This document shows, in pieces, positions 1 through 64,000 of a stretch of DNA of 64,000 nucleotides (its first letter is position 1; each line of letters begins with the position of its first letter). The translations under genes and the position numbers were made by a program. The notes beneath the pieces were generated by a model that saw only the letters and a program-made list of their open reading frames with translations, did not search any database and was not told the origin of the DNA. The stretch covers positions 1,749 through 65,748 of the forward strand of contig CAYZRH010000004.1 in NCBI GenBank assembly GCA_964480805.1, in the 5' to 3' direction. The DNA comes from an uncultured Desulfurococcaceae archaeon (GTDB lineage Archaea > Thermoproteota > Thermoprotei_A > Sulfolobales > Desulfurococcaceae).

Positions 1-291
1 TTTCTTTTTAGCCTTCTTCTTTTTCTCCTCTTTAGTTTTCCTAATAATTCTAACTCTCTTCATAGGAGCTAGTGTTTTTAAAGCATCACTTAAAGCTAAT
101 TCACCAGCCAACACTTTATACCATGTCTCTGTACGTCTTAGAAACTCGCTAAAATCTATAATTGACAACTCCTTAGGATGATACTCTTCAACAACCTCTT
201 CTATAACAACCTCTTCTACAGATTTTTCATTCTCTTCTAAATCCACACTAATTAACCCCGCATAACCATTCCTAGGATACAAGTGTTTCAA
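1..291 (-). CDS. hypothetical protein, partial (3' end runs off window start); acidic middle and Lys-rich tail
   Basis: Manual reverse-strand translation is open from TTG at 289-291 (alt. 280-282) to base 1: LYPRNGYAGLISVDLEENEKSVEEVVIEEVVEEYHPKELSIIDFSEFLRRTETWYKVLAGELALSDALKTLAPMKRVRIIRKTKEEKKKKAKKK. In-frame TGA just upstream; AT-rich TATA-like stretch at 303-316. No family recognised. Confidence 0.3.
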   Translation of the reverse strand, partial: MKHLYPRNGYAGLISVDLEENEKSVEEVVIEEVVEEYHPKELSIIDFSEFLRRTETWYKVLAGELALSDALKTLAPMKRVRIIRKTKEEKKKKAKKK

Positions 292-322
292 CGTTGTAGG
301 AAGTTTATATATTTTTCAAGGA

Positions 323-2227
323 TTAGTCTCTTTCATAGCTTATTAGAGCTGGTTTTGTATCAACTATTAATAGTTTATCTCCAATATTTAGTATACTATA
401 GTGTTTTGGCAAGTTTGCTACAGCTAATTTTATAGCGTTTATAGTACTCTGTAAGGTATATCCAGTTATACTACGTGCTATATAGTCTAGGTTTCTATGT
501 TCACGTATGTTGAATACTGTCCTAATGTATGTATTAAGTATTACTGACTCATTAACATCTAGTGGTTGTTGTACAATAACTATAAGGCATAGACCATACT
601 TACGGCTCTCCATTAGAAGACGGGATATGAGTGCTTTACTACGTGTTCTACGGAACAAGTGGTGTGCTTCATCAACAACAATAGCTGTTCTACGATAACC
701 CATTTGGTACATAGCATTAATGATCTTGTATAATAGTGTGTCTAGATAAAGTGCTCTAGCTTGATCAGATGGTAGTGTAGCTAGTAGTATGATTGTTGGC
801 TTACTAAGTAGTTCTGTCAAACTAATCCTTGTTTCTAAGAACACGTTTGAAAGAAGCATTCTAATATAAGGTCTAATCCTCTTTAACAAAGCTCTATACT
901 GATCACTGGGGCTAGTCTCTATTAGGTCGTCAAGAGTCCTTAATACATCATAGAATGTTGGAGCGGGGATACTCCATGTACTCTCATTATCTTCTAGAAT
1001 ACCTTTCCTCCTATAAGTCTCTATAATAATCTCTTCAACTGTATTCCTCTGTATATAGCCTAGACTGAAAATAGACTGTATGATATCAGCAAGCTCTATA
1101 GCACGTTGTCTTGGAGAACGCCCCTCTAGGTCGAGGGGGTTTATAGCTGCTTTCTCTGCATCAAGTATGTTTACTTCTCCTCCAAGATACTCAACTAGAT
1201 CAAGGTATTCGTTATGATGGTCTATTATGAGGAAGTTTACTCCATGGTTTCTATATAACTGGTATATTATTGTTTTAGCTAGAGAAGACTTACCTGTACC
1301 ACTAGCTCCAAATATTGATATATGTGGATTAGGGTTGCTATACGGGTCTATTGTCACTGGTTCTACATGTTTCCTCCAATACCATGTCTTACCCTTACTC
1401 GACCCAATTAATGGTTCTTGATTGATCTCTCTATACATATTTACTGGTATATTGTATTCTAGTATAGCTTTTGATAATCCAATAAATACTCCTTTACCAG
1501 CAACCTTCTCTCTATAACCTACTAGTGTAGTAAGTACTGGGTATAGTGGAGTAGTTATCCATGAGAATGGAGCTATTATAGCTAATGTTATTGGTATTAT
1601 TAGGGTCTTTGCACTAACAATAATCATTAGTGGTATAGATATTAGAATATTTATGAATACTCCATAGATGTATAGAGAAGCTCTAACTGGTAGTATTAGA
1701 TGTAGTGTATTCAAGTAGTCTAGAATATATAGTATAAAACCTGTAATTGTGAATAGCAGTGCAGTATTTGATAAGCTATTTAATGTATCTATCTTAGTGT
1801 TTTTTAGAGATATTAGATAGTTTAACAGCTCTTCAGTAACTCTTCTATGAGAGAACATGTTATACATTGTATATAGTATTAGTGGAGCTATCATTGATGG
1901 TATTATAATAGTTGGTAGTCCTAGAAAGAGTATATCTCCTAAACATCCTCCAATACTCTTCCATAGATATGTTAGAGAGTTTGCTACTAAGAATATGTAG
2001 AGTAGGGTTAGTATAAAAGATCTTGTTGTAGAGATCACTATTAATGTCATAGTGAATGGTATAAAGAATACTATAGAAAAGTATATGAATAAATAGGTTA
2101 TGTCTAGACTAGCTATATTAGTTATTGATAAAGCTAGTATATCATAGTATCTACTAACTGTATAAAAGAGCACTATATGTAGTATAAATAGTGTAGATAC
2201 TATAGCTATCCTCCTATTAGCATCCAT
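323..2227 (-). CDS. membrane-anchored HerA/FtsK-superfamily (DUF87-like) P-loop ATPase
   Basis: 634-aa ORF. N-terminal ~250 aa is a run of hydrophobic helices (roughly 7-8 TM by eye). C-terminal half has Walker A FGASGTGKSS, Walker B AIVVDEAHHLF (DEAH-type as in HerA) and LIVIVQQPLDV. Confidence 0.7.
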   Translation of the reverse strand: MDANRRIAIVSTLFILHIVLFYTVSRYYDILALSITNIASLDITYLFIYFSIVFFIPFTMTLIVISTTRSFILTLLYIFLVANSLTYLWKSIGGCLGDILFLGLPTIIIPSMIAPLILYTMYNMFSHRRVTEELLNYLISLKNTKIDTLNSLSNTALLFTITGFILYILDYLNTLHLILPVRASLYIYGVFINILISIPLMIIVSAKTLIIPITLAIIAPFSWITTPLYPVLTTLVGYREKVAGKGVFIGLSKAILEYNIPVNMYREINQEPLIGSSKGKTWYWRKHVEPVTIDPYSNPNPHISIFGASGTGKSSLAKTIIYQLYRNHGVNFLIIDHHNEYLDLVEYLGGEVNILDAEKAAINPLDLEGRSPRQRAIELADIIQSIFSLGYIQRNTVEEIIIETYRRKGILEDNESTWSIPAPTFYDVLRTLDDLIETSPSDQYRALLKRIRPYIRMLLSNVFLETRISLTELLSKPTIILLATLPSDQARALYLDTLLYKIINAMYQMGYRRTAIVVDEAHHLFRRTRSKALISRLLMESRKYGLCLIVIVQQPLDVNESVILNTYIRTVFNIREHRNLDYIARSITGYTLQSTINAIKLAVANLPKHYSILNIGDKLLIVDTKPALISYERD

Positions 2228-2337
2228 ACTATACCCACTAGTTCATAACTTACTCTCTACTAGTTACTTAATCTATAATACATTTGTAACTATATAAGGT
2301 GTTTTCCATAATGTGTTATCTTAGGATAGATGGTGGA

Positions 2338-5178
2338 ATGAAGGATATAGTACCAGTAATACCTATAGAGAAGGTTGTTAGTAGTAAGTTTGCACAATGT
2401 CTATCTAGTCTAGGTTATAGAAAGATCTCTTTAATACAGTATAGAGCATTTAAATCTATACTTAAAGGTTTTTCAACAATAATAGTCTCACCAACAGGTA
2501 CTGGTAAGACTGAAGCAGCACTACTACCTATACTATATTATATATGGCGGCGTAAGCTGGAGCCTATAAATGCTATCTATGTAACACCTCTTAGAGCTCT
2601 TAATAGAGATATTGTTGAAAGGATAAACCGTATAATAAAGTGTTTTGGGTTAAAAGCCGATCTAAGGCATGGTGATACACCTAGAAGGCTTAGAAGAGCT
2701 ATAAAGGAGAATCCTGGACACATAATAGTTACTACACCTGAGACTTTACAGTATATTATAGTTGATAGAGACTTTAGAGAGAAGCTTAGGAATCTAAGGT
2801 TTATAGTTGTTGACGAGTATAGAGAAGTTGTTACTAGTAAGAGAGGGTTAGAGCTTTTATCAGCTATAAATATGGTTGAAAGACTTATTAAGAGAAGATT
2901 GGTTAAAGTAGCTTTAACAGCTACATTGTCAGATATTAATAAGTCCATGTGTCTTCTAGATAATCCTTCATATATGGTACCTATTATAAGTAGTAGTGTT
3001 AGAGAACTAGAGATTCATGTAGAGACTCCTAAAGCTAGTGGAGAAGTTGTTGAAGAAGTTGATCCATGTTTTTATGCTAGACTAGAACATATTAGAGATA
3101 TAGTTGATAGACATAACCATGTACTTGTATTCACGAATACACGTGATCTAGCTGAGAGACTTACATGGGGTTTGTCTAAACTAGTTGGTTTAGAAGATAG
3201 AGTTGGCGTACACCATGGAAGTTTGTCTAGACACCATAGACTAGGTGTTGAAGAACTTTTTAAGAAGAGAGTGTTGAAAGCACTTGTTGCTACATCGAGT
3301 CTGGAGCTAGGTATTGATATAGGTCATATAGACTATGTAGTGCAGTATATGTCTCCTAGACAGAGTGTTAGACTTGTACAGAGGATAGGTAGGAGTCTTC
3401 ATAGAGTTGAGAGTGTTCCAAGAGGCTCTATTGTCACACTAGACAACTTCTATGATATTCTAGAGTCTATAGCTCTAGCTGTTAGAGCTGTTAGAGGTGA
3501 TCTTGAGGGAGAGGATATACCTTATAAACCACTTGATGTACTAGCCCATCAGATAGTGTTAAGAGTTCTTATAGAACCCGGTATACCATACAATGACTTG
3601 TATATCGAGTTTTCTACATCTAGAGTATTCCAGGGTCTTAGTGAGGAGGAGTTTAGAGATGTACTGGATTATCTTGTTTCAGCCCGTATACTTAGAGTAC
3701 GTAGTGATAGAGTGTATCCGAGTGTTAGAGCTAGACCATACTTTTACCGTGTAACAATGATTCCTGATACACGTGTTATACCAGTTATTGATGTTAGTAG
3801 TAATAGGAGGATTGGTGTTTTAAATGAGGAGTTTATTGTATTACATGTTGTAGAGGGTTCTGTTATAGTTCTTGGAGGTGGTTTATGGAGGGTTATATCA
3901 TTTGATGAAGATAATGGGAAGTTGTTTGTAGAACCAGTTACAGAGTATCCAATGGCTCTTATACCTCGTTGGGAGGGTGAGAGCATTCCTGTTGAATACT
4001 CTGTTGCTAGAGAGATTGGTGCTTGGATAAGACTGTATAGAGAAGGCTTTAACGTGTTTAAGAAGCTAGTGAGTGGTAGAGTTATTGTAGACGGGTATGG
4101 TGTTGATAAGGTTTTCTCAGTTATAAATGAGTTGAAGAGGGAGGGTATCCCAGTACCTTCTGATAGAGATATTGTTGTAGAGGTTAATAGGAGTGATAAG
4201 ACTATTGTTTTCTATGGATTCTATGGTTCAAAAGTAGCTAATACGTTTAAGGAGCTACTGACAGCTATAGTTAGGAGGTACATTACTCCAAGAGTAGTTG
4301 CTTATACAACTCCATACTATGTAATGCTGTGTTTTCTAGACTATTTTCCTAGAAGGGAAGAACTGGATATAGTGGTTAGTGAACTAGCTTATTTGGGTAG
4401 AGATAGGGGGTTGTTTACTAAACACCTACTATCCATAATTAGTGGGAGCAGTCATTTTCTATGGAGAGTATTCTTTGTTGGACAGAGATTTGGAGCAATA
4501 GATCCTAGTAGTTCTAAAAGGATAACAAAGACTCTATTAAAAACACTAGCTAGTACTGTTATTGGTAGAGAGGCTTTAAAGGAGACTTTGTTAAAAGACT
4601 TCGATCTAGAGAATATGTTTAGGATTCTAAACAACATCTATAGAGGTAGAGTGAAGATACGCTTTGTTATAACAGACAAGCCTACACAACTGTATGTTGA
4701 AGCAGTACAGCGTATACCTGGTATTAGTATAGTATATCCTGTTATAGATATAGGTAGGTATAGAGAACGTGTTTTAAGAAGAACTGTTACAACAATATGT
4801 ATGATGTGCGGGTATAAATGGAGTGGCCGTGTAAGAGACTATCTTAATTATAGTGAAATACGATGTCCAAAATGCGGTAGTAAGTATGTAGCTGTTGTTA
4901 AAGGAGATGGTTGTAGAGAACAAGAGATTATATTGAAGGTTATTACTAAGAAGAGGCTATCTAGTGAAGAAAGAAGTATTTATAGAGACTTGCAGAGGAG
5001 AGCTATGCTTATAATGGATCATGGAGTTAGGGCTTTAACAATACTTGCATCTCGTGGAGTAGGATTTACTGAAGCTGTACGTATAATCAATAAACCGGTG
5101 TATAGTGAAGATGATCTATTTAGATATTTGTATGAAGCTGAGAAGAAGTATATTAGAATAAAGAAGTTTCTAGACTAG
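2338..5178 (+). CDS. Lhr-type large SF2 (DEAD/DEAH-box) helicase with C-terminal zinc ribbon
   Basis: ORF 2299..5178. First ATG with upstream GGTGG is at 2338, with TATATAA at 2291-2297. Motif I SPTGTGKTEAALLP, motif II VVDEYRE, motif VI QRIGRSLH. Length of ~950 aa and long C-terminal extension are typical of Lhr. CMMCG...CPKCG ribbon near the C-terminus. Confidence 0.75.
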   Translation: MKDIVPVIPIEKVVSSKFAQCLSSLGYRKISLIQYRAFKSILKGFSTIIVSPTGTGKTEAALLPILYYIWRRKLEPINAIYVTPLRALNRDIVERINRIIKCFGLKADLRHGDTPRRLRRAIKENPGHIIVTTPETLQYIIVDRDFREKLRNLRFIVVDEYREVVTSKRGLELLSAINMVERLIKRRLVKVALTATLSDINKSMCLLDNPSYMVPIISSSVRELEIHVETPKASGEVVEEVDPCFYARLEHIRDIVDRHNHVLVFTNTRDLAERLTWGLSKLVGLEDRVGVHHGSLSRHHRLGVEELFKKRVLKALVATSSLELGIDIGHIDYVVQYMSPRQSVRLVQRIGRSLHRVESVPRGSIVTLDNFYDILESIALAVRAVRGDLEGEDIPYKPLDVLAHQIVLRVLIEPGIPYNDLYIEFSTSRVFQGLSEEEFRDVLDYLVSARILRVRSDRVYPSVRARPYFYRVTMIPDTRVIPVIDVSSNRRIGVLNEEFIVLHVVEGSVIVLGGGLWRVISFDEDNGKLFVEPVTEYPMALIPRWEGESIPVEYSVAREIGAWIRLYREGFNVFKKLVSGRVIVDGYGVDKVFSVINELKREGIPVPSDRDIVVEVNRSDKTIVFYGFYGSKVANTFKELLTAIVRRYITPRVVAYTTPYYVMLCFLDYFPRREELDIVVSELAYLGRDRGLFTKHLLSIISGSSHFLWRVFFVGQRFGAIDPSSSKRITKTLLKTLASTVIGREALKETLLKDFDLENMFRILNNIYRGRVKIRFVITDKPTQLYVEAVQRIPGISIVYPVIDIGRYRERVLRRTVTTICMMCGYKWSGRVRDYLNYSEIRCPKCGSKYVAVVKGDGCREQEIILKVITKKRLSSEERSIYRDLQRRAMLIMDHGVRALTILASRGVGFTEAVRIINKPVYSEDDLFRYLYEAEKKYIRIKKFLD

Positions 5179-5246
5179 GTAGTGTAAGAAGCTTGTATAC
5201 ATGTAGTTGTCTAGCTCTCTTAATTAGATCTGATTAACGCTTATCT

Positions 5247-5283
5247 ACTAGTAGGGGTACTAGTAACTAGTAGGGGTACTAGT
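5247..5283. repeat. tandem pair of an 18-nt palindromic unit ACTAGTA-GGGG-TACTAGT (candidate operator)
   Basis: Identical copies at 5247-5264 and 5266-5283, separated by one A. Each unit is a 7-bp inverted repeat around GGGG. The second copy ends 2 nt before the TTG start of the ATPase gene at 5286. Confidence 0.6.
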
Positions 5284-5285
5284 CC

Positions 5286-6398
5286 TTGCTATTTGATGTA
5301 AATCCTAAAACAAGGCTCAAAGATCTATTTGACCGTGAGAAAGAGTTTAATGAGCTTAAAGAAGCGTTAGAGCTTAGTGAGAGGTTAATAGTTATTTATG
5401 GAGTTAGGAGAGTGGGTAAGACAAGTTTGCTAAGAGCTAGTATGTATGAGCTTAAATATCCACATTTACTAGTTGATGTCCGTGAAGTATATGAGGAACA
5501 TGGTTTTATATCTAGGAGTTATCTCTATAGGCAAATGGCTAGATACTTTACTGAGAATATGAGTTTCTTTGAAAGGATAGGTTTTAAACTAAAAGACTTG
5601 TTAAAGTATGTGAAGGTGTTTTATATAAGTGGTACTGGTGTTGAAGTAGATATAACTGTTGATGAAAGCATAACTGATTTACTTAAACACTTTGATAACT
5701 GGGCTAAGAGAAATAATACTAGATTTGTAATAGCTTTTGATGAGGCACAGTATCTACGTTTTTCAGGAATTATTAAGTTTGATGGAGTCTTTGCATGGGC
5801 TATTGATAATCTGGAAAACTTATCTATTATACTAACTGGTAGTGAAGTAGGTGTTTTAAGAGACTTTCTTAAACTAGATAATCCAGAAGCACCATTATAT
5901 GGAAGATACTATAGAGAGATAGTACTTGAGAAATTCACGATTGAACAAGGTATAGAGTTTCTAAGACAAGGATTTAAGGAATTAGGATGTAGTGTATCTA
6001 ATCAAGAACTTATGGAAGTTGTTGATAAACTAGATGGGATACCTGGATGGCTAACTCTATACGGATACTATCGTGGAGTGAGAAATTTAGGTCATAAAGA
6101 TGCCTTAGAAAAGGTTTTTGATATAGCATCTAAACTAGTTATGAAGGAGTTAGAGAAGGTAATAGCTCCTTCAAGACATAGGTATTTAGCTATACTAGAG
6201 GCAATAGCTCGTGGAGCTTCTAGATGGGTGGATATAAAGTCTTATGTGGAGTTTCGTACAGGAACTAGAATAGCTGATAGAAATTTCTCAAATCTACTTA
6301 AAAAACTTGTTAAGTACTCTATAGTTGAAAAGACTGATGATAAGTATAGGATATCTGATCCACTAGTACGCTATGCTATGGAGAGTCTTAAACACTAA
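5286..6398 (+). CDS. archaeal ATPase family protein (AAA-type P-loop NTPase with C-terminal winged-helix, Arch_ATPase/DUF234-like)
   Basis: 370-aa ORF with TTG start. Walker A GVRRVGKTSLL, Walker B FVIAFDEAQYL, C-terminal wHTH-like RYLAILEAIARGASRWVDIKSYVE. This architecture matches the family expanded in hyperthermophilic archaea. Confidence 0.75.
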   Translation: MLFDVNPKTRLKDLFDREKEFNELKEALELSERLIVIYGVRRVGKTSLLRASMYELKYPHLLVDVREVYEEHGFISRSYLYRQMARYFTENMSFFERIGFKLKDLLKYVKVFYISGTGVEVDITVDESITDLLKHFDNWAKRNNTRFVIAFDEAQYLRFSGIIKFDGVFAWAIDNLENLSIILTGSEVGVLRDFLKLDNPEAPLYGRYYREIVLEKFTIEQGIEFLRQGFKELGCSVSNQELMEVVDKLDGIPGWLTLYGYYRGVRNLGHKDALEKVFDIASKLVMKELEKVIAPSRHRYLAILEAIARGASRWVDIKSYVEFRTGTRIADRNFSNLLKKLVKYSIVEKTDDKYRISDPLVRYAMESLKH

Positions 6399-6449
6399 AT
6401 GTATGCAATATATACTGTTAAGCTTTCCTAAATATTGGAGAAGAGAGTT

Positions 6450-8405
6450 CTATGGAGATATAATACCCATTGAACGGAATGATTTAATAATATCTTCTCT
6501 CTTAACACGTGTAGACCTCCTCCAAGCATCAACACGGTTAGTCAGTAACGGTACTACAACTCTTTCAACAAGCATTTCAGCTATTGGACATACCTCTATA
6601 CATATCCTACAGTTTATACATGGTAGACTAGGTATGGGTCCATAGTTAGACAACTTGATCCTTTTTTGTGGACACCATATCATACAGCTACCACACTTTA
6701 CACATCCATGTATCCTATAGATTATCTTTAACATATCTACAACATCCTCAAATCCTTTCTCATTAAACAACTTATATTTTAGATAATTATCTTTAACAAG
6801 GATCTCTGAATCATTGGATCTTATAATCCATCCACTATCTTCTCTAGAGAGACCAAGCTTTAACATTTCAACATTACCTATAAACGCTTGATCAGCATCT
6901 ATAGGTATAAGCCTTTTATTAAATAGTACTGTAGTATACTCTCCTTCTCTAAACACTTTTGTAAAAACTAGTCCAATACCATTTAACAGCCTAGCTCTAT
7001 ACTCATCAACCCAGTTAGCACTATAACTAGGTAGTTTAACAACAAGTCTATACTTAGCAGTAGCTGGTGTAAGCCATCTCCATAAACCATAGTGTATCCA
7101 CTCAATTGGTTGGTTAAGACGCTTCCTCCAATCCTCTAGTCTATCCATCCACTTACTCCACAGTCTTGGATGGTTTCTCTTAACCTCCTTAAACTCGGCT
7201 AGTGTACTTGATGGACATAAGTAGCATCCAAGTCTCTCATAACCTAGTTCATAGAGTTTATTATAGGGTAGTCTATACTTGAATATGTAGAGCCATATAT
7301 GTAGTTGACTCCACTCCTGTATAGGTGTTATACTGAGGAGATGGGGTATCCAGCGGTTTCTCCAAACACGAGGGCTACGTGCACGATCAAGTGATTCAAA
7401 AGCACGTTGTCCAACAATATTTAATGCACCACTACTCCACATCCTACGAGACACACGGGCTAGTGGTACAAGCTTAGCTATCTTACAACACCATCTATAG
7501 TCCTTGCCAGGCGGTCCAAAGACATCTAGTCCATTCCAGAAAGAGTCTCCAGCATTAGCAACTATTTTCTCTAAACCATACTTCTCTGCAACATAGTCTA
7601 CATTCTCTATAGTCTCTGGCAACTCTAGACCAGTATTGTTGAATAATAGTTTAGCATCTCCAAGTGTCTCAAGTGTTAAATGGAGTGCTACAAGACTATC
7701 CTTACCGCCAGAGTATGATACAACAACTTCCTTTCCAACCTTAGAAGCCATGGAGTATAGGAATGCTTTAGCACGAGACTCAAAGTAGTATATACCATAG
7801 TTATTGTGTTTAAGAACATCATCTATAGAAGCAGGTTTACAGCCAGCCTCCCTAGGCTCTATACGTACACGATAAGTCTTAGAAACAATAAGTCTCCCAC
7901 CTAGATTCTCTGCAACACCCTTAACAACACCATTCCTATCAACAACAACTACTTGGCGAGAACTACTAGAATAGTTCTCTCTAATAACCATCTTCTCACG
8001 TATAAATCCGTTAACAACAACCTTATCTACAAGGTCGTCTTCAATAGCAAGCTTTGCACCAGTATAGTTAAGACGATACCTCCACTTACTACGAAATGGG
8101 TCATAGTATAGTTGTCCAACAACATTACCACATGATACAACCTCCCACATCTGATCCCAGTGTGGAACCTTGTTAAATAAGATAAACTGGTTTCTAAAGA
8201 ACCTATCATATACTGTTAATGAGCCAAACTCGTATAGTATAGCCTCTCTAAGCTTCTCATAGTCTCTTAAAAAAACTGGACGGGCATCACCAGGTTCTGT
8301 AAGCTTTAGTTTGAAAACAACATCCTCTCTATCTGGAGGAGGCTTTAGTATTGGAACATTATACTCTGGATCCCAGTATATCTTAGCAGATACTGGCCAT
8401 ATCAT
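6450..8405 (-). CDS. PAPS-reductase/PP-loop ATP-pyrophosphatase family protein with C-terminal 2x[4Fe-4S] ferredoxin domain
   Basis: 651-aa ORF. PP-loop VVVSYSGGKDSLVALH in the centre. C-terminal cysteine clusters CVKCGSCMIWCP and CINCRICIEVCP. Confidence 0.7.
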   Translation of the reverse strand: MIWPVSAKIYWDPEYNVPILKPPPDREDVVFKLKLTEPGDARPVFLRDYEKLREAILYEFGSLTVYDRFFRNQFILFNKVPHWDQMWEVVSCGNVVGQLYYDPFRSKWRYRLNYTGAKLAIEDDLVDKVVVNGFIREKMVIRENYSSSSRQVVVVDRNGVVKGVAENLGGRLIVSKTYRVRIEPREAGCKPASIDDVLKHNNYGIYYFESRAKAFLYSMASKVGKEVVVSYSGGKDSLVALHLTLETLGDAKLLFNNTGLELPETIENVDYVAEKYGLEKIVANAGDSFWNGLDVFGPPGKDYRWCCKIAKLVPLARVSRRMWSSGALNIVGQRAFESLDRARSPRVWRNRWIPHLLSITPIQEWSQLHIWLYIFKYRLPYNKLYELGYERLGCYLCPSSTLAEFKEVKRNHPRLWSKWMDRLEDWRKRLNQPIEWIHYGLWRWLTPATAKYRLVVKLPSYSANWVDEYRARLLNGIGLVFTKVFREGEYTTVLFNKRLIPIDADQAFIGNVEMLKLGLSREDSGWIIRSNDSEILVKDNYLKYKLFNEKGFEDVVDMLKIIYRIHGCVKCGSCMIWCPQKRIKLSNYGPIPSLPCINCRICIEVCPIAEMLVERVVVPLLTNRVDAWRRSTRVKREDIIKSFRSMGIISP

Positions 8406-8574
8406 TCTAGTCCAACCTTTAATTATTAGACAGCTGGTTATCTGGATTTAGTCAATGCCGTACCTTTCTAATATACACTATGCTCCTCCGATCAAATGTA
8501 GACAGTTGACTAAGTATTGGGTAATAAAATATCATGGGACATCTGATAGTCATGTAGTCTATTTGGGATAAGGC

Positions 8575-8581
8575 TTAAATA
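8575..8581 (+). promoter_or_regulatory. candidate TATA box (TTAAATA) for the giant surface-protein gene
   Basis: TTAAATA lies 58 nt upstream of ATG 8639. A GAAGGTGG Shine-Dalgarno-like element directly precedes the ATG. Position only; not verified. Confidence 0.25.
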
Positions 8582-8638
8582 CTAACCATATTAAGTAAAC
8601 ACCTAAAATGAATAAGTAATTGTAGTTTATGAAGGTGG

Positions 8639-11600
8639 ATGGTTGTGAATAGACCTGCATCTATATTATTACTAATACTCCTACTATTCAACTCGTTTGC
8701 TATAATAACAACACCGTTAACAGCTAGAGCTTCAGCAGTAAATGTTAGCCAAGTAACAGAGTATCATGACATATGGGTATGTGCTCAAGAAGGCTGTATG
8801 CCCAACGCTCCTGGCGATAAAAACCTAACAGCACCCAATGGTGATCTATACGATATAACTCTAGGAAATACTAGTGAACTTATAGTATACTTCAACTTAT
8901 CAGTGCTGTCAGAGGCGGGTATAGACCTAGGTTCAGTATACTTAGCTATTTCACCTGGTTTACCAAAAATAGCATTCTTAACATCAAGAACTAATCCAAA
9001 AACTATATCGTTACTAGTGAATGGATTCTATGACTCTGATCCATACATTAACACAACATTTGTTGAATATGTCTCTATAACTAGAGTGTCAGCAGATTTA
9101 TCAATGGCTAAGATAAAGTTCAAGACATTAAAAGGTATATTTCTCGAAACAGCTGATAGTAGCCCTGGCCCCAACGATAACCCGCCAACTTATGTTGAGG
9201 ATCTATATGGAGTAGGGCTATCCTTTGTAGTTGAGGATATAACGCCAGATAGAGCTGAGAGTGATAACGTATTTACTATGTATGAAGTACCCAATGTTGA
9301 TGCTCAATTACAGTCAACAGACATATCTATAACTGTTACAAATGATGTCATAAAGAAATATCATGATACAATTATTGTAGTTGATTACTCGGTTCTCTTT
9401 GATAAAGTAAATGATTTGCTGAATAGCTATGGACTTGTAGATATTATTGGAACAGTAAACTTAACAAGATCAGATATCTATACTGAAGTATATATGTATA
9501 ATCTATACAACACTAGTGAAAGACACTTACTAGTCTACGGGAACGACCTTGGATGGACTACTGATGGAGGTCCATACTTCTCAACTGTTAGTGCTTACAC
9601 GGATTCCGATGAGAAGATACTGTATGTGGATGCTGATGATTTACTAGATTTCGCTCCTACCGAAATCTCTGCTGAAGAGTACCTTACATCACACTATGGC
9701 TTCTACGTATTTATTAACTTTAGCTATGCCGTACTTAACTGTACATTCTCATTAAATATAACATTTGATCTAGAGGCTGATAGCGCTACAGCTAGTGGTA
9801 CTAAGAAGATCTTGAAGGTTAAGGCTTCTGAGGAAGTTACAGAGATCCCTGATCTATGGGCTGATCCAGCTGAGCTTAATCCTAATGACAACTTAACTAT
9901 CGTGTTACACCATCTACCAGAGGATGCTGATATAACTAAGGTTGTATTGAATAGGAGTGGCTACGTTATTGAGATACCTAAGGATGAACTTACAATAACA
10001 TATCTAGGTGATGGAGACTTTGAAGTGAATCTTACAATACCTGATGGTGAATGGGGCGGTGCTGATACTGAAGTTAAGGTGATAGTTGATACAACACGCT
10101 ATGTTAATGAGCATCCAGACTGTTACGTTGAGTACATAGCTGTTTATCCATACATTATAACCTACATTATAACTAATGAGACAGCTTTCGCTGAAGAGAA
10201 TGCTACTGGCTATAATGCTACATTCATATTTGGTAATAAGACTGCTCCTGGAGACTATGTTATGGTTAAAGGTTTCGGCTTTATAACACCAACTAGTGAA
10301 GGCGAGGAGCTTACAAGTTATGTAAAAGCATTTGTTGACTCAAATAGGATACTAGTACTACATGCTATGGATAAGGGCAACGGATCTATAATTGTGTTGC
10401 TTAAGATGAACTACACAACTGGAGGAGTAGTACCGCCTGGAACCTATACACTAAACATATCTGTTGATCCAGTGCACAACTATGCTACAGCTGGTTTAGA
10501 AGTAGCTATTGAGGACAAGTTGAAGAAGATGTTTATAGACCCCGTACCATTCTATAACGGCACACTATACAAGATCTACCATATCAAACTAACAGATCCA
10601 TTCCAGCTATACTACCCACTAATAGGTAGTGAACCTGGAGACCACTTTGACTGGGCTCATATACCAAGTTGGTTCAACCATTCATTTGAGTTTATAAGCT
10701 TCCCAGATACAAGTGTTGATATAGACTTGCGCAACAAAGACTATAGTATAGACTTCTCATGGCTAACGCTATCGCTAACACATGGATATGGGCTATGGCA
10801 TACTGGTAACGCTCTTGTAGACCAGTACCTACCTTATGGAGACTATACATGGCTTGTTAATGGCGAAGAGCCTAAGGCTATTGATGGTAGGACTATATTC
10901 TATGTACGTATACAGATTGATATAGACTACGACTCGCCAATAACTGATAGAGTTGGCTGCCGTGGACAGAACATTACAATATGTGCTATTGGACTACCGC
11001 CTAATGAGGATGTAAACGTAACCATACAGTATACAGTCTATGCTAATGGTACAAACTACTATAGTATATATCCAGGGTTGACTAGAGAGTATTGGGAAGG
11101 CGAGTTCAATGTAACAATAACTAGTGATGAAAATGGTACTGGCTGTGTAGAATTCAATACAACAGACTACTATCCAACAGACTACGTAACTAATGCTACA
11201 CATGAAGTCGCTATTAAGAAGGGATGGGTTGGTACAAATGTTAAGGAGTACTTATTCTTTGAGTTTAATGCTACAATTACTGGAGTTAGTAATGAGACAG
11301 ACTCATTTGAGTTAAAGACTCATGACACACAGCTAGACTTCTCAATGATATTCCATGTACATATACTATACAACATTACTGTAATAGAGCATGTAACAGT
11401 AACGGTACCACGTGAAAACGCTACAATAACAGTACCAGAAGTACTACTGCCTGGAGACACTGTTACTGTACAAGTGTTCATACACAAGAAGTCGGTCTAC
11501 GACGCCTATGTTGATCCAGCTTCACTACTAGAGATCTCTGATGTAACAATTGATGGATATATGTTCTGGGAGGCATGGGTACGCCTAGTAGACCCATTAA

Positions 11601-14600
11601 CTAATACACCAGTACTAACAGTATATGGAAACTCAACACCAAGTAGTCACCCAGAATGGCTAATAGCAGAAGATGTTGATGGTGATGGCGAGCTAGAGGT
11701 ATGGTGGGCTATACCAGTAGATACTTCACCACTAGGGCTTGTAGGCGTTGATAAAACTTATCGTGTTGATGTAAGGATTAGATGGAGGTTTGCCAACTAT
11801 TCATTAACACCAGAGATTAATGTTAGTGATGAACTATGCCATATCTATATGAACTACACTAGCTTTATACCATTCAATGTATCAGAGACATACTGGTACA
11901 TAGGCGGCGACCACCAGCTTGTAACAATACTTGGTATACTAGAGTGGAAACTTGACAAGATAATTAACGATACTGTATGGCTTAAAGCTAAAGTTAATGA
12001 TACTTACAACTACCTAACAATCAATATAACACAGTTCCTAGAATACATCAACAACACCGTTGTAGAGATACGTGGAGATGTAGCCATTATAAAGGCTGAT
12101 GTAGCTATCATTAAAGCCAATGTATCAACACTAATAGATCTTGCTAGAGAAGCACATGTAAAGCTAGACCTCATACTAGGTAATCTAACAGTTATAGAGT
12201 ATAAGATCGAGAATGTCAATGAGACCATACACCTAAGGCTAGATGAGATTAATGCAACTCTAGAAGAGATTCTATGGTGGCTACAGGATATCAAGTATGA
12301 ACTAGAAGCATACTATGCAGAACTTGAGTGGAAGCTTGACGAGATCAATGAGACACTACATGTTATGAATGATACCTTACTCTGGAAGCTAGACGCTATT
12401 AACGAGAGCATTACGCTACGCATTATTATGGCTAAAGAACAGCTTGAAGAACTTATAAAGGCTGTTAATGAAACCATATTCCGTAGACTTGATAGATTAG
12501 AAGGATCTATTGAAGCATATATTGATGATAAGGTAGTCTATATTGAAGGATTACTGCATGAGGTAGTACATAATATTACAACAAATGTAACAATAGAGAT
12601 ACACAATGCTAGAGACGAGGTAATTACTAAACTAGAAGACATACTAACTAACCTAACAATACAGTTAACAACGCTAAAGAACGATCTAAACGCTAGCATA
12701 ACCTATTACGGAGACACACTCATAGCTAAGATAGAATCAACTAATACATCACTACACCTAGTTATTAGAGAATGTTGTATGAACCTCACCAACCTGATAA
12801 AAGCTGTTAACACAACAATCCTAGACAGACTAGACGATATGGAGAGCAGTCTAGAAGCCTATATAGACATGAAAGCGTACGAACTAGAGATCTGTATAAC
12901 AGATGCAGCTAACGATGTTAAAGAGAACATAACTATAGAGATTGGTGAAGCTAAAGACGATATCCTTAAAGCTATTGAGGACATGTTGACACGTATAACA
13001 AGTAGACTAGACATGCTTGAAGAACACATAAACGCTAGTATAGAGATTGCTAAAGATGAGACAATACTATTCATAAATGATAGCAAGAACGCTATAATAG
13101 CACGTATAGACAGCTGTTGTACAGAACTTAAAGACCTTATCATAACAAAGGCAAGCGATATCCTGGCTAGACTAGATGTATTAGAAGCTAATGTTGTTGC
13201 TAACATAACTGCTGCTAAGAACGATCTAGATATATTGATTAGAACTGTTAACTCAACACTATATGCTAAGATAGAGGATGAAGCAGACCGTATAGTAGGT
13301 ATACTAAACAATGTCTACACCAGCCTATCAGACAAGCTAGACAATGTCAACGCCAGCATATCAGCTCTAATAACATACTATGGAGACATGCTAGAGCTTA
13401 AACTAGACTACATCAACACTACACTACATGGGGTTAACGCTACACTGTACTTCAAGATAGAGTCTGCTACAGCCAGTATACTAAACGCTATAAACAACAT
13501 GCATACAGACCTATTGAATAAGCTGTATGAACTAGGCAATAACCTAACAGTACTCATAAACGATAGATCGGCTGAGATAAAGGTGCTTGTAGAGAACAAG
13601 GCTTCAGAAATAGTGTCTAACCTGTCACTAAAGATTGATGATGCGTCAAACAATATAATTAGTGAACTCAAGGCATTCGTATCAGCAAAGATCTCTGAAG
13701 TAATTGGAAATATAACGGATCTAAAGGAGAATGTATCAATAACCATCAAGGCCTACGCAGATATGTTTGAAGCTAAACTAGACAGTATTAACAGCACCAT
13801 ACACGTTAAATTAGATAACTACTACACAGCATTAAGAGACCTCTTAATAGCTATAAACACCAGCATCTTTAACAGACTTGATGAGCTTGAAACTGACTTA
13901 ACACTACTTGTTAACGAGAAGACAGCTTATCTTGAAGGAGTAATATATAATGTAAGAGACGAGATACTAACTAACTTAACCATAGAGATACATGATGCTA
14001 GAGAAGACATAGTATCAGAGCTAACAAGCTATGCTACACAGATCCTTAACAGAATAGACCTTGCTGAATCTAATGTTGTTGCTAACATAACATCCTATGG
14101 TGATAGAATAGTAGCTGATATAGCTTCAGCTAATGCTACCATACACTTAAAGATTGAAGAGTGTTGTACAGAGCTCAAGGACCTTATAACAACAAAGGCT
14201 AGTGATATACTAACTAGAATAGCTGAGCTACAGGACAATGTAACAATAACTATTAAGACTTATGCTGACATGTTTGAAGCTAAGATTGATAGTGTTAACA
14301 GTACAATACATCTAAAGCTTGACAACTACTATAGTGCACTAATGAGCTTCCTAACATCTATGAATGCAAGCTTGTTCAGTAGACTTGATGAACTAGAAAC
14401 CGATCTAACGCTACTCATTAATGAGAAGACAGCATATCTTGAAGGAGTAATATATAATGTAAGAGACGAGATACTAACTAATGTAACAATAGAGTTAACT
14501 AATGCTAAGGAGGAGATACTAGCAGCACTAGAGGCATCAACACTAGCTATACTAGCTAGACTTGACGAGCTTGAATCTAATGTTATAGCTAACATAACAT

Positions 14601-15658
14601 ACTATGCTGGAGTACTAGAAGCAGATATTATAAGCACTAATATATCACTACATGCTAAACTAGATGCGTACTATGTATCACTTGTAGACCTACTACTAGC
14701 TATTAATGAGAGCATATTCAGCAGACTTGATGAACTAGAAGGCAACCTAGTGGCATTTATTGAATACGAGACTTCAAGACTAGAGGGAGACCTATACGAT
14801 GTTGAAGACAACATAATCTATGAATTAACAATAGAGATTGATAATGCTCGTGAAGAACTATCATCACTAATAACCACTGAGAGTATGGCTATACAGTCAC
14901 TCATTACACTAAAAGCTGATGAGCTAAAGGCGTTTGTGAATGAGAGTAGATTAGAGATTCTAGCATCAATCAATGATGCTAAATTAACAATCTTAACTAG
15001 ACTAGACCATCTAGAAATAGTACTTAACGACACCCGTGCAACGATAATGACAGAGCTATTTAGTATAGAGACAACGCTAGACAACATAATAGACTTAATC
15101 AACACAGCAGCTGATGAACTAGGTGTTAAAGTTGACAGCTTATCAGAATTTGTTGGAGACGTTAACGAGTCAATATATGGACTAGTACTAACTGTTGGTG
15201 ACAACATCAAGGTAACAATTACTGGTAAAGCGGATGATATAATGAACCTTGTAAGTAGCTCAAGCGATGAACTAAAGAGTCTTATTGGCGAGAAAGCAAG
15301 CGATCTAGAATCACTTGTTGGAGATAAGTTTAGTGACTTATCAGATCTAGTAACTAGCAAGACTGATGAACTAAGTTCAGCCCTAGACACTGCTAAGAGC
15401 GATCTAGAGACATTAATAACAGATAAGTTTAGTGAGCTATCAGGTAAACTAGATGATACAAAGACTGCTTTAAGTAGTGATATATCAAGTGCACAGACAA
15501 GTCTAAGCAGTAGATTAGATGAGAAATCAGACGACGTATCACAGAAAGTAGACTCTGTAGACAGTAAGTTAGTAACCTACAGCCTTGTAACACTAATACT
15601 ACTAGTCGTTGTCATTGGACTAGTAGGATATAGTGTAATAGCATTTAGAAGAGGCTAA
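8639..15658 (+). CDS. giant (2339 aa) N-glycosylated surface protein: signal peptide, beta-rich head, ~1200-aa coiled-coil stalk, C-terminal TM anchor (tetrabrachion-like architecture)
   Basis: N-terminal signal-like MVVNRPASILLLILLLFNSFAIITTPLTARA. Dozens of N-x-S/T sequons. From about nt 11940 the sequence is a continuous heptad-like helical repeat (LEWKLDKIINDT..., RLDELETDLTLL...). C-terminal hydrophobic anchor LVTYSLVTLILLVVVIGLVGYSVIAF followed by RRG. Confidence 0.85.
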   Translation: MVVNRPASILLLILLLFNSFAIITTPLTARASAVNVSQVTEYHDIWVCAQEGCMPNAPGDKNLTAPNGDLYDITLGNTSELIVYFNLSVLSEAGIDLGSVYLAISPGLPKIAFLTSRTNPKTISLLVNGFYDSDPYINTTFVEYVSITRVSADLSMAKIKFKTLKGIFLETADSSPGPNDNPPTYVEDLYGVGLSFVVEDITPDRAESDNVFTMYEVPNVDAQLQSTDISITVTNDVIKKYHDTIIVVDYSVLFDKVNDLLNSYGLVDIIGTVNLTRSDIYTEVYMYNLYNTSERHLLVYGNDLGWTTDGGPYFSTVSAYTDSDEKILYVDADDLLDFAPTEISAEEYLTSHYGFYVFINFSYAVLNCTFSLNITFDLEADSATASGTKKILKVKASEEVTEIPDLWADPAELNPNDNLTIVLHHLPEDADITKVVLNRSGYVIEIPKDELTITYLGDGDFEVNLTIPDGEWGGADTEVKVIVDTTRYVNEHPDCYVEYIAVYPYIITYIITNETAFAEENATGYNATFIFGNKTAPGDYVMVKGFGFITPTSEGEELTSYVKAFVDSNRILVLHAMDKGNGSIIVLLKMNYTTGGVVPPGTYTLNISVDPVHNYATAGLEVAIEDKLKKMFIDPVPFYNGTLYKIYHIKLTDPFQLYYPLIGSEPGDHFDWAHIPSWFNHSFEFISFPDTSVDIDLRNKDYSIDFSWLTLSLTHGYGLWHTGNALVDQYLPYGDYTWLVNGEEPKAIDGRTIFYVRIQIDIDYDSPITDRVGCRGQNITICAIGLPPNEDVNVTIQYTVYANGTNYYSIYPGLTREYWEGEFNVTITSDENGTGCVEFNTTDYYPTDYVTNATHEVAIKKGWVGTNVKEYLFFEFNATITGVSNETDSFELKTHDTQLDFSMIFHVHILYNITVIEHVTVTVPRENATITVPEVLLPGDTVTVQVFIHKKSVYDAYVDPASLLEISDVTIDGYMFWEAWVRLVDPLTNTPVLTVYGNSTPSSHPEWLIAEDVDGDGELEVWWAIPVDTSPLGLVGVDKTYRVDVRIRWRFANYSLTPEINVSDELCHIYMNYTSFIPFNVSETYWYIGGDHQLVTILGILEWKLDKIINDTVWLKAKVNDTYNYLTINITQFLEYINNTVVEIRGDVAIIKADVAIIKANVSTLIDLAREAHVKLDLILGNLTVIEYKIENVNETIHLRLDEINATLEEILWWLQDIKYELEAYYAELEWKLDEINETLHVMNDTLLWKLDAINESITLRIIMAKEQLEELIKAVNETIFRRLDRLEGSIEAYIDDKVVYIEGLLHEVVHNITTNVTIEIHNARDEVITKLEDILTNLTIQLTTLKNDLNASITYYGDTLIAKIESTNTSLHLVIRECCMNLTNLIKAVNTTILDRLDDMESSLEAYIDMKAYELEICITDAANDVKENITIEIGEAKDDILKAIEDMLTRITSRLDMLEEHINASIEIAKDETILFINDSKNAIIARIDSCCTELKDLIITKASDILARLDVLEANVVANITAAKNDLDILIRTVNSTLYAKIEDEADRIVGILNNVYTSLSDKLDNVNASISALITYYGDMLELKLDYINTTLHGVNATLYFKIESATASILNAINNMHTDLLNKLYELGNNLTVLINDRSAEIKVLVENKASEIVSNLSLKIDDASNNIISELKAFVSAKISEVIGNITDLKENVSITIKAYADMFEAKLDSINSTIHVKLDNYYTALRDLLIAINTSIFNRLDELETDLTLLVNEKTAYLEGVIYNVRDEILTNLTIEIHDAREDIVSELTSYATQILNRIDLAESNVVANITSYGDRIVADIASANATIHLKIEECCTELKDLITTKASDILTRIAELQDNVTITIKTYADMFEAKIDSVNSTIHLKLDNYYSALMSFLTSMNASLFSRLDELETDLTLLINEKTAYLEGVIYNVRDEILTNVTIELTNAKEEILAALEASTLAILARLDELESNVIANITYYAGVLEADIISTNISLHAKLDAYYVSLVDLLLAINESIFSRLDELEGNLVAFIEYETSRLEGDLYDVEDNIIYELTIEIDNAREELSSLITTESMAIQSLITLKADELKAFVNESRLEILASINDAKLTILTRLDHLEIVLNDTRATIMTELFSIETTLDNIIDLINTAADELGVKVDSLSEFVGDVNESIYGLVLTVGDNIKVTITGKADDIMNLVSSSSDELKSLIGEKASDLESLVGDKFSDLSDLVTSKTDELSSALDTAKSDLETLITDKFSELSGKLDDTKTALSSDISSAQTSLSSRLDEKSDDVSQKVDSVDSKLVTYSLVTLILLVVVIGLVGYSVIAFRRG
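13741..14754 (+). repeat. two tandem ~507-nt (169-codon) units inside the stalk-coding region; older degenerate copies extend upstream to ~12300
   Basis: TIKAYADMFEAKLDSINSTIHVKLDNYY...EKTAYLEGVIYNVRDEILTNLTIE (from 13741) matches TIKTYADMFEAKIDSVNSTIHLKLDNYY...EKTAYLEGVIYNVRDEILTNVTIE (from ~14248). An identical 47-nt run tatcttgaaggagtaatatataatgtaagagacgagatactaactaa occurs at 13928 and 14435. Confidence 0.85.
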
Positions 15659-15691
15659 AGAATTTTATATAAGAGGGTATTAAACCAAACC

Positions 15692-15697
15692 TTTTTT
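15692..15697 (+). terminator. oligo-T tract downstream of the giant gene (candidate archaeal terminator)
   Basis: TTTTTT lies 34 nt after the stop at 15658. A second TTTTTT is at 15743-15748. Confidence 0.3.
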
Positions 15698-15792
15698 AAT
15701 TCCTTCTCTTCATCAATATGGTTAGCTAGTGTGGTTTAAAACTTTTTTAATAAACAACCTTATTTAAGCACGTTCTCTAGTAAATAGGGAGG

Positions 15793-16197
15793 TTGTTGAA
15801 GGCTGTATCAAGCTATCTATCGCTAGTGGTAGCACTACTGGTTATAACAATGGTTTCAACAGCATCTATTATAGCTATTAATAGTATGGAGCGTACTATT
15901 CAGAAGTCTATAAAGGATGTTGGTAGAGAGGCTATTGTATATAGGAGGGTATGTCTTAAGAATAGTTCTATAGTAGTTATAAAGTTGTTAGAAAATACTA
16001 TAATTCAAGACATAGTTGTTGTTGATCAAGTTAATAACAGTTTATCTAGACTAAGTAGTAGAGACCTATCTATAAATACTTCATGTAGATTCCTTGATAG
16101 AGAACTACAGTGTAGTGTAGGGGATCTAGTGGTTATTATAGTGCCTAGAGACTACAGAGTTTTACTAATAACTAATAGAGGTGTCTATATTGTCTAG
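15793..16197 (+). CDS. small N-terminally anchored secreted/membrane protein (possible pilin-like class III signal)
   Basis: 134-aa ORF, TTG start after GGGAGG. N-terminus MLKAVSSYLSLVVALLVITMVSTASIIAI (short charged n-region, K-A, then a ~22-aa hydrophobic helix). Overlaps the next gene by 17 nt. Confidence 0.55.
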   Translation: MLKAVSSYLSLVVALLVITMVSTASIIAINSMERTIQKSIKDVGREAIVYRRVCLKNSSIVVIKLLENTIIQDIVVVDQVNNSLSRLSSRDLSINTSCRFLDRELQCSVGDLVVIIVPRDYRVLLITNRGVYIV

Positions 16198-18307
16198 AGC
16201 ATTAACAAGTTATCCACTAGCAATTACAGCTATAGTATCTATCATAGCTGTACTAACGGTCTCTCTAACAATACTAGATACAATGTTTAGAGTATCTAGA
16301 GAAGTAGTTAGTATTAAGGGTAACTCCTTTATAGAAGACATAGACTACACGATATATAAGGAGGATCTCTACATACTATCTAGCTCTAATAAAATATACT
16401 ATGAGATAATACTCTATCCAAACAATACAATAGAGACTATAGCTCTAAACACAACACCCTACTCTAAAGGCTTTCTCCACGGACCGGTTAAGATACCATG
16501 TAACCCTAGTGCATCTATAGCTGTAGTTGATGGAGAGAGTTTGGAAGTCGTTGATGTAATAGAGACTATGGATATAGCAAGTAACCTAGTATATAGTAGC
16601 AATAGTGTGAAACCACCAAGTCTATACATGAATATTTTAGAAAATAATCTAGAAACAATAGACCAGTTTGTTAAAGGTTCATACGTGTTTCAAGAGTATA
16701 GACCATTTAAAGACAATGTATTTACAACTTATTTAGAACCTGGAACTAGCTATCTAATAGACTTTAACGGTGTCATCTATAGAGATGGATATGTAAAACC
16801 TATACCCTTACTAAATGATACAATAGAGATTAACTATGAAATGTTTAGTGAGAATGTTAGTAGAATACTTAGTAATGGTTCAAGGGTTTATGGTAGATAC
16901 AGTGTTCTATACAACATATCTCTAAACACACGATTAGTTGACAACAAGACTATAGGCTTTGAAAGCTTTAGTGATACAGGGTGGGCTATACCAGGTACAT
17001 TATATAGAGTTGTTGAGGAACACACTATATACAATGGTTTAGTACAACACTATGGATTATACTCCCTACTATATGATCTAAACCATACAATAGACTATAT
17101 ACTCATACACGGTTTTAAAACAGGGAAGCTATATTGTGTACCCTTAAACGTGACATATAGTATAGAGTTACTTAATCAAACAAGTGTTATAGAAGTAGAG
17201 AACTGGACTATAGAGATAAACTCTTCACTAATACCCACCTTCCCTCTATACAGGGAGAGATTGAACAAGTCTATAGATGCTATACTATCCACTGGTAATG
17301 AAGCAATCCTGAAACTAGAGGTCACATACGACATACCCATACCTTATGTAAGTGATATATTTTACATAAACATTTCAGCACACATAAATGATCCTTTAAA
17401 AGAAGGCTCTGTAGAGATGATATATGGTGGGCTAGTAAGGCTTAAACTAGATAATAGTAGTCTAATAGATTATAGATTATACTCTAATAGTAGTATCATA
17501 GTGAATTCTACAATAGAATACCCTAGTCCTAACTATACACTATCTATAATAATAAGTGGTTCTAGTAGACAAGACCTCCTATATAATGGTTCTATATTAT
17601 TAGATGTTCTAGGAATGGGTGATATTAATAGAGTAGAGTATATGTCTCCTGATATAATTCTAGAACCTGAGCCATTTCTAGTTATAAACAGTATTATAAG
17701 TGTTAATGGATATAGTATAGTATATGGCAACATATCAGATAATACTATATGGATATACTCTGAAGACTCTAGAGTGTATATAAACTATACAATACCACCA
17801 GCTATACGTCTTAACAATACATACATCTCTGTAGATGATGTAGCCTATATTCTTAGTGATATAGCTAGTAACATTAGTACTGTAGTTGTTGGAGACAAGG
17901 TATTCCACGGATCTAGCGTCTATGTACAGAACATGTATTGTTTAGAAGAAACTGTTTTTAGAGAACCAGTTCTAGTGGTTGAAACAAGTGTTCCTATAGA
18001 AGTGGTTGTAGAACATATAGATGGCTCTATAGTTGAAAGTGTTTTCTATAGAAGTGGTTCTCTAGAGTTAGAGGATAAACTAGTTTCTAGAATAAGTGTT
18101 TATTTAGTAAATAATGTTTCAATAATCTACCGTAGTTGTAGAGTAGGGAAGTTCTTCATATACTATAATGGTGGGTTAGAGGTAGGTGTTTTAGATAATA
18201 GTATAGTGTATGTTATGGGTTATCCAGTAGCTAGGATAGTTTTTAAAGACATAGAGGTTTATACCATACTTTCACCCATCTCTCTCCTACTTAAAAACCC
18301 TCCATGA
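16181..18307 (+). CDS. large N-terminally anchored, sequon-rich extracellular protein
   Basis: 708-aa ORF. N-terminus MSILSRALTSYPLAITAIVSIIAVLTVSLTIL shares the (K/R)-A-x-(S/T)-S-Y-x-L motif with the upstream 134-aa protein. Many N-x-S/T sites. No family recognised. Confidence 0.6.
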   Translation: MSILSRALTSYPLAITAIVSIIAVLTVSLTILDTMFRVSREVVSIKGNSFIEDIDYTIYKEDLYILSSSNKIYYEIILYPNNTIETIALNTTPYSKGFLHGPVKIPCNPSASIAVVDGESLEVVDVIETMDIASNLVYSSNSVKPPSLYMNILENNLETIDQFVKGSYVFQEYRPFKDNVFTTYLEPGTSYLIDFNGVIYRDGYVKPIPLLNDTIEINYEMFSENVSRILSNGSRVYGRYSVLYNISLNTRLVDNKTIGFESFSDTGWAIPGTLYRVVEEHTIYNGLVQHYGLYSLLYDLNHTIDYILIHGFKTGKLYCVPLNVTYSIELLNQTSVIEVENWTIEINSSLIPTFPLYRERLNKSIDAILSTGNEAILKLEVTYDIPIPYVSDIFYINISAHINDPLKEGSVEMIYGGLVRLKLDNSSLIDYRLYSNSSIIVNSTIEYPSPNYTLSIIISGSSRQDLLYNGSILLDVLGMGDINRVEYMSPDIILEPEPFLVINSIISVNGYSIVYGNISDNTIWIYSEDSRVYINYTIPPAIRLNNTYISVDDVAYILSDIASNISTVVVGDKVFHGSSVYVQNMYCLEETVFREPVLVVETSVPIEVVVEHIDGSIVESVFYRSGSLELEDKLVSRISVYLVNNVSIIYRSCRVGKFFIYYNGGLEVGVLDNSIVYVMGYPVARIVFKDIEVYTILSPISLLLKNPP

Positions 18308-18322
18308 TAACGGGTGTAGTCT

Positions 18323-18589
18323 GTGACTGATGTAGTAGAGTTTATTCAACAAATAATACTTGATGTAACGATAATAGCGTGGGTAATGTTCTTCCTAACA
18401 TGGGTTATAGGGTGGGCTCTAAAAGGCTCACCAATACCATTCCTTAGGGTAAAGCGTGCAGGACAGAGGTTTATAGAGGATGCTGTATGGGCTGCATTCT
18501 GGCTTGCTATGGGTAGTACAGTGTTTGCTTTAATAGCCTATATTGCTACACAATTCCAGCAACCATTCCCTGAACCACCAACGATCTAG
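18323..18589 (+). CDS. 88-aa two-helix hairpin membrane protein; candidate VirB2/CedA1-type (conjugative-type) pilin
   Basis: Helix 1 IILDVTIIAWVMFFLTWVIGWAL, basic loop KGSPIPFLRVKRAGQRF, helix 2 AVWAAFWLAMGSTVFALIAYIATQF. Sits directly upstream of the polytopic protein. Size and topology match VirB2-like pilins. Confidence 0.55.
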   Translation: MTDVVEFIQQIILDVTIIAWVMFFLTWVIGWALKGSPIPFLRVKRAGQRFIEDAVWAAFWLAMGSTVFALIAYIATQFQQPFPEPPTI

Positions 18590-18616
18590 GGCTAGCCGGA
18601 GGGCTGTGGTGATGTT

Positions 18617-20026
18617 ATGGAGTATGAGTTCCTACTTACTGCTTTCTACTTGTCAGTACTCTCATACTATCTAGGTACACTATTCTATATGATACCGCTA
18701 CCATTCTACTCTATTAAGAAGTGGGCTCCAACACTAATGGTTGACGGCGTTTTTTCTGCTACACTAGTATTTACATACACAATCATACTAGCTTTAATAG
18801 ACTATATTGGAGGGGTACTGGGTAGTAACTGGACATCATTCTATCTATGGATTGGATTTAAAACAGGTATTGTAGCTACACTATTGACAATACTACGTAT
18901 TATAGGTATGACGCTCTCTATGAGTGGTCTACAGTTTCTAGCAAACAGTATAATATCATCACTTATATCAATACTAACATATGTAATACTATCACTACTT
19001 ATCATAACAGTAGTTGCAATGATTATAACAAGCTATGGAGCAAGACTACTAGCACTAGGTATACTACTGCATGCAGTACCATTTCGTCTTACAAGAGCTA
19101 GTGGAGCAATGATGATCTCTATAGTCATTGTATTCTCTATAGGTCTACCGTTAATGCCTGCTTTTGTAGAATATGTTTCAGCACCACTTATAGTGCCCGG
19201 GCTAGTTGTTACAGACTATGGGTTAGCATATGTTGTTGTAAACATAACTGATACAGTAGGTAACAGTATACCATACACCTTGTTTGAAGCATATCGTCTA
19301 GATAACAATAGATTACTGGCTAGATACATAGGTAGTAGAGAGGGATACATAGATACGTGTGATCCAGATAAGGGGTTGCCAAGTAGTAGAAGCTATGGAG
19401 TAGTTGTAGAAGTTGGTGGAGCTAGACTAGTTGATACAGTTAATCCAGTAGAGGACTATAAACAGTTAAACAACACAGTCTATAGACTAGATCTTAGATA
19501 CAATAAGCTATTATCAATAGGTGTTACTAGGTTCATATACTTAAACAACTCTATACTAAAATCACTGACAATTAGCCAAAACCACTACACACTAGAACTA
19601 GATGTAGACCAGGAGACAGCTATCTATATAGTAGTACAGACAAGTGATACGGTAACAGTGTATATTGATGGCTATGGAAGGAGTCCTGATAGAACAGACT
19701 ACTATACATGGTATGGTGTAGAACTATACTCTCATACATACACACTAGATACTGGAAGCCATGTAGTTGACTTATACATAGTCTATGGTGATACAGAGAC
19801 ACCGGAAATAGATGAAGTCTACTACCTACGTGATGTAGCAAATATTACACTAACAAGGCCTATAACACTGATAAACCCAATAGCATACCTTATATTCAAC
19901 CTCCTTATAGCACCACTAGCCTATATAGCAATACTATTCTCAACATCATACGCACTTGCTAGACTACTTGGCGGTACACGCCCTAGTATCCTATACGCAG
20001 TCACTATGGGGAGGAGGATTGGGTAA
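18617..20026 (+). CDS. polytopic membrane protein with large extracellular domain; candidate CedA/VirB6-like channel component
   Basis: 469 aa. About 6 hydrophobic helices in the first 190 aa. A ~220-aa soluble, sequon-bearing domain follows (NITDTVGN..., NNTVYRL...). Final TM LIFNLLIAPLAYIAILFSTSYAL. Confidence 0.5.
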   Translation: MEYEFLLTAFYLSVLSYYLGTLFYMIPLPFYSIKKWAPTLMVDGVFSATLVFTYTIILALIDYIGGVLGSNWTSFYLWIGFKTGIVATLLTILRIIGMTLSMSGLQFLANSIISSLISILTYVILSLLIITVVAMIITSYGARLLALGILLHAVPFRLTRASGAMMISIVIVFSIGLPLMPAFVEYVSAPLIVPGLVVTDYGLAYVVVNITDTVGNSIPYTLFEAYRLDNNRLLARYIGSREGYIDTCDPDKGLPSSRSYGVVVEVGGARLVDTVNPVEDYKQLNNTVYRLDLRYNKLLSIGVTRFIYLNNSILKSLTISQNHYTLELDVDQETAIYIVVQTSDTVTVYIDGYGRSPDRTDYYTWYGVELYSHTYTLDTGSHVVDLYIVYGDTETPEIDEVYYLRDVANITLTRPITLINPIAYLIFNLLIAPLAYIAILFSTSYALARLLGGTRPSILYAVTMGRRIG

Positions 20027-20193
20027 TGGATAGAGTTGAGAAGATAATATGGGTTATGATAGCTATAATAGCAGTTGTATCAATAGTTTCATCACCTAAA
20101 CCACTAACTATAATCCTAAACACGTTGTTCATAACCATCATAGTCACACTAAGGCTTGTCTTAAATAGAGTTGGTGAGAGATATGAAGTTTAA
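20026..20193 (+). CDS. unlisted 55-aa two-TM hairpin protein (CedA2/VirB3-position)
   Basis: Manual translation: MDRVEKIIWVMIAIIAVVSIVSSPKPLTIILNTLFITIIVTLRLVLNRVGERYEV. The ATG overlaps the upstream stop (TAATG). Its stop at 20191-20193 overlaps the ATPase ATG at 20183 by 11 nt. Below the ORF-track size cutoff. Confidence 0.55.
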   Translation: MDRVEKIIWVMIAIIAVVSIVSSPKPLTIILNTLFITIIVTLRLVLNRVGERYEV

Positions 20194-21853
20194 GAACATA
20201 CTAAAAGCTTTTCTAGGAGACAGTCTAGACTATGAGATAGCTGATGGAGTTCTCATACTATCCTATAGAGGTAGGTTTCACGGTATAAAATACTTGGTTG
20301 CAGATGAGGTAGACTACGGGTTTAAAGACCTTGATCAAAGGACTGTGTATAGACTAGTTGAGTCGTATACAAGCATATATTCTAGACTACCAGTTGGTAG
20401 TGAGCTTAAGATTGTTAAACTAAGGTTTAATAAGAAGAAGTTTACCCGCCGTATAGAGAATGAGATGGTTAATATAAAAGCTGTATTAGAGACTACTAAA
20501 GAACCACATCTTATTAAGAAGTTTGAGAGAAGACTAGGTATTCTAGAGAGACTATATCATAAGATTATTAGTTTAGAAGATATTGAGAGAATACAGCTTA
20601 TAGTTAAGATACATGGAGAGTCTAGTAGTAGAGAGAACTTGTTAGAGAATCTTGAAACACTAGCTGATATGGTTAAAAACTTATTCCATATAACATACGG
20701 GGTTGAGCTAAGGTGTGCTAGAAGGAATGAGGTTAGAAGGATTATAGAGTATGAGCTTGGTCTTACAAGTAGAGAACTAGGTATAGGTAGAGCAATAGTT
20801 GTTGAAGGTAAGAGGATAGCAACAATACAGCCAATACCATATACTAAAAAGCCTAGACTTGAGGAGATGGATGGTGTATACCTTGGATACGATATAGAGA
20901 CTGGATGGCCTGTTGTAATAGATAGAGATGCACTGTATAAACACTTGCTTATCGTAGGCCCTACTGGTAGAGGTAAGACTGTCACACTAGCTAGTATTAT
21001 TGAAAACCTTATAGCACTTGGAGGTGTTGATGTTATTGGTATAGATTTTAAAGGGGATCTTGTAGAGCTTCTTCAAAATGATCTACTATGTATAGTTGGT
21101 CCAGAGAGTCTTCCATTAAATATTCTTGTAAGACCAGACTATATACCACGTGTTGACTGGGTTTTAGTTGTTAATGAGCTTCTTAACAAGGTTCTTGGTG
21201 TTGATTCTAGGAGGGTTTCTTCAATACTGAACGTTGTTGTTGATGAGGATAGGGTTTTAGAGTATATTGATCCTGAGAAGCTTTTACTAGATAAAGACTT
21301 GTCTATACTAGCTAATGTTATAGAGATTGTTAGTAAGAAGCCTGATTATAATAGGTTTTTAAAGCTTATTGATAGCGGTAACACAGTCTTCAACCTACAT
21401 GGTTATGGGGTTGCTTACCAAAACCTCTATGGCGGACTAGTATTGTCTATAGTATCGTATCTTGTATCTACTAGTAAGTTGTTTAATAGAGTAGTAGTTG
21501 TTGATGAAGCATGGAGGGTTATGGGGATTAAGACACTTTATACACTAGTTAAGGAGGGTAGGAGCCGCCGTGTAGGCGTTGTTCTTGCTACACAGAATAT
21601 TGAGGATGTTCCTCCAGAAGTCCTTGATAATATTCATACAGTTATAGCCTTTGGATCATATAGTGATAGCTATATTGGTAAACTTAGAGAACTACTAGGG
21701 CTTAGAGATACGTATGTTGAAAAGCTTAAGAGAATGGGTGTTGGAGAAGCAGTCATGATTACTTCAATGGATAGCCATCCAGTATATGTGAGAATAGAGC
21801 CTCCTACAAAGCTTGAGGATAAGATTAAACAAGGTGTTGTACGTATAGTATAG
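20183..21853 (+). CDS. VirB4/TrbE/CedB-like secretion ATPase
   Basis: ORF 20171..21853; first ATG at 20183 (MKFKNILKAF). Walker A LIVGPTGRGKTV. Walker B RVVVVDEAWRVMG (the DEAW form characteristic of VirB4/TrbE, versus DEAH in HerA). GVVLATQNIEDVP. N-terminal ~250-aa non-ATPase domain as in VirB4. Confidence 0.7.
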   Translation: MKFKNILKAFLGDSLDYEIADGVLILSYRGRFHGIKYLVADEVDYGFKDLDQRTVYRLVESYTSIYSRLPVGSELKIVKLRFNKKKFTRRIENEMVNIKAVLETTKEPHLIKKFERRLGILERLYHKIISLEDIERIQLIVKIHGESSSRENLLENLETLADMVKNLFHITYGVELRCARRNEVRRIIEYELGLTSRELGIGRAIVVEGKRIATIQPIPYTKKPRLEEMDGVYLGYDIETGWPVVIDRDALYKHLLIVGPTGRGKTVTLASIIENLIALGGVDVIGIDFKGDLVELLQNDLLCIVGPESLPLNILVRPDYIPRVDWVLVVNELLNKVLGVDSRRVSSILNVVVDEDRVLEYIDPEKLLLDKDLSILANVIEIVSKKPDYNRFLKLIDSGNTVFNLHGYGVAYQNLYGGLVLSIVSYLVSTSKLFNRVVVVDEAWRVMGIKTLYTLVKEGRSRRVGVVLATQNIEDVPPEVLDNIHTVIAFGSYSDSYIGKLRELLGLRDTYVEKLKRMGVGEAVMITSMDSHPVYVRIEPPTKLEDKIKQGVVRIV

Positions 21854-21857
21854 AACT

Positions 21858-21919
21858 GGTTATGATGAATGGTGGGCTTTACGGATCAAGTTGGTGAAGA
21901 ATGCGGTCGTATCTGAACC
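21858..21919 (+). ncRNA. candidate C/D-box sRNA (2'-O-methylation guide)
   Basis: C box ATGATGA at 21862-21868. A 12-13 nt spacer then a degenerate D' (ACGG/CGGA) at 21881-21885. C' GTGAAGA at 21894-21900. Exactly 12 nt (atgcggtcgtat) then D box CTGA at 21913-21916. Flanking GGT (21858-60) and ACC (21917-19) can pair. Intergenic. Confidence 0.5.
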
Positions 21920-21961
21920 TATATAGTTATTAACTATACTATATGGTATGGTGTATGAGAG

Positions 21962-22951
21962 GTGGTTTGTAGTGGGTGGGAGGCAGAGAACAAGCTTGTT
22001 TATGACAAAAGAGAAGAAGATTGGAGAACAGGAGAGAGGGAAGACTGGAGGGAAGGTGAAGAAGAGGAGGAAGAAGTAGTTGATAATGGCGTCTATACTA
22101 GGTCTTTTGATATAGCTGTCCTCCTCCCATCAACAACTCTATCTAATGAGCCTAGTGTTAGAGAGAAGACTCTTAAATACTATCGTATAATCCGTAGTCT
22201 ATCTATATTTAGGGTAAATGAGCTAGTATTCTATACTGACCCATTGGTTGAAAACAGTAGAGGAGATCTTGAGCTTATAGAGTATCTACATAAATACTAT
22301 CTAACACCGCCGTATCTTAGGAAGAAGCTTATACCATTAAAGAATACTCTAAAATATGTTGGACTAACACCTCCACTACGTATTCTACTGCATAGTGTTG
22401 GTAGGAAGCCTAGAGTTGGTGAGTATAGAGAGGGTGTTGTAGTAAGTGTTTATTCTAAATACATAGTCTATGTTGATGCTGGAGCTAGGGGTTTGTTTAG
22501 AGTATATTGTAGAGACTATACTCCTAGTAAGGGAGAACTTGTTGTATTCAAAGTATCTTCTCTAAATCCTTTAAAAGGTTTTTCTAGTAGAGACCTCCTG
22601 GATAGAGTATATTGTGGTCCAAGACTATCTATTAGGGATAGTCTTATAGACTTGCTTAAAGGCTATAGAAGAGACAAGTACTATGTAGTAGCTACGAGCC
22701 GTTATGGAGAAAATGCTTCTATAGAAAAACTAGTTGTTTTAGGGAAGGAAGTGGGTAGGTATAAGGGTTTAGTAGTTGTCTTTGGCTCACCATACTATGG
22801 ACTATACGATATTGTTAGAGAACAAGGGTATAGGCTTGAAGAACTAGTAGATACTGTTTTAAACACACTCCCAAGACAGGGTACAAAGACTATACGTATA
22901 GAAGAAGCACTACACTCAACACTAACACTATTAAACATAGTAATCCCTTAA
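21962..22951 (+). CDS. putative SPOUT-class RNA methyltransferase (DUF171/COG2106-like) with acidic N-terminal extension
   Basis: 329-aa ORF, GTG start. FDIAVLLPSTTLSNEPSVREKTLKYYRIIRSLSIFRVNELVFY and C-terminal LNTLPRQGTKTIRIEEALHSTL resemble DUF171 proteins (recalled from memory). No alternative in-frame start lies before the conserved core. Confidence 0.5.
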   Translation: MVCSGWEAENKLVYDKREEDWRTGEREDWREGEEEEEEVVDNGVYTRSFDIAVLLPSTTLSNEPSVREKTLKYYRIIRSLSIFRVNELVFYTDPLVENSRGDLELIEYLHKYYLTPPYLRKKLIPLKNTLKYVGLTPPLRILLHSVGRKPRVGEYREGVVVSVYSKYIVYVDAGARGLFRVYCRDYTPSKGELVVFKVSSLNPLKGFSSRDLLDRVYCGPRLSIRDSLIDLLKGYRRDKYYVVATSRYGENASIEKLVVLGKEVGRYKGLVVVFGSPYYGLYDIVREQGYRLEELVDTVLNTLPRQGTKTIRIEEALHSTLTLLNIVIP

Positions 22952-23022
22952 ACACTATGATGCATAGAACTTAATACTCCCCTACACAATAAAACCACTA
23001 TACAGCCGTAGGTGAAGAGAGA

Positions 23023-24153
23023 ATGGGAGCTAGGAAGAAGTCAGCGCCAAGACACGGATCGCTTGGTGTAAGGCCTAGAAAGAGGGCTTCACGTATAGTT
23101 CCACGTGTAAGAAGCTGGCCTAAAGTAGAGTGTGAACAGCCTATACTACTCGGCTTCCTAGCATACAAAGCTGGTATGACACATGCTATAATAGTTGATG
23201 ACAACCCGCACTCCTATACTAGTGGTAAAGAGATTATGGTCCCAGTTACTGTACTTGAAGCACCTCCACTACTTGTTCTTGGTGTACGTGGTTATACATA
23301 CCATGTATCAACTGGTTTAAGAAGTGTTGGTGAGGTTTGGAGAGATCCTTTGGAGACACTGGAGAAGCTTGCTGAAGAGTTTTCTAATAACCCGTTTGTA
23401 GGTAGGAGTGTGGAGGCTATTGTTAGACAGTATTATAGGGGGTTGAGGAAGAAGCTTCCATGTATTGTTAAGGAGGATAAGAGTCTAAAGTATGGGTACA
23501 AGTTTTTAGAGGGTGATTGGGAGTCTAAACTAGATAGGCTATTGTCTCGTAGACTAGTTGATGTAAGAGCTATTGTGTCAACAATACCTGTTGTAACAGG
23601 TGTTGGTAAGAAGAAGCCTGAGATACTTGAGATAAAGATTGGTGGTGGGGAACTAGGTGATAGAATAGAGTATGCTAGGAAGATACTTGGTTCAGCAGTA
23701 TATGTATCCGATACATTCAAGGAAGGACAGTTTATTGATATAATAGGCGTTACAAAAGGTAAGGGGTTTCAGGGAGTTATTAAACGGTTTGGCGTAAAAG
23801 AGCTACCTAGATGGCATAAGCATAGGAAAGGTAGTAGGAGAATAGGTGCTAGAAGCCCAGGGTTTGGAACAATAAGCCCTGTACCACAAGCTGGACAGAT
23901 GGGCTTCCACCGTAGAACAGAGTATAATAAACGTATTATAAAGATCGGTTTTAACGGCTTAGAAGCTACTCCATCAGGTGGTTTTCTAGGATACGGTATT
24001 GTAAAGACACACTACATACTAGTACAGGGATCGGTTATTGGCCCACGTAAGAGAACTCTAGTACTAAGACACCCTATTAGACCCCCAGAGTGGAAGCCTG
24101 ATTCTCCACCACAGATAATCTATTTGAGTCTAACTAGTAAACAAGGTGTCTAG
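23023..24153 (+). CDS. rpl3: 50S ribosomal protein L3
   Basis: [33 protein letters not shown] is the typical archaeal L3 N-terminus. First gene of the conserved cluster. Confidence 0.95.
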
Positions 24154-24167
24154 AGGGGAGTAGCTAT

Positions 24168-24983
24168 ATGGTTTGGGAGATAGTTATACCATTAAAGATT
24201 GAGAAGGCTAAAACAGTAGTCTATAACCTAGAAGCAAAAGCTGTAAAAGAGACTGTGCTACCAGAGGTATTTTCAATACCAGTAAGGAAGGATGTTATAA
24301 GAAGAGCATTCCACTCAGCATTTACAGCAAGACTACAGCCTAAGGGTAGAGACCCACTAGCAGGTAAGAGGACAACAGCACGTAGCTGGGGTGTTGGTAG
24401 AGGAATAGCACGTGTACCACGCATACCTACTGGTAGAGTAGCGTTCATATCATTTGCTCGTGGAGGACACCGTGCATTCCCTCCAACAACATTGAAGAAG
24501 ATTCATGAAGAGATTAATAGGAAGGAGATGGCATATGCAGTAGCATCAGCACTTGCAGCAACAGCTAATATAGAGTTTGTGAGGAAGCGTGGACACTGTT
24601 TTAAAGTTGATAAACTACCCGTAGTTTTAGCTAAAGAGGTTGAAGAAGGTATTAGTAAGGCTAGAGAAGCACGTGATTATCTAGAGAGGATTGGTTTATG
24701 GAGTGATATAGAGCGTGCTCATAGGAGGATAAGGGTTAGAGCTGGTAGGGGTAAGATGCGTGGTAGAAGATATGTTGAACCAAAGAGTATACTGTTTGTA
24801 TTGTCTAGTACAAGTTCTCCACTAGCACTTGCTGTTAGAAACATGCCTGGCGTAGATGTTGTTACTCCAGAGAATCTCAGTATACTACATCTGGCACCTG
24901 GAGGTGTGCCTGGTAGATTAACTGTTTTTATAGAAGACACACTAGATGTTATAGCTAGTAAGTATAGGGTGATAACACTATGA
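24168..24983 (+). CDS. rpl4: 50S ribosomal protein L4 (L1e)
   Basis: 271 aa. [20 protein letters not shown] and RGGHRAFPP motifs. Position between L3 and L23. Confidence 0.9.
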
Positions 24984-25243
24984 GCGATCCATACAAGATC
25001 ATTATAAGGCCTGTTCATACAGAGAAAGCTATCAATCTTATAGAGAGACAGAATACTCTAGTACTCATAGTTAGCCAGAGGGCTAGTAAGCACGATATAA
25101 AACAGGCTGTAGAAACAGTATTTAATGTAAAGGTTGAGAAGATACGTACACTAATAACACCACGTGGTGAGAAGAAAGCATATATCAAGCTTAAACCAGA
25201 GTATCGTGCATCAGATATAGCTTCACAACTAGGTATACTCTAG
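24980..25243 (+). CDS. rpl23: 50S ribosomal protein L23
   Basis: 87 aa. [15 protein letters not shown]...[12 protein letters not shown]. Has a 4-nt overlap with L4. Confidence 0.9.
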
Positions 25244-25255
25244 AGGTGGTTGTCT

Positions 25256-25978
25256 ATGGGTAAGAGAATACTTGTGCAAAGAGCTGGACGTGGAACACCA
25301 GCATTCCGTAACCGTGGGCACTTACGTGTAGGTCCAGCCCACTACCCACCAATAGCAGGGATTAAGGAGACACTACGTGGTAGAGTAGTAGACCTACTAC
25401 ACGATCCAGGTAGATGGGTTCCACTAGCAAGGATCGTCTTGGAGAATGGTGAGGAATTCCTAACACCAGCTGTAGAGGGAATGTATGTTGGACAAGTAAT
25501 AGCTATTGGGCCGCAAGCAGGTATCAGGAATGGAAACATACTACCAGTAGGAGCTATACCAGAAGGTACACAAATAGCAAATATTGAGGTAAGGCCAGGT
25601 GATGGAGGGAAACTAGTACGTTCAAGCGGTGCATACGCTGTCATAGTAGGGCGTAGTGGTAATAAGACAATAATACAGTTGCCAAGCGGTAAGGTTAAGG
25701 AAGTACCGAATAATGCAAGAGCAATAATAGGTGTAGTAGCTGGTGGAGGTAGACCGGAGAAACCATTATTGAAAGCAGGAGCATCCTATCATAAATGGAA
25801 GGTTAAAGCACATAAATGGCCTCGTGTACGTGGAGTAGCAATGAATGCTGTAAGCCATCCACATGGCGGCGGCAGCCACCAGAGTGTATCATTTCCATCA
25901 ACAGTATCACGTACAGCACCGCCTGGACAGAAAGTTGGGCACATAGCTGCTCGTAGAACTGGTAGGAGGAAAGGCTAG
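25256..25978 (+). CDS. rpl2: 50S ribosomal protein L2
   Basis: [19 protein letters not shown]...[12 protein letters not shown] at 25256 preferred over TTG 25250 (GAGGTGG upstream). Confidence 0.95.
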
Positions 25979-26248
25979 TTATAGTATATAGTATTGTAAT
26001 GCTCTCTCTTTTAACTAGAATTGATTAATAAGGGATCTATTGGAAGATTTTTAAACAAACATTTTAAATACTTGATGGAGGACGCAGTATTGCTAAATAA
26101 ACTAATTAAACAATGTTCATTATATAATTAAACAGTATTAAACATTATCCTAATAACACCAATACAAATTTAAGTAAAGACTTAAAAATAACCATAGTAT
26201 ATGAATATACATGAAAGATAAAGGTGTGTGTTAAAGGGGTGTAGATAT

Positions 26249-26389
26249 ATGCCTAAGTGTCCAAAGTGTGGAGCTGAGGTAGAGAAGCCAATTAAGACTT
26301 GGGTTCTAGCTCCTAAGGGAAGGAAGGGTGTTGTAATCGGTCTATTCAAGTGTCCAAACGGACACTACTTCAGAGCTAAGGCTGAGTAA
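26249..26389 (+). CDS. unlisted 46-aa Cren7-like small basic protein with CxxC...CxxxH putative zinc site
   Basis: Manual translation: [46 protein letters not shown]. The [17 protein letters not shown]...YFRAK core matches, from memory, the [29 protein letters not shown] core of crenarchaeal chromatin protein Cren7. GGGGTG precedes the ATG. Confidence 0.6.
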
Positions 26390-26404
26390 AGAGTCTAATA
26401 GTAT

Positions 26405-26785
26405 CTAGTCTAAACCCATATGTTTTTTAACAACCTTTAAACTCTCTCTCAAATAATCTATTCTAGAAACTGGATAGTGAATTATAATAGTACCTGCTCT
26501 CCACTTTATCTCTAATAATACTTCATCTCTACCTCTAGTTTTCATCAATCTTACATCCTTTATACTGTTATAATCTAAATCTACGCACTCGCCAACATCC
26601 TCTCTACTAACTCTAACTCTATAAACAACTCTGTCAACAAATGGACTATACCTCTTCTTCCTAAAACCAGTAGAATAAGGTATAGTGCATATCCTCAAAC
26701 CACTACACGAAACCTCTAGTATACAGTATTCAATACCGTGTCTAACAACATAGCCTCCATAAACAACTATTCTACTACACTCCAA
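26405..26785 (-). CDS. hypothetical protein (126 aa), no recognisable family
   Basis: Only long ORF in this interval. Divergent from the MoxR-like gene with a 96-nt AT-rich spacer. Cys-rich N-terminal part (MECSRIVVYGG...CILEVSCSGLRIC). Confidence 0.4.
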   Translation of the reverse strand: MECSRIVVYGGYVVRHGIEYCILEVSCSGLRICTIPYSTGFRKKRYSPFVDRVVYRVRVSREDVGECVDLDYNSIKDVRLMKTRGRDEVLLEIKWRAGTIIIHYPVSRIDYLRESLKVVKKHMGLD

Positions 26786-26881
26786 TTACTCTACACCAGT
26801 AGTAGGCTTAGGATACTATAGTTAATTAAGGGAATAGTTTATTCTTGATTATATAGTATATGTACTTAGGAGAGAAACAAT

Positions 26882-27811
26882 ATGATTGATAAGGATGATC
26901 CGGTGGTTAAGAAGGTATACGAGATCTATGGACTAGCTATTGAAGAGTCTAAACCAGTTAGGAATCCAGAGCTTATGATAAGGTTTTTAAGAGAAAAATA
27001 TAGGCTACTAGTAAAACCACGTATAGTATACTTAACAATAGCTGCATTCCTAAACAATAGACCAGTATTATTCGAGGGACCGCCAGGTACTGGTAAAACA
27101 GAGATTGGTGAAGCAATACTAACTCTATGGGCTGGCAAGACAGCATTCATATTACCATGTAGTGAAAACTATGATGAATACCGTGTTATAGGAGACTTCC
27201 ACCCCGTAATGGCTATAAGTAAGGGTTTTAATGAGGAAAGCTTTATACCAAGGCCATTGCTTGCAGCATTGATTTTGGATGCTGGCATACTTATTGACGA
27301 GGTACGTAGGAGTAGTGAGGAGTTCCAAAACCTTCTTCTAGATATTATTGATAAGAGACGTATTATTGTTCCAGAACTTAAGAAGGTTTATAGACAGAAG
27401 GGTATTGGTTTCCAAGTCATACTAACTAGTAACCCAGAGGATATAGCACAGAATGAACTTAGTGATGCTTTTCTAAGACGTGTTGTTAGGATAAAGTTTA
27501 GTTATCCAAGTATAGAAGAGGAGTTGGAGATTCTGAAGCTAAGGCTTAGAGACAACCTAGACTATATACCAAAACCACTAGTTAAGAAAATGCTTAATGT
27601 AGTCAATGTTTTAAGAACTAAGACAGTATATAAGCCAGGTCCATCAGACACTGTTTCATGGGGTATACTTGCTGTTAAAATAGCTATGTCTCGTGGTGAT
27701 AATAGAGCATCTATAGATGACCTAGTTAGTTCTGGTGAAGCAGTCCTTATTAAGAATGTTGAGGATGAAGAAGTTGTTAGAGAAATACTCTATAGAGAGT
27801 TTAAGAAGTAG
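26882..27811 (+). CDS. MoxR-like AAA+ ATPase
   Basis: 309 aa. Walker A LFEGPPGTGKTEIGEAI, Walker B GILIDEVRRSSEEFQNLLLDII, then LTSNPED...DAFLRRV. This is the single-AAA MoxR/RavA-type layout. Confidence 0.8.
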   Translation: MIDKDDPVVKKVYEIYGLAIEESKPVRNPELMIRFLREKYRLLVKPRIVYLTIAAFLNNRPVLFEGPPGTGKTEIGEAILTLWAGKTAFILPCSENYDEYRVIGDFHPVMAISKGFNEESFIPRPLLAALILDAGILIDEVRRSSEEFQNLLLDIIDKRRIIVPELKKVYRQKGIGFQVILTSNPEDIAQNELSDAFLRRVVRIKFSYPSIEEELEILKLRLRDNLDYIPKPLVKKMLNVVNVLRTKTVYKPGPSDTVSWGILAVKIAMSRGDNRASIDDLVSSGEAVLIKNVEDEEVVREILYREFKK

Positions 27812-29702
27812 GTCAGAGCATATAGTTTTCTCACTAGTAAATGCTCTCTATAAACTAGGTTATAGAATACCTATTTCACAGACTATAGACTTTATTAAAA
27901 TCCTTGAAACATACATGGTTTTGAAACATTATGCTGAACCATCATATCCGGAGATTATTGAATTAGCTGAATCAGTATTTACAACAATAAATTGGAGTCC
28001 AAAACTTAAACAAGAACTACTAGATCTTTTGGAGAGAAAACGTGTGAGGCTGGAAAGTGGTTTAAGCCAGAAAATAGTATCTAGGATTAGGTTTGGTAGA
28101 GAAGTAAATGTTAGAGAGATACTCTCTGGTAGACTGTGTAAGAGTGATATTGAGACATATATTGTTATGAGGAAACTAGGTATTATACACCGCATTAGAT
28201 CTGGTAAGTATAGAGCTGTTAAATATAATGAATATAGAAGAACTATTAAGAAACATAGAGACTATAGTATTAGTGCAAGTGACATTATTAAATACCTTGA
28301 TGAAATACCTATGGGCTATTGGAGTATGCTTCTATCTCAAGATGTTATAGATAAAGCTAGTTATAAAACGCTCTTTAAACTAGCTGAAGAACTGGTTAAA
28401 ACGGATAATGAGAGGCTTAAGAAACTGGTTCTTAACAGACTGTCACATGACATAAGCTCTACTACTAAACTTAGTTCTAGAGAGAGGAGAGTTCTTCAAA
28501 ACTTGTTAAGAACAACTAATTATAGTGATTTAAGGCTTTCTCTTAAAGCATATAGAGATGTTAGTAGGGATCTTATAGATAGGTATGGTTTAAGGGATCT
28601 TATTAAAGAAGTTAAGTCGTTAAGTATTAGTGAGAGAAGGAGAGTATTAAGTAAACTTGTAAAGTATTTAAATAAGAATGAGTTAGAGCAAGTTGTTAAT
28701 GAAGTAGATATACTATCTTTTACTAGAATACCTAGATTAGATAAGACTTTATCAACAATATATAAATTAGCGAATGCTCTTACCAGCTTTATTGATTATA
28801 AACTGACACAGAATCCTTCATTTCTAGACTATAGTCTCTATTATTTAAAGGATATTGATGCTAACACTATTCCTCTAAAATACAGGCCTTTATATGAAAG
28901 CCTTATCCATAGAGATCTTAGGACTATGGTCAATAAGCTATCTATAGTTGAACTACACAGCCTTGTAGAGTATGTTATTGGTAGAACTGTTGAGTTAAGG
29001 AATCTAGGTTATAGTGATGAAGTACTAGCTAATGCTCTAACACTTAGTATGAGAGTTCTTAGAAACATAGTTGGTAGACATGGTGGTTTCCTTGTTGAGA
29101 AGAGGAAGACTATGGTTCACCGTGGACGTGTTGAGGTTAAAGATAGTCTATACCATTTTGTTAGACATAACTATAGCCTTGTCTATACTTATAGAGTTAG
29201 AAAACCATCTATTGTAGCATTACTTGATGTTAGTGGCTCTATGAGAAACTACTCTCTATGGGCTATAACAACACTAGCTTCTATAATATATCGTGTTAGA
29301 CTAGCTATAGTGTTTTCTGATAAGTGTGAAGTTATAAGGTTTACAAAGTATCCTATAAGACTACTACATAGGTTTCTTAAAACAATATTGATGAGTAGGT
29401 TTAATGGCTATACTGATATAGACTCTGCTCTAACAGAAGCCTTGAGGTATATTAGAAGTGGTGATGTAGTTGTACTTATAAGCGATCTTAAACAGACTGT
29501 TAAGGGTGACCCCGTACAGAAGATTAAGAGGGTTGTTGATAGAGGTACTAGGTTTATAGCTATAACACCTAAGCACTATAGTGTAGATCTCGCTAATGCT
29601 ATTAGAGAACTTAGTGGAGAAGTTATAGTATCTAGTTCACCACTAGAAATACCTTATATACTTAGGAAAAAGCTAAACTTAAAAATAGGTATACGGATTT
29701 GA
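27735..29702 (+). CDS. von Willebrand factor A (VWA/MIDAS) domain protein with long helical N-terminal region
   Basis: C-terminal VWA: IVALLDVSGSMRNY (DxSxS), GYTDIDSAL, VVVLISDLKQ. Start is uncertain (GTG 27735, ATG 27756 or 27765). Every option overlaps the MoxR stop at 27811, suggesting coupling. Confidence 0.75.
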   Translation: MKQSLLRMLRMKKLLEKYSIESLRSRSEHIVFSLVNALYKLGYRIPISQTIDFIKILETYMVLKHYAEPSYPEIIELAESVFTTINWSPKLKQELLDLLERKRVRLESGLSQKIVSRIRFGREVNVREILSGRLCKSDIETYIVMRKLGIIHRIRSGKYRAVKYNEYRRTIKKHRDYSISASDIIKYLDEIPMGYWSMLLSQDVIDKASYKTLFKLAEELVKTDNERLKKLVLNRLSHDISSTTKLSSRERRVLQNLLRTTNYSDLRLSLKAYRDVSRDLIDRYGLRDLIKEVKSLSISERRRVLSKLVKYLNKNELEQVVNEVDILSFTRIPRLDKTLSTIYKLANALTSFIDYKLTQNPSFLDYSLYYLKDIDANTIPLKYRPLYESLIHRDLRTMVNKLSIVELHSLVEYVIGRTVELRNLGYSDEVLANALTLSMRVLRNIVGRHGGFLVEKRKTMVHRGRVEVKDSLYHFVRHNYSLVYTYRVRKPSIVALLDVSGSMRNYSLWAITTLASIIYRVRLAIVFSDKCEVIRFTKYPIRLLHRFLKTILMSRFNGYTDIDSALTEALRYIRSGDVVVLISDLKQTVKGDPVQKIKRVVDRGTRFIAITPKHYSVDLANAIRELSGEVIVSSSPLEIPYILRKKLNLKIGIRI

Positions 29703-29750
29703 GAATAAAGGCGTAGATGTAGAGGATAGAGTGATAGGTGTTAGTAGGCT

Positions 29751-30185
29751 ATGGCTTCAATACCAATAGAGATACCGCCTGAATGGAGGAAGTTTAGGTA
29801 TAGAGGTAAGTCTCTAGAAGAACTACTTGAAATGCCTATGGATGAGCTAATAAACCTACTACCAGCACGTCAGAGGAGGAGTCTTAAGAGAGGACTTACT
29901 GAAGCACAGGTTAAGCTACTAGCTAAGATTAGGAAAGCTAGACAGCTTATGGCACAGGGTAAGAGAGCTTTTATAAAAACACATGTACGTGACATGATAA
30001 TACTTCCAGAAATGGTTGGATTAACAATAGCTGTATATAATGGTAAAGAGTTTATACCAGTACGTATAACACCAGAAATGATTGGGCACTACCTTGGAGA
30101 ATTTAGTCCAACGTGTAAACGTGTACAACATGGTGAGCCAGGGCTTAAGGCTACACGTAGTAGTATGTTTGTATCACTAAAGTAG
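29751..30185 (+). CDS. rps19: 30S ribosomal protein S19
   Basis: 144 aa. [19 protein letters not shown]...[29 protein letters not shown]. Confidence 0.95.
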
Positions 30186-30197
30186 AGGCGGTATGGT

Positions 30198-30668
30198 ATG
30201 CCAGTATGGCATTATAGTTATAAGGTTAGAGATGAGGCTAAGATAGCTAAAGCTGTTATACGTGATGTTGATACATCACTTAAAGATATGCGTGAAATAG
30301 TTAATGCGGTAAAGGGTATGAAGCTTGATGATGCTATAGAGTATGTTAAGAGAGTTATAGAGTTAAAGGAGCCAGTGCCGTTTCGTAGGTATAAGGGTAA
30401 GGTTTCACACAAACGTGGACTAGCTAGTAAGTGGAAATGGCCTATAGGTAGATACCCTGTTAAAGCAGCTAAATACCTACTCCAACTACTAGAGAATGTA
30501 AAGAATAATGCTGAAAACAAGGGTCTTGATACAGCTAAACTAGTTATAGAACACATTGCTGCTCATAAAGGGCTAACGCTTAAGCGCTGGATGCCGCGTG
30601 CGTTTGGCAGGTCTACTCAGAAGTTTGACCGTAGATGTAGTGTTGAAGTAATTGTACGTGAGGTGTAG
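30198..30668 (+). CDS. rpl22: 50S ribosomal protein L22
   Basis: 156 aa. AKAVIRDVDTSLKDMREIVNAVKGMKLDDA...FRRYKGKVSHKRG. Confidence 0.9.
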   Translation: MPVWHYSYKVRDEAKIAKAVIRDVDTSLKDMREIVNAVKGMKLDDAIEYVKRVIELKEPVPFRRYKGKVSHKRGLASKWKWPIGRYPVKAAKYLLQLLENVKNNAENKGLDTAKLVIEHIAAHKGLTLKRWMPRAFGRSTQKFDRRCSVEVIVREV

Positions 30669-30672
30669 GCTT

Positions 30673-31314
30673 ATGCCTGGTCCACGTATTAAGAAGTATT
30701 TTCTTGAATACTCTATGCTTCGCTCAATGGTTGACGAGTTTCTAGCTAGATACTTCTATCATGCAGGCTATGCTGGTGTAGACTTGTATAAGACGCCTAC
30801 TGGTTTCCGTATAGTCATATATGCTGAGTATCCAGGTAGGATTATTGGCCGTGGAGGATCGGTTATTAAGAAGTTGTCTACTGTTTTACAGAAGCGTTTT
30901 AATCTAGAGAACCCTAATATAACTGTGTCACCAGTCCAAAACCCAGACCTTAATGCACGTATAGTAGCTTTCCGTATAGTACGTGCTCTTGAGAAAGAGA
31001 TACCTTATAGACGTATAGCACTTGCTATGCTGCGGCGTATAATGGCTGCTGGAGCTGTTGGTGCAGAGATTGTTATTAGTGGTAAGTTGAGGCTTGAGAG
31101 AGCTCGTTATGAGAAACTGCGTTCTGGAAAGATCTATAAAGCTGGTGAACATGTAGAGTACATTGTTGATCGTGCTGTAGCACAAGCATTGTTGAAGAGA
31201 GGAGTTTATGGTGTAGAAGTTATTATTGTTAAACCGGGTATACCTCCATCAGATCATGTTGCTTTAAAAGAGCTTCCACTAGAGGAGATCGAGAAACTCA
31301 AACCTATTGAATAG
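30673..31314 (+). CDS. rps3: 30S ribosomal protein S3
   Basis: ATG 30673 (MPGPRIKKYF) lies after the L22 stop and an AGGTG element. KH-domain GRIIGRGGSVIKKL. Confidence 0.9.
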   Translation: MPGPRIKKYFLEYSMLRSMVDEFLARYFYHAGYAGVDLYKTPTGFRIVIYAEYPGRIIGRGGSVIKKLSTVLQKRFNLENPNITVSPVQNPDLNARIVAFRIVRALEKEIPYRRIALAMLRRIMAAGAVGAEIVISGKLRLERARYEKLRSGKIYKAGEHVEYIVDRAVAQALLKRGVYGVEVIIVKPGIPPSDHVALKELPLEEIEKLKPIE

Positions 31315-31325
31315 AGGTGTCTCCT

Positions 31326-31529
31326 ATGAAACCTGATGAGATACGTAGGATGTCTCAAGAGGATAGGATCCGTAGACTTAATGAGCTTAGAGTAGAGCTT
31401 ATAAAACTACGTATGCAAGCACGTGTTGGTACTTTAACAAATACTGCTAGGATAAGGAATATACGCCGTGATATAGCCAAGATCCTGACTATTATGAGAG
31501 AAGAGGAGTTGAAGAAGAGTAGTGAGTAG
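31326..31529 (+). CDS. rpl29: 50S ribosomal protein L29
   Basis: MKPDEIRRMSQEDRIRRLNELRVELIKLRMQ. ATG 31326 is preceded by GAGGTG (ORF-track GTG 31317 is the alternative). Confidence 0.9.
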   Translation: MKPDEIRRMSQEDRIRRLNELRVELIKLRMQARVGTLTNTARIRNIRRDIAKILTIMREEELKKSSE

Positions 31530-31539
31530 TTTTTAGAAA

Positions 31540-31821
31540 ATGAGGCATACACGTAAGAACATATTCTACCATGAAATAATTGGTTTAAAAGTAAGGATTA
31601 TAGAGCATTCTGACCCATCTCTAGTTGGTGTAGTTGGTAGAATAGTTGATGAAACTCAGAAGACAATTGTTATAGAGACACTTAGTGGGAAGAGGAAAAG
31701 AGTTTTAAAGGAACATGGAGTTTATGAAATAAGGCTTCCACATAGAGAAGAAAAAGTAATAATTAGGGGATTCGAGATTTTAGGAAGACCAGAGGATAGG
31801 TTGAAAAACATACTAAAGTGA
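31540..31821 (+). CDS. rnp1: RNase P protein component 1 (Rpp29/Pop4)
   Basis: 93 aa. EIIGLKVRIIEHSDPSLVGVVGRIVDETQKTIVIET. In the conserved position between L29 and S17. Confidence 0.85.
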   Translation: MRHTRKNIFYHEIIGLKVRIIEHSDPSLVGVVGRIVDETQKTIVIETLSGKRKRVLKEHGVYEIRLPHREEKVIIRGFEILGRPEDRLKNILK

Positions 31822-31834
31822 GAGGCTGGAAGAG

Positions 31835-32191
31835 ATGGCTATAAGGAATGTAGGTATACCGGGTGTTGAACCACCTAAGACTATGTGTAATGACCCTAAA
31901 TGTCCATGGCATGGTTGCCTCAAAGTACGTGGTATTGTGCTTACAGGTGTTGTTGTTAGTTCTAAGATGAAGAATACTGTTGTTGTACGCCATGACTACC
32001 TATACTTTGTCAAGAAGTATAAGAGGTATGAGAAGAGACATACTAAGATACATGCACACAATCCTCCATGCATTAATGCTAAAGAAGGAGACGTAGTAGT
32101 TGTTGGTGAGACAAGGCCTTTATCTAAAACTGTGCATTTTGTAGTACTTGGTGTAGTGGGTAAGGCTAGTGAGGTGAAGAGACGTGGTTAA
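31835..32191 (+). CDS. rps17: 30S ribosomal protein S17
   Basis: 118 aa. [34 protein letters not shown]. Confidence 0.9.
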
Positions 32192-32609
32192 GAAAGCTAA
32201 AGCTGGAAAACCAGCTATATCACGTAGGAGGATTAATACTGGACTACAAGTTGGTTCTTATGTAAGAGTAGCTGATAATAGTGGTGCTAAAGAGGTACTA
32301 ATAATAGGTGTACCAGGTTATAAGGGGAGGCTTAGAAGAATACCTCCAGCTAGTGTAGGGGATCTAGTGGTTGTCTCTGTTAAGAAGGGTATACCTGAAC
32401 TACGTAAACAGATTCTTAAAGCAATAATTGTCCGCCAGAGAAGACCCTACCGTAGACCAGATGGTACATGGATTGCTTTTGAAGACAATGCTGTAGTTAT
32501 TGTAACACCAGAAGGTAATCCTAAAGGTAGCGAGATCCGTGGACCTATAGCACGTGAAGCTGCTGAAAGATGGCCTCAAATAGCTAATATAGCAACGATC
32601 ATTGTCTAG
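32184..32609 (+). CDS. rpl14: 50S ribosomal protein L14
   Basis: 141 aa. [26 protein letters not shown] start overlaps the S17 stop. Confidence 0.9.
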
Positions 32610-32623
32610 GGGGTGCTGCTTAG

Positions 32624-33055
32624 ATGGCTTTAACAAGTTCTCATAAACCAAGTAAGCAGAGGAAAGCATTCTTTAACGCGCCGCTCCATATTAGACAGAA
32701 GTTTGTGTCAGCACCACTATCCAGGGATCTTAGGGAGAAGCATGGTATAAGGAGGTTGCCTGTACATAAAGGTGATGTAGTACGTATTATGCGTGGAGAC
32801 TGGGCTGGCCATGAGGGTAAGGTTGTAGAAGTTGATTTAAAGAGAGTTAGATTGTTTATTGAAGGTGTTCAGAAGAAGAGAGCTGATGGAACACCTGTCT
32901 ACTACCCAATACATCCATCTAAAGTTATGATTGTTAAACTAGACCTCAGCGATCCATGGAGGAGAAGGGTTATTGAGAGGAAACAGAAGGCTAAAAAAGA
33001 GGCTTTAGTTGAAGAGGAAAAGGAGTTGGAGAAGGAGGGGGTAGAAAGTGGGTAG
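32624..33055 (+). CDS. rpl24: 50S ribosomal protein L24
   Basis: 143 aa. [23 protein letters not shown]...[25 protein letters not shown] (KOW motif). Confidence 0.9.
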
Positions 33056-33809
33056 AATGGGTGGTAGGAGGCATTTAAAAGCACTAGCTGCTCCAAGGTT
33101 TTGGCCTATACTTAGGAAGGAGTATACATGGACTGTAAAGCCTTCTCCAGGCCCACACCCTATTAATAGATGTATACCGTTGCTCATAATTGTTAGAGAC
33201 ATTCTAGGCTATGCTAAGACTTCACGTGAAGCACGTAAGGTTATTGCTGAAGGACATATAAGGGTTGATGGAAGGATTAGGAGGAACTATAAGTATCCAG
33301 TTGGTTTAATGGATGTTTTAGAGATTATTGATACTGGTGAAGCTTACCGTATGATACCTGTGCCAACAAAGGTTATGACGTTGCATCCAATACCTAGAGA
33401 TGAGGCTTCATTTAAACTATGCCGTATAGAGGGTAAGACTACTGTTAAAGGTGGTCATATACAGTTAAACCTACATGATGGACGTAACCACTTGATCCGT
33501 GTAGCCGATCCCGCAAACCCTGTTGAAGATAGGTATAGTACACTTGGAACACTAAAGCTTGCTATACCTAAACAAGAGATACTAGACTATATACCATTGA
33601 AAGAAGGTGTTTTAGCAGTAATCATTGGCGGTAGAAACGTTGGACGCGTTGGACGTGTACTAGAGATTAGGAAGGGTATACGTAGATTCCGTAGTATAGT
33701 CACACTAGAAGATATTAATGGTAATAAGTTTCAGACTAGTCTAGACTATATACTACCTATAGGTTTTGATAAACCAGTTATTAGCCTACCAGAAGGTGCG
33801 TGGCAATGA
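33048..33809 (+). CDS. rps4e: 30S ribosomal protein S4e
   Basis: 253 aa. [33 protein letters not shown]. Confidence 0.9.
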
Positions 33810-34369
33810 CTATAACTGACTATGTAGCCAATATCGATGAGATAGTTGAGAAGTGGAGTAAACAGCCTATGCTTCGTCCAAGAATAGCTAAGGTTACTGT
33901 AAACATATGTGTTGGAGCAGCTACTGAAAGACTTGGAAAAGCTATAAGGGTTCTTGAGGAAATCACCGGTCAAAAACCTGTACCTAGAAGAGCTAGGAGG
34001 ACTATAAAGGACTTTGGTATACGTAAGGGTGAGAACATAGCAGCTATAGTGACGCTACGTAGAGAGAAGGCTGTAGAGTTTCTTAAGAAAGCGTTTGAAG
34101 CTATAGGCTATCGTCTTAGAGCATCTAGTTTTGATGATTATGGTAATGTATCATTTGGTATAAGAGAACATATAACCATACCCGGTGTAAAATATGATCC
34201 TGAGATAGGCTTGTTTGGAATGGATATAGCAATAACTTTTGAAAGACCCGGCTTTCGTGTACTTCGTAGGAAGAGGTGTAGGAGGAAGAGTATTCCACGT
34301 AGACACCGTGTTTCACGTGAAGAAGCAATGGTTTACTTATATAAAGAATTTGGGGTTGATATAGTCTAG
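33806..34369 (+). CDS. rpl5: 50S ribosomal protein L5
   Basis: ATG 33806 overlaps the S4e TGA (ATGA); GTG 33800 is the alternative. PRIAKVTVNICVG...FGIREHITIPGVKYDPEIGLFGMD. Confidence 0.9.
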   Translation: MTITDYVANIDEIVEKWSKQPMLRPRIAKVTVNICVGAATERLGKAIRVLEEITGQKPVPRRARRTIKDFGIRKGENIAAIVTLRREKAVEFLKKAFEAIGYRLRASSFDDYGNVSFGIREHITIPGVKYDPEIGLFGMDIAITFERPGFRVLRRKRCRRKSIPRRHRVSREEAMVYLYKEFGVDIV

Positions 34370-34384
34370 AGGGGTTGACGTGGT

Positions 34385-34549
34385 ATGGGTAAGTATAGGC
34401 CTCCAAAGAAACATAGGTTTGGCAAGGGTTCAAGGAAGTGCCGTAGATGTGGTTCACGTGATGCTGTTATACAGAAGTATGGTCTATATCTTTGCCGCCA
34501 GTGTTTCCGTGAACTAGCATCTAGTCTTGGTTTTAAGAAGTATAACTAA
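34385..34549 (+). CDS. rps14: 30S ribosomal protein S14 (zinc-binding type), unlisted small ORF
   Basis: Manual translation: [54 protein letters not shown] (54 aa). CxxC...CxxC. In the expected slot between L5 and S8. Confidence 0.9.
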
Positions 34550-34609
34550 TATAAACTAGTATTACGTATCCAGTAAGCTAGGTTTAAGAGTATAGATAGA
34601 TAAGGGTGC

Positions 34610-35017
34610 ATGGGTATGGTAATGCTTGATACACTAGCTAATGCGTTAGCAACTATATGGAATGCTGAAATGAGAGCTAAACAAGAGGCTTTGATATGGC
34701 CAGCCTCAAAACTAATCATTAACGTACTACGTGTTATGCAGCGTGAAGGATATGTCGGTGAGTTTGAGTACATTGATGATGGTCGTTGGGGTAAGATTAA
34801 GGTACAGCTACTTGGAAGGATCAATAAATGTGGTGTTATAAAGCCTCGTCTACCAGTTAAATACCGTGATCTAGAGCGTATGCCCCACTGGCTCCGTAAA
34901 TACCTTCCATCTAGAGACATTGGTTTACTAATAATATCTACTTCAAGAGGTATAATGTCTCACCGTGAAGCTATTGAGAAAAGTGTTGGAGGTATACTAC
35001 TAGCTTATGTATACTAG
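34610..35017 (+). CDS. rps8: 30S ribosomal protein S8
   Basis: [16 protein letters not shown]... Start could be ATG 34610, 34616 or 34622. Confidence 0.9.
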
Positions 35018-35029
35018 AGGTGTACTGGT

Positions 35030-35587
35030 ATGGCTAGAGCTGTACATGTTTTTAAAGAAGTTGTTGTTCCAAAAGGTGTTGATGTCGAGATCAACGGGTT
35101 GTTTGTTAGAGTTAGTGGTCCAAAGGGTGTTTTAGAGAGAGACTTCAGCCATGCCCGTGGCGTTTTATTGAAGAAAGAGGATTCTAGAGTAGTTGTTGAA
35201 ACATACTTTGCCCGTAGGAGAGAGAAGGCTCTTGTTGGTACAATAGCTGCTCATATAAAGAACATGATCCATGGTGTTACTAAGGGTTATAGATACAAGC
35301 TTAAAATAGTTTATTCACACTTCCCAGTGTCAGTTGTTGTTGATGAGAAGGAGCGTATTATACGTATAAAGAACTTTCTTGGAGAAAAGGCTGACCGTAT
35401 AGCAAGGATTATTGGTGATGATGTTAAAGTAAGGGTTGAAGGAGACGACGTTATTGTAGAGGGTATTGACAAGGAACATGTTGGACAAACAGCTGCTAAT
35501 ATAGAACTTGCTACAAAGGTTAAGGATAAGGATAGACGTGTTTTTGGTGATGGAATATACATCTATGATTGGGGTGAAGAGGAGTGA
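35030..35587 (+). CDS. rpl6: 50S ribosomal protein L6
   Basis: 185 aa. VPKGVDVEINGLFVRVSGPKGVLERDF. Confidence 0.9.
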   Translation: MARAVHVFKEVVVPKGVDVEINGLFVRVSGPKGVLERDFSHARGVLLKKEDSRVVVETYFARRREKALVGTIAAHIKNMIHGVTKGYRYKLKIVYSHFPVSVVVDEKERIIRIKNFLGEKADRIARIIGDDVKVRVEGDDVIVEGIDKEHVGQTAANIELATKVKDKDRRVFGDGIYIYDWGEEE

Positions 35588-35979
35588 GTAGACTAGAGAT
35601 TGAGAAGCTACTAGAGTTACGTAGAAAGATTAAGTCAAGGAAGCCGGAATTCTATCGACACCTGTGGTGGAAAAAACCCAAGTTTTCCAAAGATCCTAAG
35701 TGGAGAAAGCCTAAGGGTATTGATAATAAGATGAGGCTTAAACTAAAGGGTTATCCAGCAATTGTACAGGTTGGTTATCGTGGACCAGCTATTATACGTG
35801 GTCTCCACCCAGCTGGTTTAGAACCAGTTGTAGTGTACTGTGTTAATGATTTAGAAAACCTTGATCCAAGTAGACACATAGTCTATATAGCTGGTTCTGT
35901 TGGTCTTAAAAAACGTGTTTTACTAGAGGAGGAAGCTACTAAACGCGGTTTTAAAATAGCTAATCCCTTAAAGAGGTGA
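35584..35979 (+). CDS. rpl32e: 50S ribosomal protein L32e
   Basis: 131 aa. RKPEFYRHLWWKKPKFSKDPKWRKPKGIDNKMR. Confidence 0.9.
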   Translation: MSRLEIEKLLELRRKIKSRKPEFYRHLWWKKPKFSKDPKWRKPKGIDNKMRLKLKGYPAIVQVGYRGPAIIRGLHPAGLEPVVVYCVNDLENLDPSRHIVYIAGSVGLKKRVLLEEEATKRGFKIANPLKR

Positions 35980-35986
35980 AGAGATA

Positions 35987-36445
35987 GTGTCTGATCTATC
36001 GCTTCAGAAAAGGCTTGCAGCAGAAATACTTGGTGTTGGAGAGTCACGTATATGGATTGATCCAGAAGCTATAGATACAGTAGTTGATGCTATAACACGT
36101 GAGGAGATTAGAAGGCTTATACATGATGGTGTTATAAAGGTTAAACCAGTTCATGGAAACTCTAGAGCTAGGTGGAGGATAAGGCATGAACAGAGGAAGA
36201 AGGGTAGGAGACGCGGCCATGGTAAGAGGAAGGGTTATAAGTCAGCTAGACTCGATCCTAAGAGAGATTGGATGAACCGTATAAGGAAGATGAGGAGGTT
36301 TCTAAGATATCTTAGAGACCACAACATTATTGATAGAAGAACATATAGGAGGCTATATAGGTTAGCTAAAGGAGGTATGTTTAAGAACTTATCAAGTCTA
36401 AAACACTACCTTAAAGAACACGGTATAGTTGAGGAGATAAGGTGA
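35987..36445 (+). CDS. rpl19e: 50S ribosomal protein L19e
   Basis: 152 aa. [22 protein letters not shown]. Confidence 0.9.
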
Positions 36446-36453
36446 TAAACAGG

Positions 36454-37071
36454 ATGGCTAGAGGGCCTAAATACAAGGTTTCGAGAAGGAGGCGTAGAGA
36501 GGGTAAGACAAACTATTATAAGAGGTATAGGATGATACTATCTGGTCATCCAAGATTCGTTGTTAGAAAGACACTGAAGCATGTAATAGTACAAGTTGTT
36601 AAAGCAGAGCCCCAGGGAGATGTAACAGTGGCTGCAGCACATAGTAGAGAGCTCTATAAGAAATATGGGTGGATGGGTGGACTAGGTAATACACCAGCAT
36701 CTTATCTAACAGGTTTATTAGCAGCACTAAGAGCTCGTAGGAAAGGCATAGAGTATGCAGTACCAGACATAGGTTTACATACACCAACACCTGGTTCTAA
36801 AGTATTTGCAGCTATAAAAGCAGCTAATGATGCTGGTTTAAAAGTTCCTATGTCAGAAGAGGTAGCTCCTTCTCTTGAGAGAATACATGGTGAACACATA
36901 GCTGGTTGGGCTGAAAAACTTAAGAACGAGGATCCTGAAAGGTTTGAGAAAATGTTTTCTCAATACCTTTCACGTGGTTTTGACCCAGTTAATCTCCCAT
37001 CTCATTTCGAGGAGGTTAAGAATAAGATTCTTTCTAAATTCCATGAACTAGTTAAGGAGGGTGAAGAGTAA
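36454..37071 (+). CDS. rpl18: 50S ribosomal protein L18
   Basis: [30 protein letters not shown] 36454 preferred over GTG 36442. Confidence 0.9.
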
Positions 37072-37712
37072 TGGCTATGAGTGCTGTTGACCGTGCTGCT
37101 CTTGAAGAATGGGTTCCACGTACACGTGTTGGTAGACTTGTTAAAGAGGGTAAGATTACTAGTCTTAAAGAAGTATTTGATAAGAATCTGCCTCTACTTG
37201 AACCAGAGATTATAGACTATCTTCTCCCAGAGTTAAAGTATGAGAGACTCGATGTTAGTCTTGTCCAGAAGGTTACTGATGCTGGCCGTGTATCACGTTT
37301 CCGTGTAGTAGTTGTTGTTGGTAATGGAGACGGTTTTGTAGGTGTTGGTTCTGGTAAGGCTCGCCAATACCTTGTTGCTGTCCAGAAAGCTATACGTAAT
37401 GCTAAGCTAAACATTATACCAGTTAGACGTGGATGTGGTAGTTGGGAGTGTGGCTGTGGTGAACCACATAGTGTCCCATTTACTATACGTGGTAAGACTG
37501 GTAGTGTAGTAGTTATACTTAAGCCTGCACCTAAGGGTACAGGTCTTGTAGCTGGTGATGTTGCTAAGAAAGTACTGTCTATGGCTGGTATAAAGGATGT
37601 GTGGACACAAGCTTTTGGAGAAACACGTACAACCTATAACTTTGCTATGGCCGTACTAGATGCTTTAAGGAATACATACAAGTTTGTTGCTCCACACGAC
37701 TGGGCTAAGTAG
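37071..37712 (+). CDS. rps5: 30S ribosomal protein S5
   Basis: 213 aa. ATG overlaps the L18 stop (TAATG). [22 protein letters not shown]. Confidence 0.9.
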
Positions 37713-37714
37713 GG

Positions 37715-38203
37715 GTGGATAAGGCAATGCCTTTATACGCCATAGTAAGGATTAGAGGCAGAGTTGATGTACCGCCTGATGTAGAGTATACTTTAAAGCT
37801 TCTAAGACTACATAAGAAGTTTCATGCAACAATATATCCTTCAAACCTCCCTGGACTAAAGGGTATGTTACAGAAAGCTAAAGACTGGATTACATGGGGT
37901 GAAGTTGATAGAGAGACACTTATAGAGTTGTTGAAGAGGAGGGGGAGGGTTATTGGAGACAAGCCTCTTACAGACGAGTATGTTGAGAAAGTACTGAGGA
38001 TACCTGGTGGTATAGGGGGGTTGGCTGAAGCACTTCTCCAGGGAAAGACTATGTACCATAAACTAAGTAGTGTTAAACCAATATTCCGTCTCCACCCACC
38101 ACGTGGTGGCTTCAAGTATAGTACTAAGAGACCATATAATGACCATGGAGAACTTGGGTATAGGGGTAAGGCTATAAATGAGCTTATAAAGAAGATGCTT
38201 TAA
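37715..38203 (+). CDS. rpl30: 50S ribosomal protein L30
   Basis: [31 protein letters not shown]. Start is GTG 37715 or ATG 37727. Confidence 0.9.
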
Positions 38204-38214
38204 AGGTGGTGTCT

Positions 38215-38673
38215 ATGGTTGTCCGTAGAAGAAAGAAGAGCCGCAAACTACGTGGTCGTACAAGGACTATGGGTTGGGGACGTATAGGGCAGCACCGCAA
38301 ATCTGGTAGCCGTGGTGGTTTTGGCTTAGTGGGTTTCCATAAACATAGGTGGACGTGGACTGTAAAGTATGCTCCAAACTGGTTTGGTAAACACGGTTTT
38401 ACACAACCACCATCTATTGTAGCTGAGGTTAGAGGTATTAATGTTGGTGAACTTAATGAGATTGCCCATGAAATGATTGATAAGGGAGTAGCTGTTAAAG
38501 AGGATGGCAGGATCGTTGTTAATGTAGCTAGTCTAGGCTATAATAAAGTTCTTGGGAAAGGAAGGGTTGACCTACCTTTAAAAGTGTATACAGTATCTAT
38601 AACAGAGAGTGCTAGGAAGAAGATTGAGGAAGCTGGTGGTGAAGTAGTAGTTATTGGTGGAGAGGAAGAGTAG
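38215..38673 (+). CDS. rpl15: 50S ribosomal protein L15
   Basis: [38 protein letters not shown] 38215 preferred over GTG 38206. Confidence 0.9.
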
Positions 38674-38796
38674 TTTTATAATAACCTGGTTAACTAAACA
38701 CATAGTTATTTATTTAGGTAAGAAATATATTAACTAGAAAACGTATCCTATGGATAGTAGCTGGTTAGACAACAGTATTACTTGGTGGGGTAGTCA

Positions 38797-40221
38797 ATGG
38801 GAGTACTAGATGTAATGGCTAAGATCGCTGGCTATGTACCAACAGTTGAGAAGCCTAAACAGAAGCCAGGGCTTTATGAAAGGCTTTTCTGGACAGCTAT
38901 AGCACTTATAATATATGTTATAATGGCTAATACACCGCTCTACGGCATAACACAATCTGGTGCTGGTCCAAGGCTACTGCTTGTAGAGATAATATTTGCA
39001 TCTAATCGTGGAACACTTATGGAGCTTGGTATAGGCCCTATAGTTACTGCTGGACTTATAATGCAGATACTTGTTGGAGCAAAGATGATCGATATAGACC
39101 TATCTAACCCTGATGACAGGAGAAAGTTTACATCAGCACAGAAGACATTTGCATTACTACTAGCTGGTTTTGAAGCAGGGATGTATGCTGCAGCATGTAG
39201 GTACTGGTATTATGTAGGAAACCCGTTCTTTGGATGCCAGGCTGCTCTATGGCCGCGTCTAAGTGTTGCTCTACAGTTGTTCTTTGCTACATACATAGTC
39301 ATACTACTTGATGAGATGATACAGAAGGGATGGGGTTTAGGCTCTGGTGTTAGCTTGTTTATCTTAGCTGGTGTTGCTCAGAGGTTCTTCTGGAACTTAT
39401 TCTCTCCAGTATCTTATGGTGGTGTACCGTTTGGCTTTATACCCTATATACTGTATCTATCACAAGCAGGTGGGCTTAGTCTAGGGAGTATTCTTGTTAG
39501 AAGAGGTACTCCAGATCTAGTTGGCTTTATAACAACTATAACTATCATATTCCTACTGATCTATCTAGAGGGTATGCGTGTTGAAATACCTGTTACATCG
39601 CCTAGGCTAAGGAGTATTAAGACTAAGGTTCCACTAAAATTCCTGTACGTGACAAACATACCCATACTACTAGTTGGCATCCTATATAGTGACTTACTAG
39701 TGTTCTCAAGTCTTATTAGAATGTATTTCCCACAAGGCTCTAGCATAGCAGACTTTCTAGCAGTATATGATGAGAGAAACAACCTTGTAGGTGGTCTAGC
39801 CTTCTATCTAAGCCCGCCTAGAGGGCTAGTATACACTATAGCACAGCCTGTTAGAGCTTTTGTCTACGCAGTAGGTGTTCTAGGACTGGCTATACTATTT
39901 GGTCTTATGTGGGTTGAGATAGCTGGTCTTAGCCCATCAGCTCAGGCTGAACAACTTATTAAGAGTGGTATGGAGATACCTGGTGTTAGACGTAATCCTA
40001 AGATACTTGAGAGAATGCTTGCTAAATACATTACACCCTTGACTATACTAAGCTCTATAATAGCAGCTATAATAGCTATTACAGCCGACTTACTTGGAGC
40101 ATATGGTACTGGTATGGGTATACTACTAGCTATAGGTATTGTACAACAGTACTATATGATGATAGCTTATGAGAGAACATTAGAGGCATATCCATTGCTT
40201 AAGAGACTTATTGGAGAGTAG
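38797..40221 (+). CDS. secY: preprotein translocase subunit SecY
   Basis: 474 aa, about 10 TM. LMELGIGPIVTAGLIMQIL. In the conserved position after L15. Confidence 0.95.
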   Translation: MGVLDVMAKIAGYVPTVEKPKQKPGLYERLFWTAIALIIYVIMANTPLYGITQSGAGPRLLLVEIIFASNRGTLMELGIGPIVTAGLIMQILVGAKMIDIDLSNPDDRRKFTSAQKTFALLLAGFEAGMYAAACRYWYYVGNPFFGCQAALWPRLSVALQLFFATYIVILLDEMIQKGWGLGSGVSLFILAGVAQRFFWNLFSPVSYGGVPFGFIPYILYLSQAGGLSLGSILVRRGTPDLVGFITTITIIFLLIYLEGMRVEIPVTSPRLRSIKTKVPLKFLYVTNIPILLVGILYSDLLVFSSLIRMYFPQGSSIADFLAVYDERNNLVGGLAFYLSPPRGLVYTIAQPVRAFVYAVGVLGLAILFGLMWVEIAGLSPSAQAEQLIKSGMEIPGVRRNPKILERMLAKYITPLTILSSIIAAIIAITADLLGAYGTGMGILLAIGIVQQYYMMIAYERTLEAYPLLKRLIGE

Positions 40222-40224
40222 AAT

Positions 40225-40674
40225 ATGCTTACAACACTTCTAGTAATACTTGGTGTCTCTATATCACTTATAGCATCCTATCTAGCATACAGTGTCTCTA
40301 GACTAGACTACTTCCGTAAACCATTACAAGTAGTAGCAAGGTATCGTGGAGAACCAGTTGGTAAGGATAAGAGGTCTATGAAGAAGCTTAGAAAGATCAA
40401 GGCAGATCTTGATAGAGCTAAGAAGAGGTTTATGCTACTATTCCTAGTACATCTAGCAATATTCGTTACAGCCTATACTATACTTGTATCACTAGTATTC
40501 ATTATAACACCACGTGAGGAAATGCTTTTAGAAATACCAATAGGTATACCACTTATAAGTTACCAGGAAGACAGTGCCTTTGTAACAAATGCTGTATTTA
40601 TAGCATTCATAGGTTTTATGGCTCCAAGCTACTTGTTTGCAAGAATAGTTAAGACTGTCCAGGCACTAAGGTAA
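40225..40674 (+). CDS. DUF106-type membrane protein (archaeal YidC/Oxa1-like insertase family, tentative)
   Basis: 149 aa. TM1, then a Lys/Arg-rich coiled hairpin (KDKRSMKKLRKIKADLDRAKKR), then two more TM. Lies 3 nt after secY, where DUF106 genes commonly sit in archaeal spc-cluster extensions. Confidence 0.5.
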   Translation: MLTTLLVILGVSISLIASYLAYSVSRLDYFRKPLQVVARYRGEPVGKDKRSMKKLRKIKADLDRAKKRFMLLFLVHLAIFVTAYTILVSLVFIITPREEMLLEIPIGIPLISYQEDSAFVTNAVFIAFIGFMAPSYLFARIVKTVQALR

Positions 40675-40736
40675 CAAGGTTTTTAAGTAATATAAAAGTT
40701 GTTTATAGATGAGTAGTTTATGGATGGTGGGAGAGA

Positions 40737-41015
40737 ATGCCTAGACCAGGGCTTAGAACATACTCTAGGAGAAGGGTTTACCGTAGAACACCTGGTGGTA
40801 GAACAGTAGTACACTATGAACCAAGGAAGCCTAGTGTAGCAAAGTGTGCACTATGTGGTAGACCATTAAATGGTGTACCTAGGCTTAGATCTTCTAGACT
40901 TAGAAGACTTGCTAAAACAGAGAAGAGGCCTGAGAGACCCTATGGAGGATATATATGTCATAGATGTCTAGCTAAAGCATTCAAAGCTTCTATAAGAACT
41001 TCACTAACTATGTAG
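40737..41015 (+). CDS. rpl34e: 50S ribosomal protein L34e
   Basis: [47 protein letters not shown]. Confidence 0.9.
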
Positions 41016-41068
41016 TCTATGTAGAGCTAGCTATTTTATACACTATAAACATACTCTTCTAGCATAGG

Positions 41069-41623
41069 GTGTATCATGTATTGACTGTAATAGTTGTTAG
41101 TGGTCCACCGGGTAGTGGTAAGACTACACAAGCAAAGATGATAGCAAAGCACTATAGACTAAGATACTATTCTGCAGGAATGATCTTTAGAGATATAGCT
41201 TCTAGTAGAGGCATATCTATTAAAGAATTAAGCGTTATTGCTTTAAAGGATCCAAGTATCGATCTAGAGATAGATCGTAGGAGTTATGAAGAAGCTTTAA
41301 AGGGAAATGTTGTTATAGACGGTCACTTAACATCATGGGTTATAGCGGAGCTAGCTGATGTAAGAATATATATTACAGCACCACTTCTAACACGTATTCT
41401 AAGGATTGCTAAAAGGGATGGTAGGAGTGTTGATGAAGCTGTTCGTGAAACACTTGTTAGAGAGTATAGTCAAGTTAGGAGATTTATTGAATACTATGGG
41501 CTTGACCCAACTGATACTAGTATATTTGATATAGTGGTTGATACTAAAGACCTTGGTCCTAGAGAGACTTTCGAGATCATAAGATCTTGTGTAGATAAAA
41601 TTTTAAAGTCTAAGAAGAGATAG
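41069..41623 (+). CDS. cmk: cytidylate kinase (archaeal type)
   Basis: P-loop VSGPPGSGKTTQAKMIA. SAGMIFRDIASSRGISIKELS...DPSIDLEIDRR matches archaeal Cmk rather than AdkA. Start is GTG 41069 or TTG 41081. Confidence 0.8.
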   Translation: MYHVLTVIVVSGPPGSGKTTQAKMIAKHYRLRYYSAGMIFRDIASSRGISIKELSVIALKDPSIDLEIDRRSYEEALKGNVVIDGHLTSWVIAELADVRIYITAPLLTRILRIAKRDGRSVDEAVRETLVREYSQVRRFIEYYGLDPTDTSIFDIVVDTKDLGPRETFEIIRSCVDKILKSKKR

Positions 41624-41661
41624 GTTATGCTAACTAGTACTAGGTAATAGGGTGTAGTGTT

Positions 41662-41952
41662 ATGCCTGCTATAGAGATTGGTAGAGTTTGTGTAAAACTT
41701 GCTGGACGTGAAGCTGGTAGGAAATGTATTATAGTCGATATTATTGATGAAAACTTTGTACTAGTAACTGGTCCTAAAAGCCTAAGTGGTGTTAAGAGAA
41801 GACGTGTTAATATCAAGCATATTGAGCCTCTAGATAGGGTTGTTGACATACCTAAGGGTGCTAGTGATGAAGAGGTTTTGAAGGCTATTAAAGAAGCTGG
41901 TTTAGAAGATTTTATGAAGGAGATTGTAAAACCTAAGCTTACTCCTGTATAA
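41662..41952 (+). CDS. rpl14e: 50S ribosomal protein L14e
   Basis: 96 aa. [35 protein letters not shown] (KOW motif). Confidence 0.85.
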
Positions 41953-42044
41953 TATATAGCTTTTCTTAAGTAGAATAGTTAATAATACTTCATTTCTAGA
42001 GATTAGGTTATAGGAGAGATGGACTAGCGTATGGTGTTTCTTAC

Positions 42045-43079
42045 TTGAGTGTTAGGGAGGGGTTAGAGTTTCTAAATAAGCTTATAGAGTATGCTGGTGT
42101 AGAGCAGAAGTGGATTGTTCTTAGAGATGAAGAGACTAGTCCAGACTATGGATTATTACCGTATAAGCGAGGTATTGGAGAACACATTGTTAATGGTGTT
42201 TTAAATATTGATAAACCTCCTGGGCCAACAAGCCATGAAGTTGTTGCATGGATTAAGAAAATGCTTGGTTTAAAGAAAGCTGGTCATGGAGGAACACTTG
42301 ATCCTAAGGTTACTGGTGTACTACCTGTAGCACTAGAGAATGCTACGAAGGTTATTGGCAATGTAGTGCATACAGTAAAGGAGTATGTTATGGTTATACA
42401 ATTACATGAACCAGTTTCTGAAGATAGGTTGAGAGAGGCTTTAAAACTATTTATTGGTAGGATTTACCAGAAGCCTCCATTAAGGTCTAGTGTTAAGAGA
42501 ACTATTAGGATAAGGAGGGTACACTATATAGACCTACTAGAGTATAATGGTAGATACGCTTTAGTACGTGTTGGATGTGAAGCAGGTACTTATATGAGGA
42601 AGCTAGCACACGATCTAGGCTTAATACTTGGTGTTGGAGCTCATATGAGAGAACTACGCCGCACACGTACTGGCCCGTTTCGTGAAGACGAGACTCTTGT
42701 TAAGATGCAGGAGCTTAGTGAAGCAGTTTATCTATGGAGAGAACATGGTGTTGAAAGGCTTTTAAGAAGCATGATCCTACCTGTAGAAGTTGCTACAGCC
42801 CACCTCCCTAAAGTAGTTTTAAGAGATACAGCTGTTGATGCTATAGCTCATGGAGCAGACCTTGCTGTACCAGGTATTGCTCGTTTGACAAACGATGTTG
42901 TACGTGGTTGTCGTGTAGCACTCTATACTCTTAAGGGTGAGTTGGTTGCACTTGGTCAAGCACTCTATAGTGCTGAGGAGATAGGGGGTATGGAGAAGGG
43001 TGTTGTTGTACGTATTAACCGTGTCTATATGAAGCCTGGTGTATACCCTTCTGTTTGGAGGAAACGTGGTAGTGGTTAG
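42045..43079 (+). CDS. cbf5: H/ACA RNP pseudouridine synthase Cbf5 (TruB family, PUA domain)
   Basis: NIDKPPGPTSHEVVAWIKKML, catalytic GHGGTLDPKVTGVLPV, CEAGTYMRKLAHDLG, GAHMRELRRTRTGPF. The ORF is uninterrupted. Confidence 0.9.
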   Translation: MSVREGLEFLNKLIEYAGVEQKWIVLRDEETSPDYGLLPYKRGIGEHIVNGVLNIDKPPGPTSHEVVAWIKKMLGLKKAGHGGTLDPKVTGVLPVALENATKVIGNVVHTVKEYVMVIQLHEPVSEDRLREALKLFIGRIYQKPPLRSSVKRTIRIRRVHYIDLLEYNGRYALVRVGCEAGTYMRKLAHDLGLILGVGAHMRELRRTRTGPFREDETLVKMQELSEAVYLWREHGVERLLRSMILPVEVATAHLPKVVLRDTAVDAIAHGADLAVPGIARLTNDVVRGCRVALYTLKGELVALGQALYSAEEIGGMEKGVVVRINRVYMKPGVYPSVWRKRGSG

Positions 43080-43656
43080 CCATTATTATAGGAGAGGGGG
43101 TCTTGGTAGGAAAGTGCTTATACCACTCTATATACATGGTGTTACACTAGAGTTTCTATCATATACTAGCCTATTCTCTGGTAGAGAAGTTGATCCCGGT
43201 ACAATGGTTCTACTAGAGAATATTAAGATACCAGATAGTGGTAGAGTACTCGACATAGGCTGTGGATACGGTGTTATAGGTATAACACTAGCTAAGCTTA
43301 ACCCTAGACTAGAAGTCTACATGGTTGATATAAACCCTCTAGCAGTAAAAGTAGCTAAGAATAATGCTGAAAGAAATAGTGTAGCAGAACGTGTAGTAAT
43401 ACTACATGGAGACCGCTATAAACCAGTAGAGAACATAGTGTTTAAAGCAGTATACACTAACCCGCCGCTAGCAACTGGTAAAGAAGTAGTAGAAGACATA
43501 CTGTTGAAGGCATGGGATCACTTGGAGGATAAAGGCTTCCTACAAACAGTACTAGCAAAAGGACACAAATACTATCTAGGAAAAATAAGAGAGAAATACA
43601 GTAGAGTGGAATGGATAAAGAAGAAAGGATACATAGTAATAACAGCCTATAAGTAA
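43039..43656 (+). CDS. class I SAM-dependent methyltransferase (MTS/RsmC-like small-domain)
   Basis: Motif I VLDIGCGYGVIG, motif IV YTNPPL. The true start is probably GTG 43066 or 43072, just before the Cbf5 stop at 43079. Confidence 0.7.
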   Translation: MYTLLFGGNVVVVSHYYRRGGLGRKVLIPLYIHGVTLEFLSYTSLFSGREVDPGTMVLLENIKIPDSGRVLDIGCGYGVIGITLAKLNPRLEVYMVDINPLAVKVAKNNAERNSVAERVVILHGDRYKPVENIVFKAVYTNPPLATGKEVVEDILLKAWDHLEDKGFLQTVLAKGHKYYLGKIREKYSRVEWIKKKGYIVITAYK

Positions 43657-43698
43657 TAGAAATAAACCAGACTATAGAGAATAGATAGTATAGAAAAA

Positions 43699-43784
43699 GC
43701 CGGGGTGCCCGAGTGGACTAAGGGGCTGGCCTTGAGAGCCAGTGGGTCTCACGGCCCGCGCGGGTTCGAATCCCGCCCCCGGCG
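43699..43784 (+). tRNA. tRNA-Ser (anticodon UGA), class II with long variable arm, no intron, CCA not encoded
   Basis: Acceptor GCCGGGG/CCCCGGC with discriminator G. Anticodon stem CTGGC/GCCAG, loop CTTGAGA (UGA). 17-nt variable arm with 5-bp stem. T-arm GCGGG-TTCGAAT-CCCGC. A GC-rich island in AT-rich DNA. Confidence 0.9.
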
Positions 43785-43806
43785 CTATAGTTGTGTATAT
43801 GTTATT

Positions 43807-44544
43807 CTATACATGCTTGTATTGTAGTGTGTTAAGTATTGTAGGGTATGTTTCTTCTAGTTCTTTAATAGCTTCTAGTAGTTCATCTAGTTTATTAACA
43901 CCAGTTGTTAAGACTACATATTCTTCTTCAGATAAGTCTATTCTAAGATACTTCCTTTCTGAAACAACATTCTTTAAGCTATACATGATCTTCTTTGTTT
44001 GAAAGCTTTCATCATACTTGAACAACGGCTCTGTCTCTAAATGGTATCCATAGTCTTCTATGTATATACGAAAGCCTATCCTACATGAACCAATGTATTT
44101 AGAAGCTACAATAATCCTTACACCATCTTCAATAGGTGTTCCGACAAAGTAGCCTCTACTACTAAGTCTCTTAACAACATCTATAAGCTCGTCATAGATA
44201 ACATGTTCTTTCACCAAAGCCCTATCTCCATTATCAAAATATCTAAGTATATTTAGTGGACCCACATACTCACCAACATAGCTTACAGGTGTGTATGGCT
44301 CACTTAACCCATAGAATATACAGAATGCTCTACCTGGAGACCAGTAATAGACCTTACCTGGTTTAACTCGATAATATTTCCCACTACCCTCTAACTCTAT
44401 AGGTATCTGGAAGTATACTTCTTCCTTCCAAACACTAAGCTCTGTATTAAAAGGTAGTATATCCACTAGTTTATCATAACTAGTATCCATACCTATTATG
44501 AAAGAAGTATCTTTATCCTCTACTAGAATCTCTAATAAAAACAC
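43807..44544 (-). CDS. hypothetical protein with N-terminal cyclophilin-like (PF04126-type) domain, tentative
   Basis: 245 aa. KPGKVYYWSPGRAFCIFYG resembles the GDIAYWPPGNALCIFFG signature of the cyclophilin-like family (from memory). C-terminal half unassigned. Confidence 0.4.
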   Translation of the reverse strand: MFLLEILVEDKDTSFIIGMDTSYDKLVDILPFNTELSVWKEEVYFQIPIELEGSGKYYRVKPGKVYYWSPGRAFCIFYGLSEPYTPVSYVGEYVGPLNILRYFDNGDRALVKEHVIYDELIDVVKRLSSRGYFVGTPIEDGVRIIVASKYIGSCRIGFRIYIEDYGYHLETEPLFKYDESFQTKKIMYSLKNVVSERKYLRIDLSEEEYVVLTTGVNKLDELLEAIKELEETYPTILNTLQYKHV

Positions 44545-44680
44545 TCTATCAAAACCTCCAGTACTTATCCAGTTTAAACTATTATATTCTTACTTATAAA
44601 CAAACTCTTGTGAAGAATAGTCTCTAGACTAGTAACTCGTATATAGGAGAGGATAGGTAGTTTAAACAAAATAATATAGG

Positions 44681-45649
44681 GTGTTGTATGTGTATAAGCC
44701 ATTAAGTGAGCGTTGGGGTAAACCTGTTCTAAACAAGTGGGGTAAGAAGATATATCTTGATCAAATGGGTATGAGGGAGCTTGAAGAAAGAGTTAAGGAG
44801 AACGATATAGTATTCCTACCAGTAGGTTCAACAGAATGCCATGGACCCTTTGAGCCTCTTGGAGAAGACACTATCATAGGTGTTAGTATAGCTGAAAAAG
44901 TATGTTATGAAACTGGATGTACTGTAGCACTACCAATAGCTTATGGTAGTCACCCAAGCCATCACTATGGCATGCCCGGTACAATACCTGTTAGAGCTAC
45001 AGTATTAATAGAGTATGTAGCCGATATTATAAAGTGGCTTTCAAATGCTGGTTTTAAAAAGATAATAGTATGGAATAGCCATGGACAAGAATACGTTCTC
45101 CCTATAGCTAAGGATATAGCTATAATAGAGAAGGATGTTCATGCACTAATACTTGTCACTAGCTGGTGGAAATGGGTTCAAGACCTATTGAGAAAAGCTG
45201 GTAGTGGAGAAGAGATTGCTCCAAGTGTTAAACTTGAAACACCCTTTGTACATGCTGATGAGGTAGAAGCTAGTGTTACATGGTATGTCTCTCCAGAACT
45301 CATAGATGAAGAGCTTCTTAGAAAAGAGGGTGAATGGGGTGTTGTAAGAGCTATACCGGGTAAATGGGTTAATGCTGCTGGCAATGTGTTCCCAGATAAG
45401 CCATTTAACTGGTATGATGTAAGCCATTTACCAGAATTCTACTATTATAAGAAAGGATTTGTAGGATGGCCTAAACTAGCTGATCCAAGGAAGGGAGAGG
45501 TTTTAGTAAATAAGGTTATAGAGAGAGTTATAGAGTTTGTTAACTGGCTTAAAGAAAACTATCCGCCAGGGAAGATACCTAGGACGTGGATAGACTTTGA
45601 AGAACTATTCTATAACAAACCTAGAGAACATGTTGAACCTAAGGGTTAG
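44681..45649 (+). CDS. creatininase-family amidohydrolase
   Basis: 322 aa. IVFLPVGSTECHGPFEPLGEDT matches the creatininase-family PxGSxEQHGPHLPLxTD metal-binding signature. Confidence 0.65.
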   Translation: MLYVYKPLSERWGKPVLNKWGKKIYLDQMGMRELEERVKENDIVFLPVGSTECHGPFEPLGEDTIIGVSIAEKVCYETGCTVALPIAYGSHPSHHYGMPGTIPVRATVLIEYVADIIKWLSNAGFKKIIVWNSHGQEYVLPIAKDIAIIEKDVHALILVTSWWKWVQDLLRKAGSGEEIAPSVKLETPFVHADEVEASVTWYVSPELIDEELLRKEGEWGVVRAIPGKWVNAAGNVFPDKPFNWYDVSHLPEFYYYKKGFVGWPKLADPRKGEVLVNKVIERVIEFVNWLKENYPPGKIPRTWIDFEELFYNKPREHVEPKG

Positions 45650-45738
45650 CTAAGCATTAGGAGGAACTAGTCTATATTATATAAATAGTTTTTACCATTA
45701 ATACACTAGTACTGGCTAATATAGGGGGCTTGTATGTA

Positions 45739-46548
45739 ATGTCTAGACTTAAACTATCTATCGTCCAAGCCATTGCTACTGATGTAGAGTTTAGTGTTGT
45801 TATAAGTGCTCCATTAGAGAAGATACTTAGTAGACTCCAAGAACTAGGTTATGATGGTGTTGAATACAATATTTCTAATCCATTTCAAGTAGATGTAAGA
45901 GAGGTTAAGAGAGTTACAGAGAAGTATGGTTTAGAAGTATCAGCTATATCAACTGGGCTATCATACCTTAGATACGGCTATAGCTTATCAAGCTCTAGTA
46001 GTGAATACCGTGGGAAAGCTCTAGAGTTCTTTAAGAAATACATAGAAATAGCTCAAGAACTAGGCTCATACAAAGTTGTTGTAGGACTAGCTAGAGGTAA
46101 GTGTGAAGGAGACTGCATTAAAGCTAAGGAGAGGCTTAGAGAATCTCTTAAAATAATTGATGAATATGCTAGTGAACATAGTGTTTTAATAGTTTTTGAA
46201 CCTCTCAACAGGTATGAAACAGATCTTATTAATAAACTTGATGAAGCAATTGAGTTTATCAAAGACTATAGGAATGTGAGAATACTATTTGATACATTCC
46301 ATATGATGCTAGAAGAAAGAAGTCCTTATGAAGCAATACTTAGAGCTAACAAGTATATAGGGCACTTCCATGCTGCTGATAGTAACCGTTTAGCTCCAGG
46401 TTTAGGAATACTTGATTGGGAGAAGATAGTGTATAGACTACTTAGAATAGGGTATAGAGGATATATTAGTGTTGAAGCACGTGGTGAACCAGATCTTGAT
46501 ACCTTGTTGGAAACTAGTGTTAGAACACTAAAACCACTCCTACTATAA
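45739..46548 (+). CDS. sugar (phosphate) isomerase/epimerase, xylose-isomerase-like TIM barrel (ketose 3-epimerase-like)
   Basis: LIVFEPLNRYETDLIN, FDTFHMMLEE, IGHFHAADSNRLAPGLGILDW, ISVEARG. This is the E/D/H/E metal-ligand pattern of the family. ATG 45739 (TTG 45730 alternative). Confidence 0.75.
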   Translation: MSRLKLSIVQAIATDVEFSVVISAPLEKILSRLQELGYDGVEYNISNPFQVDVREVKRVTEKYGLEVSAISTGLSYLRYGYSLSSSSSEYRGKALEFFKKYIEIAQELGSYKVVVGLARGKCEGDCIKAKERLRESLKIIDEYASEHSVLIVFEPLNRYETDLINKLDEAIEFIKDYRNVRILFDTFHMMLEERSPYEAILRANKYIGHFHAADSNRLAPGLGILDWEKIVYRLLRIGYRGYISVEARGEPDLDTLLETSVRTLKPLLL

Positions 46549-46635
46549 CCACTCTTTTAATACAAAAACCCTTATTGGAGAAAGAGCTTAAAACTGTGTA
46601 CTATAATTATCTAGTTCAAAGGTGGTGAAAGCTAT

Positions 46636-47568
46636 TTGTTATCTGTAGCACTTGAGAAGAAAGGTATTGAGATAATATCTAGATACCCATACAAGATAGG
46701 GATAGTTGTATTCATGGTATATCCAGAGCTTTTAAAATCCGATAAAGGAGCAGCTGATAAGACTAGAGAGCTTCTTAAAGACAGCTTCTTCGACCTACTA
46801 GAGATCTCCTGGATTGGCGATAATGAGTGGAAGATGCTTAGCAGATACGTTGGTGAAAGTGGTAGAAGAATAGATTTCTCAATGGGTCTTCAACCAGAGG
46901 TTCTTGTTAGGAAATACAATCCTAGTGCTGTAGATGAGGAAGAGAGGAGGAAAGCTGAGGAAGTCCTTGTTAGAGGAGTAGAAGTTGCTGGAGAGAGGAG
47001 TATGAAAGCAGTAGCACTATGTTCAGGACCTAATGTTGAAGGAATTGAGCGTGAGAGAGCGGTTAGATCGTTTGTTAAAACAGTTAGTGCTATGGCTGAG
47101 AAAGCGCTTGAATACAATATGTCAGTATATGTAGAGACTTTTGACTATAAATGGGATAAGAAGAGACTTCTCGGTCCAATAGATTTCTCAGCTAAGGTTA
47201 TTGAAGAGATAAGATCTAGCTATAGTAATGTCTATCTAATGTGGGATCTAAGCCATGGACCATTGCTTGATGAGAAACCAGAAGATCTTAAACCCTATAG
47301 TGATCTAATAGGACATATCCATATAGGCTGTGCTAAAAAGGTTAATGATAAACTCTATGATTGGCATCCAGGCTTTTACCGCCCAGGCTCAATTAATACT
47401 GAAGAAGATGTTGCTAAACTACTTGAAGTACTACATGATATAGGCTATAGTGGTGCTACAAGTTTTGAAGTAAAACCTGAAGATGGACAGCATCCATTAG
47501 AAGTTGTTAATACTGCTAAAGGTGTTTTGTTAAGAGCTTACCAGTTATTCCTTGAAGGAAGGATCTAG
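46636..47568 (+). CDS. xylose-isomerase-like TIM-barrel protein (second, divergent)
   Basis: 310 aa. VYVETFDY, MWDLSHGPL, IGHIHIGCAKK...WHPGF, ATSFEVKPE are reminiscent of the same fold. Weaker match than the upstream gene. Confidence 0.45.
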   Translation: MLSVALEKKGIEIISRYPYKIGIVVFMVYPELLKSDKGAADKTRELLKDSFFDLLEISWIGDNEWKMLSRYVGESGRRIDFSMGLQPEVLVRKYNPSAVDEEERRKAEEVLVRGVEVAGERSMKAVALCSGPNVEGIERERAVRSFVKTVSAMAEKALEYNMSVYVETFDYKWDKKRLLGPIDFSAKVIEEIRSSYSNVYLMWDLSHGPLLDEKPEDLKPYSDLIGHIHIGCAKKVNDKLYDWHPGFYRPGSINTEEDVAKLLEVLHDIGYSGATSFEVKPEDGQHPLEVVNTAKGVLLRAYQLFLEGRI

Positions 47569-47638
47569 GGGTTTATAGTTAATAGTTAAAATAATCTAAA
47601 ACTCTTTTTCTCTAGAATAAAATATACTTAATACTAGG

Positions 47639-49108
47639 GTGTGTAGTGTATTGAGGAAATATCTAGGGTTAATACCTCATCCAGCCATAGGTGTTAGGTT
47701 GCCAGACATAGTTATACCGCCTGTTCTAAAAGCTTTCCGGTTAAGAGATGTTGCTGGAACACTAATGTTGTCCTATAATAGAGAGACAGCTCCATTAAAA
47801 ACTATTTCTTCTAGTAGGAGTTTGTTAAGAGGGCATACTGGCACATCTATATCTGAGTATATATCTAAAGCTACAAGTTATGCTGAACACTATGGAGCTA
47901 TAGTTGAAGTAGAAGCCGATCACGTGTCTCTAATGGCTTCTCCAGAAAGAGCTGTTAAGAGAATTACTGGAGGGGGATTTGAATATGGTTTATCTAGAGA
48001 GGAGATTGAAAAATCTCTTGAGTATATTGAAGAGGAGTTTAAAGAAGTAGAGGATGTTGGTGGAGTAGATTTTGTCACTATTGATACATGTGAACTCATA
48101 GATCTTGGAGTAAGTAGACTGGGTAGTGGAGAAGTGCTGGCAATATATGAGGATAAGTTTGACAAGTCTATTAGAAAGGATTTTGAAAGAACATATCTTG
48201 GTAAGAGATTCTACTTCCTATCAAACTCTGGAGACATATATGTAATAAAATATGATAAGGCAGAGCTTGCAAGACTAGTGTTGAAGTATTTTAATAGTAT
48301 AAAGTATGTTATGAAAGTCTATAGCATTATTAACAAGTATCAAGGTAGTCGAGAATATGGTGTTGAAATAGCACTTGATGAAGTACCAGAGACTACTAGT
48401 CCTAAAGAACTATTCTTCTATATTAATGAGTTAAGCCGTAGTGGTTTGAGAATAGACTATATAGCACCAAATATTGGTTTTAGAAAACGTGAAGACTATG
48501 AAGGCGATCTATCTGATCTAGCTAGTAGGGTTGATAGATTACATACAGTTGCACGTAGTATGGGTGTACTACTATCTTTCCACTCTGGAAGCGGTGCTCA
48601 TCCATATAGTGATAAAGGATATGGTGTATGGGATACTATTAGAGTTGTAACAAATGGTATGTTAAAGTATAAGGTTTCAGGTGTTTATATACAATTACTA
48701 TTAGAGGTTATGAGTAGGTTTCCACATGGTAGTAGGCCTAGGAGACTCTATGAAGAAATATTTGATACTATACTAGAGTATGTTGAAGGAGTTGTTAAAG
48801 AGAAGAAGGAGCTCTATTCTCTACATTTAGAGGAGATGCTTGAAACATATTATAGAGAAACAAGGATATCTCCTTTAAAGAGGAGGAGTCCACGAACAAG
48901 CTTCTTCCGACACTACTTCTTTATATTCCAGGCAGTAGTTGATGAGAGTGGTGTAAGGTATCTTAGAGAGAAACTGTTAGACCTGTATAGAACAAATAGT
49001 GATCTTAGGAGAGTTTATGAAAGTGAAGCAGTAGATCTTACACTAAGGATTATTGATAAACTAGGTTTTACAAGTAATATAGCCTACTATAATATTGTAG
49101 AGGTATAG
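47639..49108 (+). CDS. UxaE-like tagaturonate/fructuronate epimerase family protein, tentative
   Basis: 489 aa. EADHVSL, IAPNIGFRKREDYEG, LSFHSGSGAHPYSDKG. Size and motifs resemble the UxaE family as I recall it. Confidence 0.45.
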   Translation: MCSVLRKYLGLIPHPAIGVRLPDIVIPPVLKAFRLRDVAGTLMLSYNRETAPLKTISSSRSLLRGHTGTSISEYISKATSYAEHYGAIVEVEADHVSLMASPERAVKRITGGGFEYGLSREEIEKSLEYIEEEFKEVEDVGGVDFVTIDTCELIDLGVSRLGSGEVLAIYEDKFDKSIRKDFERTYLGKRFYFLSNSGDIYVIKYDKAELARLVLKYFNSIKYVMKVYSIINKYQGSREYGVEIALDEVPETTSPKELFFYINELSRSGLRIDYIAPNIGFRKREDYEGDLSDLASRVDRLHTVARSMGVLLSFHSGSGAHPYSDKGYGVWDTIRVVTNGMLKYKVSGVYIQLLLEVMSRFPHGSRPRRLYEEIFDTILEYVEGVVKEKKELYSLHLEEMLETYYRETRISPLKRRSPRTSFFRHYFFIFQAVVDESGVRYLREKLLDLYRTNSDLRRVYESEAVDLTLRIIDKLGFTSNIAYYNIVEV

Positions 49109-49143
49109 GTTGTAGAAAGGATTTTTTAAGTCAAACATGATCT

Positions 49144-50187
49144 ATGTATAGAGGATTATGTGTTGAAGGTGTACTCATTTTGGGTAAAGTAGGTGTTGGT
49201 GTAGTAGGTTTAGGACGTATAGGTAGGCTTCATGCAGAGATACTGAAGTATAGAGTTGATAGAGCAGAGCTTATAGCTGTATCAGATGTTGTTGAAGAAA
49301 CTGCTAGAAGTGTTGGTGAGAAACTAAGTGTTAAATGGTATACTGATTATACTAGAATGGTTGAAGACGGTAGAGTTGATGCTGTAGTTATTAGTGCTCC
49401 AACATTCCTCCATAAAGAAATGATTATACAAGCTGTTGAAGCAGGTAAACACGTATTTGTTGAAAAGCCTATGACTGTGACTGTTAGTGAAGCTAAGGAG
49501 GTTGTTAATACTGTTAAGAAACATGGTGTTAAACTCCAAGTAGGCTATAACCGTAGATTTGACTACGCCTACCGTAGTGCAAAGAAGTATATAGAGGAGG
49601 GGAGGATTGGTAAACCTATAGCGTATATAGCTATAGCTAGAGACCCATGTGCTCCGCCAGGATGGGCTGCTGATCCGGGGAAGAGCGGCGGCGTATTTCT
49701 CGATATGCTATCCCATGACTTTGATATGGCCCGTTATTTAATGGATGCTGAAGTTGTTGAAGTATATGTTGTTGGAGGAAACTACTTGTATGAAGAACTA
49801 AAGTCTACTGGAGATCTAGATGTTGTCAGTATAGTTTTTAAATTATCTAATGGAGCACAAGGCTTAATACATGGTACTAGGAAGTTCCCATATGGCTATG
49901 AATTGAGGACAGAGGTTTATGGTTCAGAAGGAGTAGTATATATTGGTAGTAATATTGATAACATGGTTGCTTTAGGTACAAGACATGGTTTAACATACTT
50001 TGGCGCTCCATGGTTTATTAAGAGATTCTATGACGCATATGTAGGAGAGTTAGAAGCTTTTATAGAAGCTATTATTGAAGATAGAGAACCCCCTGTAACA
50101 GCTATAGATGGATTACGTACTGTACAGATTGGAGAAGCTTGTTGGCGTTCGTATAGAGAAGGGAGGAGTGTACTGGTAGAGCTATAG
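49144..50187 (+). CDS. Gfo/Idh/MocA-family NAD(P)-dependent oxidoreductase (inositol 2-dehydrogenase-like)
   Basis: Rossmann VGVGVVGLGRIGRLHAE and the HVFVEKPMT motif. 347 aa. Confidence 0.85.
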   Translation: MYRGLCVEGVLILGKVGVGVVGLGRIGRLHAEILKYRVDRAELIAVSDVVEETARSVGEKLSVKWYTDYTRMVEDGRVDAVVISAPTFLHKEMIIQAVEAGKHVFVEKPMTVTVSEAKEVVNTVKKHGVKLQVGYNRRFDYAYRSAKKYIEEGRIGKPIAYIAIARDPCAPPGWAADPGKSGGVFLDMLSHDFDMARYLMDAEVVEVYVVGGNYLYEELKSTGDLDVVSIVFKLSNGAQGLIHGTRKFPYGYELRTEVYGSEGVVYIGSNIDNMVALGTRHGLTYFGAPWFIKRFYDAYVGELEAFIEAIIEDREPPVTAIDGLRTVQIGEACWRSYREGRSVLVEL

Positions 50188-50349
50188 ATTCTCTTATAGC
50201 GGGATATTTTTTACATAAATCCTTAATCCTAGTAGGCCCTACTATCTATATATATGTACCTATTATAATACAGCATGGCATCCTCTATAGCCCTCTATAG
50301 CAAGGTATAAAAGCTCTTAGCAAACACACTATATGTTGAATAGATTTAG

Positions 50350-51570
50350 GTGGATTGTATGTCTGAAAGCAAGATGTTAGCTCTTGTTCTATACGCAGAC
50401 TATACTCCTAAACCAGACTATCCTATAACTGATGCTGAGAAGAAGACCCGCAAGATCCGTGAGGGTAACAGGGTTTGGAGAAACCCACGTATAGTTCTTG
50501 AAGAAAAACCTATACCTAAGCCCAGGGGAAAGCAGGTGTTGATTAGGGTTAGAGCATGCGGTATATGTGGAAGCGATCTACACTTTGTTGAAACTGATGA
50601 AGAAGGCTATATGTTCTATCCAGGCCTTGTTAAAACACCTGTTGTTATAGGACACGAGTTTAGTGGTGTTGTAGAAGAGGTTGGCCCACAAGTTAAGATG
50701 GTTAAACCAGGTGACCTAGTTACTTCTGAAGAGATGCTGTGGTGCGGCGAGTGTAGTGCTTGTAGACTAGGCTATGTAAACCACTGTACAAGGCTAAACG
50801 ATCCATCTGATCTAGAGTTTGGTGAACTAGGCTTTACACACGATGGTGCTATGGCTGAATACGTTTTAATCCCTTATGAGAAGTATTTATGGAAGATAGA
50901 CACGCTTGTTGAAAGATATGGGAGTGAAGAGAAGGCTTTTGAAGCAGGCAGTCTTGTAGAACCTACTTCAGTAGCCTACCACGCTATATTCAATCGTGCT
51001 GGAGGGTTTAAGCCTGGAGGCTATGTTGTAGTATGGGGTGCTGGTCCAATAGGGCTGGCATCTATCTCTCTTGCTAAAGCTGCTGGTGCTGGTAAGATTA
51101 TAGCTTTTGAGATAAGCTCTGTAAGGAAGGAGTTAGCTAAGAGTGTTGGAGCAGACTATGTTTTCGACCCATTTGAGTTAAAGAAGAATGGGGTAGAGCC
51201 TTGGGAGAAGATAATGGATGTGACTGGTGGTGAGGGTGCTGATATGCATGTTGAAGTTGCTGGTGCTCCAGAACACACTCTACCACAGATGTTGAAGAGT
51301 CTAGCGGTAGGAGCTAAGATTGCATGGATTGGTAGAGCTCCAAAAGAGGTACCTATATATCTTGAAGTACTGCAGGTACGTAGAGCACAAGTATTTGGTA
51401 GTCAGGGACATTCTGGGTGGGGTACTTTTAGAAATGTTATAAGGCTTATGGCTGCTGGAAGAATAGATATGACAAAGATAATAACGAGTAGGTTTAAGCT
51501 TAGTGATGCTTTAAAAGCTTTTGAAAGAGGACATAAGAGGGTTGATGGAAAGATAACGATAAAGCCCTAG
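50350..51570 (+). CDS. zinc-dependent medium-chain dehydrogenase (sorbitol/threonine-DH-like)
   Basis: CGICGSDLH, GHEFSGVVEEVG, structural-Zn CGECSACRLGYVNHC, GAGPIGLAS. Start is GTG 50350 or ATG 50359. Confidence 0.85.
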   Translation: MDCMSESKMLALVLYADYTPKPDYPITDAEKKTRKIREGNRVWRNPRIVLEEKPIPKPRGKQVLIRVRACGICGSDLHFVETDEEGYMFYPGLVKTPVVIGHEFSGVVEEVGPQVKMVKPGDLVTSEEMLWCGECSACRLGYVNHCTRLNDPSDLEFGELGFTHDGAMAEYVLIPYEKYLWKIDTLVERYGSEEKAFEAGSLVEPTSVAYHAIFNRAGGFKPGGYVVVWGAGPIGLASISLAKAAGAGKIIAFEISSVRKELAKSVGADYVFDPFELKKNGVEPWEKIMDVTGGEGADMHVEVAGAPEHTLPQMLKSLAVGAKIAWIGRAPKEVPIYLEVLQVRRAQVFGSQGHSGWGTFRNVIRLMAAGRIDMTKIITSRFKLSDALKAFERGHKRVDGKITIKP

Positions 51571-51691
51571 GTAGTGTAAACCTATAAAATAGCCTCTTTT
51601 TCCTCCTCTAAAACAATTCCCTCTACAATCTCTAACTTATACTATACACGCAGATAAGGTTATTTTATGCTCTACTGCTATGTGTTAGTAG

Positions 51692-52705
51692 GTGTATAAT
51701 TTGAAGCCCAAGCTCTTCATAACTAGAGAGCTCTTTACAGACGTTATTGAAAAACTTAGGGAATACTATGATGTAGAAGTATGGGATCACTACCAGCCTC
51801 CACCATACGAGGTTTTGTTAGAGAAGGTTAGGGAAGTTGACGCACTAGCATCACTATTAACTGATAGAATTGACTGCAACCTCTTACAAAAAGCTAGGAA
51901 GCTTAGAATTATAGCTCAGTATGCTGTAGGATACGATAACATTGATGTAGAGTGTGCTACAAAGCTAGGAATATATGTCACTAACACACCTGGTGTACTA
52001 ACTGAAGCTACAGCAGAACTTACATGGGCTCTCCTCATGGCTGTTGCTAGAAGAGTTGTTGAAGCAGACCATTTTGTTAGATGGGGGGAGTGGTGGAGGC
52101 TTAAGACTGGATGGCATCCTAAGATGATGCTTGGTGTAGAGCTTAAGGGTAAGACTCTAGGAATTATAGGGCTTGGTAGAATAGGTTCTCGTGTAGCAGA
52201 GTTTGGCAGAGCTTTTGGAATGAAGATTATATACTATAGTAGAACTCGTAAAAAGGATCTTGAGGAGAAGTATGGGTATGAGTATCGTGAGTTAGACGAC
52301 CTCCTTAGAGAAGCCGATATAGTCTCTATACATGTACCATTAACTAAAGAGACGTATCATATGATAGATGAGGAGAAGCTTAAGAAGATGAAGAAAGGGG
52401 CAATACTGATCAATACAGCTAGAGGTGCTGTAGTAGATACAGACGCTCTAGTTAAAGCTCTTAGAGAGGGATGGATAGCTGGTGCTGGACTAGATGTTCA
52501 TGAAAGCGAACCCTTTGATCCAAACCACCCTATAACAGCACTTAAGAACGTGGTTCTACTACCACACATAGGCTCAGCTACGTATGAGACAAGGCATAGA
52601 ATGGCTGAACTAGTTGCTGAAAACCTTATAGCTTTCTATAAAGGCAGGATCCCTCCAACACTTGTCAATAAAGAAGTTGTAGAGAAACGTAAGCCAGGGT
52701 TCTAA
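51692..52705 (+). CDS. D-isomer-specific 2-hydroxyacid dehydrogenase (glyoxylate/hydroxypyruvate reductase-like)
   Basis: [48 protein letters not shown]. Probable TTG start near 51701 (KPKLFITRE). Confidence 0.85.
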
Positions 52706-52852
52706 GCCTCTAACTTTATAATATATTTTCAATATAATCAGCTTTTTCAAAATGTTTTAAGAAATATACCTATCTGACCACCTTAGTTGGTTTAGATACT
52801 AGATAATAACATACTCTGTCTATTAATGTATTTTAGAAGCTTATACATCCCA

Positions 52853-53584
52853 TTATCTTAAAGCTTTCTTTATCATTTCTGGAGTGTCTGTTATAATTAT
52901 GTCAACGCCGAGATCGGCTAAGTATTTAGCCATACGTGCATCATTAACAGTCCAAACTGCTATAATGAAATTGTTTTGATGAAATTCTTCAACAAGTTCT
53001 TTATCAACAAAAGCTGTTCTTATACTAGCTCCATCAACACCTATACTTCTTAAATATTGTGTAGGTCTAATAGGTTCTTCTTCAAAAGTAACTAGTGCTT
53101 TCACATATGGAAGAACCTTCTTAACATCAATTACGTTTTTATGATATTTTGACGTAACATATATTGCACCACTATACCTACTAGAACCTATTACCCTAGC
53201 TAACTTAAAACCCATATCTTTAGACTTTAAATCAATCATTATGTCAATAGCTTTGTTCTTCTTTCTAGCTTCTCTATTTATAAAGTCCAAAACTGTACTT
53301 AGTGGTTGATACTTTTTCAAAACACCATATGATACAGCTTGAGCTAGTTCATGAAATATTCTACGTGGTATTTCTAGAGTCTCCTCGCCCTTATACTCCA
53401 TAGTCTCACGCATAAGCTTCTCCTCCATAACGTGGTGTAGTACTATGTTGCCATTAGCTGGAGATAGGATAGCATCTATTTCTAAAGCATTGATGAATGG
53501 GTTGTTAATGACACGTTTTATCTTCCATAGACTATTTACTTTATGGGCTACCACTAATGGTAGAGAGCTAGAAGAGTGTTTCAT
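52853..53584 (-). CDS. glycerophosphodiester phosphodiesterase (GDPD) family protein
   Basis: 243 aa. C-terminal VWTVNDARMAKYLADLGVDIIITDTPE is the typical GDPD signature. N-terminal VVAHKV...EIDA. Confidence 0.65.
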   Translation of the reverse strand: MKHSSSSLPLVVAHKVNSLWKIKRVINNPFINALEIDAILSPANGNIVLHHVMEEKLMRETMEYKGEETLEIPRRIFHELAQAVSYGVLKKYQPLSTVLDFINREARKKNKAIDIMIDLKSKDMGFKLARVIGSSRYSGAIYVTSKYHKNVIDVKKVLPYVKALVTFEEEPIRPTQYLRSIGVDGASIRTAFVDKELVEEFHQNNFIIAVWTVNDARMAKYLADLGVDIIITDTPEMIKKALR

Positions 53585-53990
53585 AGCCTAGTATATCACC
53601 ATATACCCGTTTTTCATAAGCTATAGTTAGCCAGTACATATGCATTCTCTAGATGAGGGTTTGAACATATAGAGTTTATAAACTCTACGCCATATAAGGT
53701 GCTGTTAGATAAATAGTTCTATTTAACATCATGTATATACTATTGCTCAATCTTCATACCTAGTAAACGATATTTTAGATAAATACTAATACTGGAGGAG
53801 CTTGTTTATCGGCGAATCTATGTCTATGTAAACACTTCTGTTGAGACCCAGTTTTTATAAGAGGATATGGTTAGCACCATTTTTACATAGCTGATGCAAA
53901 GTTATGTTCGACAGATTTAAAGTCTAGGTTCTAGTCAATACCATGTAGGTGTTTATTGTGGCTCACAATAGGCTCTCTCTTAGCTATGTA

Positions 53991-56132
53991 ATGGAGGTAA
54001 TCAATTCTATTGAATCAGAGAAGCTTGTTCTACCAGTACCCCCTAGAATAGACCATTCAGACCATATTATAAAGACTGCTTTAGCTGGTCATACAAAGCT
54101 TGCTGCTGACCATATCCTTTACCCTGAAATGAAGGGTAGAGTTGTTGATGTACTAGGCTCTGTTATTAGAAGGCTTAACCTACTATTTATTTCTAGTAAT
54201 CCTGTTGGTGTTGAAGAAAGTATTAAACGTAGGTATATAGCTGATCGTTATCTAGCCTATGATCTATTGTTAGAGATCGCATGGAATCTCATAGGTATAG
54301 AGTCTAGAAGAGTCGGTTTTGGTAGAGAAGAGATTGAGAGAGGGTTAAAGATAATCGTTAACGCTCTTAAAGACTGGGAGGCTGTTGAAAGGGAAGAGTA
54401 TGGTGAACCAGTTATACTAGAAGCTGTTATTAGTAAACAACTAGAGTCTATGAAGATAGTGAATAAGGGCAATAGCCTACTAGCATACATTGCTAGTGAA
54501 GTAGAGAAAAAGCTTGATCAAGGAAGTCTAGCTGAATCATTTATTAATGCTATGAAGAACCAGCTTACTAACACTATATACTACCATGCTTCACTCCATA
54601 GACTATGCAAGTTTGGCAATGACTATGCTCTAGGACTTAGATGGCTTAGACACCTAGGCTATGTACAAGTTTCAACAAACCCTGCTCTAGCAGCTAGAGC
54701 CTATGATGACGACCCTAGTTTATGGGAGAGGTTTAAGAAGTATGCTAGAGAAGTCTTGTCTAAAAAGTATCCAGAATGGTTTAGAGATCCAGATAAATAC
54801 GCTGACGATATTGCTATGGAAGCTACAAGGTTCGGTCTTATGGAGAACTTCCTTGTATTTAGACCTCCATTCTTCTGGTCAGATTATCACGACGGTCTTG
54901 TAAGCTACCAGCTTAACCCATTGATAGCACATGATCCTGTTAAGAGTGTTGAAGCTGCTAAAGAGTTTGCTATAAGGCTTGAAGAGGATTTAAGAGTATA
55001 TGATGAGTATCTACTATGGGGTTATACAACAGCTAATGTAGAGAAGGGTAGACCCAACCTTGTTGTAAAAGTAGCTGCAGCCTATCCAGCAGCCTTAGAG
55101 ATTGCCCGTAAACTTAACGAAATAGGTATTGGCCAGAACATCACGGTTAGCTATACAGTGGCTCAGGAGGTATTAATTGGAGTAGCTGCTATGGAGGGTA
55201 TGGCTAAAGCTATTAAGAAGGGTATTAAGCCAACACAAACCTATGACACTAATATGGGTGGTAGACTAGAGGATCATTTAAGAGATGTTGTTGCTGCTAA
55301 ACTTGTTTGGAAAGCTATTGAGAGACTTAGTGATGATGAGAAGGAGAGGAAAGTTAACGATCTTTTAGAAAAACTTCTTAAAGACAAAGAGAAGCTTGAA
55401 GAAGCTATAAAGATGCCTCTAAGTGAGAGAATAGACTACTTAGTATCAAAGCGTGTTCTAGGGAGAAACTTGTTAAGAGAAGAGTTTGTTGAATTCCTTG
55501 ACAAGAGCGGTGTATTTGGTTCTAGAGAGAAGCTTATTGAAATGCTTAAAAGGATCCAGTATGATCTAGCTTTATCAGGTACATTTGTTGCACAGAGAGT
55601 TTATGAAATAATGTTTTCTCCATGGAATCGTGAGAAATGGATAAAATACCTTATGGAGAAACACGGGATAACACGTGAAGAAGCAGTGTATGTTATAGAC
55701 CGCATAGACCTACTGCCAGCTTCTAAGAGAAAACCTATTGATACACTATATACGTTTGCATCAAAGAATATGACTAATACAGAATTCCCTAACCACCAGT
55801 TAAAAGTACAACAAGAATATATGAAACCAGGGTTTAAACTAGATGATTATGCAGAGTCTATATATCAACAACTAGACCAAGAGGCTCTTAAGAGACTTAC
55901 GGAAGAGTATGAAGACTTCGTAAAAGCATATGAAGCATCGCCAGAACTTAATGAGTTATTGAAAAAAGTTGGGATAACAGGAGATTATGGAAACCGTGGT
56001 ATAGAGGTAGAGAAATGGCCAGAGTATGGTCCATGTAGAAAGACTATGAAAGAGTTTACAAATGCTTACCTAAGATTCCGTGATAAAGTTCTTGAAACAA
56101 TTAAAGAACTGGGAAGGGAGTTAGGCTTATAG
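53991..56132 (+). CDS. large (~710-727 aa) protein with transaldolase/FSA-like TIM-barrel motifs
   Basis: VQVSTNPALA (cf. TTNPSL). LVVKVAAAYPAALEIARKLNEIGIGQNITVSYTVAQE (cf. E. coli TalB [36 protein letters not shown], including the Schiff-base Lys). NMGGRLEDHL (cf. SPFVGRILDW). ORF opens at GTG 53949; first ATG is 53991. Confidence 0.45.
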   Translation: MEVINSIESEKLVLPVPPRIDHSDHIIKTALAGHTKLAADHILYPEMKGRVVDVLGSVIRRLNLLFISSNPVGVEESIKRRYIADRYLAYDLLLEIAWNLIGIESRRVGFGREEIERGLKIIVNALKDWEAVEREEYGEPVILEAVISKQLESMKIVNKGNSLLAYIASEVEKKLDQGSLAESFINAMKNQLTNTIYYHASLHRLCKFGNDYALGLRWLRHLGYVQVSTNPALAARAYDDDPSLWERFKKYAREVLSKKYPEWFRDPDKYADDIAMEATRFGLMENFLVFRPPFFWSDYHDGLVSYQLNPLIAHDPVKSVEAAKEFAIRLEEDLRVYDEYLLWGYTTANVEKGRPNLVVKVAAAYPAALEIARKLNEIGIGQNITVSYTVAQEVLIGVAAMEGMAKAIKKGIKPTQTYDTNMGGRLEDHLRDVVAAKLVWKAIERLSDDEKERKVNDLLEKLLKDKEKLEEAIKMPLSERIDYLVSKRVLGRNLLREEFVEFLDKSGVFGSREKLIEMLKRIQYDLALSGTFVAQRVYEIMFSPWNREKWIKYLMEKHGITREEAVYVIDRIDLLPASKRKPIDTLYTFASKNMTNTEFPNHQLKVQQEYMKPGFKLDDYAESIYQQLDQEALKRLTEEYEDFVKAYEASPELNELLKKVGITGDYGNRGIEVEKWPEYGPCRKTMKEFTNAYLRFRDKVLETIKELGRELGL

Positions 56133-56226
56133 CTTTAATGTATATAGCTGTATTTAGATAAATATTTTTAACTCTCTATAGATAACCAAGATTAAGGCTA
56201 ATCATTAATAGTTGATGTAGTCTTGT

Positions 56227-56264
56227 CTATCTTAGTAAGTGTCTGTATAATCTTACTTAGATAG
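56227..56264. repeat. 13-bp imperfect inverted repeat (CTATCTTAGTAAG / CTTACTTAGATAG) with 12-nt spacer
   Basis: 12 of 13 positions pair. Lies 108 nt upstream of the ABC ATPase start. Confidence 0.5.
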
Positions 56265-56371
56265 TTTATAATGGTATATGTCTTTAATAAATGCTATTGT
56301 TAGAAAATCTTTACTTACTACTAGTTTAAGCTTTAAATACCTTTAAAACACTGTATAGTGTCAGTATATTA

Positions 56372-57331
56372 ATGGAGGTGTCCACTATATTGTCTACTGC
56401 TCTACTCATAGTAAAGGATCTTAGGAAAGTGTATAGCGGTGGTGTTGAGGCTGTTAAAGGTGTGTCGTTTAGTATTGAAAAGCCCTCTTTAATAGCTCTT
56501 CTTGGGCCTAATGGTGCTGGTAAGACGACTTTACTTAATATGATTGTTGGTGTACTCCCTCCAACTAATGGTGAAGTATATGTTCTTGGCAAAAACCCTT
56601 GGAGAGAACGTGAAGCTAGGAGGTTAATAGGCTTTGTACCACAAGAACTAGGTATTAGAGGTGATCTAACTGTTTATGAAAACCTAGTGTATATAGCAGC
56701 GATAAATGGTGTATCAGTATCTAGAGCACGTTTAAGAGCTAGAGAGCTTATGGAATCTCTTGGATTATTTGAGTATAGGAATAAACTTGCTAGCAAACTA
56801 TCTGGTGGTTTAAAGAGAAGACTATCTATAGCTATGTCTCTTATACATGACCCACAAGTGCTTGTACTTGATGAGCCAACAACTGGTCTAGATCCTGGTA
56901 TAAGAGTGGAGTTTATAAAAATGCTTAAAGAGCTTGTTAGTGAAGGTAAGGCTGTACTATTATCTACACATATATCTGAAGATGCAGAGTACTGTGATGA
57001 AGTAATTATTATGGATAAGGGGGTAATTGTAGCTAAGGGTTCTCCAGAAGAGCTTAAGAGGAAGACAGTTGGCTTAAAAACAATTGTTGAACTAGTAACA
57101 GGTAATCCTGATAAAGCTGTTAAGGTGTTAAAGGGAGGTCTTGATGTTAAGAAGAAAGAGGATCTAGTAAATGTGTATTTAGAGAATGCTGAAAGAGAGC
57201 TTCCTAGACTATTCAATATACTGTTATCACATGGTATAGAGATCTATGAGGCTAGGATTAGGAAGCCAACAATATCTGATGTATTCTTATTGTTAACAGG
57301 GCATCCTCTTGAAGAGACTAGTGTTGGGTGA
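56372..57331 (+). CDS. ABC transporter ATP-binding protein (ABC-2/DrrA-like)
   Basis: Walker A GPNGAGKTT, signature LSGGLKRRLS, Walker B LVLDEPTTGLD. Confidence 0.9.
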   Translation: MEVSTILSTALLIVKDLRKVYSGGVEAVKGVSFSIEKPSLIALLGPNGAGKTTLLNMIVGVLPPTNGEVYVLGKNPWREREARRLIGFVPQELGIRGDLTVYENLVYIAAINGVSVSRARLRARELMESLGLFEYRNKLASKLSGGLKRRLSIAMSLIHDPQVLVLDEPTTGLDPGIRVEFIKMLKELVSEGKAVLLSTHISEDAEYCDEVIIMDKGVIVAKGSPEELKRKTVGLKTIVELVTGNPDKAVKVLKGGLDVKKKEDLVNVYLENAERELPRLFNILLSHGIEIYEARIRKPTISDVFLLLTGHPLEETSVG

Positions 57332-57337
57332 GACTCT

Positions 57338-58693
57338 ATGTCTAGAACATTATCTATAATATACTATGGTATAAAGAGCTACCTTAGACATAAAGATGTA
57401 TTATTCTGGGTTATAGCATGGCCTATACTATGGCTGTTACTAGTAGCTTATGTATTCGTACCCCCGACTGGAGGGGTTGAAGTAAGAGTTGCCATTATAG
57501 ATTGTGATCAAGGGCTTCAGAGTAATGTAACAGCATGGACTCCACTATATAGTGGAGAGGAGGTTAATCTTACTAATGAAGTTGTCAGTGTCTTTAAACA
57601 AGCTAGTGGTGTTAAAGCTACATACATGGTTGACGTGGTTGGTTGTAGATGTAGTAACAAGAGTTCGTGTAGGGATTATGCTAAAGGACTATTAATTAAG
57701 AAAGGCTATGATATAGCTGTCCTTGTACCAGAGAACGCTAGTGAATACTATGTTAACTGGATACCTGTTAACTTAACAGTATATATTAAGGCTTCAACAC
57801 CTAATGAGGAGTATCTTGGCTATGGCTATGCTCTATCACCATTATTTAATTTAACAATGAACTCTACACTAGAGAGAATAGATAGAGCTACAGAATTTGT
57901 ATCAAACTATACAAAATACTCTACACCAAGTAATGTTACATATAATATGACTGGTGCAGAGTATAGTAGGTATATAAGATTCTTCTTCTATAGTATAGTG
58001 TTTCCAGTAAACCCTAGTATAGACATAGTTAAGCCAAGGACTATGGTTGATAGACCAGGTGTTGTAGGGTGGACTACTATAGGTGCTATAGGACTAGCTC
58101 TTATGACAGGGCTATTGACTGCTGGAGCAGGATTCTTTGTATTTCGTAGTGAGTCTGGTTATCTAAAGAGACTACTAGCTAGCTCTATATCTTTGAGAAA
58201 GCTATTATTAATCGACTTAGTTGAAAACCTTATAATATCATTAATAGTGTCAGCTATTATAGTAGCTGTTGGAGTAGCTATTGGTGCAAGAATACTGTTC
58301 AACCCACTAGATCCACTACACTATATAGCAGTAGTGTTCATACTATTAGCAGCCTTATTTGCTTATGGACTGGGGCTACTGTTAGCACCAATAACTAGGT
58401 CTTCTAGAGCAACTGGTGGGGCAACAGCTATAGGTTTAATACTCGTATTCCTTACAGGTATATGGTGGCCTCCAAAACAGATGCTTCCACAACCACTTAG
58501 AGCATTTGCTTATGTATTCCCTCCATCATGTGCTTTTGATGTTGTTAGAGATATTGTTGTATGGGGTAAGAGTCTAGTGGATACTCTATGGAATATGGAG
58601 GCTGCTATTATAGGTACTATTATATTATATGTTATCATAGCATTAGTGTATCATAGTAGATTAGAGAAGTTTGCTGAAAAAGTATTAGAGTAG
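57338..58693 (+). CDS. ABC-2-type transporter permease with large sequon-rich extracytoplasmic loop
   Basis: 451 aa. N-terminal TM, a ~200-aa loop with several N-x-S/T sites, then about 5 C-terminal TM. Lies 6 nt after the ATPase gene. Confidence 0.7.
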   Translation: MSRTLSIIYYGIKSYLRHKDVLFWVIAWPILWLLLVAYVFVPPTGGVEVRVAIIDCDQGLQSNVTAWTPLYSGEEVNLTNEVVSVFKQASGVKATYMVDVVGCRCSNKSSCRDYAKGLLIKKGYDIAVLVPENASEYYVNWIPVNLTVYIKASTPNEEYLGYGYALSPLFNLTMNSTLERIDRATEFVSNYTKYSTPSNVTYNMTGAEYSRYIRFFFYSIVFPVNPSIDIVKPRTMVDRPGVVGWTTIGAIGLALMTGLLTAGAGFFVFRSESGYLKRLLASSISLRKLLLIDLVENLIISLIVSAIIVAVGVAIGARILFNPLDPLHYIAVVFILLAALFAYGLGLLLAPITRSSRATGGATAIGLILVFLTGIWWPPKQMLPQPLRAFAYVFPPSCAFDVVRDIVVWGKSLVDTLWNMEAAIIGTIILYVIIALVYHSRLEKFAEKVLE

Positions 58694-58707
58694 GGTTTGT
58701 TTTAACG

Positions 58708-59751
58708 TTATTTTTCATATAACCTATATACATAGATAGCGTTATCTAGTATTATATAGAGTTCTTTGAAATCGGCCTTATCAGCTAATACGATTACCTT
58801 ATTATACCTCCTTGCTAGTGATAAAAACTTTCTAAAGTCATTAACTTCTATCAAAGGCTTATTTCCAAGATCCACTACTCTACCTGGTAGAATGTACGGT
58901 CTATTAACTGTAATGTATTGTTCATAGACTTTTTTCTCCTTAAACTTTGTGATATAGATGGTTGTTAGTGTAAATAATGTTAGTGCTAAAGCTATTGTTG
59001 TATATGTAAGTAGTGTTCTAGAAGCAAGTATGTCTAAACCAAGTAGATTAAACATTTTCTTCTTCATTATAGTTTTTTCGTCAGTATAGCTTTTACTATC
59101 ACCACTCTTAGTTATTGTAACCATATTTCCCTCTTTATCAATAGATATACTTACTTTAGGATTAATTCTATATGTAGCATTTACACCTGTTCCATAAACT
59201 ACATTAGTTAGCAAGTCTATAGAGAGTGTTATAGTATAAGATCTTGTCTTAATACCAGTCTCTTTCTCAATAGTATTTACAATTTTGTGGATTTTACTCA
59301 TATTCAATAGTATAGTGTCTCTAAACTTGCCAGCATCAATATGACTCGGTTCTTTAAATAATATAGTTTTAGACCAGACACCAGAGCTTATGATTAAGTA
59401 TATGGTGTAGTCTATACTTACATCTCTTATAGATCCGTATTTTGTATTAGAGTATAATATGGGGTCATAGTAGAGATCTAGTACAATATACTTGAGTAAA
59501 CTAAGGTATACCTTATTTGAACTTATATTTTCTACATAGTCATATATTAAAGCTGGTTTTACAACAGCCTTATTCTTAATAGCTACTTTCAAGTCACAAT
59601 ACTTTACAGTACTAGTGTACTGTGTATATGGAGGTTCACGGTACACTATAGCTAATAGTATACTAGAGGTTATTGTTGAAACTAGGAATAAAGCTATAAA
59701 GACTATGAGAACTTTATCAATAATACTTTTATTTAAACCATTTTTAATCAA
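58708..59751 (-). CDS. bitopic membrane protein, accessory gene of the TasA-like/signal-peptidase cluster
   Basis: 347 aa. TM near the N-terminus (VLIVFIALFLVSTITSSILLAIV), a ~210-aa external domain, a second TM (TLLTYTTIALALTLFTLTTIYI) and an ~80-aa cytoplasmic tail. Overlaps the upstream peptidase gene by 8 nt. Confidence 0.55.
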   Translation of the reverse strand: MIKNGLNKSIIDKVLIVFIALFLVSTITSSILLAIVYREPPYTQYTSTVKYCDLKVAIKNKAVVKPALIYDYVENISSNKVYLSLLKYIVLDLYYDPILYSNTKYGSIRDVSIDYTIYLIISSGVWSKTILFKEPSHIDAGKFRDTILLNMSKIHKIVNTIEKETGIKTRSYTITLSIDLLTNVVYGTGVNATYRINPKVSISIDKEGNMVTITKSGDSKSYTDEKTIMKKKMFNLLGLDILASRTLLTYTTIALALTLFTLTTIYITKFKEKKVYEQYITVNRPYILPGRVVDLGNKPLIEVNDFRKFLSLARRYNKVIVLADKADFKELYIILDNAIYVYRLYEK

Positions 59752-60943
59752 TACGCATGATCACCTCCTTAACTATATATAGGCTAAATATGAATAGAAT
59801 GATTGATGTTAGTGTAACAACAAATGTTACATAGTCTTTAGATAGTATTGCTAGAAATATTATAGGCATACCTATATATGGTATTGAGTATATGGTCTTA
59901 CCAAGTATATTATCGTAACGTACAACCCATGGATCAACTTCTTTATTAGCATCGCCTTTTGTTAGATAATATGATCTATTTTCCTTGATGAATGTTTCAA
60001 TAACTCTATGTGTAACAATCTTGTCTTTAACCATAAACGTTATTACATCTTCTTTTGTAATATTGTTTACATTTGTATCAATAACAATTATATCACCCAT
60101 ATTTATTTGAGGAGCCATACTACCACTTGTGACAATAAGTAGTCTATACCCACTAATGGTTATAAGCACCAATGTTATAGTTAGGGTGAAAGCAGTAATG
60201 TTTAGTATTGTTGATAGAGTTCTTCTTAATGAGGATATGTAGAGGTTTTCTACATTAGTGGTGTTTTTATTCTTTATTAATACATAATATATTATTGATA
60301 ATTGAGACATAGTTATAAAAATTGATAGCGGTAGGGAAATGGTTAATGGGATTGCAGGTAATATAGGCAGAGTTTTTGTCATAACGGTATGGGGTATACT
60401 ATAGAGTAGTTGTATACTGATATTTGTATTGATAGCAAGTATTGTTAGAAATAGCTGGTTAAGGAAGACTGTCATATTATATATAACTGACTCTATAGAT
60501 GGGTCTGTCAAATTACTTATTGATATGTATAGTATTGTAGTAGTTAGTGTTGGTAGCCATACTTTCACACTACGATGTTCTATAATATTGTCTATAAGAA
60601 CTCTTCTAAAACATTCAATACCTATTACAAATGATAAGGTATATACATTTGTTAATAATAGATCTACTAGAGTTAGTGTAGACAAATTATATCCAAAGCC
60701 AAATATGAGTCCAAGCATATACCTTGGTATGATACCTACTAATAATAAATACATTACTATAGACTTATCACTAACTATTCTTGAAAGCATACTTCTAGAA
60801 TTTAGAAGATATATCACTACTAAAGAAATACTTGTTATTGAAATAATTACATGAAAGGATATACCATAAGCTAATGGGAAGTTCTTTAACAAGTAGACTA
60901 TAAAAATTAACAATAAAGATAAGTACACATACTTTCTAGACAT
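59744..60943 (-). CDS. signal peptidase I (ER/archaeal/SipW type, S26B) fused to an N-terminal ~270-aa polytopic membrane domain
   Basis: C-terminal domain has all three boxes: VTSGSMAPQINMGD (catalytic Ser), IVTHRVIE (catalytic His), LTKGDANKEVDP. It is preceded by about 8 hydrophobic helices. Confidence 0.75.
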   Translation of the reverse strand: MSRKYVYLSLLLIFIVYLLKNFPLAYGISFHVIISITSISLVVIYLLNSRSMLSRIVSDKSIVMYLLLVGIIPRYMLGLIFGFGYNLSTLTLVDLLLTNVYTLSFVIGIECFRRVLIDNIIEHRSVKVWLPTLTTTILYISISNLTDPSIESVIYNMTVFLNQLFLTILAINTNISIQLLYSIPHTVMTKTLPILPAIPLTISLPLSIFITMSQLSIIYYVLIKNKNTTNVENLYISSLRRTLSTILNITAFTLTITLVLITISGYRLLIVTSGSMAPQINMGDIIVIDTNVNNITKEDVITFMVKDKIVTHRVIETFIKENRSYYLTKGDANKEVDPWVVRYDNILGKTIYSIPYIGMPIIFLAILSKDYVTFVVTLTSIILFIFSLYIVKEVIMRID

Positions 60944-61031
60944 ATATTATTCCTCAAATCCCTTTATCAAGGGGGTAAAAAATATTGGATTTAAGCATCA
61001 CATAGTTGCACCAGTCATGTGGATTTAACCG

Positions 61032-61694
61032 TTATGGCCCTATTGGCCCAGGAGTGTACTCATTCCATTGTACAGCATCAAGACTTAAGTATAGAGTTAT
61101 TGTAATGTTCTCCTGTATCCCTTGCAGTATTGTTAAGTCAAAACTTATATCAGCCTCATCACAGTGGTGTAGTTGTTTCCCAAAATTGTCACCCCACCAT
61201 ATAAGTATGTCGTCTACTCCATCACCGTCTAGGTCTATTTCATCGCCTCTTTGAAGTTCTTGTTCATTAATAGCGTAGTAGTACCATGTGTATGTTCCAT
61301 TGCTTATAGATAGTCTCCATATCTTTATTGGTATATCCCCATTATTGTGTACTATGAATGATATGTGTTCATAGTACCATGGATAAGCATTTACTATTGT
61401 AATATTTAATACATCATAATCTAAGTCTCCATCACTATCCGTTAGCGTTACAAACGTCTGTCCAACATCCTTATCTGTTTGAAACCTAACCTTATCTGGT
61501 ATTAATGTCCAGTTGAGATTCCAGTCATTAACACCCGGTCCATCGAGATGGCTAACGCCTAGCATAATCTCCCAGTCTAGCTCTCCTGTTGATACATAAG
61601 TATTGATCTTTAGTACACTAAACCACATAGCTAGTGTAAACAGTACTAATGCTATCAGAGCTAATGCTATTATACTTATAACACCTTTATTCAT
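61032..61694 (-). CDS. secreted TasA/camelysin-like (SipW-type signal peptide) protein, paralogue 2
   Basis: MNKGVISIIALALIALVLFTLAMWFSVLKINTYVSTGELDW. Shares AMW..LKINTY.xTGE, LNITxVNAYP, xIPxKxW and C-terminal QWNE...GP with the upstream paralogue. ATG 61694 preferred over 61712. Confidence 0.6.
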   Translation of the reverse strand: MNKGVISIIALALIALVLFTLAMWFSVLKINTYVSTGELDWEIMLGVSHLDGPGVNDWNLNWTLIPDKVRFQTDKDVGQTFVTLTDSDGDLDYDVLNITIVNAYPWYYEHISFIVHNNGDIPIKIWRLSISNGTYTWYYYAINEQELQRGDEIDLDGDGVDDILIWWGDNFGKQLHHCDEADISFDLTILQGIQENITITLYLSLDAVQWNEYTPGPIGP

Positions 61695-61782
61695 TCCAAT
61701 ACACCTACACATACGAAGTACACGGGTTTTACACCCATTTTGAAAAACATTTTCATATTCAATACACTCCTATCACACGTCC

Positions 61783-62349
61783 TTATGGGCCATTAACTTC
61801 ATTCCACTGAGCAAACGTTAACTCTAGATCGAATGAATAGAGTGCTGTCTCATTAGCTGCCTGAGTAACAATGATTTCTAGGATAAAGGTTTTGTTCTCT
61901 CCAGGCTCTATTTGAGTAGAATTTGGCTTGATCAAGGTTACATTTAATGCTTCTGTATCATTAGGGTCTAAGTGGGTCCAGTTAACATTATATAGTTTTA
62001 CAGGTATTGTACCAATATTGTCAACAACTAGTGTAATGTTTACAGCATAACCTGGATAGGCGTTAACAAGTGTTATATTTAGTTTTATAGGGTTGCCTTC
62101 TGTATCATTCTTTTCTACAGTAACTATACATTTACTAACATTCTTGTTTTCAGTATTATTGAACCCTGGTGCTTGTGGATCTGGCCCTGTATCACTGCAT
62201 TCCCAAGCACTCCATTTAACTTTAACTTCACCAGTGTGTATGTAAGTGTTGATCTTTAGTGTTTCTGACCACATAGCTATTGTCGTTCCAATTCCTACCA
62301 GTATTACAGATAGGAGTACTATTCCAAGTACTTTACCTAGAGCTATCAT
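61783..62349 (-). CDS. secreted TasA/camelysin-like (SipW-type signal peptide) protein, paralogue 1; candidate fibre subunit
   Basis: 188 aa. LLSVILVGIGTTIAMWSETLKINTYIHTGEV fits the SipW-cognate signal pattern G-x-G-T-x-A-x-(F/W)-S-(D/E)-T. Sequon-rich beta-type sequence. Ends QWNEVNGP. Confidence 0.65.
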   Translation of the reverse strand: MIALGKVLGIVLLSVILVGIGTTIAMWSETLKINTYIHTGEVKVKWSAWECSDTGPDPQAPGFNNTENKNVSKCIVTVEKNDTEGNPIKLNITLVNAYPGYAVNITLVVDNIGTIPVKLYNVNWTHLDPNDTEALNVTLIKPNSTQIEPGENKTFILEIIVTQAANETALYSFDLELTFAQWNEVNGP

Positions 62350-62455
62350 GTTCTACACCTTTTACAATACATTATTGCTAACAGTATTTAATAACTTAGA
62401 GTATGTGTTATATAGAAAAACTATATGTACAAAAAATCTATATCTATAATATACT

Positions 62456-63094
62456 CTACCTACTAGGTACTAGTATGGTATACCTATCAGGCTTTATACC
62501 TGCTTGTGTAAATATCTTCTTAAAATAGGATATGGGATACTGATGTATAGCATTATTTATTAGAATACATTTCTCATTGGTATCAACTAGATAGAATAAT
62601 AGTCTACCAATAGAATCTATGATCTCATCTATACTCATAGCTTCATCAATAACTGATATTATATAGTTTACATCTCTAGTGCCATAAAGATTTATATTAT
62701 ATCTAAATCCAGAGCGGCCAACAATGATCTTATTTATTAAAGCTAGAGTCTGTCTGTTTAAGTTCTTACTAGTCTTTAAGATCAAGTATTTTAGTAATAG
62801 CTCTAAGTAGTCATTGTTCTTTTCTCTATATTCAAAGACGTTGTAGAGTCTCGTAATTAATGAAAATAATCGTCTACCATGTGGTGTCATTACATACCCT
62901 CTTAACCTACCCTTACTAACAACTTCTATAGCATTAATACTAATAAGTTGGTTAAGGAACTTCTCCAAACTCTTTGTATTAAGGTTTGTAGCATAGAGTA
63001 TATGCGTCTTCTTAGCTATTCCCTCACTATTAATGAACTTTAATATAGAGAAGATGATATCTATACGTGTACGGTGTTGTGCTTTGTAAATCAT
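62456..63094 (-). CDS. winged-helix DNA-binding protein (putative transcriptional regulator) with uncharacterised C-terminal domain
   Basis: 212 aa. N-terminal RIDIIFSILKFINSEGIAKKTHILYATNLNTKSLEKFLNQLISINAIEVV is wHTH-like. First gene of the co-directional cluster. Confidence 0.5.
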   Translation of the reverse strand: MIYKAQHRTRIDIIFSILKFINSEGIAKKTHILYATNLNTKSLEKFLNQLISINAIEVVSKGRLRGYVMTPHGRRLFSLITRLYNVFEYREKNNDYLELLLKYLILKTSKNLNRQTLALINKIIVGRSGFRYNINLYGTRDVNYIISVIDEAMSIDEIIDSIGRLLFYLVDTNEKCILINNAIHQYPISYFKKIFTQAGIKPDRYTILVPSR

Positions 63095-63303
63095 GTCTCT
63101 TTACATCCAAGCATCTGTGCATGGTAGTATGTATCTCTGGTATATATTATATTTTCTGTATAAGAGATACATTTTTATGTATTAATTATTTTAATATGGA
63201 GATTGATTAATAGGTTATTAATAACTTAAAGCATTTATATAATCCATAATAGTATTTGTTATAGTAGTGAATTAGTTATAATAGTGCTTATAGTTATTAT
63301 ATT

Positions 63304-63789
63304 ATGGTGATATTGATGGGTGAACCTAAAATTGTTGAAAAAGGTATTCAAGGCAAATTTGATTACCTAGAACATACTGCTGATGTATACATACTAGCTT
63401 ATGGAGGAGACCTTATAGAGTTATTTGAAAACGCTGGTTTATCATTATTTGAGACTATGACCAATACAAGGGATCTAGAGTTATCTATAGAACGTAGAAT
63501 ACATGCTGAAGGCTTTGATCTTGAGAGTCTATTGTATAGATGGCTTGAGGAACTATTATTTCTATACTATAGTGAAAACATTATGTGTAAAGAGGTTTAT
63601 GTAGAAAATCTATGTGTTAAGAGGGAGGATGGCGATAGAGTCTATAGTATTGATGGTGTTTGTCGTGGAGAGTGCTTTAACCCTAATAGACATGTGTCTA
63701 AAGTTGAGGTTAAAGCTGTTACATATCATCTTATGAAGATTGTTAAAGATGAGGAGAAGTGGAGAGCGTATTTTGTACTAGATATATAA
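63304..63789 (+). CDS. archease (RtcB tRNA-ligase activator family)
   Basis: FDYLEHTADVYILAYGGDLIELFENAGLSLFETM...VKAVTYHLMKI. Start is ATG 63304 or 63316. Confidence 0.85.
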   Translation: MVILMGEPKIVEKGIQGKFDYLEHTADVYILAYGGDLIELFENAGLSLFETMTNTRDLELSIERRIHAEGFDLESLLYRWLEELLFLYYSENIMCKEVYVENLCVKREDGDRVYSIDGVCRGECFNPNRHVSKVEVKAVTYHLMKIVKDEEKWRAYFVLDI

Positions 63790-63792
63790 TTT

Positions 63793-64000
63793 CTAGATCT
63801 TTCTATGTAGTTTTAATATACATTTTTCACAGAAAAACCTATCCTTAGTATCAACCTCGTATACACTATTACTAAAGTTCATTACACAACCAGGTGTAGT
63901 ACAGTGTAGTAGTCCAAGTAGATGGCCTAGTTCATGGACTATTTCAGTAGATACCCTCCCTACATACTTTGTAGGGTTAAATTCTTCACTGTAGAATACC
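63793..64000 (-). CDS. amzA: archaemetzincin (peptidase M54), C-terminal part; 5' end beyond window
   Basis: Manual reverse translation: ...VFYSEEFNPTKYVGRVSTEIVHELGHLLGLLHCTTPGCVMNFSNSVYEVDTKDRFFCEKCILKLHRKI*. HExxHxxGxxHC plus CxxC is characteristic. Convergent with archease (3-nt gap). Confidence 0.8.
   Translation of the reverse strand, partial: VFYSEEFNPTKYVGRVSTEIVHELGHLLGLLHCTTPGCVMNFSNSVYEVDTKDRFFCEKCILKLHRKI

Follow-up and report, generated by a model that had tools for sequence, protein, structure and literature searches.

The gene at positions 8639 to 15658 of the window (the whole stretch of 64,000 nucleotides analysed here, from an uncultured Desulfurococcaceae archaeon) is, judged from its sequence, an ortholog of tetrabrachion and the longest-stalked member of a known family, not a new kind of protein or system. 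By analogy with Staphylothermus marinus, an archaeon of hot vents, its product is probably an S-layer glycoprotein consisting of a four-chain hendecad rod and an Ig-like canopy. Tetrabrachion is a textbook case of an extremely stable protein, and its RHCC fragment has found wide use in tetramerisation tags and nanotube scaffolds. In the proposed mechanism the window precursor would be exported via its signal peptide and heavily N-glycosylated, and four chains would assemble into a single coiled-coil rod that is parallel, right-handed and hendecad-based. The C-terminal helix would hold this rod in the membrane, while four Ig-like arms would splay at its far end and join neighbouring units into a canopy.

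The layout of signal peptide, head, stalk and anchor in one open reading frame, proposed in the original prediction, was confirmed. The precursor comprises 2339 aa with a computed mass of 262 kDa before glycosylation and a pI of 4.3. The database copy has 2337 aa and starts two codons downstream of position 8639; the GTG at 8645 is an alternative start. The N-terminus reads by eye as a signal peptide (MVVNRPASILLLILLLFNSFAIITTPLTARA|SA), as had been predicted. N-x-S/T sites number 84 against about 23 expected from composition. Both the sequon-dense head and the sequons on the stalk were correctly described, since shuffled sequences gave 9.4 ± 2.7 sites for the 38 of the head and 13.6 ± 3.3 for the 46 of the stalk. 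The sites are candidates for N-glycosylation. The features of the gene are as follows.

8639..15658, + strand: tetrabrachion ortholog precursor (open reading frame; head and stalk homology to S. marinus tetrabrachion; synteny)
8639..8731, + strand: putative Sec-type signal peptide, aa 1-31, ending ...TARA|SA, read by eye
8732..11926, + strand: head or 'arm' region, aa 32-1096 (aligned with the heads of six homologs; AlphaFold2; Foldseek)
11927..14776, + strand: distal, length-variable stalk, aa 1097-2046, 950 aa or about 142 nm of hendecad coiled coil
12773..12778, + strand: CC doublet 1, aa 1379-1380, RECCMNL, straddling the core at a d/e-like position
13115..13120, + strand: CC doublet 2, aa 1493-1494, DSCCTEL
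14162..14167, + strand: CC doublet 3, aa 1842-1843, EECCTEL
14201..14542, + strand: 114-aa module without counterpart in the closest relative (P0002), aa 1855-1968, part of the youngest duplication
14777..14992, + strand: aa 2047-2118, orthologous to the RHCC fragment of the crystal structure; 39% identity, one insertion of exactly 11 residues
15239..15568, + strand: membrane-proximal Ser/Asp-rich 11-residue repeats in hendecad register, aa 2201-2310
15569..15655, + strand: predicted C-terminal TM anchor with cytoplasmic RRG tail, read from sequence; P0002 has it almost unchanged, S. marinus in similar form

With the head as query, HMMER run exhaustively over 1.84 billion representatives retrieved 14 proteins in total. 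The S. marinus tetrabrachion (P0004, 1524 aa), which contains the RHCC sequence of PDB 1FE6/1YBK at aa 1237-1287 as well as Pfam PF11401, matched the window head with E 4.2e-82 (phmmer, 33% identity, aa 262-1100). A 2127-aa relative (P0002) matched it at E 1e-233. Moreover, the C-terminal approx. 475 aa of the window stalk aligned with tetrabrachion aa 1062-1522 (BLASTP, E 2e-53). A word-indexed search with the whole window protein returned only the protein itself, its candidate list probably being saturated by coiled-coil words. Genome contigs searched with the window protein alone gave no locus, and a profile search of the contigs with the head alignment gave five Desulfurococcaceae MAG loci. 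Each retrieved locus carries one tetrabrachion copy without any sign of paralogs.

Gene order is identical in the window, in S. marinus and in three further loci (L001, L003 and L005). It runs from a VirB4/CedD-like ATPase (-) through Lhr (+), a PAPS-reductase-like gene (-) and tetrabrachion (+) to a small gene, an approx. 700-aa gene, cedA1, cedA, cedA2, cedB, a methyltransferase, L3 and L4. The window gene is therefore the positional ortholog of S. marinus tetrabrachion. With homologous head and stalk and shared flanks, the label 'tetrabrachion-like' of the original prediction was even an understatement. The same data bear on the idea that the protein is an accessory long fibre or adhesin, e.g. 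for cell-cell aggregation, and that another protein makes the lattice. Its 1214-aa stalk is the extreme of the family, and as our view is a 64-kb window of one contig, S-layer candidates or a shorter paralog may lie elsewhere. Nevertheless, the gene sits at exactly the chromosomal position that the S-layer gene has in S. marinus, the family is small and single-copy at the retrieved loci, and head, branch point, RHCC-like segment and anchor are all conserved, so that we regard an accessory fibre as improbable.

The head, predicted as a beta-rich region of about 1100 aa, is a chain of Ig-like beta-sandwich domains of approx. 1065 aa. AlphaFold2 with a seven-sequence alignment modelled it as nearly all beta strand (mean pLDDT 73.6), and the best Foldseek matches of this model in the PDB were immunoglobulin and macroglobulin-domain chains. 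This region presumably forms the lattice. Multiple alignment revealed motifs that are invariant across the aligned heads (APGDY, VPExxLPGD and EDVDGDG...YRVD), and the branch-point motif GGDxQ[LI]VT[IV]LG[ILV]LExKLD is conserved between the window protein and S. marinus tetrabrachion. In S. marinus, cleavage of the precursor at Glu700|Gly701 yields a light and a heavy chain (PMC5744192). The corresponding LLE|GTLL aligns with WLVNGEEPKAID in the window, where Glu residues are present but the site is not conserved. In addition, no subtilisin-type protease (Peptidase_S8) was detected among the scanned ORFs of the 64-kb window. Both observations count against the S-layer model.

The stalk extends over approx. 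1214 aa (aa 1097-2310). Glycines are very scarce in it, and the last proline of the protein lies at or before aa 1078. Its hydrophobic residues recur with a sharp peak at a period of 3.67 (3.670), with a power of 16.5 compared with a mean of 1.4 and a maximum of 3.55 in 1000 shuffles; the stalk repeat is therefore a hendecad (11/3). Power at the 3.5-residue period was only about 0.1, and a canonical left-handed heptad coiled coil was rejected. Thus, of the heptad- or hendecad-like repeats originally proposed over about 1200 aa, the hendecad and the length stood and the heptad did not.

The hydrophobic seam keeps a smooth phase between aa ~1234 and ~2150, i.e. across about 900 residues. The phase shifts at two places, by a rotation around aa 1146-1212 and a drop around aa 2136-2180. 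Both shifts count against a straight 180-nm rod; these sites could be hinges that lower the effective height. An anchored tetramer might thus be bent, with hinges or fold-backs placing the canopy far below 180 nm. In line with bending, the first ~100 stalk residues (aa ~1100-1210), and only these, lean to a different period of ~3.55. Furthermore, a single-sequence AlphaFold2 model of the stalk monomer was all-helical with the helix split into about 20 pieces, although at a pLDDT of 36 this model is uninformative. Against bending stand the long proline-free and glycine-poor sequence, the smooth phase and the indels relative to the P0002 stalk. All ten of these comprise 3, 4, 7, 11, 14, 55 or 114 residues, and none departs by more than 0.18 turn from a whole number of 3.667-residue turns. 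Such a constraint is expected only of a continuous seam. The length of the S. marinus stalk points in the same direction: at 0.15 nm per residue its 462 aa give 69 nm, in agreement with the measured 70 nm (PMC5744192). A strongly bent stalk is consequently unlikely, and for a tetrameric rod that is fully extended the same factor gives ~182 nm in the window protein. The predicted stalk of well over 100 nm was reasonable, and the much shorter one stated for S. marinus was correct.

Self-BLAST with masked segments resolved the distal stalk into alternating 55- and 59-aa modules that form a 114-aa super-repeat. The youngest internal duplication (aa 1706-1815 versus aa 1875-1984) is 69% identical in protein and 77% in DNA. 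As the source is a single MAG contig and the stalk is internally repetitive, mis-joined or over-expanded repeats might explain the extreme length. However, the repeats are old, with no DNA pair exceeding 77% identity over 300 nt, and TRF found no repeat array, which makes an artefactual length unlikely. Reading frame and hendecad phase are also unbroken, and the 999-aa stalk of P0002, from a different assembly, is colinear apart from phase-preserving indels. An assembly artefact is hardly credible and was rejected as the cause of the stalk length.

All three CC doublets were found exactly where the original prediction had placed them (nt 12773, 13115 and 14162; aa 1379, 1493 and 1842). They are spaced by 114 and 349 aa and occupy equivalent positions within the 114-aa module, which substantiates the equivalent repeat positions claimed for them. 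CC doublets are a trait of the family, and the S. marinus protein carries one. The doublets straddle the core at d/e-like positions, so that disulfides between chains are plausible on geometric grounds.

Towards the membrane, the RHCC-like segment was recognised by PF11401 when aa 2040-2125 were scanned alone (28.1 bits, E 2e-6, cut-off 27; the match falls into two parts on either side of the 11-aa insert); this match was not reported in the Pfam scan of the whole 2339-aa protein. That scan gave only near-matches, to Apolipoprotein (89.1 versus a cut-off of 90) and Baculo_PEP_C, which we read as artefacts of amphipathic 11-mer repeats. The Apolipoprotein near-match is due to the Ser/Asp-rich 11-mers at aa 2201-2310. 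Searching PDB sequences, whether with the whole protein or with a piece of the stalk, likewise returned apolipoprotein noise only, and an NCBIfam scan gave no match for the window protein. The S/D-rich linker of the original prediction had to be abandoned: aa ~2201-2310 consist of nine 11-residue coiled-coil repeats of the form LxxL[IV]xxKxSD, whose register rules out a disordered linker. In contrast, the predicted TM anchor followed by RRG was corroborated by alignment of the C-terminus (LVTLILLVVVIGLVGYSVIAFRRG*) with the P0002 and S. marinus anchors.

Comparison of the family displayed stalks of 317 to 1214 aa, the window stalk being the longest. The proximal segment, which links the RHCC-like segment with the membrane, keeps a constant length (166-205 aa, ~25-31 nm), and all length variation resides in the distal segment between branch point and RHCC-like segment (89-950 aa, 13 to 142 nm). 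The extra length of the window stalk stems from duplication of 55/59-residue modules and is confined to this distal segment. In S. marinus the stalk protease sits 32 nm from the branch point (PMC5744192), which fits the 201-aa (30 nm) distal segment of that protein; by analogy a protease would dock at the RHCC-like segment of the window protein. We tentatively propose, at somewhat less than even weight, that canopy height is set by a modular ruler: duplications of 55/59 residues would lengthen the distal stalk alone and leave the RHCC-like, protease-associated segment fixed ~25-31 nm above the membrane. If this is true, no known S-layer compartment would be taller than that built by the window protein, and the envelope should show a pseudo-periplasm of ~180 nm compared with 70 nm in S. 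marinus, a testable prediction. The window stalk may then also be the longest continuous right-handed coiled coil known. The natural series of 317 to 1214 residues, with strictly phase-preserving indels and a fixed membrane-proximal module, provides long hendecad sequences as a resource for protein design.

Downstream of tetrabrachion, two genes precede cedA1.

15793..16197, + strand: p134, a small protein; its N-terminus is prepilin-like (LKA|VSSYLS) and leads into a hydrophobic helix
16181..18307, + strand: p708, a protein rich in sequons (24 sites); its N-terminus is prepilin-like (SRA|LTSYP) and leads into a hydrophobic helix; abuts cedA1

At every clade locus whose contig extends downstream (8/8), tetrabrachion lies directly upstream of p134-p708-cedA1-cedA-cedA2-cedB. 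CedA1 of the window exceeds its NCBIfam cut-off (126.5 versus 100), and the CedD/VirB4-like ATPase is encoded upstream of tetrabrachion. This arrangement would suit a scaffold or guide that leads the CedA1 pilus of the DNA-import machine across a wide pseudo-periplasm. However, four more distant Ced loci, one of them named Hyperthermus, sit in the same slot of the chromosome and retain the backbone of ATPase, Lhr, cedA1 and cedA followed by r-protein genes, with CedA1 54-65% identical to that of the window, and all four lack tetrabrachion, p134 and p708. Tetrabrachion is therefore not a general Ced component, and a general functional link between the two was rejected. The adjacency of orthologues to the Ced-like operon, put up for checking in the original prediction, held at every locus of the tetrabrachion clade that reaches far enough downstream, whereas the distant Ced loci do without the gene, and the proposed scaffold for the downstream apparatus found no support as a general link. 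Moreover, between the stop codon of tetrabrachion and p134 lie 134 nt containing T-tracts and A/T-rich boxes, while the six downstream genes abut or overlap, and for S. marinus tetrabrachion the role as S-layer protein is established (PMC5744192). A role as a part of Ced is accordingly very improbable. Among the loci compared, p134 and p708 occur only at those bearing tetrabrachion, and a p708 query found two close relatives and no others. More speculatively, these co-inherited, prepilin-like proteins might help the Ced pilus machinery encoded next to them to span such a tall space.

Among known systems, S. marinus tetrabrachion (UniProt Q54436; PF11401; PDB 1FE6/1YBK) is one of the closest to the window protein. 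It shares with the window protein the homologous head, the branch-point motif, the hendecad stalk with a CC doublet and an RHCC-like segment, Ser-rich membrane-proximal 11-mers, a C-terminal TM anchor with a basic end, dense sequons and the chromosomal neighbours. The two differ in stalk length (1214 aa and ~182 nm in the window versus 462 aa and 70 nm, ~2.6-fold), in the distal segment (950 versus 201 aa) and in the number of CC doublets (three versus one). The window stalk is free of proline, whereas that of S. marinus has one at aa 1160, and the window RHCC-like segment carries the 11-residue insertion. The heads are just ~31-33% identical, and conservation in the window does not extend to the processing site at Glu700|Gly701. 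The closest relative is P0002, from an uncultured Desulfurococcaceae MAG (GCA_964466845.1, contig CAYXOO010000015.1), with ~45% identity in the head, 58% in the stalk and a near-identical anchor; its locus has the gene order of the window, with an L3 that is 81% identical. Compared with its 999-aa stalk, the window adds the 55-aa and 114-aa modules, small inserts of 3-14 aa and one more CC doublet. By layout, the window protein also resembles SlaB of the Sulfolobales and Pyrobaculum PySLP, all being membrane-anchored stalks of Thermoproteota that lift, or in the window would lift, a lattice of Ig domains to a good height over the membrane. SlaB forms the stalk as a protein of its own and holds the lattice ~30 nm above the membrane, and PySLP, an Ig-rich 'colossal' S-layer protein, has an Ig-domain stalk of 37 nm (bioRxiv 10.64898/2026.08.21.746120). 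In contrast to both, the window protein would raise its canopy on a single-chain hendecad coiled coil that is roughly five times taller.

The open reading frame at 8639-15658 (+) encodes, as originally predicted, a protein of 2339 aa with a hydrophobic, signal-peptide-like N-terminus and a C-terminal anchor consisting of a hydrophobic helix followed by RRG. The database copy begins two codons further on (2337 aa) and stems from one NCBI contig, 67,326 bp long. With the complete sequence as query, a word-indexed search returned the self-match only. Exhaustive HMMER searching with the head alone (aa 1-1100) retrieved just 14 proteins among 1.84 billion representative proteins. The nearest relative, P0002 (2127 aa; E 1e-233), derives from an uncultured Desulfurococcaceae MAG. 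P0004 (1524 aa; E 4e-82) is the tetrabrachion of Staphylothermus marinus: it carries Pfam PF11401 and, at aa 1237-1287, the sequence of PDB 1FE6/1YBK, the crystallised coiled-coil fragment RHCC, and the published cleavage site Glu700/Gly701 corresponds to LLE/GTLL in its numbering (PMC5744192). Window aa 1864-2338 align with tetrabrachion aa 1062-1522 (E 2e-53), so that both head and stalk bear out the tetrabrachion-like assignment. Residues 2047-2118 are 39% identical to the RHCC fragment with exactly one 11-residue insertion; scanned alone, this RHCC-like segment passes PF11401 (28.1 bits, cut-off 27). An AlphaFold2 model of the head, based on a 7-sequence alignment, was almost all-beta (pLDDT 73.6), in agreement with the beta-rich arms described for S. 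marinus tetrabrachion (PMC5744192). Its PDB neighbours were immunoglobulin and macroglobulin-domain chains.

Proline is absent from the protein beyond aa 1078. The hydrophobic period of the stalk was 3.67 residues, corresponding to the hendecad (11/3), with a power of 16.5, while the highest value among 1000 shuffles was 3.55. Essentially no power was found at 3.5, leaving the hendecad but not the heptad part of the proposed repeat pattern. When the stalk is set out 11 residues per row, the a/d/e/h pattern can be followed by eye through about 100 consecutive rows. The supposed S/D-rich linker (aa 2201-2310) turned out to consist of nine 11-residue repeats, which explain a near-hit to Pfam Apolipoprotein; their register assigns this region to the rod. 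RLDxLE motifs spaced alternately by 55 and 59 aa form a 114-aa super-repeat, and the youngest duplication retains 69% protein identity. Since no DNA-level repeats within the stalk exceed 77% identity and TRF found no repeat array in the stalk DNA, an assembly artefact is an unlikely source of the stalk length.

The stalk of P0002 is 58% identical to that of the window protein and differs from it by ten indels (3, 4, 7, 7, 4, 11, 14, 4, 55 and 114 residues). All ten are at most 0.18 turn off a whole number of 3.667-residue turns, for which the chance expectation is about 0.36^10. Judged from this alignment, the phase-preserving indels are evolutionary evidence for selection on a continuous hydrophobic seam. 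Locally, the seam keeps a smooth phase between aa ~1234 and ~2150, and the only phase shifts fall around aa 1146-1212 and 2136-2180. Single-chain AF2, the sole structural computation for the stalk, was uninformative (pLDDT 36).

When the stalk is taken to run from the branch point, marked by the conserved motif VLG[IL]LExKL, as far as the anchor, the lengths for 12 family members are 317, 427, 448, 462 (S. marinus), 496, 526, 598, 740, 758, 797, 999 and 1214 aa, the longest being that of the window protein. A rise of 0.15 nm per residue puts the S. marinus stalk at 69 nm, in agreement with the measured 70 nm (PMC5744192), and would put the window stalk at about 182 nm; the original estimate of well over 100 nm for a continuous stalk is thus reasonable, and the S. 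marinus stalk is indeed much shorter. The shortest stalk belongs to P0011 (L006, 798-6008; same protein in L007, 712-5922), a divergent 1736-aa homolog whose head contains an inserted von Willebrand A domain. The RHCC-like segment was located in all 12 proteins. Its distance to the anchor is nearly constant (166-205 aa, 25-31 nm), whereas anything from 89 to 950 aa (13-142 nm) separates it from the branch point. For S. marinus this distal stretch measures 201 aa (30 nm), which fits the published finding that the proteases sit on the stalk 32 nm away from the branch point (PMC5744192), and RHCC is said to be associated with the two proteases (PMC6555900). By these distances all variation in stalk length, including the roughly 750 extra residues of the window protein, lies distal to the presumed protease-docking height.

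The claimed density of N-x-S/T sequons was confirmed, with 84 sites against ~23 expected; 38 are in the head (9.4 +/- 2.7 in shuffle controls) and 46 in the stalk (13.6 +/- 3.3). Stalk sequon asparagines mostly flank the core (34 of 46 at 45-110 degrees from the seam centre), and nearly all non-sequon asparagines (40/41) face outward. The three Cys-Cys doublets were recovered exactly at nt 12773, 13115 and 14162. Their residues occupy d/e-like core positions straddling the seam centre (+36/-63, +60/-38 and +46/-52 degrees), and doublets set in the motif [IL]-[DE]-x-C-C-x-x-L recur in most of the family, S. marinus (aa 1118) among them. The doublets may form inter-chain disulfides or line cavities.

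An identical gene order was found in the window and in the related loci L001, L002 (the S. marinus sequence), L003 and L005:

1. VirB4/CedD-like ATPase (-); window 323-2227, 634 aa
2. Lhr helicase (+)
3. PAPS-reductase-like gene (-); window 6450-8405, 651 aa
4. tetrabrachion (+); window 8639-15658
5. gene of 105-142 aa; window 15793-16197 (p134)
6. gene of 670-708 aa; window 16181-18307 (p708)
7. cedA1
8. cedA
9. cedA2; window 20026-20193 (+), 55-aa candidate
10. cedB
11. RNA methyltransferase
12. ribosomal protein L3
13. ribosomal protein L4

All related loci from GTDB genomes belong to Desulfurococcaceae archaea. Window L3 shares 81% identity with its counterpart in L001, 76% with that in L005 and 66% with that of S. 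marinus, values that place the organism, as far as this protein tells, in a different genus-level lineage of the family. The PAPS-reductase domain protein ends in a 4Fe-4S ferredoxin domain and is a PRK13795-type 'hypothetical protein' in NCBIfam; its gene is oriented divergently to tetrabrachion in all clade members and also occurs in the tetrabrachion-less Ced locus L013. Between Lhr and this gene the window contains an archaeal ATPase_2 gene whose product ends in an MCM-type winged helix (5286-6398, +) and an adjoining 90-aa ORF (6373-6645, +). Both are missing there in L001, L002, L003 and L005 and may represent a small insertion. Next to the ribosomal-protein gene cluster lie genes for a MoxR-type AAA_5 ATPase and a CoxE-like VWA protein (26882-29702, +); this pair also occurs near the cluster in L014 and L016.

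Downstream of tetrabrachion, CedA1 scored 126.5 bits (NCBIfam cut-off 100), accompanied by a CedA-like protein and a CedB-like ATPase. The 55-aa ORF, which encodes two hydrophobic helices, overlaps cedA on one side and cedB on the other and is likely the CedA2 counterpart because it matches 54-59-aa genes at the same place in related loci. The upstream HerA/VirB4-type ATPase matched CedD and VirB4 best, below cut-off (CedD 83.8 bits, far under 600). Since all Ced loci examined, whether or not they carry tetrabrachion, have such an ATPase upstream of Lhr, the ancestral arrangement appears to have comprised CedD-like, Lhr, cedA1, cedA, cedA2 and cedB beside ribosomal protein genes.

Adjacency of tetrabrachion and Ced genes, as originally noticed in the window, held in 8/8 tetrabrachion-bearing loci that extend downstream, but not conversely. 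Four Ced loci of more distant relatives (CedA1 54-65% identical, one named Hyperthermus; L3 47-55% where present) keep the ATPase, Lhr, (PAPS-reductase-like), cedA1, cedA and ribosomal genes, and all four lack tetrabrachion, p134 and p708. The simplest reading is a block of these last three genes directly upstream of cedA1, confined to one clade, in an otherwise ancient Ced locus; by this distribution, tetrabrachion would not be required by Ced. The tetrabrachion stop is separated from p134 by 134 nt containing T-tracts and A/T-rich boxes, and the six genes that come next abut or overlap each other, which suggests that tetrabrachion and these genes may be separate transcription units.

p134 and p708 occur only together with tetrabrachion, at the following positions:

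window, 15793-16197 and 16181-18307
L001, 14371-16873
L002, 14760-17139
L003, 15663-18006
L005, 15146-17621
L006, 6139-8491
L010, 5467-7584
L011, 14491-16578

The N-termini of both are conserved and prepilin-like (class III signal peptide-like), with a hydrophobic helix behind K[AS]/[LV]S[NSQ]Y[LI]S in the small gene and behind [KR][AG]/[LV][TS]xYP in the ~700-aa gene. They evolve fast: the window and L001 versions are 35% identical, compared with 97% for CedA1.

By analogy with S. marinus, the precursor would be exported by Sec and N-glycosylated. Four chains would assemble into a parallel tetramer forming a right-handed hendecad rod, anchored in the membrane by the C-terminal helix, and the Ig-like arms would build a canopy at a distance of about 180 nm, while the conserved RHCC-like segment would be held some 30 nm from the membrane. 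For the window protein, the tetramer, its straight course, its part in an S-layer, its glycans, its bound proteases and any disulfides are all inferred.

The tetrabrachion family has been known since 1995, and the window protein is a noteworthy extreme of it that yields a clean, testable prediction, but no new kind of system. No description of giant orthologs or of a constant-proximal, variable-distal plan was found in the literature searched. The largest structurally characterised S-layer protein according to a 2026 preprint, from Pyrobaculum, has 292 kDa and spans 37 nm (bioRxiv 10.64898/2026.08.21.746120); the window tetrabrachion, with 262 kDa before glycosylation, is predicted to extend to about five times that distance.

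Follow-up and report, generated by a model that had tools for sequence, protein, structure and literature searches.

A chromosomal Ced gene set and its upstream surface-protein genes in an uncultured Desulfurococcaceae archaeon

The locus described here raises the question of whether six closely packed genes of an uncultured Desulfurococcaceae archaeon form a single conjugation-like machine, and whether such a machine is new. The genes lie in a stretch of 64,000 nt (the window), in which a sequence-only reading had predicted a six-gene operon with a chromosomal, domesticated conjugation-like (Ced) apparatus in its last four genes. For these four genes the prediction was borne out by family matches and chromosomal synteny. 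We put at about 0.8 the probability that genes 3-6 (18323-21853) are the Desulfurococcaceae Ced system and that the two leading genes, p134 and p708, are not part of its core. The Ced copy is an already described archaeal machine, in the gene order that is usual for the group.

Identity of the core genes

All six ORFs are on the plus strand, with successive junctions of -17, +15, +27 and -1 nt (TAATG) down to p55, and the ORFs, junctions and motifs agree with the earlier description. The giant stalk gene that had been placed directly upstream of the cluster is also real, encoding 2339 aa.

The 88-aa protein (18323-18589, plus strand), which had been read as a VirB2-type pilin, is CedA1, as it scored 126.5 bits with NCBIfam Ced_CedA1 (cut-off 100) and its residues 2-75 matched the Aeropyrum pernix pilin (PDB 8DFU, E 5.6e-24). 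By hydropathy, two hydrophobic helices flank the basic loop KGSPIPFLRVKRAGQR.

For the polytopic 469-aa protein (18617-20026, plus strand), the best family was NCBIfam CedA (E 4.2e-38, residues 3-190), in agreement with its proposed VirB6-type identity. It also matched NCBIfam CedE (E 5e-29), with its last helix aligning with the end of the CedE model. Hydropathy indicated approximately six N-terminal helices, a hydrophilic stretch of ~210 aa (about 206-415) and one C-terminal helix. The extra length of this CedA is the ~210-aa external domain, for which no family match was found. This large domain had been regarded as undescribed; however, it is the rule among the relatives as well, with a CedA length of 450-500 aa in 77 out of 77 distinct loci.

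The ATPase gene cedB (plus strand) ends at 21853 and starts at 20171 or 20183, encoding 560 or 556 aa depending on the start. With the ATG at 20183, the p55/cedB junction is -11 nt and the 556-aa product is the one listed in public databases (P0001). The best NCBIfam family was CedB (E 1e-30; HerA, 2.6e-5), and the AlphaFold model (pLDDT 82.5) gave TrwK/VirB4 of R388 as the top Foldseek match (E 1e-18), followed by HerA (1.6e-16), a gap of only about two orders of magnitude. With CedB as the best family and VirB4 as the best fold, the ATPase is of the CedB/VirB4 type, not HerA or FtsK. It carries the motifs GPTGRGKT and VVVDEAW, and across 38 homologues DxAWR was invariant and the E nearly so. 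The scores of CedA (131 bits) and CedB (107 bits) are far below the NCBIfam equivalog cut-offs of 330 and 700, respectively, which are tuned to Sulfolobales, therefore their orthology rests on best-hit rank and synteny.

Chromosomal setting of the ced block

The contiguity of the core genes had been proposed as a novelty. However, cedA1, cedA and cedB are adjacent in 58 of the 67 related loci, always in chromosomal synteny next to the ribosomal-protein operon; outside Sulfolobaceae, the core genes normally lie together. The cedA1-cedA-(small ORF)-cedB block is situated between a PAPS reductase or Lhr gene and an RNA methyltransferase gene with the L3-L4-L23-L2 operon, a slot that it occupies in dozens of MAGs as well as in Thermogladius, whose chromosome is complete.

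It had also been stated that the operon lacks a coupling protein, which is true inside the cluster, but a CedD-like membrane ATPase (323..2227, minus strand; 634 aa) is located 13.6 kb upstream of it in conserved synteny. This protein has a polytopic N-terminal domain of ~230 aa (hydropathy), a Walker A motif GASGTGKS and a Walker B motif VVDEAHH, and its best NCBIfam match was CedD (83.8 bits, E 1e-23), with VirB4-type models behind. A homologue was found 5' of cedA1 in 17 of the 48 loci with enough flank. The Lhr-type DEAD/DEAH helicase (2299..5178, plus strand; Pfam DEAD, Helicase_C, WH_Lhr and DEAD_assoc) is a conserved neighbour of ced loci and serves as context only; the order CedD-like(-)/Lhr(+)/PAPS-reductase(-)/cedA1 recurs in many loci.

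The type IV secretion-like core (VirB2, VirB6 and VirB4 types) and the weak matches of CedB to TraD/TraG-type domains could also suggest that the cluster is not a domesticated system of the host but belongs to a self-transferring integrated conjugative element or plasmid remnant. This is very improbable, because the chromosomal position beside the ribosomal-protein operon is kept across families, the GC content is even over the region and no homologues were found on PLSDB plasmids. Furthermore, the absence of a relaxase or integrase, already pointed out for the cluster, extends to its flanks, and there is no tRNA nearby.

The small gene between cedA and cedB

The 55-aa ORF p55 (20026-20193, plus strand) is translationally coupled to cedA via TAATG, overlaps cedB by 11 nt, and encodes a membrane hairpin of two hydrophobic helices (hydropathy) whose C-terminal tail is basic. 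This is a genuine gene and not a chance ORF, since 41 of the 61 distinct loci compared among relatives keep a two-helix ORF of 48-69 aa at this position, and it is annotated as a gene in public assemblies.

The 556-aa CedB of the window has no membrane helix of its own, and among the relatives the small ORF and an N-terminal helix on CedB are complementary (Fisher p = 1.4e-7, not corrected for phylogeny). The small ORF occurs with a helix-less CedB in 35 loci, and a helix-bearing CedB occurs without the small ORF in 17, while the 6 loci with both features and the 3 with neither are exceptions to a tethering role. We consider p55 most likely to be a VirB3-like tether of CedB, in the position of CedA2. 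The architecture and distribution fit the VirB3-like label that it had been given, but homology to VirB3 could not be demonstrated at a length of 55 aa. The helix-bearing CedBs have one helix each, not two, and fusing p55 to CedB in silico added only 3.7 bits to the CedB score.

Another, more doubtful possibility is that p55 is orthologous to CedA2 of Sulfolobus and would thus be a second pilin of VirB2-like type or a subunit associated with the pilus. Both are directly 3' of cedA and share a two-helix architecture, and the loci that combine the small ORF with a helix-bearing CedB are like Sulfolobus in this respect. However, the short polar turn and basic tail of p55 suggest that both of its ends are cytoplasmic, the opposite of CedA1, and CedA2 has been reported in the literature as non-conserved outside Sulfolobales. 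The coupling of p55 to cedB and its strong complementarity with the CedB helix also argue for the VirB3-like tether.

Promoters and the upstream surface-protein genes

A promoter for cedA1 (18267..18298, plus strand) is located within the 3' end of the p708 gene, and comprises a DNA-damage-responsive element (DDRE), TACTTTCA (18267-18274, plus strand), which contains ANTTTC, and a TATA-like sequence, CTTAAAAAC (18290-18298, plus strand). Among 76 distinct loci, 40 had a DDRE-type motif 51-64 nt 5' of cedA1, compared with a background of 5.7%. In Sulfolobus, the DDRE consensus AATAGTTTCRGWDTACTCWS is bound by Orc1-2, and the Orc1-2 site in the S. islandicus cedA1 promoter, which the motif upstream of cedA1 matches, was defined by experiment; the copy in the window diverges from the Sulfolobus consensus after TTTC. 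As cedA1 keeps its own conserved promoter, with a DNA-damage element that is also found in the ced promoters of Sulfolobus, the ced unit is probably damage-responsive, and the proposed six-gene operon, although it does consist of six contiguous co-directional ORFs, is probably two transcription units. Against damage induction, A. pernix formed its Ced pili without UV treatment. A TATA-like box read from the sequence, TTATTTAAG (15760..15768, plus strand), ~30 nt before the p134 start, is a putative p134 promoter element, and the T-tracts 5' of it could terminate the giant-gene transcript. The cluster has Shine-Dalgarno-like motifs and short junctions, and its layout allows read-through from the putative p134 promoter, i.e. 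co-transcription of all six genes.

The giant gene (8639..15658, plus strand) encodes a predicted tetrabrachion-like surface (S-layer stalk) glycoprotein with a Sec signal, a head of ~1100 aa, a coiled-coil region of ~1200 aa and a C-terminal membrane anchor, which is the architecture described for the Staphylothermus S-layer protein. Its family matches were to the Apolipoprotein and Baculo_PEP_C coiled coils. It carries 84 sequons, or 36 per 1000 aa, compared with 34 in p708, 22 in p134 and 0-6 in cytoplasmic neighbours, a density that suggests glycosylation of all three proteins.

The two leading genes are present as described, but in only ~10 of the 67 loci, where they track the giant stalk protein and are not part of the Ced core. 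p134 (15793-16197, plus strand; 134 aa) encodes a small surface protein with an N-terminal anchor, which begins with M(L)KA|VSSYLS, similar to a class III (prepilin-type) signal; it had no Pfam or PDB match. p708 (16181-18307, plus strand; 708 aa) encodes a mostly beta, sequon-rich (24) surface protein, also with an N-terminal anchor and a conserved class III signal-like motif, [KR][GA]|[LVM][TS]xYP[LV]. It had no family or PDB match, a search of 1.84 billion representatives gave just 7 homologues, and its AlphaFold model was unusable (pLDDT 35). Identity to the closest relative was 35-36% for the two proteins (35% for p708), compared with 95% for CedA1 and 81% for L3. Both appear to be fast-evolving, non-core surface glycoproteins with a role related to the cell surface. 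Together with the giant gene they make up a lineage-specific module, an insertion immediately 5' of cedA1.

One tentative explanation, to which we would give slightly less than even odds, is that p134 and p708 are S-layer-associated partners of the giant protein, itself a putative S-layer protein, with a part, for instance, in its anchoring or assembly and unrelated to Ced, having come by chance to be inserted at a position of conserved synteny. They always follow a giant coiled-coil protein with a C-terminal anchor, whose gene also occurs without them; their sequon density is like that of the giant protein, extra subunits are known in Thermoproteota S-layers, and the majority of ced loci lack the trio. 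Against an accidental position, all 16 trio loci found, among them those from a search with p708, are immediately 5' of cedA1, although that search reached close relatives only.

Alternatively, the six genes could be one functional unit, to which the giant gene may also belong, in which p134 and p708 act as an adhesin or recognition module of Ced for mating cells, bridging the stalked S-layer in place of Ups pili, which are absent from this lineage according to the Ced literature. The two genes are directly 5' of cedA1 and co-directional with it from Desulfurococcaceae to Pyrodictiaceae MAGs, with the first two junctions of the cluster tight, and an ANTTT[CT] element precedes p134 by ~50 nt in some relatives. 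Their N-termini resemble the class III signals of Ups pilins, including the large UpsC, and their very fast evolution would suit species-specific recognition. However, we consider this unlikely. Approximately 85% of ced loci, including that of the cultured Thermogladius, are without p134 and p708, which are missing in the close relatives L024 and L023, and the L024 lineage lost them yet retains ced and the giant gene. Never being found without the giant gene, they track the surface protein and not ced, cedA1 retains its own promoter, no clear DDRE precedes p134 in the window, and the scanned neighbour genes included no pilus assembly ATPase, platform protein or prepilin peptidase.

The locus suggests how this copy of Ced, a domesticated type IV secretion relative, may work. 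The ced unit would be transcribed from its own promoter and CedA1 would polymerise into a VirB2-like, lipid-containing pilus, with CedA as a VirB6-like membrane channel or assembly platform whose inserted external domain may extend into the wide space beneath the stalked S-layer. CedB would act as a VirB4-like hexameric motor, the co-translated p55 would hold this helix-less protein at the membrane as VirB3 does for VirB4, and the second, CedD-like membrane ATPase encoded upstream probably completes the motor of a machine by which Thermoproteota exchange chromosomal DNA.

Identity and setting of the Ced core

The locus is a Ced system in the ordinary layout of the Desulfurococcales, and its core is nothing new in kind. 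All six ORFs of the sequence-only reading were recovered on the + strand, namely p134 (15793-16197) and p708 (16181-18307), which encode N-terminally anchored surface proteins, followed by cedA1 (18323-18589), cedA (18617-20026), p55 (20026-20193) and cedB (20183-21853), with junctions of -17, +15, +27 and -1 nt (TAATG). The last junction is -11 nt, given an ATPase start at ATG 20183, and this start yields a 556-aa CedB that is found identically in public data (protein P0001 and the Logan contig L001). The two-helix topologies proposed for the 88-aa and 55-aa proteins match their hydropathy. Both Walker A (GPTGRGKT) and Walker B (VVVDEAW) were found in the ATPase, and in 38 ATPase homologues DxAWR is invariant and its E nearly so.

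The 88-aa protein scored 126.5 bits (E 3.1e-37) over positions 1-74 of 75 of NF041797, the NCBIfam equivalog model for CedA1, for which the curated threshold is 100 bits. Its residues 2-75 matched the pilin in chain B of PDB 8DFU, the Aeropyrum pernix CedA1 pilus as solved by cryo-EM, with an E-value of 5.6e-24. By sequence, the window pilin is unambiguously of the Ced type, and it is predicted to form a lipid-containing pilus outside the cell. For the 469-aa protein, which starts 27 nt downstream of cedA1, the best family was CedA (E 4.2e-38, residues 3-190) and the next was its paralogue CedE. Its hydropathy peaks indicate a polytopic protein of 6-7 helices, with around six at the N-terminus, a hydrophilic insert of ~210 aa that matches no family, and one C-terminal helix that aligns with the end of the CedE model. 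The score of 131 bits, below the 330-bit NCBIfam equivalog cut-off, can be explained by divergence together with this insert. A polytopic cedA lies beside cedA1 in all 77 distinct loci.

The ATPase ranked CedB first among the NCBIfam families (E 9.7e-31), ahead of CedD (1.3e-11), HerA (2.6e-5) and FtsK (0.13), with a score of 107 bits against an equivalog cut-off of 700 bits. The CedA and CedB cut-offs are tuned to Sulfolobales and both window proteins score well under them; the orthology therefore rests on best-hit rank and synteny. When compared with the PDB by sequence, the ATPase gave only weak matches at the level of Walker A. Its AlphaFold model (pLDDT 82.5, from 38 sequences) is in keeping with a VirB4-like fold, N-terminal domain included: in a Foldseek search of the PDB, R388 TrwK/VirB4 took the first three places (E 1e-18 to 3e-17) and HerA came close behind (1.6e-16). 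The Ced/T4SS interpretation of the cluster was therefore upheld by CedA1 homology, by CedB as the best family of the ATPase and by the conserved clustering of the genes.

A CedA1 alignment, scanned against a single genome of each species, gave 80 loci from Desulfurococcaceae, Pyrodictiaceae, Acidilobaceae, Caldisphaera, Thermodiscus and others; from the Ced literature, ced genes were already known in Desulfurococcales and Acidilobales. The window proteins were searched against these loci, and adjacency was counted over the 67 distinct loci with enough sequence. The core genes are kept together across the Desulfurococcales relatives, with cedB next to cedA in 58 of the 67 loci, so the contiguity of the core, initially regarded as undescribed, is normal for the clade. 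The neighbouring positions of cedA and cedB in Desulfurococcales and Acidilobales had reportedly been shown already. The extended CedA was likewise thought to be new, but a length of 450-500 aa is found throughout the related loci and is clade-wide.

Thermogladius sp. KZ2Tp1, whose chromosome is complete, has the gene order of the window: Lhr, PAPS reductase (- strand), cedA1 (87 aa), cedA (453 aa), a 52-aa ORF and the ATPase (546 aa), followed by an RNA methyltransferase and then L3-L4-L23-L2. A relaxase or integrase was found neither in the cluster nor in its flanks, and there is no tRNA nearby. A conjugative plasmid, an ICE or another mobile element was considered and rejected on the basis of the fixed chromosomal synteny and the lack of plasmid homologues in PLSDB. 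The constant place by the ribosomal-protein operon, taken together with these absences, indicates a chromosomal, domesticated system. Within the ribosomal-protein run, between L2 and S19, there is a MoxR-type AAA_5 ATPase with a VWA (CoxE-like) protein (26882-29702, +), an insertion also present in Thermogladius and other relatives. The sole RNA gene found in the window by ARAGORN and Rfam is a tRNA-Ser(TGA) at 43699-43785 (+). Two of the related loci, L045 and L046, are identical over 15,976 nt and lie in opposite orientation at the ends of one 71.9-kb MAG contig (CAZCAU010000002.1); this terminal inverted duplication is probably an assembly artefact.

The absence of a relaxase, integrase or coupling protein, as first described, is true within the cluster, but a putative coupling-type ATPase resembling CedD is encoded 13.6 kb upstream (323-2227, -). 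This 634-aa membrane ATPase is polytopic at its N-terminus, carries GASGTGKS and VVDEAHH, has CedD as its best family (E 1e-23), and is divergently paired with an Lhr helicase gene (2299-5178, +). Of 48 loci with sufficient flanking sequence, 17 have the pair ahead of cedA1, and it recurs near ced loci in many MAGs of Desulfurococcales and Pyrodictiaceae. Import in Sulfolobales depends on CedD, for which the role of a VirD4 analogue has been suggested. In this conserved neighbourhood, cedA1 of the importer is linked to a further motor, the CedD-like ATPase, and to a helicase of DNA repair, Lhr. Between Lhr and the PAPS reductase, the window also has a 370-aa archaeal ATPase (PF01637; 5286-6398, +) with an MCM-type winged-helix C-terminus. 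No counterpart was found in any of 85 related loci, therefore it looks like a window-specific insertion.

The described Ced system comprises CedA1, CedA, CedA2 and CedB together with CedD/CedE, and is known from Sulfolobales and A. pernix (PMC9905601; PMC11868833; PMC11823120). The window shares with it a pilin that is identical to the solved A. pernix pilin at ~57% of aligned positions, a channel of the CedA family, an ATPase of the CedB family, a second, CedD-like ATPase nearby, a chromosomal location, and an ANTTTC element before cedA1 as in S. islandicus. It differs in that cedB is adjacent, whereas it is distal in Sulfolobus, and in that CedB has no N-terminal membrane helix and is preceded by a separate 55-aa hairpin. 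Further differences are the ~210-aa external insert of CedA, which is not in the 259-position Sulfolobales model, a polytopic domain of ~230 aa in the CedD-like protein, unlike Sulfolobus CedD, and the CedA, CedB and CedD scores well under the Sulfolobales-tuned cut-offs. All of these are common to many Desulfurococcales MAGs. Like the window system, Ted of Thermoproteales (TedC, TedA, TedB and TedD) is a domesticated T4SS-like set of pilin, VirB6-like and VirB4-like proteins, and it is clustered with DNA-repair helicases, as the window has Lhr nearby. However, TedC carries a Sec signal that is cleaved off, and its sequence shows no resemblance to CedA1.

The p55 hairpin and the CedB N-terminus

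The 55-aa product of p55 (20026-20193) was first read as VirB3-like. Its gene is directly downstream of cedA, overlaps cedB by 11 nt and is translationally coupled on both sides. Of 61 distinct loci, 41 have a two-helix ORF of 48-69 aa in the interval from cedA to cedB. The window CedB has no N-terminal hydrophobic segment, and its alignment begins only at position 61-62 of the CedB model; some CedBs without an N-terminal transmembrane segment have been noted in the Ced literature. The small ORF and the CedB helix are complementary in their distribution: 35 loci have the ORF with no helix and 17 have the helix with no ORF, while six have both and three have neither (Fisher p = 1.4e-7, uncorrected for phylogeny).

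VirB3 and VirB4 alternate likewise, with VirB3 being either a separate small protein or part of VirB4. The window resembles the minimal inner-membrane core of the bacterial T4SS (VirB2/VirB3/VirB4/VirB6; TrwL/TrwM/TrwK/TrwI in R388) in having a two-helix hairpin pilin, an ATPase whose model best matches TrwK/VirB4, and a small two-helix protein immediately before this VirB4-type ATPase, where other loci have a helix on the ATPase itself instead. It differs in that VirB1, B5, B7-B11, VirD4 and a relaxase are absent, in that Ced presumably takes DNA up instead of exporting it, and in that sequence homology between p55 and VirB3 is not detectable. The p55 family has a short polar turn and a basic C-terminal tail, which suggests that both ends are cytoplasmic.

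The architecture, position and distribution of p55 fit a VirB3-like protein, but homology could be detected neither by sequence nor by profile. There was no match in Pfam or NCBIfam, and a profile of 20 small proteins of the family found no VirB3 in the PDB, p55 being too short for a fair test. When p55 was fused in silico to CedB, the score with the CedB model rose by just 3.7 bits. Another explanation is that p55 may be CedA2, with which it shares both architecture and position, as a two-helix protein encoded directly downstream of cedA. Based on its resemblance to VirB3 next to VirB4, our best guess is that p55 would act as a tether for CedB. Since it alternates with the CedB N-terminal helix, the hairpin gene offers a specific candidate for a VirB3-like subunit that is open to testing.

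Surface proteins encoded upstream of cedA1

The two leading genes are real and lie upstream of the core, but they are not demonstrably part of the Ced system. Directly before p134 is the gene of a giant stalk protein of 2339 aa (8639-15658, +), with 84 sequons and a coiled-coil region of ~1200 aa that contains internally repeated segments. Among its homologues, which evolve quickly, lengths run from 1010 to 2339 aa. Sequons number 34-36 per 1000 aa in the giant protein and p708, but 0-6 in the cytoplasmic neighbours. In its build the giant protein is like tetrabrachion of the Staphylothermus marinus S-layer: a single, presumably glycosylated polypeptide with a head rich in beta structure, an extremely long stalk of coiled coil and a membrane anchor at its C-terminus. 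An S-layer role for the giant protein is putative. It is half as long again as tetrabrachion (2339 vs 1524 aa), with a much longer stalk, and it gave no matches in the PDB, tetrabrachion fragments included.

Genes of the p134/p708 type were found upstream of cedA1 in ~10 of 67 loci and on six metagenomic contigs, always behind a giant protein that is C-terminally anchored and has an extended coiled coil. The giant protein also occurs without them (L024, L023 and L033); in L024 (5357-5602) and L023, cedA1 follows it directly, which points to secondary loss. As L024 is as near to the window as the loci that carry p134 and p708, it has lost them. The three genes together are wholly absent from most ced loci. 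Compared with the closest MAG, identity was 81% for L3, 95% for CedA1, 73% for CedB, and 80% and 55% for the helices and the insert of CedA, but only 46% for the giant protein, 36% for p134 and 35% for p708.

Sequence and profile searches with p134 and p708 found no relative in Pfam, including its pilin families, in NCBIfam or in the PDB. An exhaustive search of 1.84 billion representative proteins gave seven relatives of p708, a word-indexed search with the single sequence and with a 10-member profile gave two proteins, and a metagenome scan with a four-member alignment gave six loci, all from close relatives. The AlphaFold model of p708, built from three sequences, was unusable (pLDDT 35). 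In the related locus L091, the p708 homologue is in two fragments (9977-11721) and may be a pseudogene. Paralogy between p134 and p708 was also considered, but hhalign of p134 with the p708 N-terminus gave a probability of 33%, which is too weak to support it.

All ten members of the p708 family carry the N-terminal motif [KR][GA]|[LVM][TS]xYP (for example RA|LTSYP and KG|LTSYP), whereas p134 proteins have a looser motif in which position -1 varies (A, Q, S, C or G). Motifs like that of p708 are typical of class III (prepilin) signals. The N-termini of p708 and p134 resemble signal peptides of this class, as found in the Ups pilins of Sulfolobales, and p708, like UpsC, is a large, sequon-rich surface protein. 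However, there is no sequence similarity to Ups proteins, and no assembly genes of the UpsE/UpsF type are near the window cluster. In Sulfolobales, Ups pili mediate cell aggregation before Ced-mediated transfer. We conclude that p134 and p708 are fast-evolving proteins of the cell surface that go together with the giant, tetrabrachion-like protein, and are not demonstrable Ced components; they are candidates for a role in cell-cell recognition.

A probable damage-type promoter element before cedA1

In Sulfolobus, the DNA-damage-responsive promoter element (DDRE; core ANTTTC, consensus AATAGTTTCRGWDTACTCWS) is bound by Orc1-2 and is needed to induce cedA1, upsA, upsE and tfb3. Of 76 distinct loci (the L006-L085 set, from several families), 40 have an element of the form AATA[G/C]TTTC[G/A] at a distance of 51-64 nt before cedA1, compared with a background of 5.7% of random windows, and a TATA-like box comes ~17 nt after it. 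The consensus over the loci is AATAGTTTCGCC..., compared with AATAGTTTCRGW... for the published DDRE. The window has sequence matches to both, a DDRE-type element TACTTTCA at 18267-18274 (+) and a TATA-like box CTTAAAAAC at 18290-18298 (+), within the final 14 codons of p708. Ahead of five other genes (the CedD-like gene, Lhr, cedA, cedB and L3), the damage element was no more frequent than background, and upstream of p134 it was inconsistent among loci. A second strict match, AATAGTTTCA, lies inside the p55 ORF at 20084-20092, at 99 nt from the start of cedB. It is not conserved, recurring in 4 of 32 relatives, and is probably due to chance.

The six genes had been described as one operon. 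Their junctions are tight and read-through from upstream into the ced core is possible, but cedA1 most likely has its own, ancestral promoter, as the conserved element and TATA-like box persist in the 3' end of p708. The position of these two motifs explains why the C-terminal peptide (I/L)LSPxSxL(L/I)KNP is among the few conserved stretches of p708. The p134/p708 pair was most likely inserted upstream of this ancestral promoter; the 134-nt spacer after the giant gene contains T-tracts and a TATA-like box ~30 nt before p134. A more far-reaching scenario is that a Desulfurococcales lineage acquired the giant protein with two prepilin-like glycoproteins, p134 and p708, as a surface module of Ced for species-specific contact, comparable to Ups pili, that their tight insertion placed the damage-responsive cedA1 promoter inside p708, and that p55 is the missing VirB3 equivalent of Ced. 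Taken as a whole, we consider this unlikely.

Judging from the promoter element, the ced core in this clade would be induced by DNA damage, while A. pernix made Ced pili without UV treatment. The presence of a DDRE before cedA1 in MAGs of Desulfurococcaceae, Pyrodictiaceae and Acidilobaceae suggests that the Orc1-2 circuit could control DNA exchange beyond the Sulfolobales.

Follow-up and report, generated by a model that had tools for sequence, protein, structure and literature searches.

The analysed window is a stretch of 64,000 nucleotides from an uncultured Desulfurococcaceae archaeon, in which the genes of ribosomal proteins uL2 and uS19 are separated by a segment carrying four genes. 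uL2 is the final gene of an L3-L4-L23-L2 block, and uS19 is followed in the list of open reading frames (ORFs) by L22, S3, L29, Rpp29, S17 and more ribosomal genes. An earlier note had set the borders of the segment at the end of L2 (25978) and the start of S19 (29751). These coordinates are right, all the features it described in between are present at the positions given, and the identities it proposed (a MoxR-type AAA+ ATPase, a VWA protein with a MIDAS site and a Cren7-like protein) agree with the Pfam matches and motifs. The features are as follows.

25250–25978, plus strand: uL2 gene (NCBIfam PRK09612, 363 bits; Pfam Ribosomal_L2_C)
25979–26248, no strand: AT-rich spacer of 270 nt, GC 0.244
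26249–26389, plus strand: cren7 (Pfam Cren7, PF11520, 56.6 bits against a cut-off of 25)
26405–26785, minus strand: gene of a small basic protein (126 aa, pI 9.3), with homologues at the same position in relatives
26786–26881, no strand: divergent intergenic region, with TATA-like elements 20–33 nt 5' of the ATPase ATG
26882–27811, plus strand: AAA+ ATPase of 309 aa (Pfam AAA_5, PF07728, 63.1 bits against a cut-off of 22)
27735–29702, plus strand: VWA gene (Pfam VWA_CoxE, PF05762, 54.7 bits against a cut-off of 26.4)
29673–29687, plus strand: candidate uS19 promoter, CTAAACTTAAAAATA, BRE/TATA-like, inside the last VWA codons
29751–30185, plus strand: uS19 gene (NCBIfam PRK04038, 234 bits)

The ATPase carries the motifs GPPGTGKT and ILIDEVRR, with Walker A, Walker B, sensor 1 and the arginine finger all intact. 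Its homologues are labelled 'MoxR family ATPase' in the databases, and the AAA_3 profile (MoxR proper) scores only 18.9 bits on it, which is under the cut-off of that family. Across 26 orthologues, the Walker A residues G66–T73, D139 of Walker B, sensor-1 N184, R199/R200 and a family-specific block, P92–P108, are invariant, and E140 of Walker B is kept in at least 90%. The family is tight (61–85% identity): a search returned 402 matches, the best 120 of which are all at least 63% identical, and at 50% identity it forms a single cluster among 1.84 billion representatives. It is lineage-restricted, and is found in heterotrophs as well as in the autotroph Pyrolobus. Other archaea do without this family. 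In every orthologous locus where the sequence runs beyond the ATPase gene, an overlapping VWA partner gene is present; here the two ORFs overlap by 47–77 nt, depending on the start codon chosen.

The probable start of this partner, the adaptor, is 27756 or 27765, giving a protein of about 645–655 residues. Its VWA_CoxE match is limited to residues 470–613, and this profile is the best Pfam match of the VWA domain in 23 of 24 homologues. The motifs DVSGS, GYT and SDLKQT are present, and D498, S500, G501, S502, T560 and D584 of the MIDAS are invariant in the 24 homologues, and the site is intact. AlphaFold2 (AF2) models were obtained with a pLDDT of 75.6 at full length and 85.7 for the N-terminal domain. 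The C-terminal domain of the model aligns with numerous VWA domains of known structure (probability 1.0, rmsd 3.5–5 Å over about 180–200 residues), and a low-confidence segment within it, residues 518–544, might be the place of a finger insertion of the NorD/CbbO type, which in such partners reaches into the pore of the ATPase. The 470-residue N-terminal domain is modelled as an α-helical solenoid with a small winged-helix-like element. It corresponds to no Pfam family in the 24 homologues, and its comparison with the PDB gave no significant fold match, the best one being a generic α-solenoid (E 0.017, TM 0.17). This domain evolves fast, with 20–40% identity where L2 retains 67–91%. The adaptor has a pI of about 10 in all 24 homologues, like ribosomal proteins.

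The small gene, transcribed divergently from the ATPase gene, gave no match in Pfam, NCBIfam or PADLOC. The earlier note had regarded it as an orphan, a description that does not hold given its homologues at the same position in relatives. Position and orientation are kept in L001, L081 (Staphylothermus), L084–L086 and L088, a small divergent gene occupies the equivalent position in L167–L169, and a second group of small genes is found in the Pyrodictiaceae and L092. An hhalign comparison shows both groups to be homologous (E 1.6e-6 and probability 90% across 110 columns). The small basic protein gene belongs to the cassette as its third conserved member.

The true start of cren7 is the ATG at 26249, giving 46 residues, and not the GTG at 26228. 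The PF11520 match spans positions 14–52 of the 58 in the profile, and the product carries a CxxC...CxxxH zinc-knuckle pattern; it is a zinc-knuckle Cren7 chromatin protein, a variant that is already known. The gene is 93–98% identical among the class-A relatives L001, L002 and L084–L086, and a gene at the same position in L169 bears the Cren7 Pfam label. Its presence between L2 and the cassette is restricted to one sub-lineage, class A.

Several signals bear on how the segment may be transcribed. The spacer 25979–26248 probably holds both the terminator of the L2 block, with a T5 run at 26048–26052, and the cren7 promoter; a T6 run (26423–26428) lies 3' of cren7. The region 26786–26881 is probably the cassette's own bidirectional promoter. 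At the other end, the VWA stop codon (29700–29702) is followed by 48 nt before S19, and the CTAAACTTAAAAATA block is the most conserved DNA of the 150 nt 5' of S19 in 11 loci. The LNLKI tail that this BRE/TATA-like block encodes is seen only in VWA genes that have S19 immediately after them; the Pyrodictiaceae and the aligned class-C and class-D loci lack it. S19 is probably served by a promoter of its own in the 3'-terminal part of the VWA gene, and co-transcription is therefore neither required nor excluded. No T-run is found between VWA and S19, so that read-through into S19 could also occur, and a GGTG Shine-Dalgarno-like motif lies 11–14 nt 5' of S19. The cassette would thus look semi-autonomous, with an L2 block ending in the AT-rich spacer, a divergent promoter and an S19 promoter embedded in the VWA gene.

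The L2-cassette-S19 layout is repeated in Staphylothermus marinus, Desulfurococcus mucosus, the isolate genome CP072660 and many MAGs. Since the same layout is found in several genera, the cassette is neither private to this genome nor recent. The segment, described in the earlier note as an insertion, is not peculiar to this genome and turns out to be conserved over a family-to-order-level clade. The cassette is very probably ancient and vertically inherited in the Desulfurococcaceae/Pyrodictiaceae group of the Thermoproteota (Desulfurococcales), rather than recent or mobile. ATPase identity tracks L2 identity (for example 84 versus 91%, and 65 versus 79%). The earlier note had named orthologues at unrelated loci as the observation that would speak against a ribosomal link, and none turned up: every informative orthologous locus lies 0–4 kb from uS19, as do all 32 related loci showing both the cassette and S19, in a sample biased towards linkage by the retrieval of most loci through L2 or S19 anchors. 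Look-ups anchored on the ATPase itself found S19 adjoining in all six informative cases. Five gene orders are distinguished among the 32 loci, congruent with the clades of the ATPase tree, and they represent no more than about five independent lineages. The distance to S19 loosens with divergence, going from direct adjacency to 1 kb, to 4 kb and finally to an inverted arrangement; in class D and L092, L2 and L22 are both missing from the vicinity of S19 and the cassette is still close. The L2-S19 junction, described earlier as universally conserved, is less so in this clade, where the cluster is interrupted in many different manners: L2 stands without S19 in 16 loci (with at least 4 kb, and up to 10 kb, of downstream sequence fetched), S19 stands alone in nine, showing that fragmentation is clade-wide, and in other Thermoproteota the clearly unrelated genes of a UbiA prenyltransferase and an EamA transporter also lie inside the ribosomal cluster.

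Our verdict, drawn from sequence, is that the cassette encodes a remodelling chaperone of the MoxR/VWA type, as yet uncharacterised. By analogy with NorQ/NorD and CbbQ/CbbO, the ATPase would assemble as a hexameric ring, onto which a single VWA adaptor would dock. ATP hydrolysis would be passed on through the VWA domain, the MIDAS metal gripping an acidic residue of the client and leading to its remodelling, and the variable N-terminal solenoid would choose this client. The hexamer, the single adaptor and the client-binding MIDAS all come from a model established for NorQ/NorD (PMC9976466). The single leading candidate for the client, put forward tentatively, is the ribosome or one of its precursor particles, perhaps the small subunit near uS19, because the cassette lies within 0–4 kb of uS19 in every lineage that has it. 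A ribosomal function is thus a hypothesis based on gene order alone. The fast divergence of the N-terminal domain is unlike what would be expected for binding to a highly conserved surface of the ribosome. Against the ribosomal reading, it can also be observed that descent alone may suffice to keep a gene order inside a single order-level clade. The remaining probability goes mostly to an unrelated housekeeping client, with a position merely inherited.

A strong rival is that an old, neutral insertion has simply been inherited. A non-ribosomal MoxR/VWA chaperone would have landed beside uS19 in the clade's ancestor and would have been kept there by few, local rearrangements or by convenient constitutive expression at the site; its client could be, for example, a metalloenzyme or a membrane complex undergoing maturation, as for CoxD/E, NorQ/D or RavA/ViaA. 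We regard this scenario as nearly as likely to be right as wrong. The occurrences all fall in one clade, with gene-order classes that match its subdivisions, and the loosening of the linkage with divergence, the fragmented operon with its unrelated genes and the autonomous promoter signals of the cassette all fit this history. The VWA domain of the adaptor is of the CoxE type, and the prokaryotic MoxR/VWA pairs characterised so far all have non-ribosomal clients (PMC3893208, PMC9976466). However, no candidate client gene (CODH, NOR, RuBisCO, gas vesicle or Nuo) was found within the 8–10 kb flanking each side in any context examined, the family occurs whatever the metabolism, and in this sample S19 retains the cassette more faithfully than it retains L2 or L22.

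The more specific proposal of the earlier note was a midasin-like remodeller, acting in ribosome assembly or quality control and co-transcribed with the ribosomal genes, whose MIDAS would strip a factor from a particle or remodel it. We rate this proposal as less likely than not. The linkage to uS19 survives rearrangements and outlasts the adjacency of L2 and L22 in some lineages, the ATPase is conserved like a housekeeping gene, and the adaptor has a basic pI, as does the small partner. The uninterrupted sequence between VWA and S19, together with a Shine-Dalgarno-like motif typical of operon-internal genes, is also in line with it, as is the inclusion of midasin in the AAA_5 clade. Midasins even come out as the top whole-protein matches after the ATPase family itself. 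This high rank is due to the summing of six module scores: in 119 midasin-like proteins of at least 1,300 residues, the best single module reaches at most 46 bits, whereas single-module prokaryotic AAA_5 proteins score 83–126 bits. The ATPase thereby shows no specific affinity to midasin, and the analogy has lost its specific support, the closest relatives being ordinary prokaryotic AAA_5 proteins. Moreover, the nearest outgroup relatives lie outside ribosomal contexts, separate promoters are probable for S19 and for the cassette, the adaptor domain evolves fast, and the best fold match of its N-terminal part has nothing specific to ribosomes, which leaves synteny as the sole basis of the proposal.

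A mobile element, a defence island or a recent horizontal transfer integrated at the L2/S19 junction is highly improbable, and effectively refuted by the conserved position in relatives: the lower GC of the segment (0.34 versus 0.40–0.43 in the flanking ribosomal genes), a direct repeat near both of its ends and the occurrence of MoxR-VWA modules in conflict systems (PMC7159879) would be in its favour, but orthologues occupy the same place across genera, the ATPase tree agrees with gene order, the ATPase has diverged in step with L2 and the GC3 of the cassette equals that of the neighbouring genes. The search of the segment for integrases, transposases, convincing terminal repeats, defence families (PADLOC, no significant match) and Rfam families found none. 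The earlier statement that integrases are lacking thus stands; that on terminal repeats has to be qualified, since one 16-nt direct repeat is present (25977–25992 and 29621–29636, 15 of 16 positions identical), which is not convincing as a terminal repeat and is, by our own estimate, at about chance level in AT-rich DNA of equal length.

The chaperone cassette can finally be compared with known systems. Midasin (Rea1), a eukaryotic remodeller of pre-60S particles, is a single polypeptide of about 5000 residues made up of six AAA modules in tandem, a long linker and a MIDAS domain. The cassette likewise pairs an ATPase of the AAA_5 clade with a MIDAS domain, and its genomic position hints at a ribosome link, but here there is a single AAA module (309 residues) and the MIDAS lies on a separate protein. 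Ytm1 and Rsa4, to which midasin binds as its ligands, are not known from archaea. Another likeness is with Ro60, an RNA quality-control protein of the TROVE type, in which an α-helical repeat domain precedes a VWA/MIDAS domain. Ro60 is the top Foldseek match of the full-length adaptor model (E 5e-4), with TM-scores of just 0.15–0.24. No TROVE Pfam match was found in the 24 adaptor homologues (E up to 1), and the Ro60 match is lost with the N-terminal domain alone; membership of this family was therefore rejected, leaving an architectural analogy.

The Cren7 variant resembles orthologues with cysteines, from Ignicoccus and other crenarchaea, whose zinc-chelating residues have been described (PMC5906684): Cys/His residues are found at the same β1/β2 and β4/β5 turns. 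It differs by its fourth ligand, a His instead of a Cys, and by its short length of 46 residues.

CoxD/CoxE, of the MoxR 'APE2220' subfamily, shows the same two-gene set-up of ATPase and VWA protein, with a VWA_CoxE domain; the cassette adaptor differs by its N-terminal solenoid, which matches no Pfam family, and no CO-dehydrogenase or Mo-hydroxylase genes were found in the 8–10 kb on each side in seven annotated contexts. The NorQ/NorD and CbbQ/CbbO systems are alike in having a separate AAA_5 ATPase of about 300 residues and an adjacent partner gene. The NorD/CbbO-type partner, as here, has 600–750 residues and ends in a VWA/MIDAS domain, preceded by an N-terminal domain that is variable. 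In the PDB, the best single-domain sequence matches are likewise NorQ and CbbQ (31 and 25 bits). The similarity in sequence is merely distant, and the cassette has no neighbouring nitric-oxide reductase or RuBisCO genes. It is distinguished from both systems by its extra small basic partner, by a family belonging to one archaeal clade and by its tie to uS19.

The ORF list and the profile scans of the window, a crenarchaeal (Thermoproteota) contig with a GC content of 0.37, bear out the split L2–S19 layout described in the earlier note: several genes do lie in between, and every motif quoted there was found in the window. The gene order in this region is as follows.

Gene order around the L2–S19 segment
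23023-24153, + strand: L3
24168-24983, + strand: L4
24980-25243, + strand: L23
25250-25978, + strand: L2
26249-26389, + strand: Cren7-family gene, 46 aa (Pfam, 56.6 bits)
26405-26785, - strand: 126-aa ORF, small "orphan" gene without family match
26882-27811, + strand: AAA_5 ATPase
27735-29702, + strand: VWA_CoxE protein (the adaptor)
29751-30185, + strand: S19, followed by L22, S3, L29, Rpp29, S17, L14, L24, S4e and L5

The minus-strand gene, which encodes a small basic protein, and the ATPase and adaptor genes are referred to here as the cassette. L2 is followed by a spacer of 270 nt (GC 0.244), and 48 nt separate the VWA gene from S19. Further upstream, a putative Ced DNA-import set (18323-21853) directly precedes a SPOUT methyltransferase gene and L3; it comprises a tiny ORF, a HerA/VirB4-like ATPase gene (20171-21853) and two CedA1-labelled genes, a label taken from precomputed Pfam PF27251 on syntenic genes, the window ORFs having no match in the local Pfam copy. 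Staphylothermus and several MAGs share this synteny (L081, L083, L167-L169), and the same putative set lies directly upstream of L2–S19 in Pyrolobus. Two very large acidic ORFs with hydrophobic N-termini, at 8639-15658 (2339 aa, pI 4.3) and 16181-18307 (708 aa, pI 4.6), probably encode secreted or surface proteins.

A total of 163 loci, obtained from an L2 genome scan and an S19 metagenome scan, were sorted by tblastn.

Arrangements at the L2 and S19 loci
L2–S19 contiguous, cassette not in range: 74 loci (other Thermoproteota, Korarchaeota, Thermococci, others)
L2–(small gene)–AAA–VWA–S19–L22–S3: 17 loci
AAA–VWA–S19 without L2: 2 loci
Cassette at most 1 kb from S19: 1 locus
Cassette 3-4 kb upstream of S19, same strand: 6 loci
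L2 and S19 forward, then VWA and AAA reversed (convergent): 6 loci (Pyrodictiaceae)

Look-ups anchored on the ATPase, which the L2/S19 sampling bias does not affect, returned the L2–cassette–S19 order five times (Staphylothermus marinus, Desulfurococcus mucosus, isolate CP072660 and two MAGs) and the convergent order in Pyrolobus fumarii. No ATPase orthologue apart from S19 was seen among the loci sampled, four of which (L002, L006, L012 and L166) are uninformative, their sequence stopping within or just past the cassette. The gene-order classes fall into clades of the ATPase neighbour-joining tree, which indicates that each rearrangement occurred about once and that the ATPase family is vertically inherited. 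With a value of 0.23-0.28, the cassette genes have the same GC3 as L2 and S19. Such a layout, conserved across relatives, contradicts the view of the segment as a private insertion; as the earlier note had observed, no integrase was found in it. In a branch outside the Desulfurococcaceae, the DNA just upstream of the cassette repeatedly carries genes for PCNA and of the isoleucyl-tRNA-synthetase type (L012, Pyrolobus, L009, L056 and L087; coordinates 11737-15749 in L012, 4236-7421 in L083 and 4753-5493 in L087), which suggests an older IleRS/PCNA–cassette–S19 neighbourhood.

The S10-type ribosomal cluster is itself unusually fragmented across the clade. In many relatives the L3–L4–L23–L2 block stops at L2 and S19 does not occur within 10 kb; elsewhere L2 and L23 are encoded on the opposite strand, some 3.5 kb upstream of S19. 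At sixteen loci S19 is absent from the sequence covered downstream of L2, which spans at least 4 kb (up to 10 kb), and nine loci have S19 alone. Fragmented clusters are found at L013, L015-L021 and L031 (Ignicoccus pacificus, Zestosphaera and Desulfurococcaceae MAGs) as well as at L106, L108, L110, L115 and L136. Other Thermoproteota (L027, L066, L087, L108, L134) have 1-2.8 kb of extra DNA between S19 and L22, the inserts being a UbiA-family prenyltransferase, an EamA transporter, or an RtcB RNA ligase with an uncharacterised protein of 131-148 aa.

The minus-strand gene had been described as an orphan, a label that no longer holds, since homologues sit at this place, likewise divergent, in class A, in Staphylothermus and at other class-B loci. 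A second group of homologues is found in the Pyrodictiaceae, and hhalign relates it to the first (probability 90%, E 1.6e-6). Since the small gene is kept in this divergent position, the cassette is best described as three genes around a probable shared divergent promoter region, with a small partner that was previously unnoticed. The small protein beside RtcB in other Thermoproteota is not a homologue (hhalign probability <2%). The cren7 gene accompanies the cassette in class A only. It encodes a zinc-knuckle variant (CPKC...CPNGH), 93-98% identical among L001, L002 and L084-L086, and the 64-kb window holds no second Cren7 copy; zinc-chelating, cysteine-bearing Cren7 orthologues have already been described (PMC5906684).

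The ATPase is conserved like a housekeeping gene. Little or no variation is seen in its Walker A, Walker B, sensor 1 and arginine residues, or in the block P92-P108, which is specific to this family. The family is tight, with 402 matches in a collection of 5.8 billion proteins, the top 120 all at least 63% identical, and it occurs irrespective of metabolism. In a set of 1.84 billion representatives of 50%-identity clusters, matches better than E 1e-30 were confined to P0131, which stands for the family's own cluster, and one protein of 38% identity. The latter, P0132, is a 281-aa AAA_5 ATPase scoring 158 bits with NCBIfam MadB_ATPase, below the cut-off of that model; it lies on short contigs (L164, L165) downstream of three small unannotated ORFs, a context other than that of the cassette. 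The cassette genes have appeared in public genomes, generically named, since at least 2009-2011.

In the adaptor, the MIDAS site is invariant (D498, S500, S502, T560, D584) and the remainder diverges fast, with 20-40% identity where L2 shows 67-91%. Its pI is about 10 in 24 of 24 homologues, akin to that of the ribosomal proteins of the window. AF2 models predict about 450 residues of all-α solenoid ahead of the VWA domain and place a small winged-helix-like element, a helix plus a β-hairpin, near residues 136-161; the pLDDT is 75.6 for the full-length protein and 85.7 for the N-terminal domain, and the alignments behind both models are shallow (5-6 sequences). No fold in the PDB matches the N-terminal domain significantly. 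A profile search for further adaptor homologues, whose reach is limited by its word prefilter, recovered only six proteins found before, plus weak VWA-only matches. Ro60/TROVE proteins gave the top Foldseek match of the full adaptor model, yet homology was rejected: TM-scores are 0.15-0.24, no TROVE Pfam signal is seen, and a search with just the N-terminal domain does not return the match.

Several features bear on how S19 could be transcribed. A T5 run follows L2 within the AT-rich spacer (26048-26052), a T6 run follows cren7 (26423-26428), and the ATPase start is preceded, at a distance of 20-33 nt, by TATA-like elements; no run of five or more T separates S19 from the VWA gene. Over 11 loci, conservation of the DNA in the 150 nt before S19 is highest in the block CTAAACTTAAAAATA at 29673-29687, within the last VWA codons. 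It encodes an LNLKI tail that is found only in adaptors with S19 directly after, and is absent from the Pyrodictiaceae and the class-C and class-D loci aligned; the class-C locus L087 has instead a TTTATAA element in intergenic DNA. We read the conserved block as a candidate BRE/TATA promoter of S19 inside the VWA gene. S19 would then be independently expressed, and read-through from the VWA gene would be possible too.

What the tie to S19 means can be read in several ways. That the client is unrelated, and the position beside S19 merely inherited, has a little under an even chance in our estimate. Only about five independent lineages are represented, the linkage loosens with divergence in a clade whose ribosomal cluster is broken up, and the domain of the adaptor that would select the client changes quickly. 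An insertion per se is no evidence of function, since the S19–L22 junction hosts UbiA, EamA and RtcB genes elsewhere. However, at class-D loci and at L092, L2 and L22 are both gone from the vicinity of S19 and the cassette is kept, which makes it, among the loci sampled, the most persistent S19 neighbour in the clade, ahead of the universal neighbours L2 and L22; the housekeeping-like conservation of the ATPase and its indifference to metabolism also speak for a functional tie. If the tie is only historical, it cautions against reading function from ribosomal-operon insertions in a clade with heavily rearranged operons. A ribosomal or translation-related client is possible but rather doubtful, and other or mixed scenarios take up the rest. 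Weaker candidates fell away: PADLOC gave no meaningful defence-family match in the segment, neither spacer nor segment matches Rfam even at E up to 1, and a terminal direct repeat (25977-25992 / 29621-29636) is at chance level.

The more specific proposal, which we consider unlikely, is that Rea1/midasin has a functional analogue in the Desulfurococcales, split and with a single module, which acts near uS19. A MoxR-type hexamer, a basic α-solenoid MIDAS adaptor and a small basic partner would together remodel the small subunit or a pre-ribosomal particle there. We know of no energy-driven remodeller of the MoxR/VWA type in archaeal ribosome assembly, and the analogue, if real, would be the first AAA+/MIDAS machine for ribosome biogenesis or quality control in prokaryotes. 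The family, which equals a ribosomal protein in conservation and is confined to one hyperthermophilic clade, is a testable candidate for an archaeal AAA+/MIDAS machine on ribosomes, with cultured carriers available (Staphylothermus, Desulfurococcus, Pyrolobus).

A special kinship with midasin was rejected on per-module scores: the best single midasin module reaches at most 46 bits against the ATPase, whereas single-module prokaryotic AAA_5 proteins reach 83-126 bits, and midasins rank high only because six module scores add up. By sequence, NorQ (31 bits) and CbbQ (25 bits) come closest among solved single-domain proteins, MoxR proper scoring 19 bits. As its nearest outgroups the ATPase has fused AAA_5-VWA proteins (580-711 aa), and no ribosomal genes lie beside outgroups P0132, P0148 and P0162 in the contexts looked up. 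To our knowledge, clients are established for only a handful of the widespread MoxR/VWA pairs. No paper noting the uS19 linkage or the cassette family was found in the open-access literature, an absence that is weak evidence. In the general model of MoxR/VWA couples, a hexameric ring carries one adaptor, whose MIDAS binds the client and whose variable N-terminal domain confers specificity (PMC9976466). This model fits the anatomy of the cassette, which by analogy would work as a ring plus adaptor with the client held by the MIDAS. Among MoxR/VWA chaperones, the cassette is a new and so far uncharacterised member, whose genomic tie to uS19 is conserved and unusual.

Follow-up and report, generated by a model that had tools for sequence, protein, structure and literature searches.

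The archaeal fibre protein AbpX of Pyrodictium abyssi, solved as a fibril (PDB 9SJ2) and as a self-complemented monomer (9RHP), represents one clade within the TasA superfamily, whose matrix fibres are donor-strand-complemented (bioRxiv 10.64898/2026.01.04.697558; PMC12518558). Genes for signal peptidase I and for AbpX/TasA-like paralogues are known to adjoin abpX (Nat Commun 2025, PMC12518558). A January 2026 preprint described abpX loci with a ten-TM signal peptidase I, a DUF5305 protein accessory to the signal peptidase and AbpX-like minor subunits, and reported transcription factors that are occasionally linked to abpX; the Zestosphaera, Ignisphaera and Desulfurococcus loci are among those it lists (bioRxiv 10.64898/2026.01.04.697558). 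In Bacillus subtilis, tapA-sipW-tasA encodes a secreted beta-sandwich subunit of the biofilm matrix that polymerises through donor-strand exchange, a dedicated ER-type (Ser-His) signal peptidase and a second secreted accessory protein. Unlike that system, AbpX assembly is calcium-triggered and chaperone-free. AbpA of Pyrobaculum calidifontis is another archaeal member of the TasA superfamily that makes a bundling fibre by donor-strand complementation, and its operon holds a wHTH regulator, membrane proteins and the TapA-like AbpB (PNAS 2022, PMC9245690).

Here, we describe five genes from an uncultured Desulfurococcales archaeon that very probably form an abpX-type locus for a secreted, self-assembling matrix fibre. 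They lie within a 64,000-nucleotide stretch of DNA (the window), all on the minus strand, and run from position 63094 to 58708 in the order regulator, major subunit, minor subunit, peptidase and DUF5305 protein. The original prediction gave the same arrangement, and all of its open reading frames were recovered. Its estimate by eye that the region is AT-rich also held: GC content is 0.317 (31.7%) in the cluster vs 0.372 (37.2%) in the window, which places the cluster at the 0.8th percentile of same-sized windows, and is about 0.40-0.43 in the ribosomal-protein cluster. Each of the two secreted proteins has more than 100 homologues at E < 1e-30, so their genes are not chance open reading frames.

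Three elements had been put forward as undescribed, namely the fused peptidase, its 347-aa partner and a wHTH regulator linked to them, but all three appear in the preprint (bioRxiv 10.64898/2026.01.04.697558). The Zestosphaera, Ignisphaera and Desulfurococcus loci are orthologous to the window cluster, which is a further example of a kind of system known from close archaea through papers of 2025-2026, not a new one. Published abpX loci of Zestosphaera tikiterensis, Ignisphaera aggregans and Desulfurococcus amylolyticus share with it an adjoining AbpX-like minor subunit, a signal peptidase I of about ten TM segments, DUF5305 and a nearby HTH gene (bioRxiv 10.64898/2026.01.04.697558; PMC12518558). 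The P. abyssi locus, in contrast, has abpX and the peptidase alone. Zestosphaera and Ignisphaera have in addition a 'tip' gene, encoding a third and larger paralogue (316-418 aa), between minor subunit and peptidase, a gene that the window lacks, and their regulator is downstream and convergent, whereas that of the window is upstream on the same strand. Across 40 related loci, the paralogue is found in 36, the large peptidase in 39 and DUF5305 in 38; the exact five-gene order of the window recurs in 16 of 32. The five genes thus occur together in many genomes, as anticipated.

The major subunit precursor (61783-62349, minus strand; 188 aa) has AbpX as its closest family, judged by sequence. 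Its match to 9SJ2 has E = 7.3e-9 from the single sequence, 1.1e-12 using profile A1 and 2.8e-20 using profile A5, and its 57% identity to A0A2R7Y7S4 marks it as an ortholog of the published major AbpX pilin of Z. tikiterensis (bioRxiv 10.64898/2026.01.04.697558). We place signal peptide cleavage at TIA↓MWSETL (A25↓M26), giving a predicted signal peptide of residues 1-25 (62275-62349, minus strand). A(-1), M(+1) and W(+2) are invariant or nearly so among 88 homologues, and the mature chain of solved AbpX starts one residue ahead of the aligned WSETL. The predicted mature protein has 163 aa, the same length as mature AbpX, with which it also shares the A↓xW cleavage context, W2 and E4, a low pI (4.5) and a conserved pair of Cys residues. 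Mature residues 1-12 (62239-62274, minus strand; MWSETLKINTYI) constitute the predicted N-terminal donor strand and align to AbpX W2-I12. All 88 homologues have the Trp clamp W2, and 84/88 carry E or D at position 4; the structural roles of W2 and of the acidic E4 are those assigned in the AbpX cryo-EM paper. At the position of D18, a calcium ligand in AbpX, the major subunit has Lys (family: K in 47/88, D in 29/88), and calcium dependence may therefore differ from that of AbpX. Eleven N-X-S/T sequons in the mature protein suggest heavy glycosylation.

The minor subunit precursor (61032-61694, minus strand; 220 aa) is read from the second ATG of a longer open reading frame (61032-61712, 226 aa). 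A Shine-Dalgarno-like AGGTG precedes this start by 8-9 nt, and an independent gene call chose the same ATG. By sequence comparison, the two secreted proteins are paralogues (hhalign of their families: probability 99.9%, E 1e-37), and the minor-subunit profile itself matches AbpX at E = 1.7e-8. The protein is 49% identical to A0A2R7Y7T0, the published minor subunit of Z. tikiterensis (bioRxiv 10.64898/2026.01.04.697558), to which it is orthologous. A 22-aa signal peptide with predicted cleavage at TLA↓MWFSVL is followed by a chain with two acidic insertions, DSDGDLDYD and DLDGDGVDD then WWGDNFG, in both of which the Asp residues are invariant or nearly so across 108 homologues. The full acidic acceptor site is retained and comprises D18 together with a D-S-D-G-D loop that aligns with D46/D48 of AbpX. 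Position 4 of the donor strand is Ser, not the acidic residue of AbpX, and is so in only 4 of the 108 homologues.

It is rather unlikely, in our estimation, that these two proteins are instead non-polymerising surface or matrix proteins (S-layer-associated or adhesin-like beta-sandwiches) that merely use a specialised signal peptidase and make no fibre. Foldseek searches of both AF2 models against the PDB returned nothing significant (best E 5.6e-3; the library apparently lacked the solved AbpX entries), and nothing relevant for the 220-aa model, leaving the donor-strand fold without a confirming structural match. The AF2 monomers (pLDDT 89 for the major and 90.4 for the minor subunit) are generic beta-sandwiches, the abundant sequons are typical of archaeal surface proteins, and the window has no anchor or tip gene. 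However, conservation in both families is highest in the segment that matches the solved AbpX donor strand. The major-subunit model has eight beta strands besides a signal helix and an N-terminal extension of low confidence, and leaves the donor-strand segment unstructured beside the eight-strand domain, as expected of a strand that completes a neighbour's fold; the AbpX monomer was likewise reported with an unstructured N-terminal extension and an eight-strand beta domain (AbpX cryo-EM paper). Furthermore, P. abyssi AbpX, a significant homologue, makes donor-strand fibrils both ex vivo and in vitro. Fibre-forming subunits of the AbpX clade therefore remain our preferred reading, and it is the sequences, not the structural searches, that support a jelly-roll fold for them.

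The dedicated signal peptidase I (59744-60943, minus strand; 399 aa) begins with a polytopic membrane domain (residues 1 to about 240) containing about 8 hydrophobic segments, for which no Pfam or NCBIfam family match was found in any of 32 members. In residues 243-399, a TM helix precedes a catalytic domain of the ER/archaeal type, which is followed by one or more C-terminal TM segments. The protein scores 77.6 bits against TIGR02228 (cutoff 51.85), and its best PDB matches are human SEC11A/C (7P2P/7P2Q; E about 3e-9). The boxes SGSM, THRV and KGDAN had been read correctly, and S275, H312, D331 and D337 are invariant in an alignment of 32 orthologues that includes bacterial ones. The catalytic domain thus resembles SEC11 of the eukaryotic/archaeal signal peptidase complex, with Ser/His/Asp conserved, but SEC11 lacks the N-terminal 8-helix domain.

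The last gene (58708-59751, minus strand; TTG start) overlaps the peptidase gene by exactly 8 nt (59744-59751), as had been claimed. A Shine-Dalgarno-like GGAGGTGA, read from the sequence (59761-59768, minus strand), sits 9 nt ahead of the TTG codon, still within the 3' end of the peptidase gene, and is evidence for translational coupling of the two genes. In orthologous loci, the pair overlaps by a few bases or is separated by at most about 130 nt. The 347-aa product is a putative peptidase-accessory protein in which an ectodomain of about 210 aa separates an N-terminal TM segment (about 14-36) from a second one (about 247-265), with some 80 aa of cytoplasmic tail after it; having two hydrophobic segments, it is not strictly bitopic, contrary to the original prediction. 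It scores 25.6 bits against Pfam PF17231, below the cutoff of 29, but this family is matched by 25 of 29 positional orthologues (best E 3.4e-47), and an archaeal locus, L059, has peptidase and DUF5305 fused in one 779-aa open reading frame. The orthologues and the fusion support placing the protein in the DUF5305 family. Such partners have been likened, by analogy, to accessory subunits of the eukaryotic complex (bioRxiv 10.64898/2026.01.04.697558).

At the other end of the cluster, the putative transcription regulator (62456-63094, minus strand; 212 aa) has an N-terminal HTH_45/Sso10a-like winged helix at residues 8-85 (PF14947, 56.1 bits vs a cutoff of 25.5; best PDB match Sso10a-2, 4HW0, E 4.7e-4) and a C-terminal domain of roughly 125 aa without a family match. 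Of the 32 related loci that have enough flank, 26 contain a homologue, which in 17 of the 26 is upstream and co-oriented. About 35 nt upstream of the regulator ATG, a perfect 10-bp inverted repeat, ATGTATCTCT / AGAGATACAT (63129-63172), flanks an AT-rich TATA-like stretch. Its core, ATGTAT...ATACAT, is kept at the same place in loci L005 and L010 and is weaker in L008. We suggest this region as a candidate operator and promoter for the regulator.

The original prediction was of a self-contained TasA-superfamily fibre module with a dedicated Ser-His peptidase, which homology and synteny support, but its choice of TasA proper or Pyrobaculum AbpA as the closest relative needs correcting. We consider it improbable that the cluster belongs outside the AbpX clade, either to the strict TasA/TapA/SipW-type systems or to the AbpA-type bundling pili. 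Consensus lines share N- and C-terminal motifs with TasA (A-x-W/F...TG-x-[LV]-D; F-x-A-x-QWN), and a broad AbpX-family profile matches the TasA-family profile (hhalign probability 95.4%, E 1.8e-8), although narrow family profiles match weakly (20-37%). The TasA fibre 8AUR ranked 10th in the Foldseek results for the 188-aa model (E 0.023, TM 0.31), and the lowest NCBIfam E-value of the peptidase goes to SipW. The SipW equivalog score, however, is 80.8 bits against a cutoff of 190. A SipW-cognate signal had been proposed for the 188-aa protein, and the quoted motif, GIGTTIAMWSETLKINTY, is present in the translation, but the curated TIGR04088 gives only 16.3 bits, below its cutoff of 19. TasA Peptidase_M73 (Pfam) is missed by the window subunits and matched by only 2 of 88 family members (E 0.079), no cluster protein matches the TapA families of Pfam or NCBIfam, and AbpA (7UEG) had no sequence match in any PDB search, whereas AbpX is the direct significant match. 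In a published CLANS map, Thermoproteota AbpX-like proteins form a separate cluster (bioRxiv 10.64898/2026.01.04.697558). The resemblance to tapA-sipW-tasA, predicted from the genes, extends to the operon-encoded peptidase and the second secreted protein, but the latter is a paralogue of the major subunit, not TapA-like, and SipW lacks both the extra 8-helix domain (about 240 aa) and the DUF5305 partner. The AbpA operon has no dedicated signal peptidase (PMC9245690), and the cluster encodes no AbpB-like protein.

It is most improbable that the subunits are type IV pilin-like or resemble those of the Sulfolobus 'threads', with processing and assembly dependent on genes outside the cluster: the N-terminus is hydrophobic, 7 of 84 distant family members weakly match the UpsA pilin model below threshold, and published work counts the thread subunit among the remote relatives in the TasA superfamily (bioRxiv 10.64898/2026.01.04.697558; PMC12518558), but the N-terminus (MIALGKVLG) lacks a class III signal motif ([KR]-G/A then a hydrophobic stretch), the cluster has no pilus ATPase or platform gene, the linked peptidase is a signal peptidase I and not PibD-type in 39 of 40 loci, the thread subunit (7PNB) had no PDB sequence match, and the sole archaeal pilin/flagellin chains listed were non-significant (8FK7, E 0.019-0.1; 8Q30, E 0.25).

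For the AbpX-type locus, we infer the cleavage site, polymerisation, calcium dependence, the target of the regulator, the role of the minor subunit and a biofilm function, in the following pathway. The HTH_45 regulator would control expression of the cluster, and the major and minor subunits would be exported through the Sec pathway, for which the window carries a SecY gene outside the cluster. Their signal peptides would hold them in the membrane until cut after the invariant Ala (TIA↓MW, TLA↓MW) by the cluster's own Ser-His-Asp signal peptidase I with its extra, roughly 8-helix membrane domain, probably in complex with the translationally coupled DUF5305 protein. Cleavage would free the N-terminal amphipathic strand MWSETLKINTYI to slot into the groove left open in the beta-sandwich of the following subunit, where W2 would act as a clamp and E4 would contribute to a Ca2+ site. 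The minor subunit, which keeps the acidic acceptor site and has a non-canonical donor strand, would most likely cap or nucleate the fibril end. The product would be a chaperone-free extracellular fibril able to mesh into a biofilm matrix.

The cluster of five genes at positions 58708-63094 is probably an abpX-type fibre locus. All five genes lie on the minus strand, in the order of an HTH_45 regulator (62456-63094, a 212-aa ORF), a major fibre subunit (61783-62349, 188 aa), a minor subunit (61032-61712, 226 aa as an ORF), a signal peptidase I (59744-60943, 399 aa), and a DUF5305 protein (58708-59751, 347 aa, with a TTG start). The ORFs agree with those of the original prediction, and the motifs quoted there (GIGTTIAMWSETLKINTY, SGSM, THRV, and KGDAN) are all present. 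The minor-subunit frame more probably begins at 61694, giving a protein of 220 rather than 226 aa, because this ATG is preceded at 8-9 nt by an AGGTG Shine-Dalgarno-like motif and an independent gene call uses the same start. The peptidase and DUF5305 genes overlap by 8 nt, also as predicted. Furthermore, a strong GGAGGTGA occurs 9 nt ahead of the DUF5305-gene TTG, within the end of the peptidase gene, which argues for translational coupling of the two.

The major subunit is related to AbpX, the solved fibril subunit of Pyrodictium abyssi (PDB 9SJ2). It matched the AbpX chain at E 7.3e-9 from its sequence alone, at E 1.1e-12 with a narrow profile (A1, 88 close homologues), and at E 2.8e-20 with a broad profile (A5, 84 diverse homologues). 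The alignment begins at the first residues of mature AbpX (xWSETL...), which places the predicted cleavage between TIA and MWSETL; the mature chain would then have 163 aa, as does mature AbpX of P. abyssi. Its predicted N-terminal donor strand, following the alanine at −1, reads MWSETLKINTYI. [quoted passage not shown] The mature protein has a pI of 4.5 with 12.3% Asp and Glu, in line with the pI of ~4 and ~15% Asp/Glu that characterize the AbpX clade. It is 57% identical to A0A2R7Y7S4 of Zestosphaera tikiterensis, which has been named a "major AbpX pilin" (bioRxiv 10.64898/2026.01.04.697558).

The residues that bind calcium in the AbpX fibril are E4, D18, D46, D48, E52, and E142. Among these, E4 is kept in the major subunit and D18 is replaced by Lys, the family having Lys at this position in 47/88 members and Asp in 29/88. 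An acidic loop, E79-x-x-D82-x-E84, aligns near AbpX D46/D48, and the equivalent of E142 falls outside the alignment. The mature major subunit (61783-62274) also carries eleven N-X-S/T sequons within its 163 residues, compared with four in the minor subunit. These eleven sequons suggest a heavily N-glycosylated fibre surface. The published AbpX model, for which the protein was made in E. coli, leaves glycosylation out.

The locus was originally read as encoding a TasA/bundling-pilus-like fibre. That reading was right about the kind of system and wrong about the nearest family, since AbpX was matched and TasA and AbpA in the strict sense were not. The TasA family proper (PF12389 Peptidase_M73 and NCBIfam TasA) did not match the window proteins, and PF12389 was matched by only 2 of the 88 major-subunit family members (E 0.079). 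The model for the SipW-cognate signal (TIGR04088) reached 16.3 bits, below its cutoff of 19, with sub-threshold matches in 22 of the 88 homologues. PDB sequence searches with the 188- and 220-aa proteins, alone and as profiles, returned no match to AbpA of the Pyrobaculum bundling pilus, and an AbpB-like (TapA-like) gene is absent among the five cluster genes.

A more distant relationship to TasA emerged from comparisons between profiles. Against a TasA-family alignment built from a database search (profile A3), narrow profiles gave hhalign probabilities of 20 to 37%, too weak to use, and a broader profile was therefore needed. An exhaustive profile search collected 2749 cluster representatives at E ≤ 1e-3, showing the AbpX family to be large, and A5 was built from those matches. 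A5 aligned with the TasA profile at a probability of 95.4% (E 1.8e-8, 83 columns), the aligned part taking in the signal peptide and donor strand as well as the N-x-x-P-G...N-x-G-[TS]-[IL]-[PA]-[VI]-K core. These results are consistent with the literature, in which AbpX forms a clade of its own inside the TasA superfamily.

AlphaFold2 models of the full-length precursors had pLDDT values of 89 (188 aa) and 90.4 (220 aa). Each comprised a signal helix, a low-confidence N-terminal extension (residues 21-40 of the 188-aa monomer, pLDDT ~59-75), and a beta domain of at least eight strands. When both full-length models were searched against the PDB with Foldseek, we obtained only generic beta-sandwich matches, none at E ≤ 1e-3; the solved AbpX was presumably not in the library. 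The TasA fibre (8AUR) matched the 188-aa precursor model at E 0.023 with a TM score of 0.31, and neither TasA nor AbpA was among the 50 best matches of the 220-aa model.

The minor subunit is a paralogue of the major one (hhalign probability 99.9%, E 1e-37). [quoted passage not shown] The mature protein is more acidic than the major subunit (pI 4.05, 16.2% Asp and Glu). Its donor strand, MWFSVL, is unusual and keeps the AbpX pattern in part, as W2 is present and position 4 is Ser. Across the family (n = 108), position 4 is Glu in 50 members, Asp in 25, Gln in 14, and Ser in 4. D18 is retained in 103 of the 108, including the window protein. An invariant D-S-D-G-D-x-D loop of this family aligns to AbpX D46-S-D48, and there is a second loop, D-x-[DN]-G-D-G...D, followed by WWGDNFG.

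The peptidase passes the model for archaeal/ER-type signal peptidase I (TIGR02228, 77.6 bits, cutoff 51.85) and scores 80.8 bits against the SipW equivalog (NF046067), below its cutoff of 190. S275, H312, D331, and D337 are invariant among 32 peptidase orthologues, giving a Ser/His/Asp arrangement instead of Ser/Lys, and the nearest solved relatives are human SEC11A/C. The first ~240 residues form a polytopic domain with about eight hydrophobic segments. Archaeal and bacterial orthologues alike conserve this eight-helix domain, and scans of the 32 orthologues assigned it to no Pfam or NCBIfam family. A CPBP/Abi-like or exosortase-like identity, considered for its conserved E-x-x-R, was dropped as there were no conserved His/Cys motifs. 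As a separate observation, six Zestosphaera-like loci (L021, L028, L037, L047, L054, and L055) have a second, short signal-peptidase-like ORF of 128 to 134 aa, encoded on the strand opposite to abpX and ~2.5 kb upstream of it. Zestosphaera-like genomes thus carry an ordinary signal peptidase in addition to the ten-helix one. No second peptidase was found within the 64-kb window.

The 347-aa protein has two hydrophobic segments (residues ~14-36 and ~247-265) and matched Pfam DUF5305 (PF17231) at 25.6 bits (E 9.7e-6), just under the cutoff of 29. The same family was matched by 25 of 29 positional orthologues (best E 3.4e-47), and the window protein is best read as a divergent DUF5305 member. In a related locus from a Desulfurococcales MAG (L059), the peptidase and DUF5305 are fused in a single 779-aa ORF (9313-11652, plus strand), with the Peptidase_S26 match at residues 262-329 and DUF5305 at residues 572-775. 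This ORF is an archaeal counterpart of the bacterial peptidase-DUF5305 fusion cited in the preprint, and it supports the two proteins being physical partners. For the roles of the extra peptidase domain, the DUF5305 protein, and the regulator, we reason from linkage, coupling, and fusion only.

The regulator passes Pfam HTH_45 (PF14947, 56.1 bits, cutoff 25.5) and scores 55.4 bits against the Sso10a subfamily model, under its cutoff of 60. Its closest solved relative is Sso10a-2, and no family was matched by the C-terminal 125 aa. Upstream of the gene, at 63129-63172, a TATA-like stretch lies between the 10-bp arms of a perfect inverted repeat (ATGTATCTCT/AGAGATACAT). The ATGTAT...ATACAT core of this repeat is conserved upstream of the regulator genes in three related loci (L005, L010, and, more weakly, L008), and the repeat is a possible autoregulatory operator.

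The closest homologues of the secreted proteins belong to Desulfurococcales, among them uncultured Desulfurococcaceae. When one genome per species was scanned, 58 related loci emerged, whose ORFs we labelled with phmmer and with jackhmmer profiles seeded from the window. The expected co-occurrence of the genes was borne out among the 40 loci whose sequence extends 4.2 kb or more past the major-subunit gene on the downstream side: the minor paralogue, adjoining the major, occurred in 36, the large peptidase in 39, and DUF5305 in 38. Thirty-two loci had enough flank on both sides to place the regulator; an HTH_45 gene was present in 26 of these, upstream and on the same strand in 17, and the exact five-gene order of the window was found in 16. 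In this survey the order seen in the window is the commonest among archaea, with the regulator followed by the major and minor subunits, the ten-helix peptidase, and DUF5305, and with no tip gene. The Zestosphaera and Ignisphaera loci differ in having the regulator downstream and convergent, whereas in the window it is upstream. All three neighbours that mark the gene context of the AbpX clade are present in the window: an AbpX-like paralogue, a DUF5305 protein, and a signal peptidase I whose transmembrane helices number about ten.

A third, larger AbpX-like paralogue, the published tip protein, was found in only 7 of the 40 loci. Its length is 316 aa in the Zestosphaera locus and 418 aa in that of Ignisphaera, with comparable paralogues elsewhere reaching 469 aa, and none occurs anywhere in the 64-kb window. 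Position 4 of the minor subunit was acidic in all eight loci with a tip gene (L001, L002, L017, L032, L036, L039, L048, and L052) and in 16 of 36 without one (35 related loci and the window), a difference that is suggestive on raw counts (Fisher P = 0.005). De-replication at 70% identity raised P to 0.43 and left the test without power, and we treat the correlation as a lead and not as a result. An extra AbpX-like paralogue was seen upstream of the regulator gene in three related loci (L031:6577-7149, L038:6606-7178, and L040:6524-7096); it has 190 aa and a divergent N-terminus, G[LI]WS[SE][SN]L..., without the usual T-G-E-V motif.

The cluster is AT-rich, as had been judged by eye, with a GC content of 0.317 compared with 0.372 for the window (0.8th percentile of same-sized windows). 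The lowest values within it, 0.29, are those of the two membrane-protein genes; the ribosomal-protein and SecY cluster (~23-40 kb of the window) has a GC content of ~0.40 to 0.43. A pair of ABC-2 transporter genes bounds the fibre cluster, converging on its downstream end, and an archease gene follows ~210 bp past the regulator gene in divergent transcription. We rejected both as members of the module, the ABC-2 permease being absent from every other related locus and archease being linked only in three close relatives. Scanning the window for Rfam families and tRNAs gave nothing that bears on the cluster. Two further regions of the window drew our attention. At 26882-29702 (plus strand), ORFs of 309 and 655 aa, the latter with a VWA_CoxE domain, sit within the ribosomal-protein cluster between the L3/L4 and S3...S5-SecY blocks. 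The GC content there (~0.345) is below that of its neighbours, and the region resembles an insertion in what is usually a compact cluster. At 53949-56132 (plus strand), a 727-aa ORF, far longer than ordinary transaldolases, has a weak transaldolase/FSA-like match (residues 235-410, 37.5 bits).

By homology with the solved AbpX fibril, each subunit would use its freed N-terminal strand to complete the beta-sandwich of its neighbour, with W2 as a clamp. The acceptor would supply D18, D46, D48, and E52 to a calcium site to which E4 of the donor would also contribute. [quoted passage not shown] A more elaborate reading, which we consider rather unlikely, is that in tip-less loci the minor subunit, rich in calcium loops, is the terminal (cap or nucleating) unit and that the eight-helix domain of the peptidase together with DUF5305 forms a membrane platform coupling signal-peptide cleavage to the ordered incorporation or anchoring of subunits. 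A terminal minor subunit would leave its own donor strand free to degenerate, as in the MWFSVL of the window protein, and the platform, if real, would take over the function of the chaperone, usher, or anchor that the system lacks. The evidence so far for this combined cap and platform is only the tip correlation.

The original prediction called the peptidase fusion, the 347-aa partner, and the linked regulator apparently undescribed. All three were already in a January 2026 preprint (bioRxiv 10.64898/2026.01.04.697558), as a signal peptidase I with ten transmembrane helices, a DUF5305 "SPase I-associated accessory protein", and "occasional transcription factors". [quoted passage not shown] The preprint also describes AbpX-like minor subunits and tip proteins, and its Table S3 includes Zestosphaera, Ignisphaera, and Desulfurococcus loci. 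An earlier paper (Nature Communications 2025, PMC12518558) had reported that abpX is adjoined by signal peptidase I genes and by AbpX/TasA-like paralogues. The window cluster is a further example of this already described kind of locus. What we add is modest: the commonest archaeal five-gene order, an archaeal peptidase-DUF5305 fusion, and the difference between major and minor subunits in donor strand and calcium ligands. The AbpX family, defined only recently, comprises matrix fibres that respond to calcium and links the biofilm scaffolds of Archaea with those of Bacteria (TasA), and this cluster provides one further example of it from an uncultured member of the Desulfurococcales.
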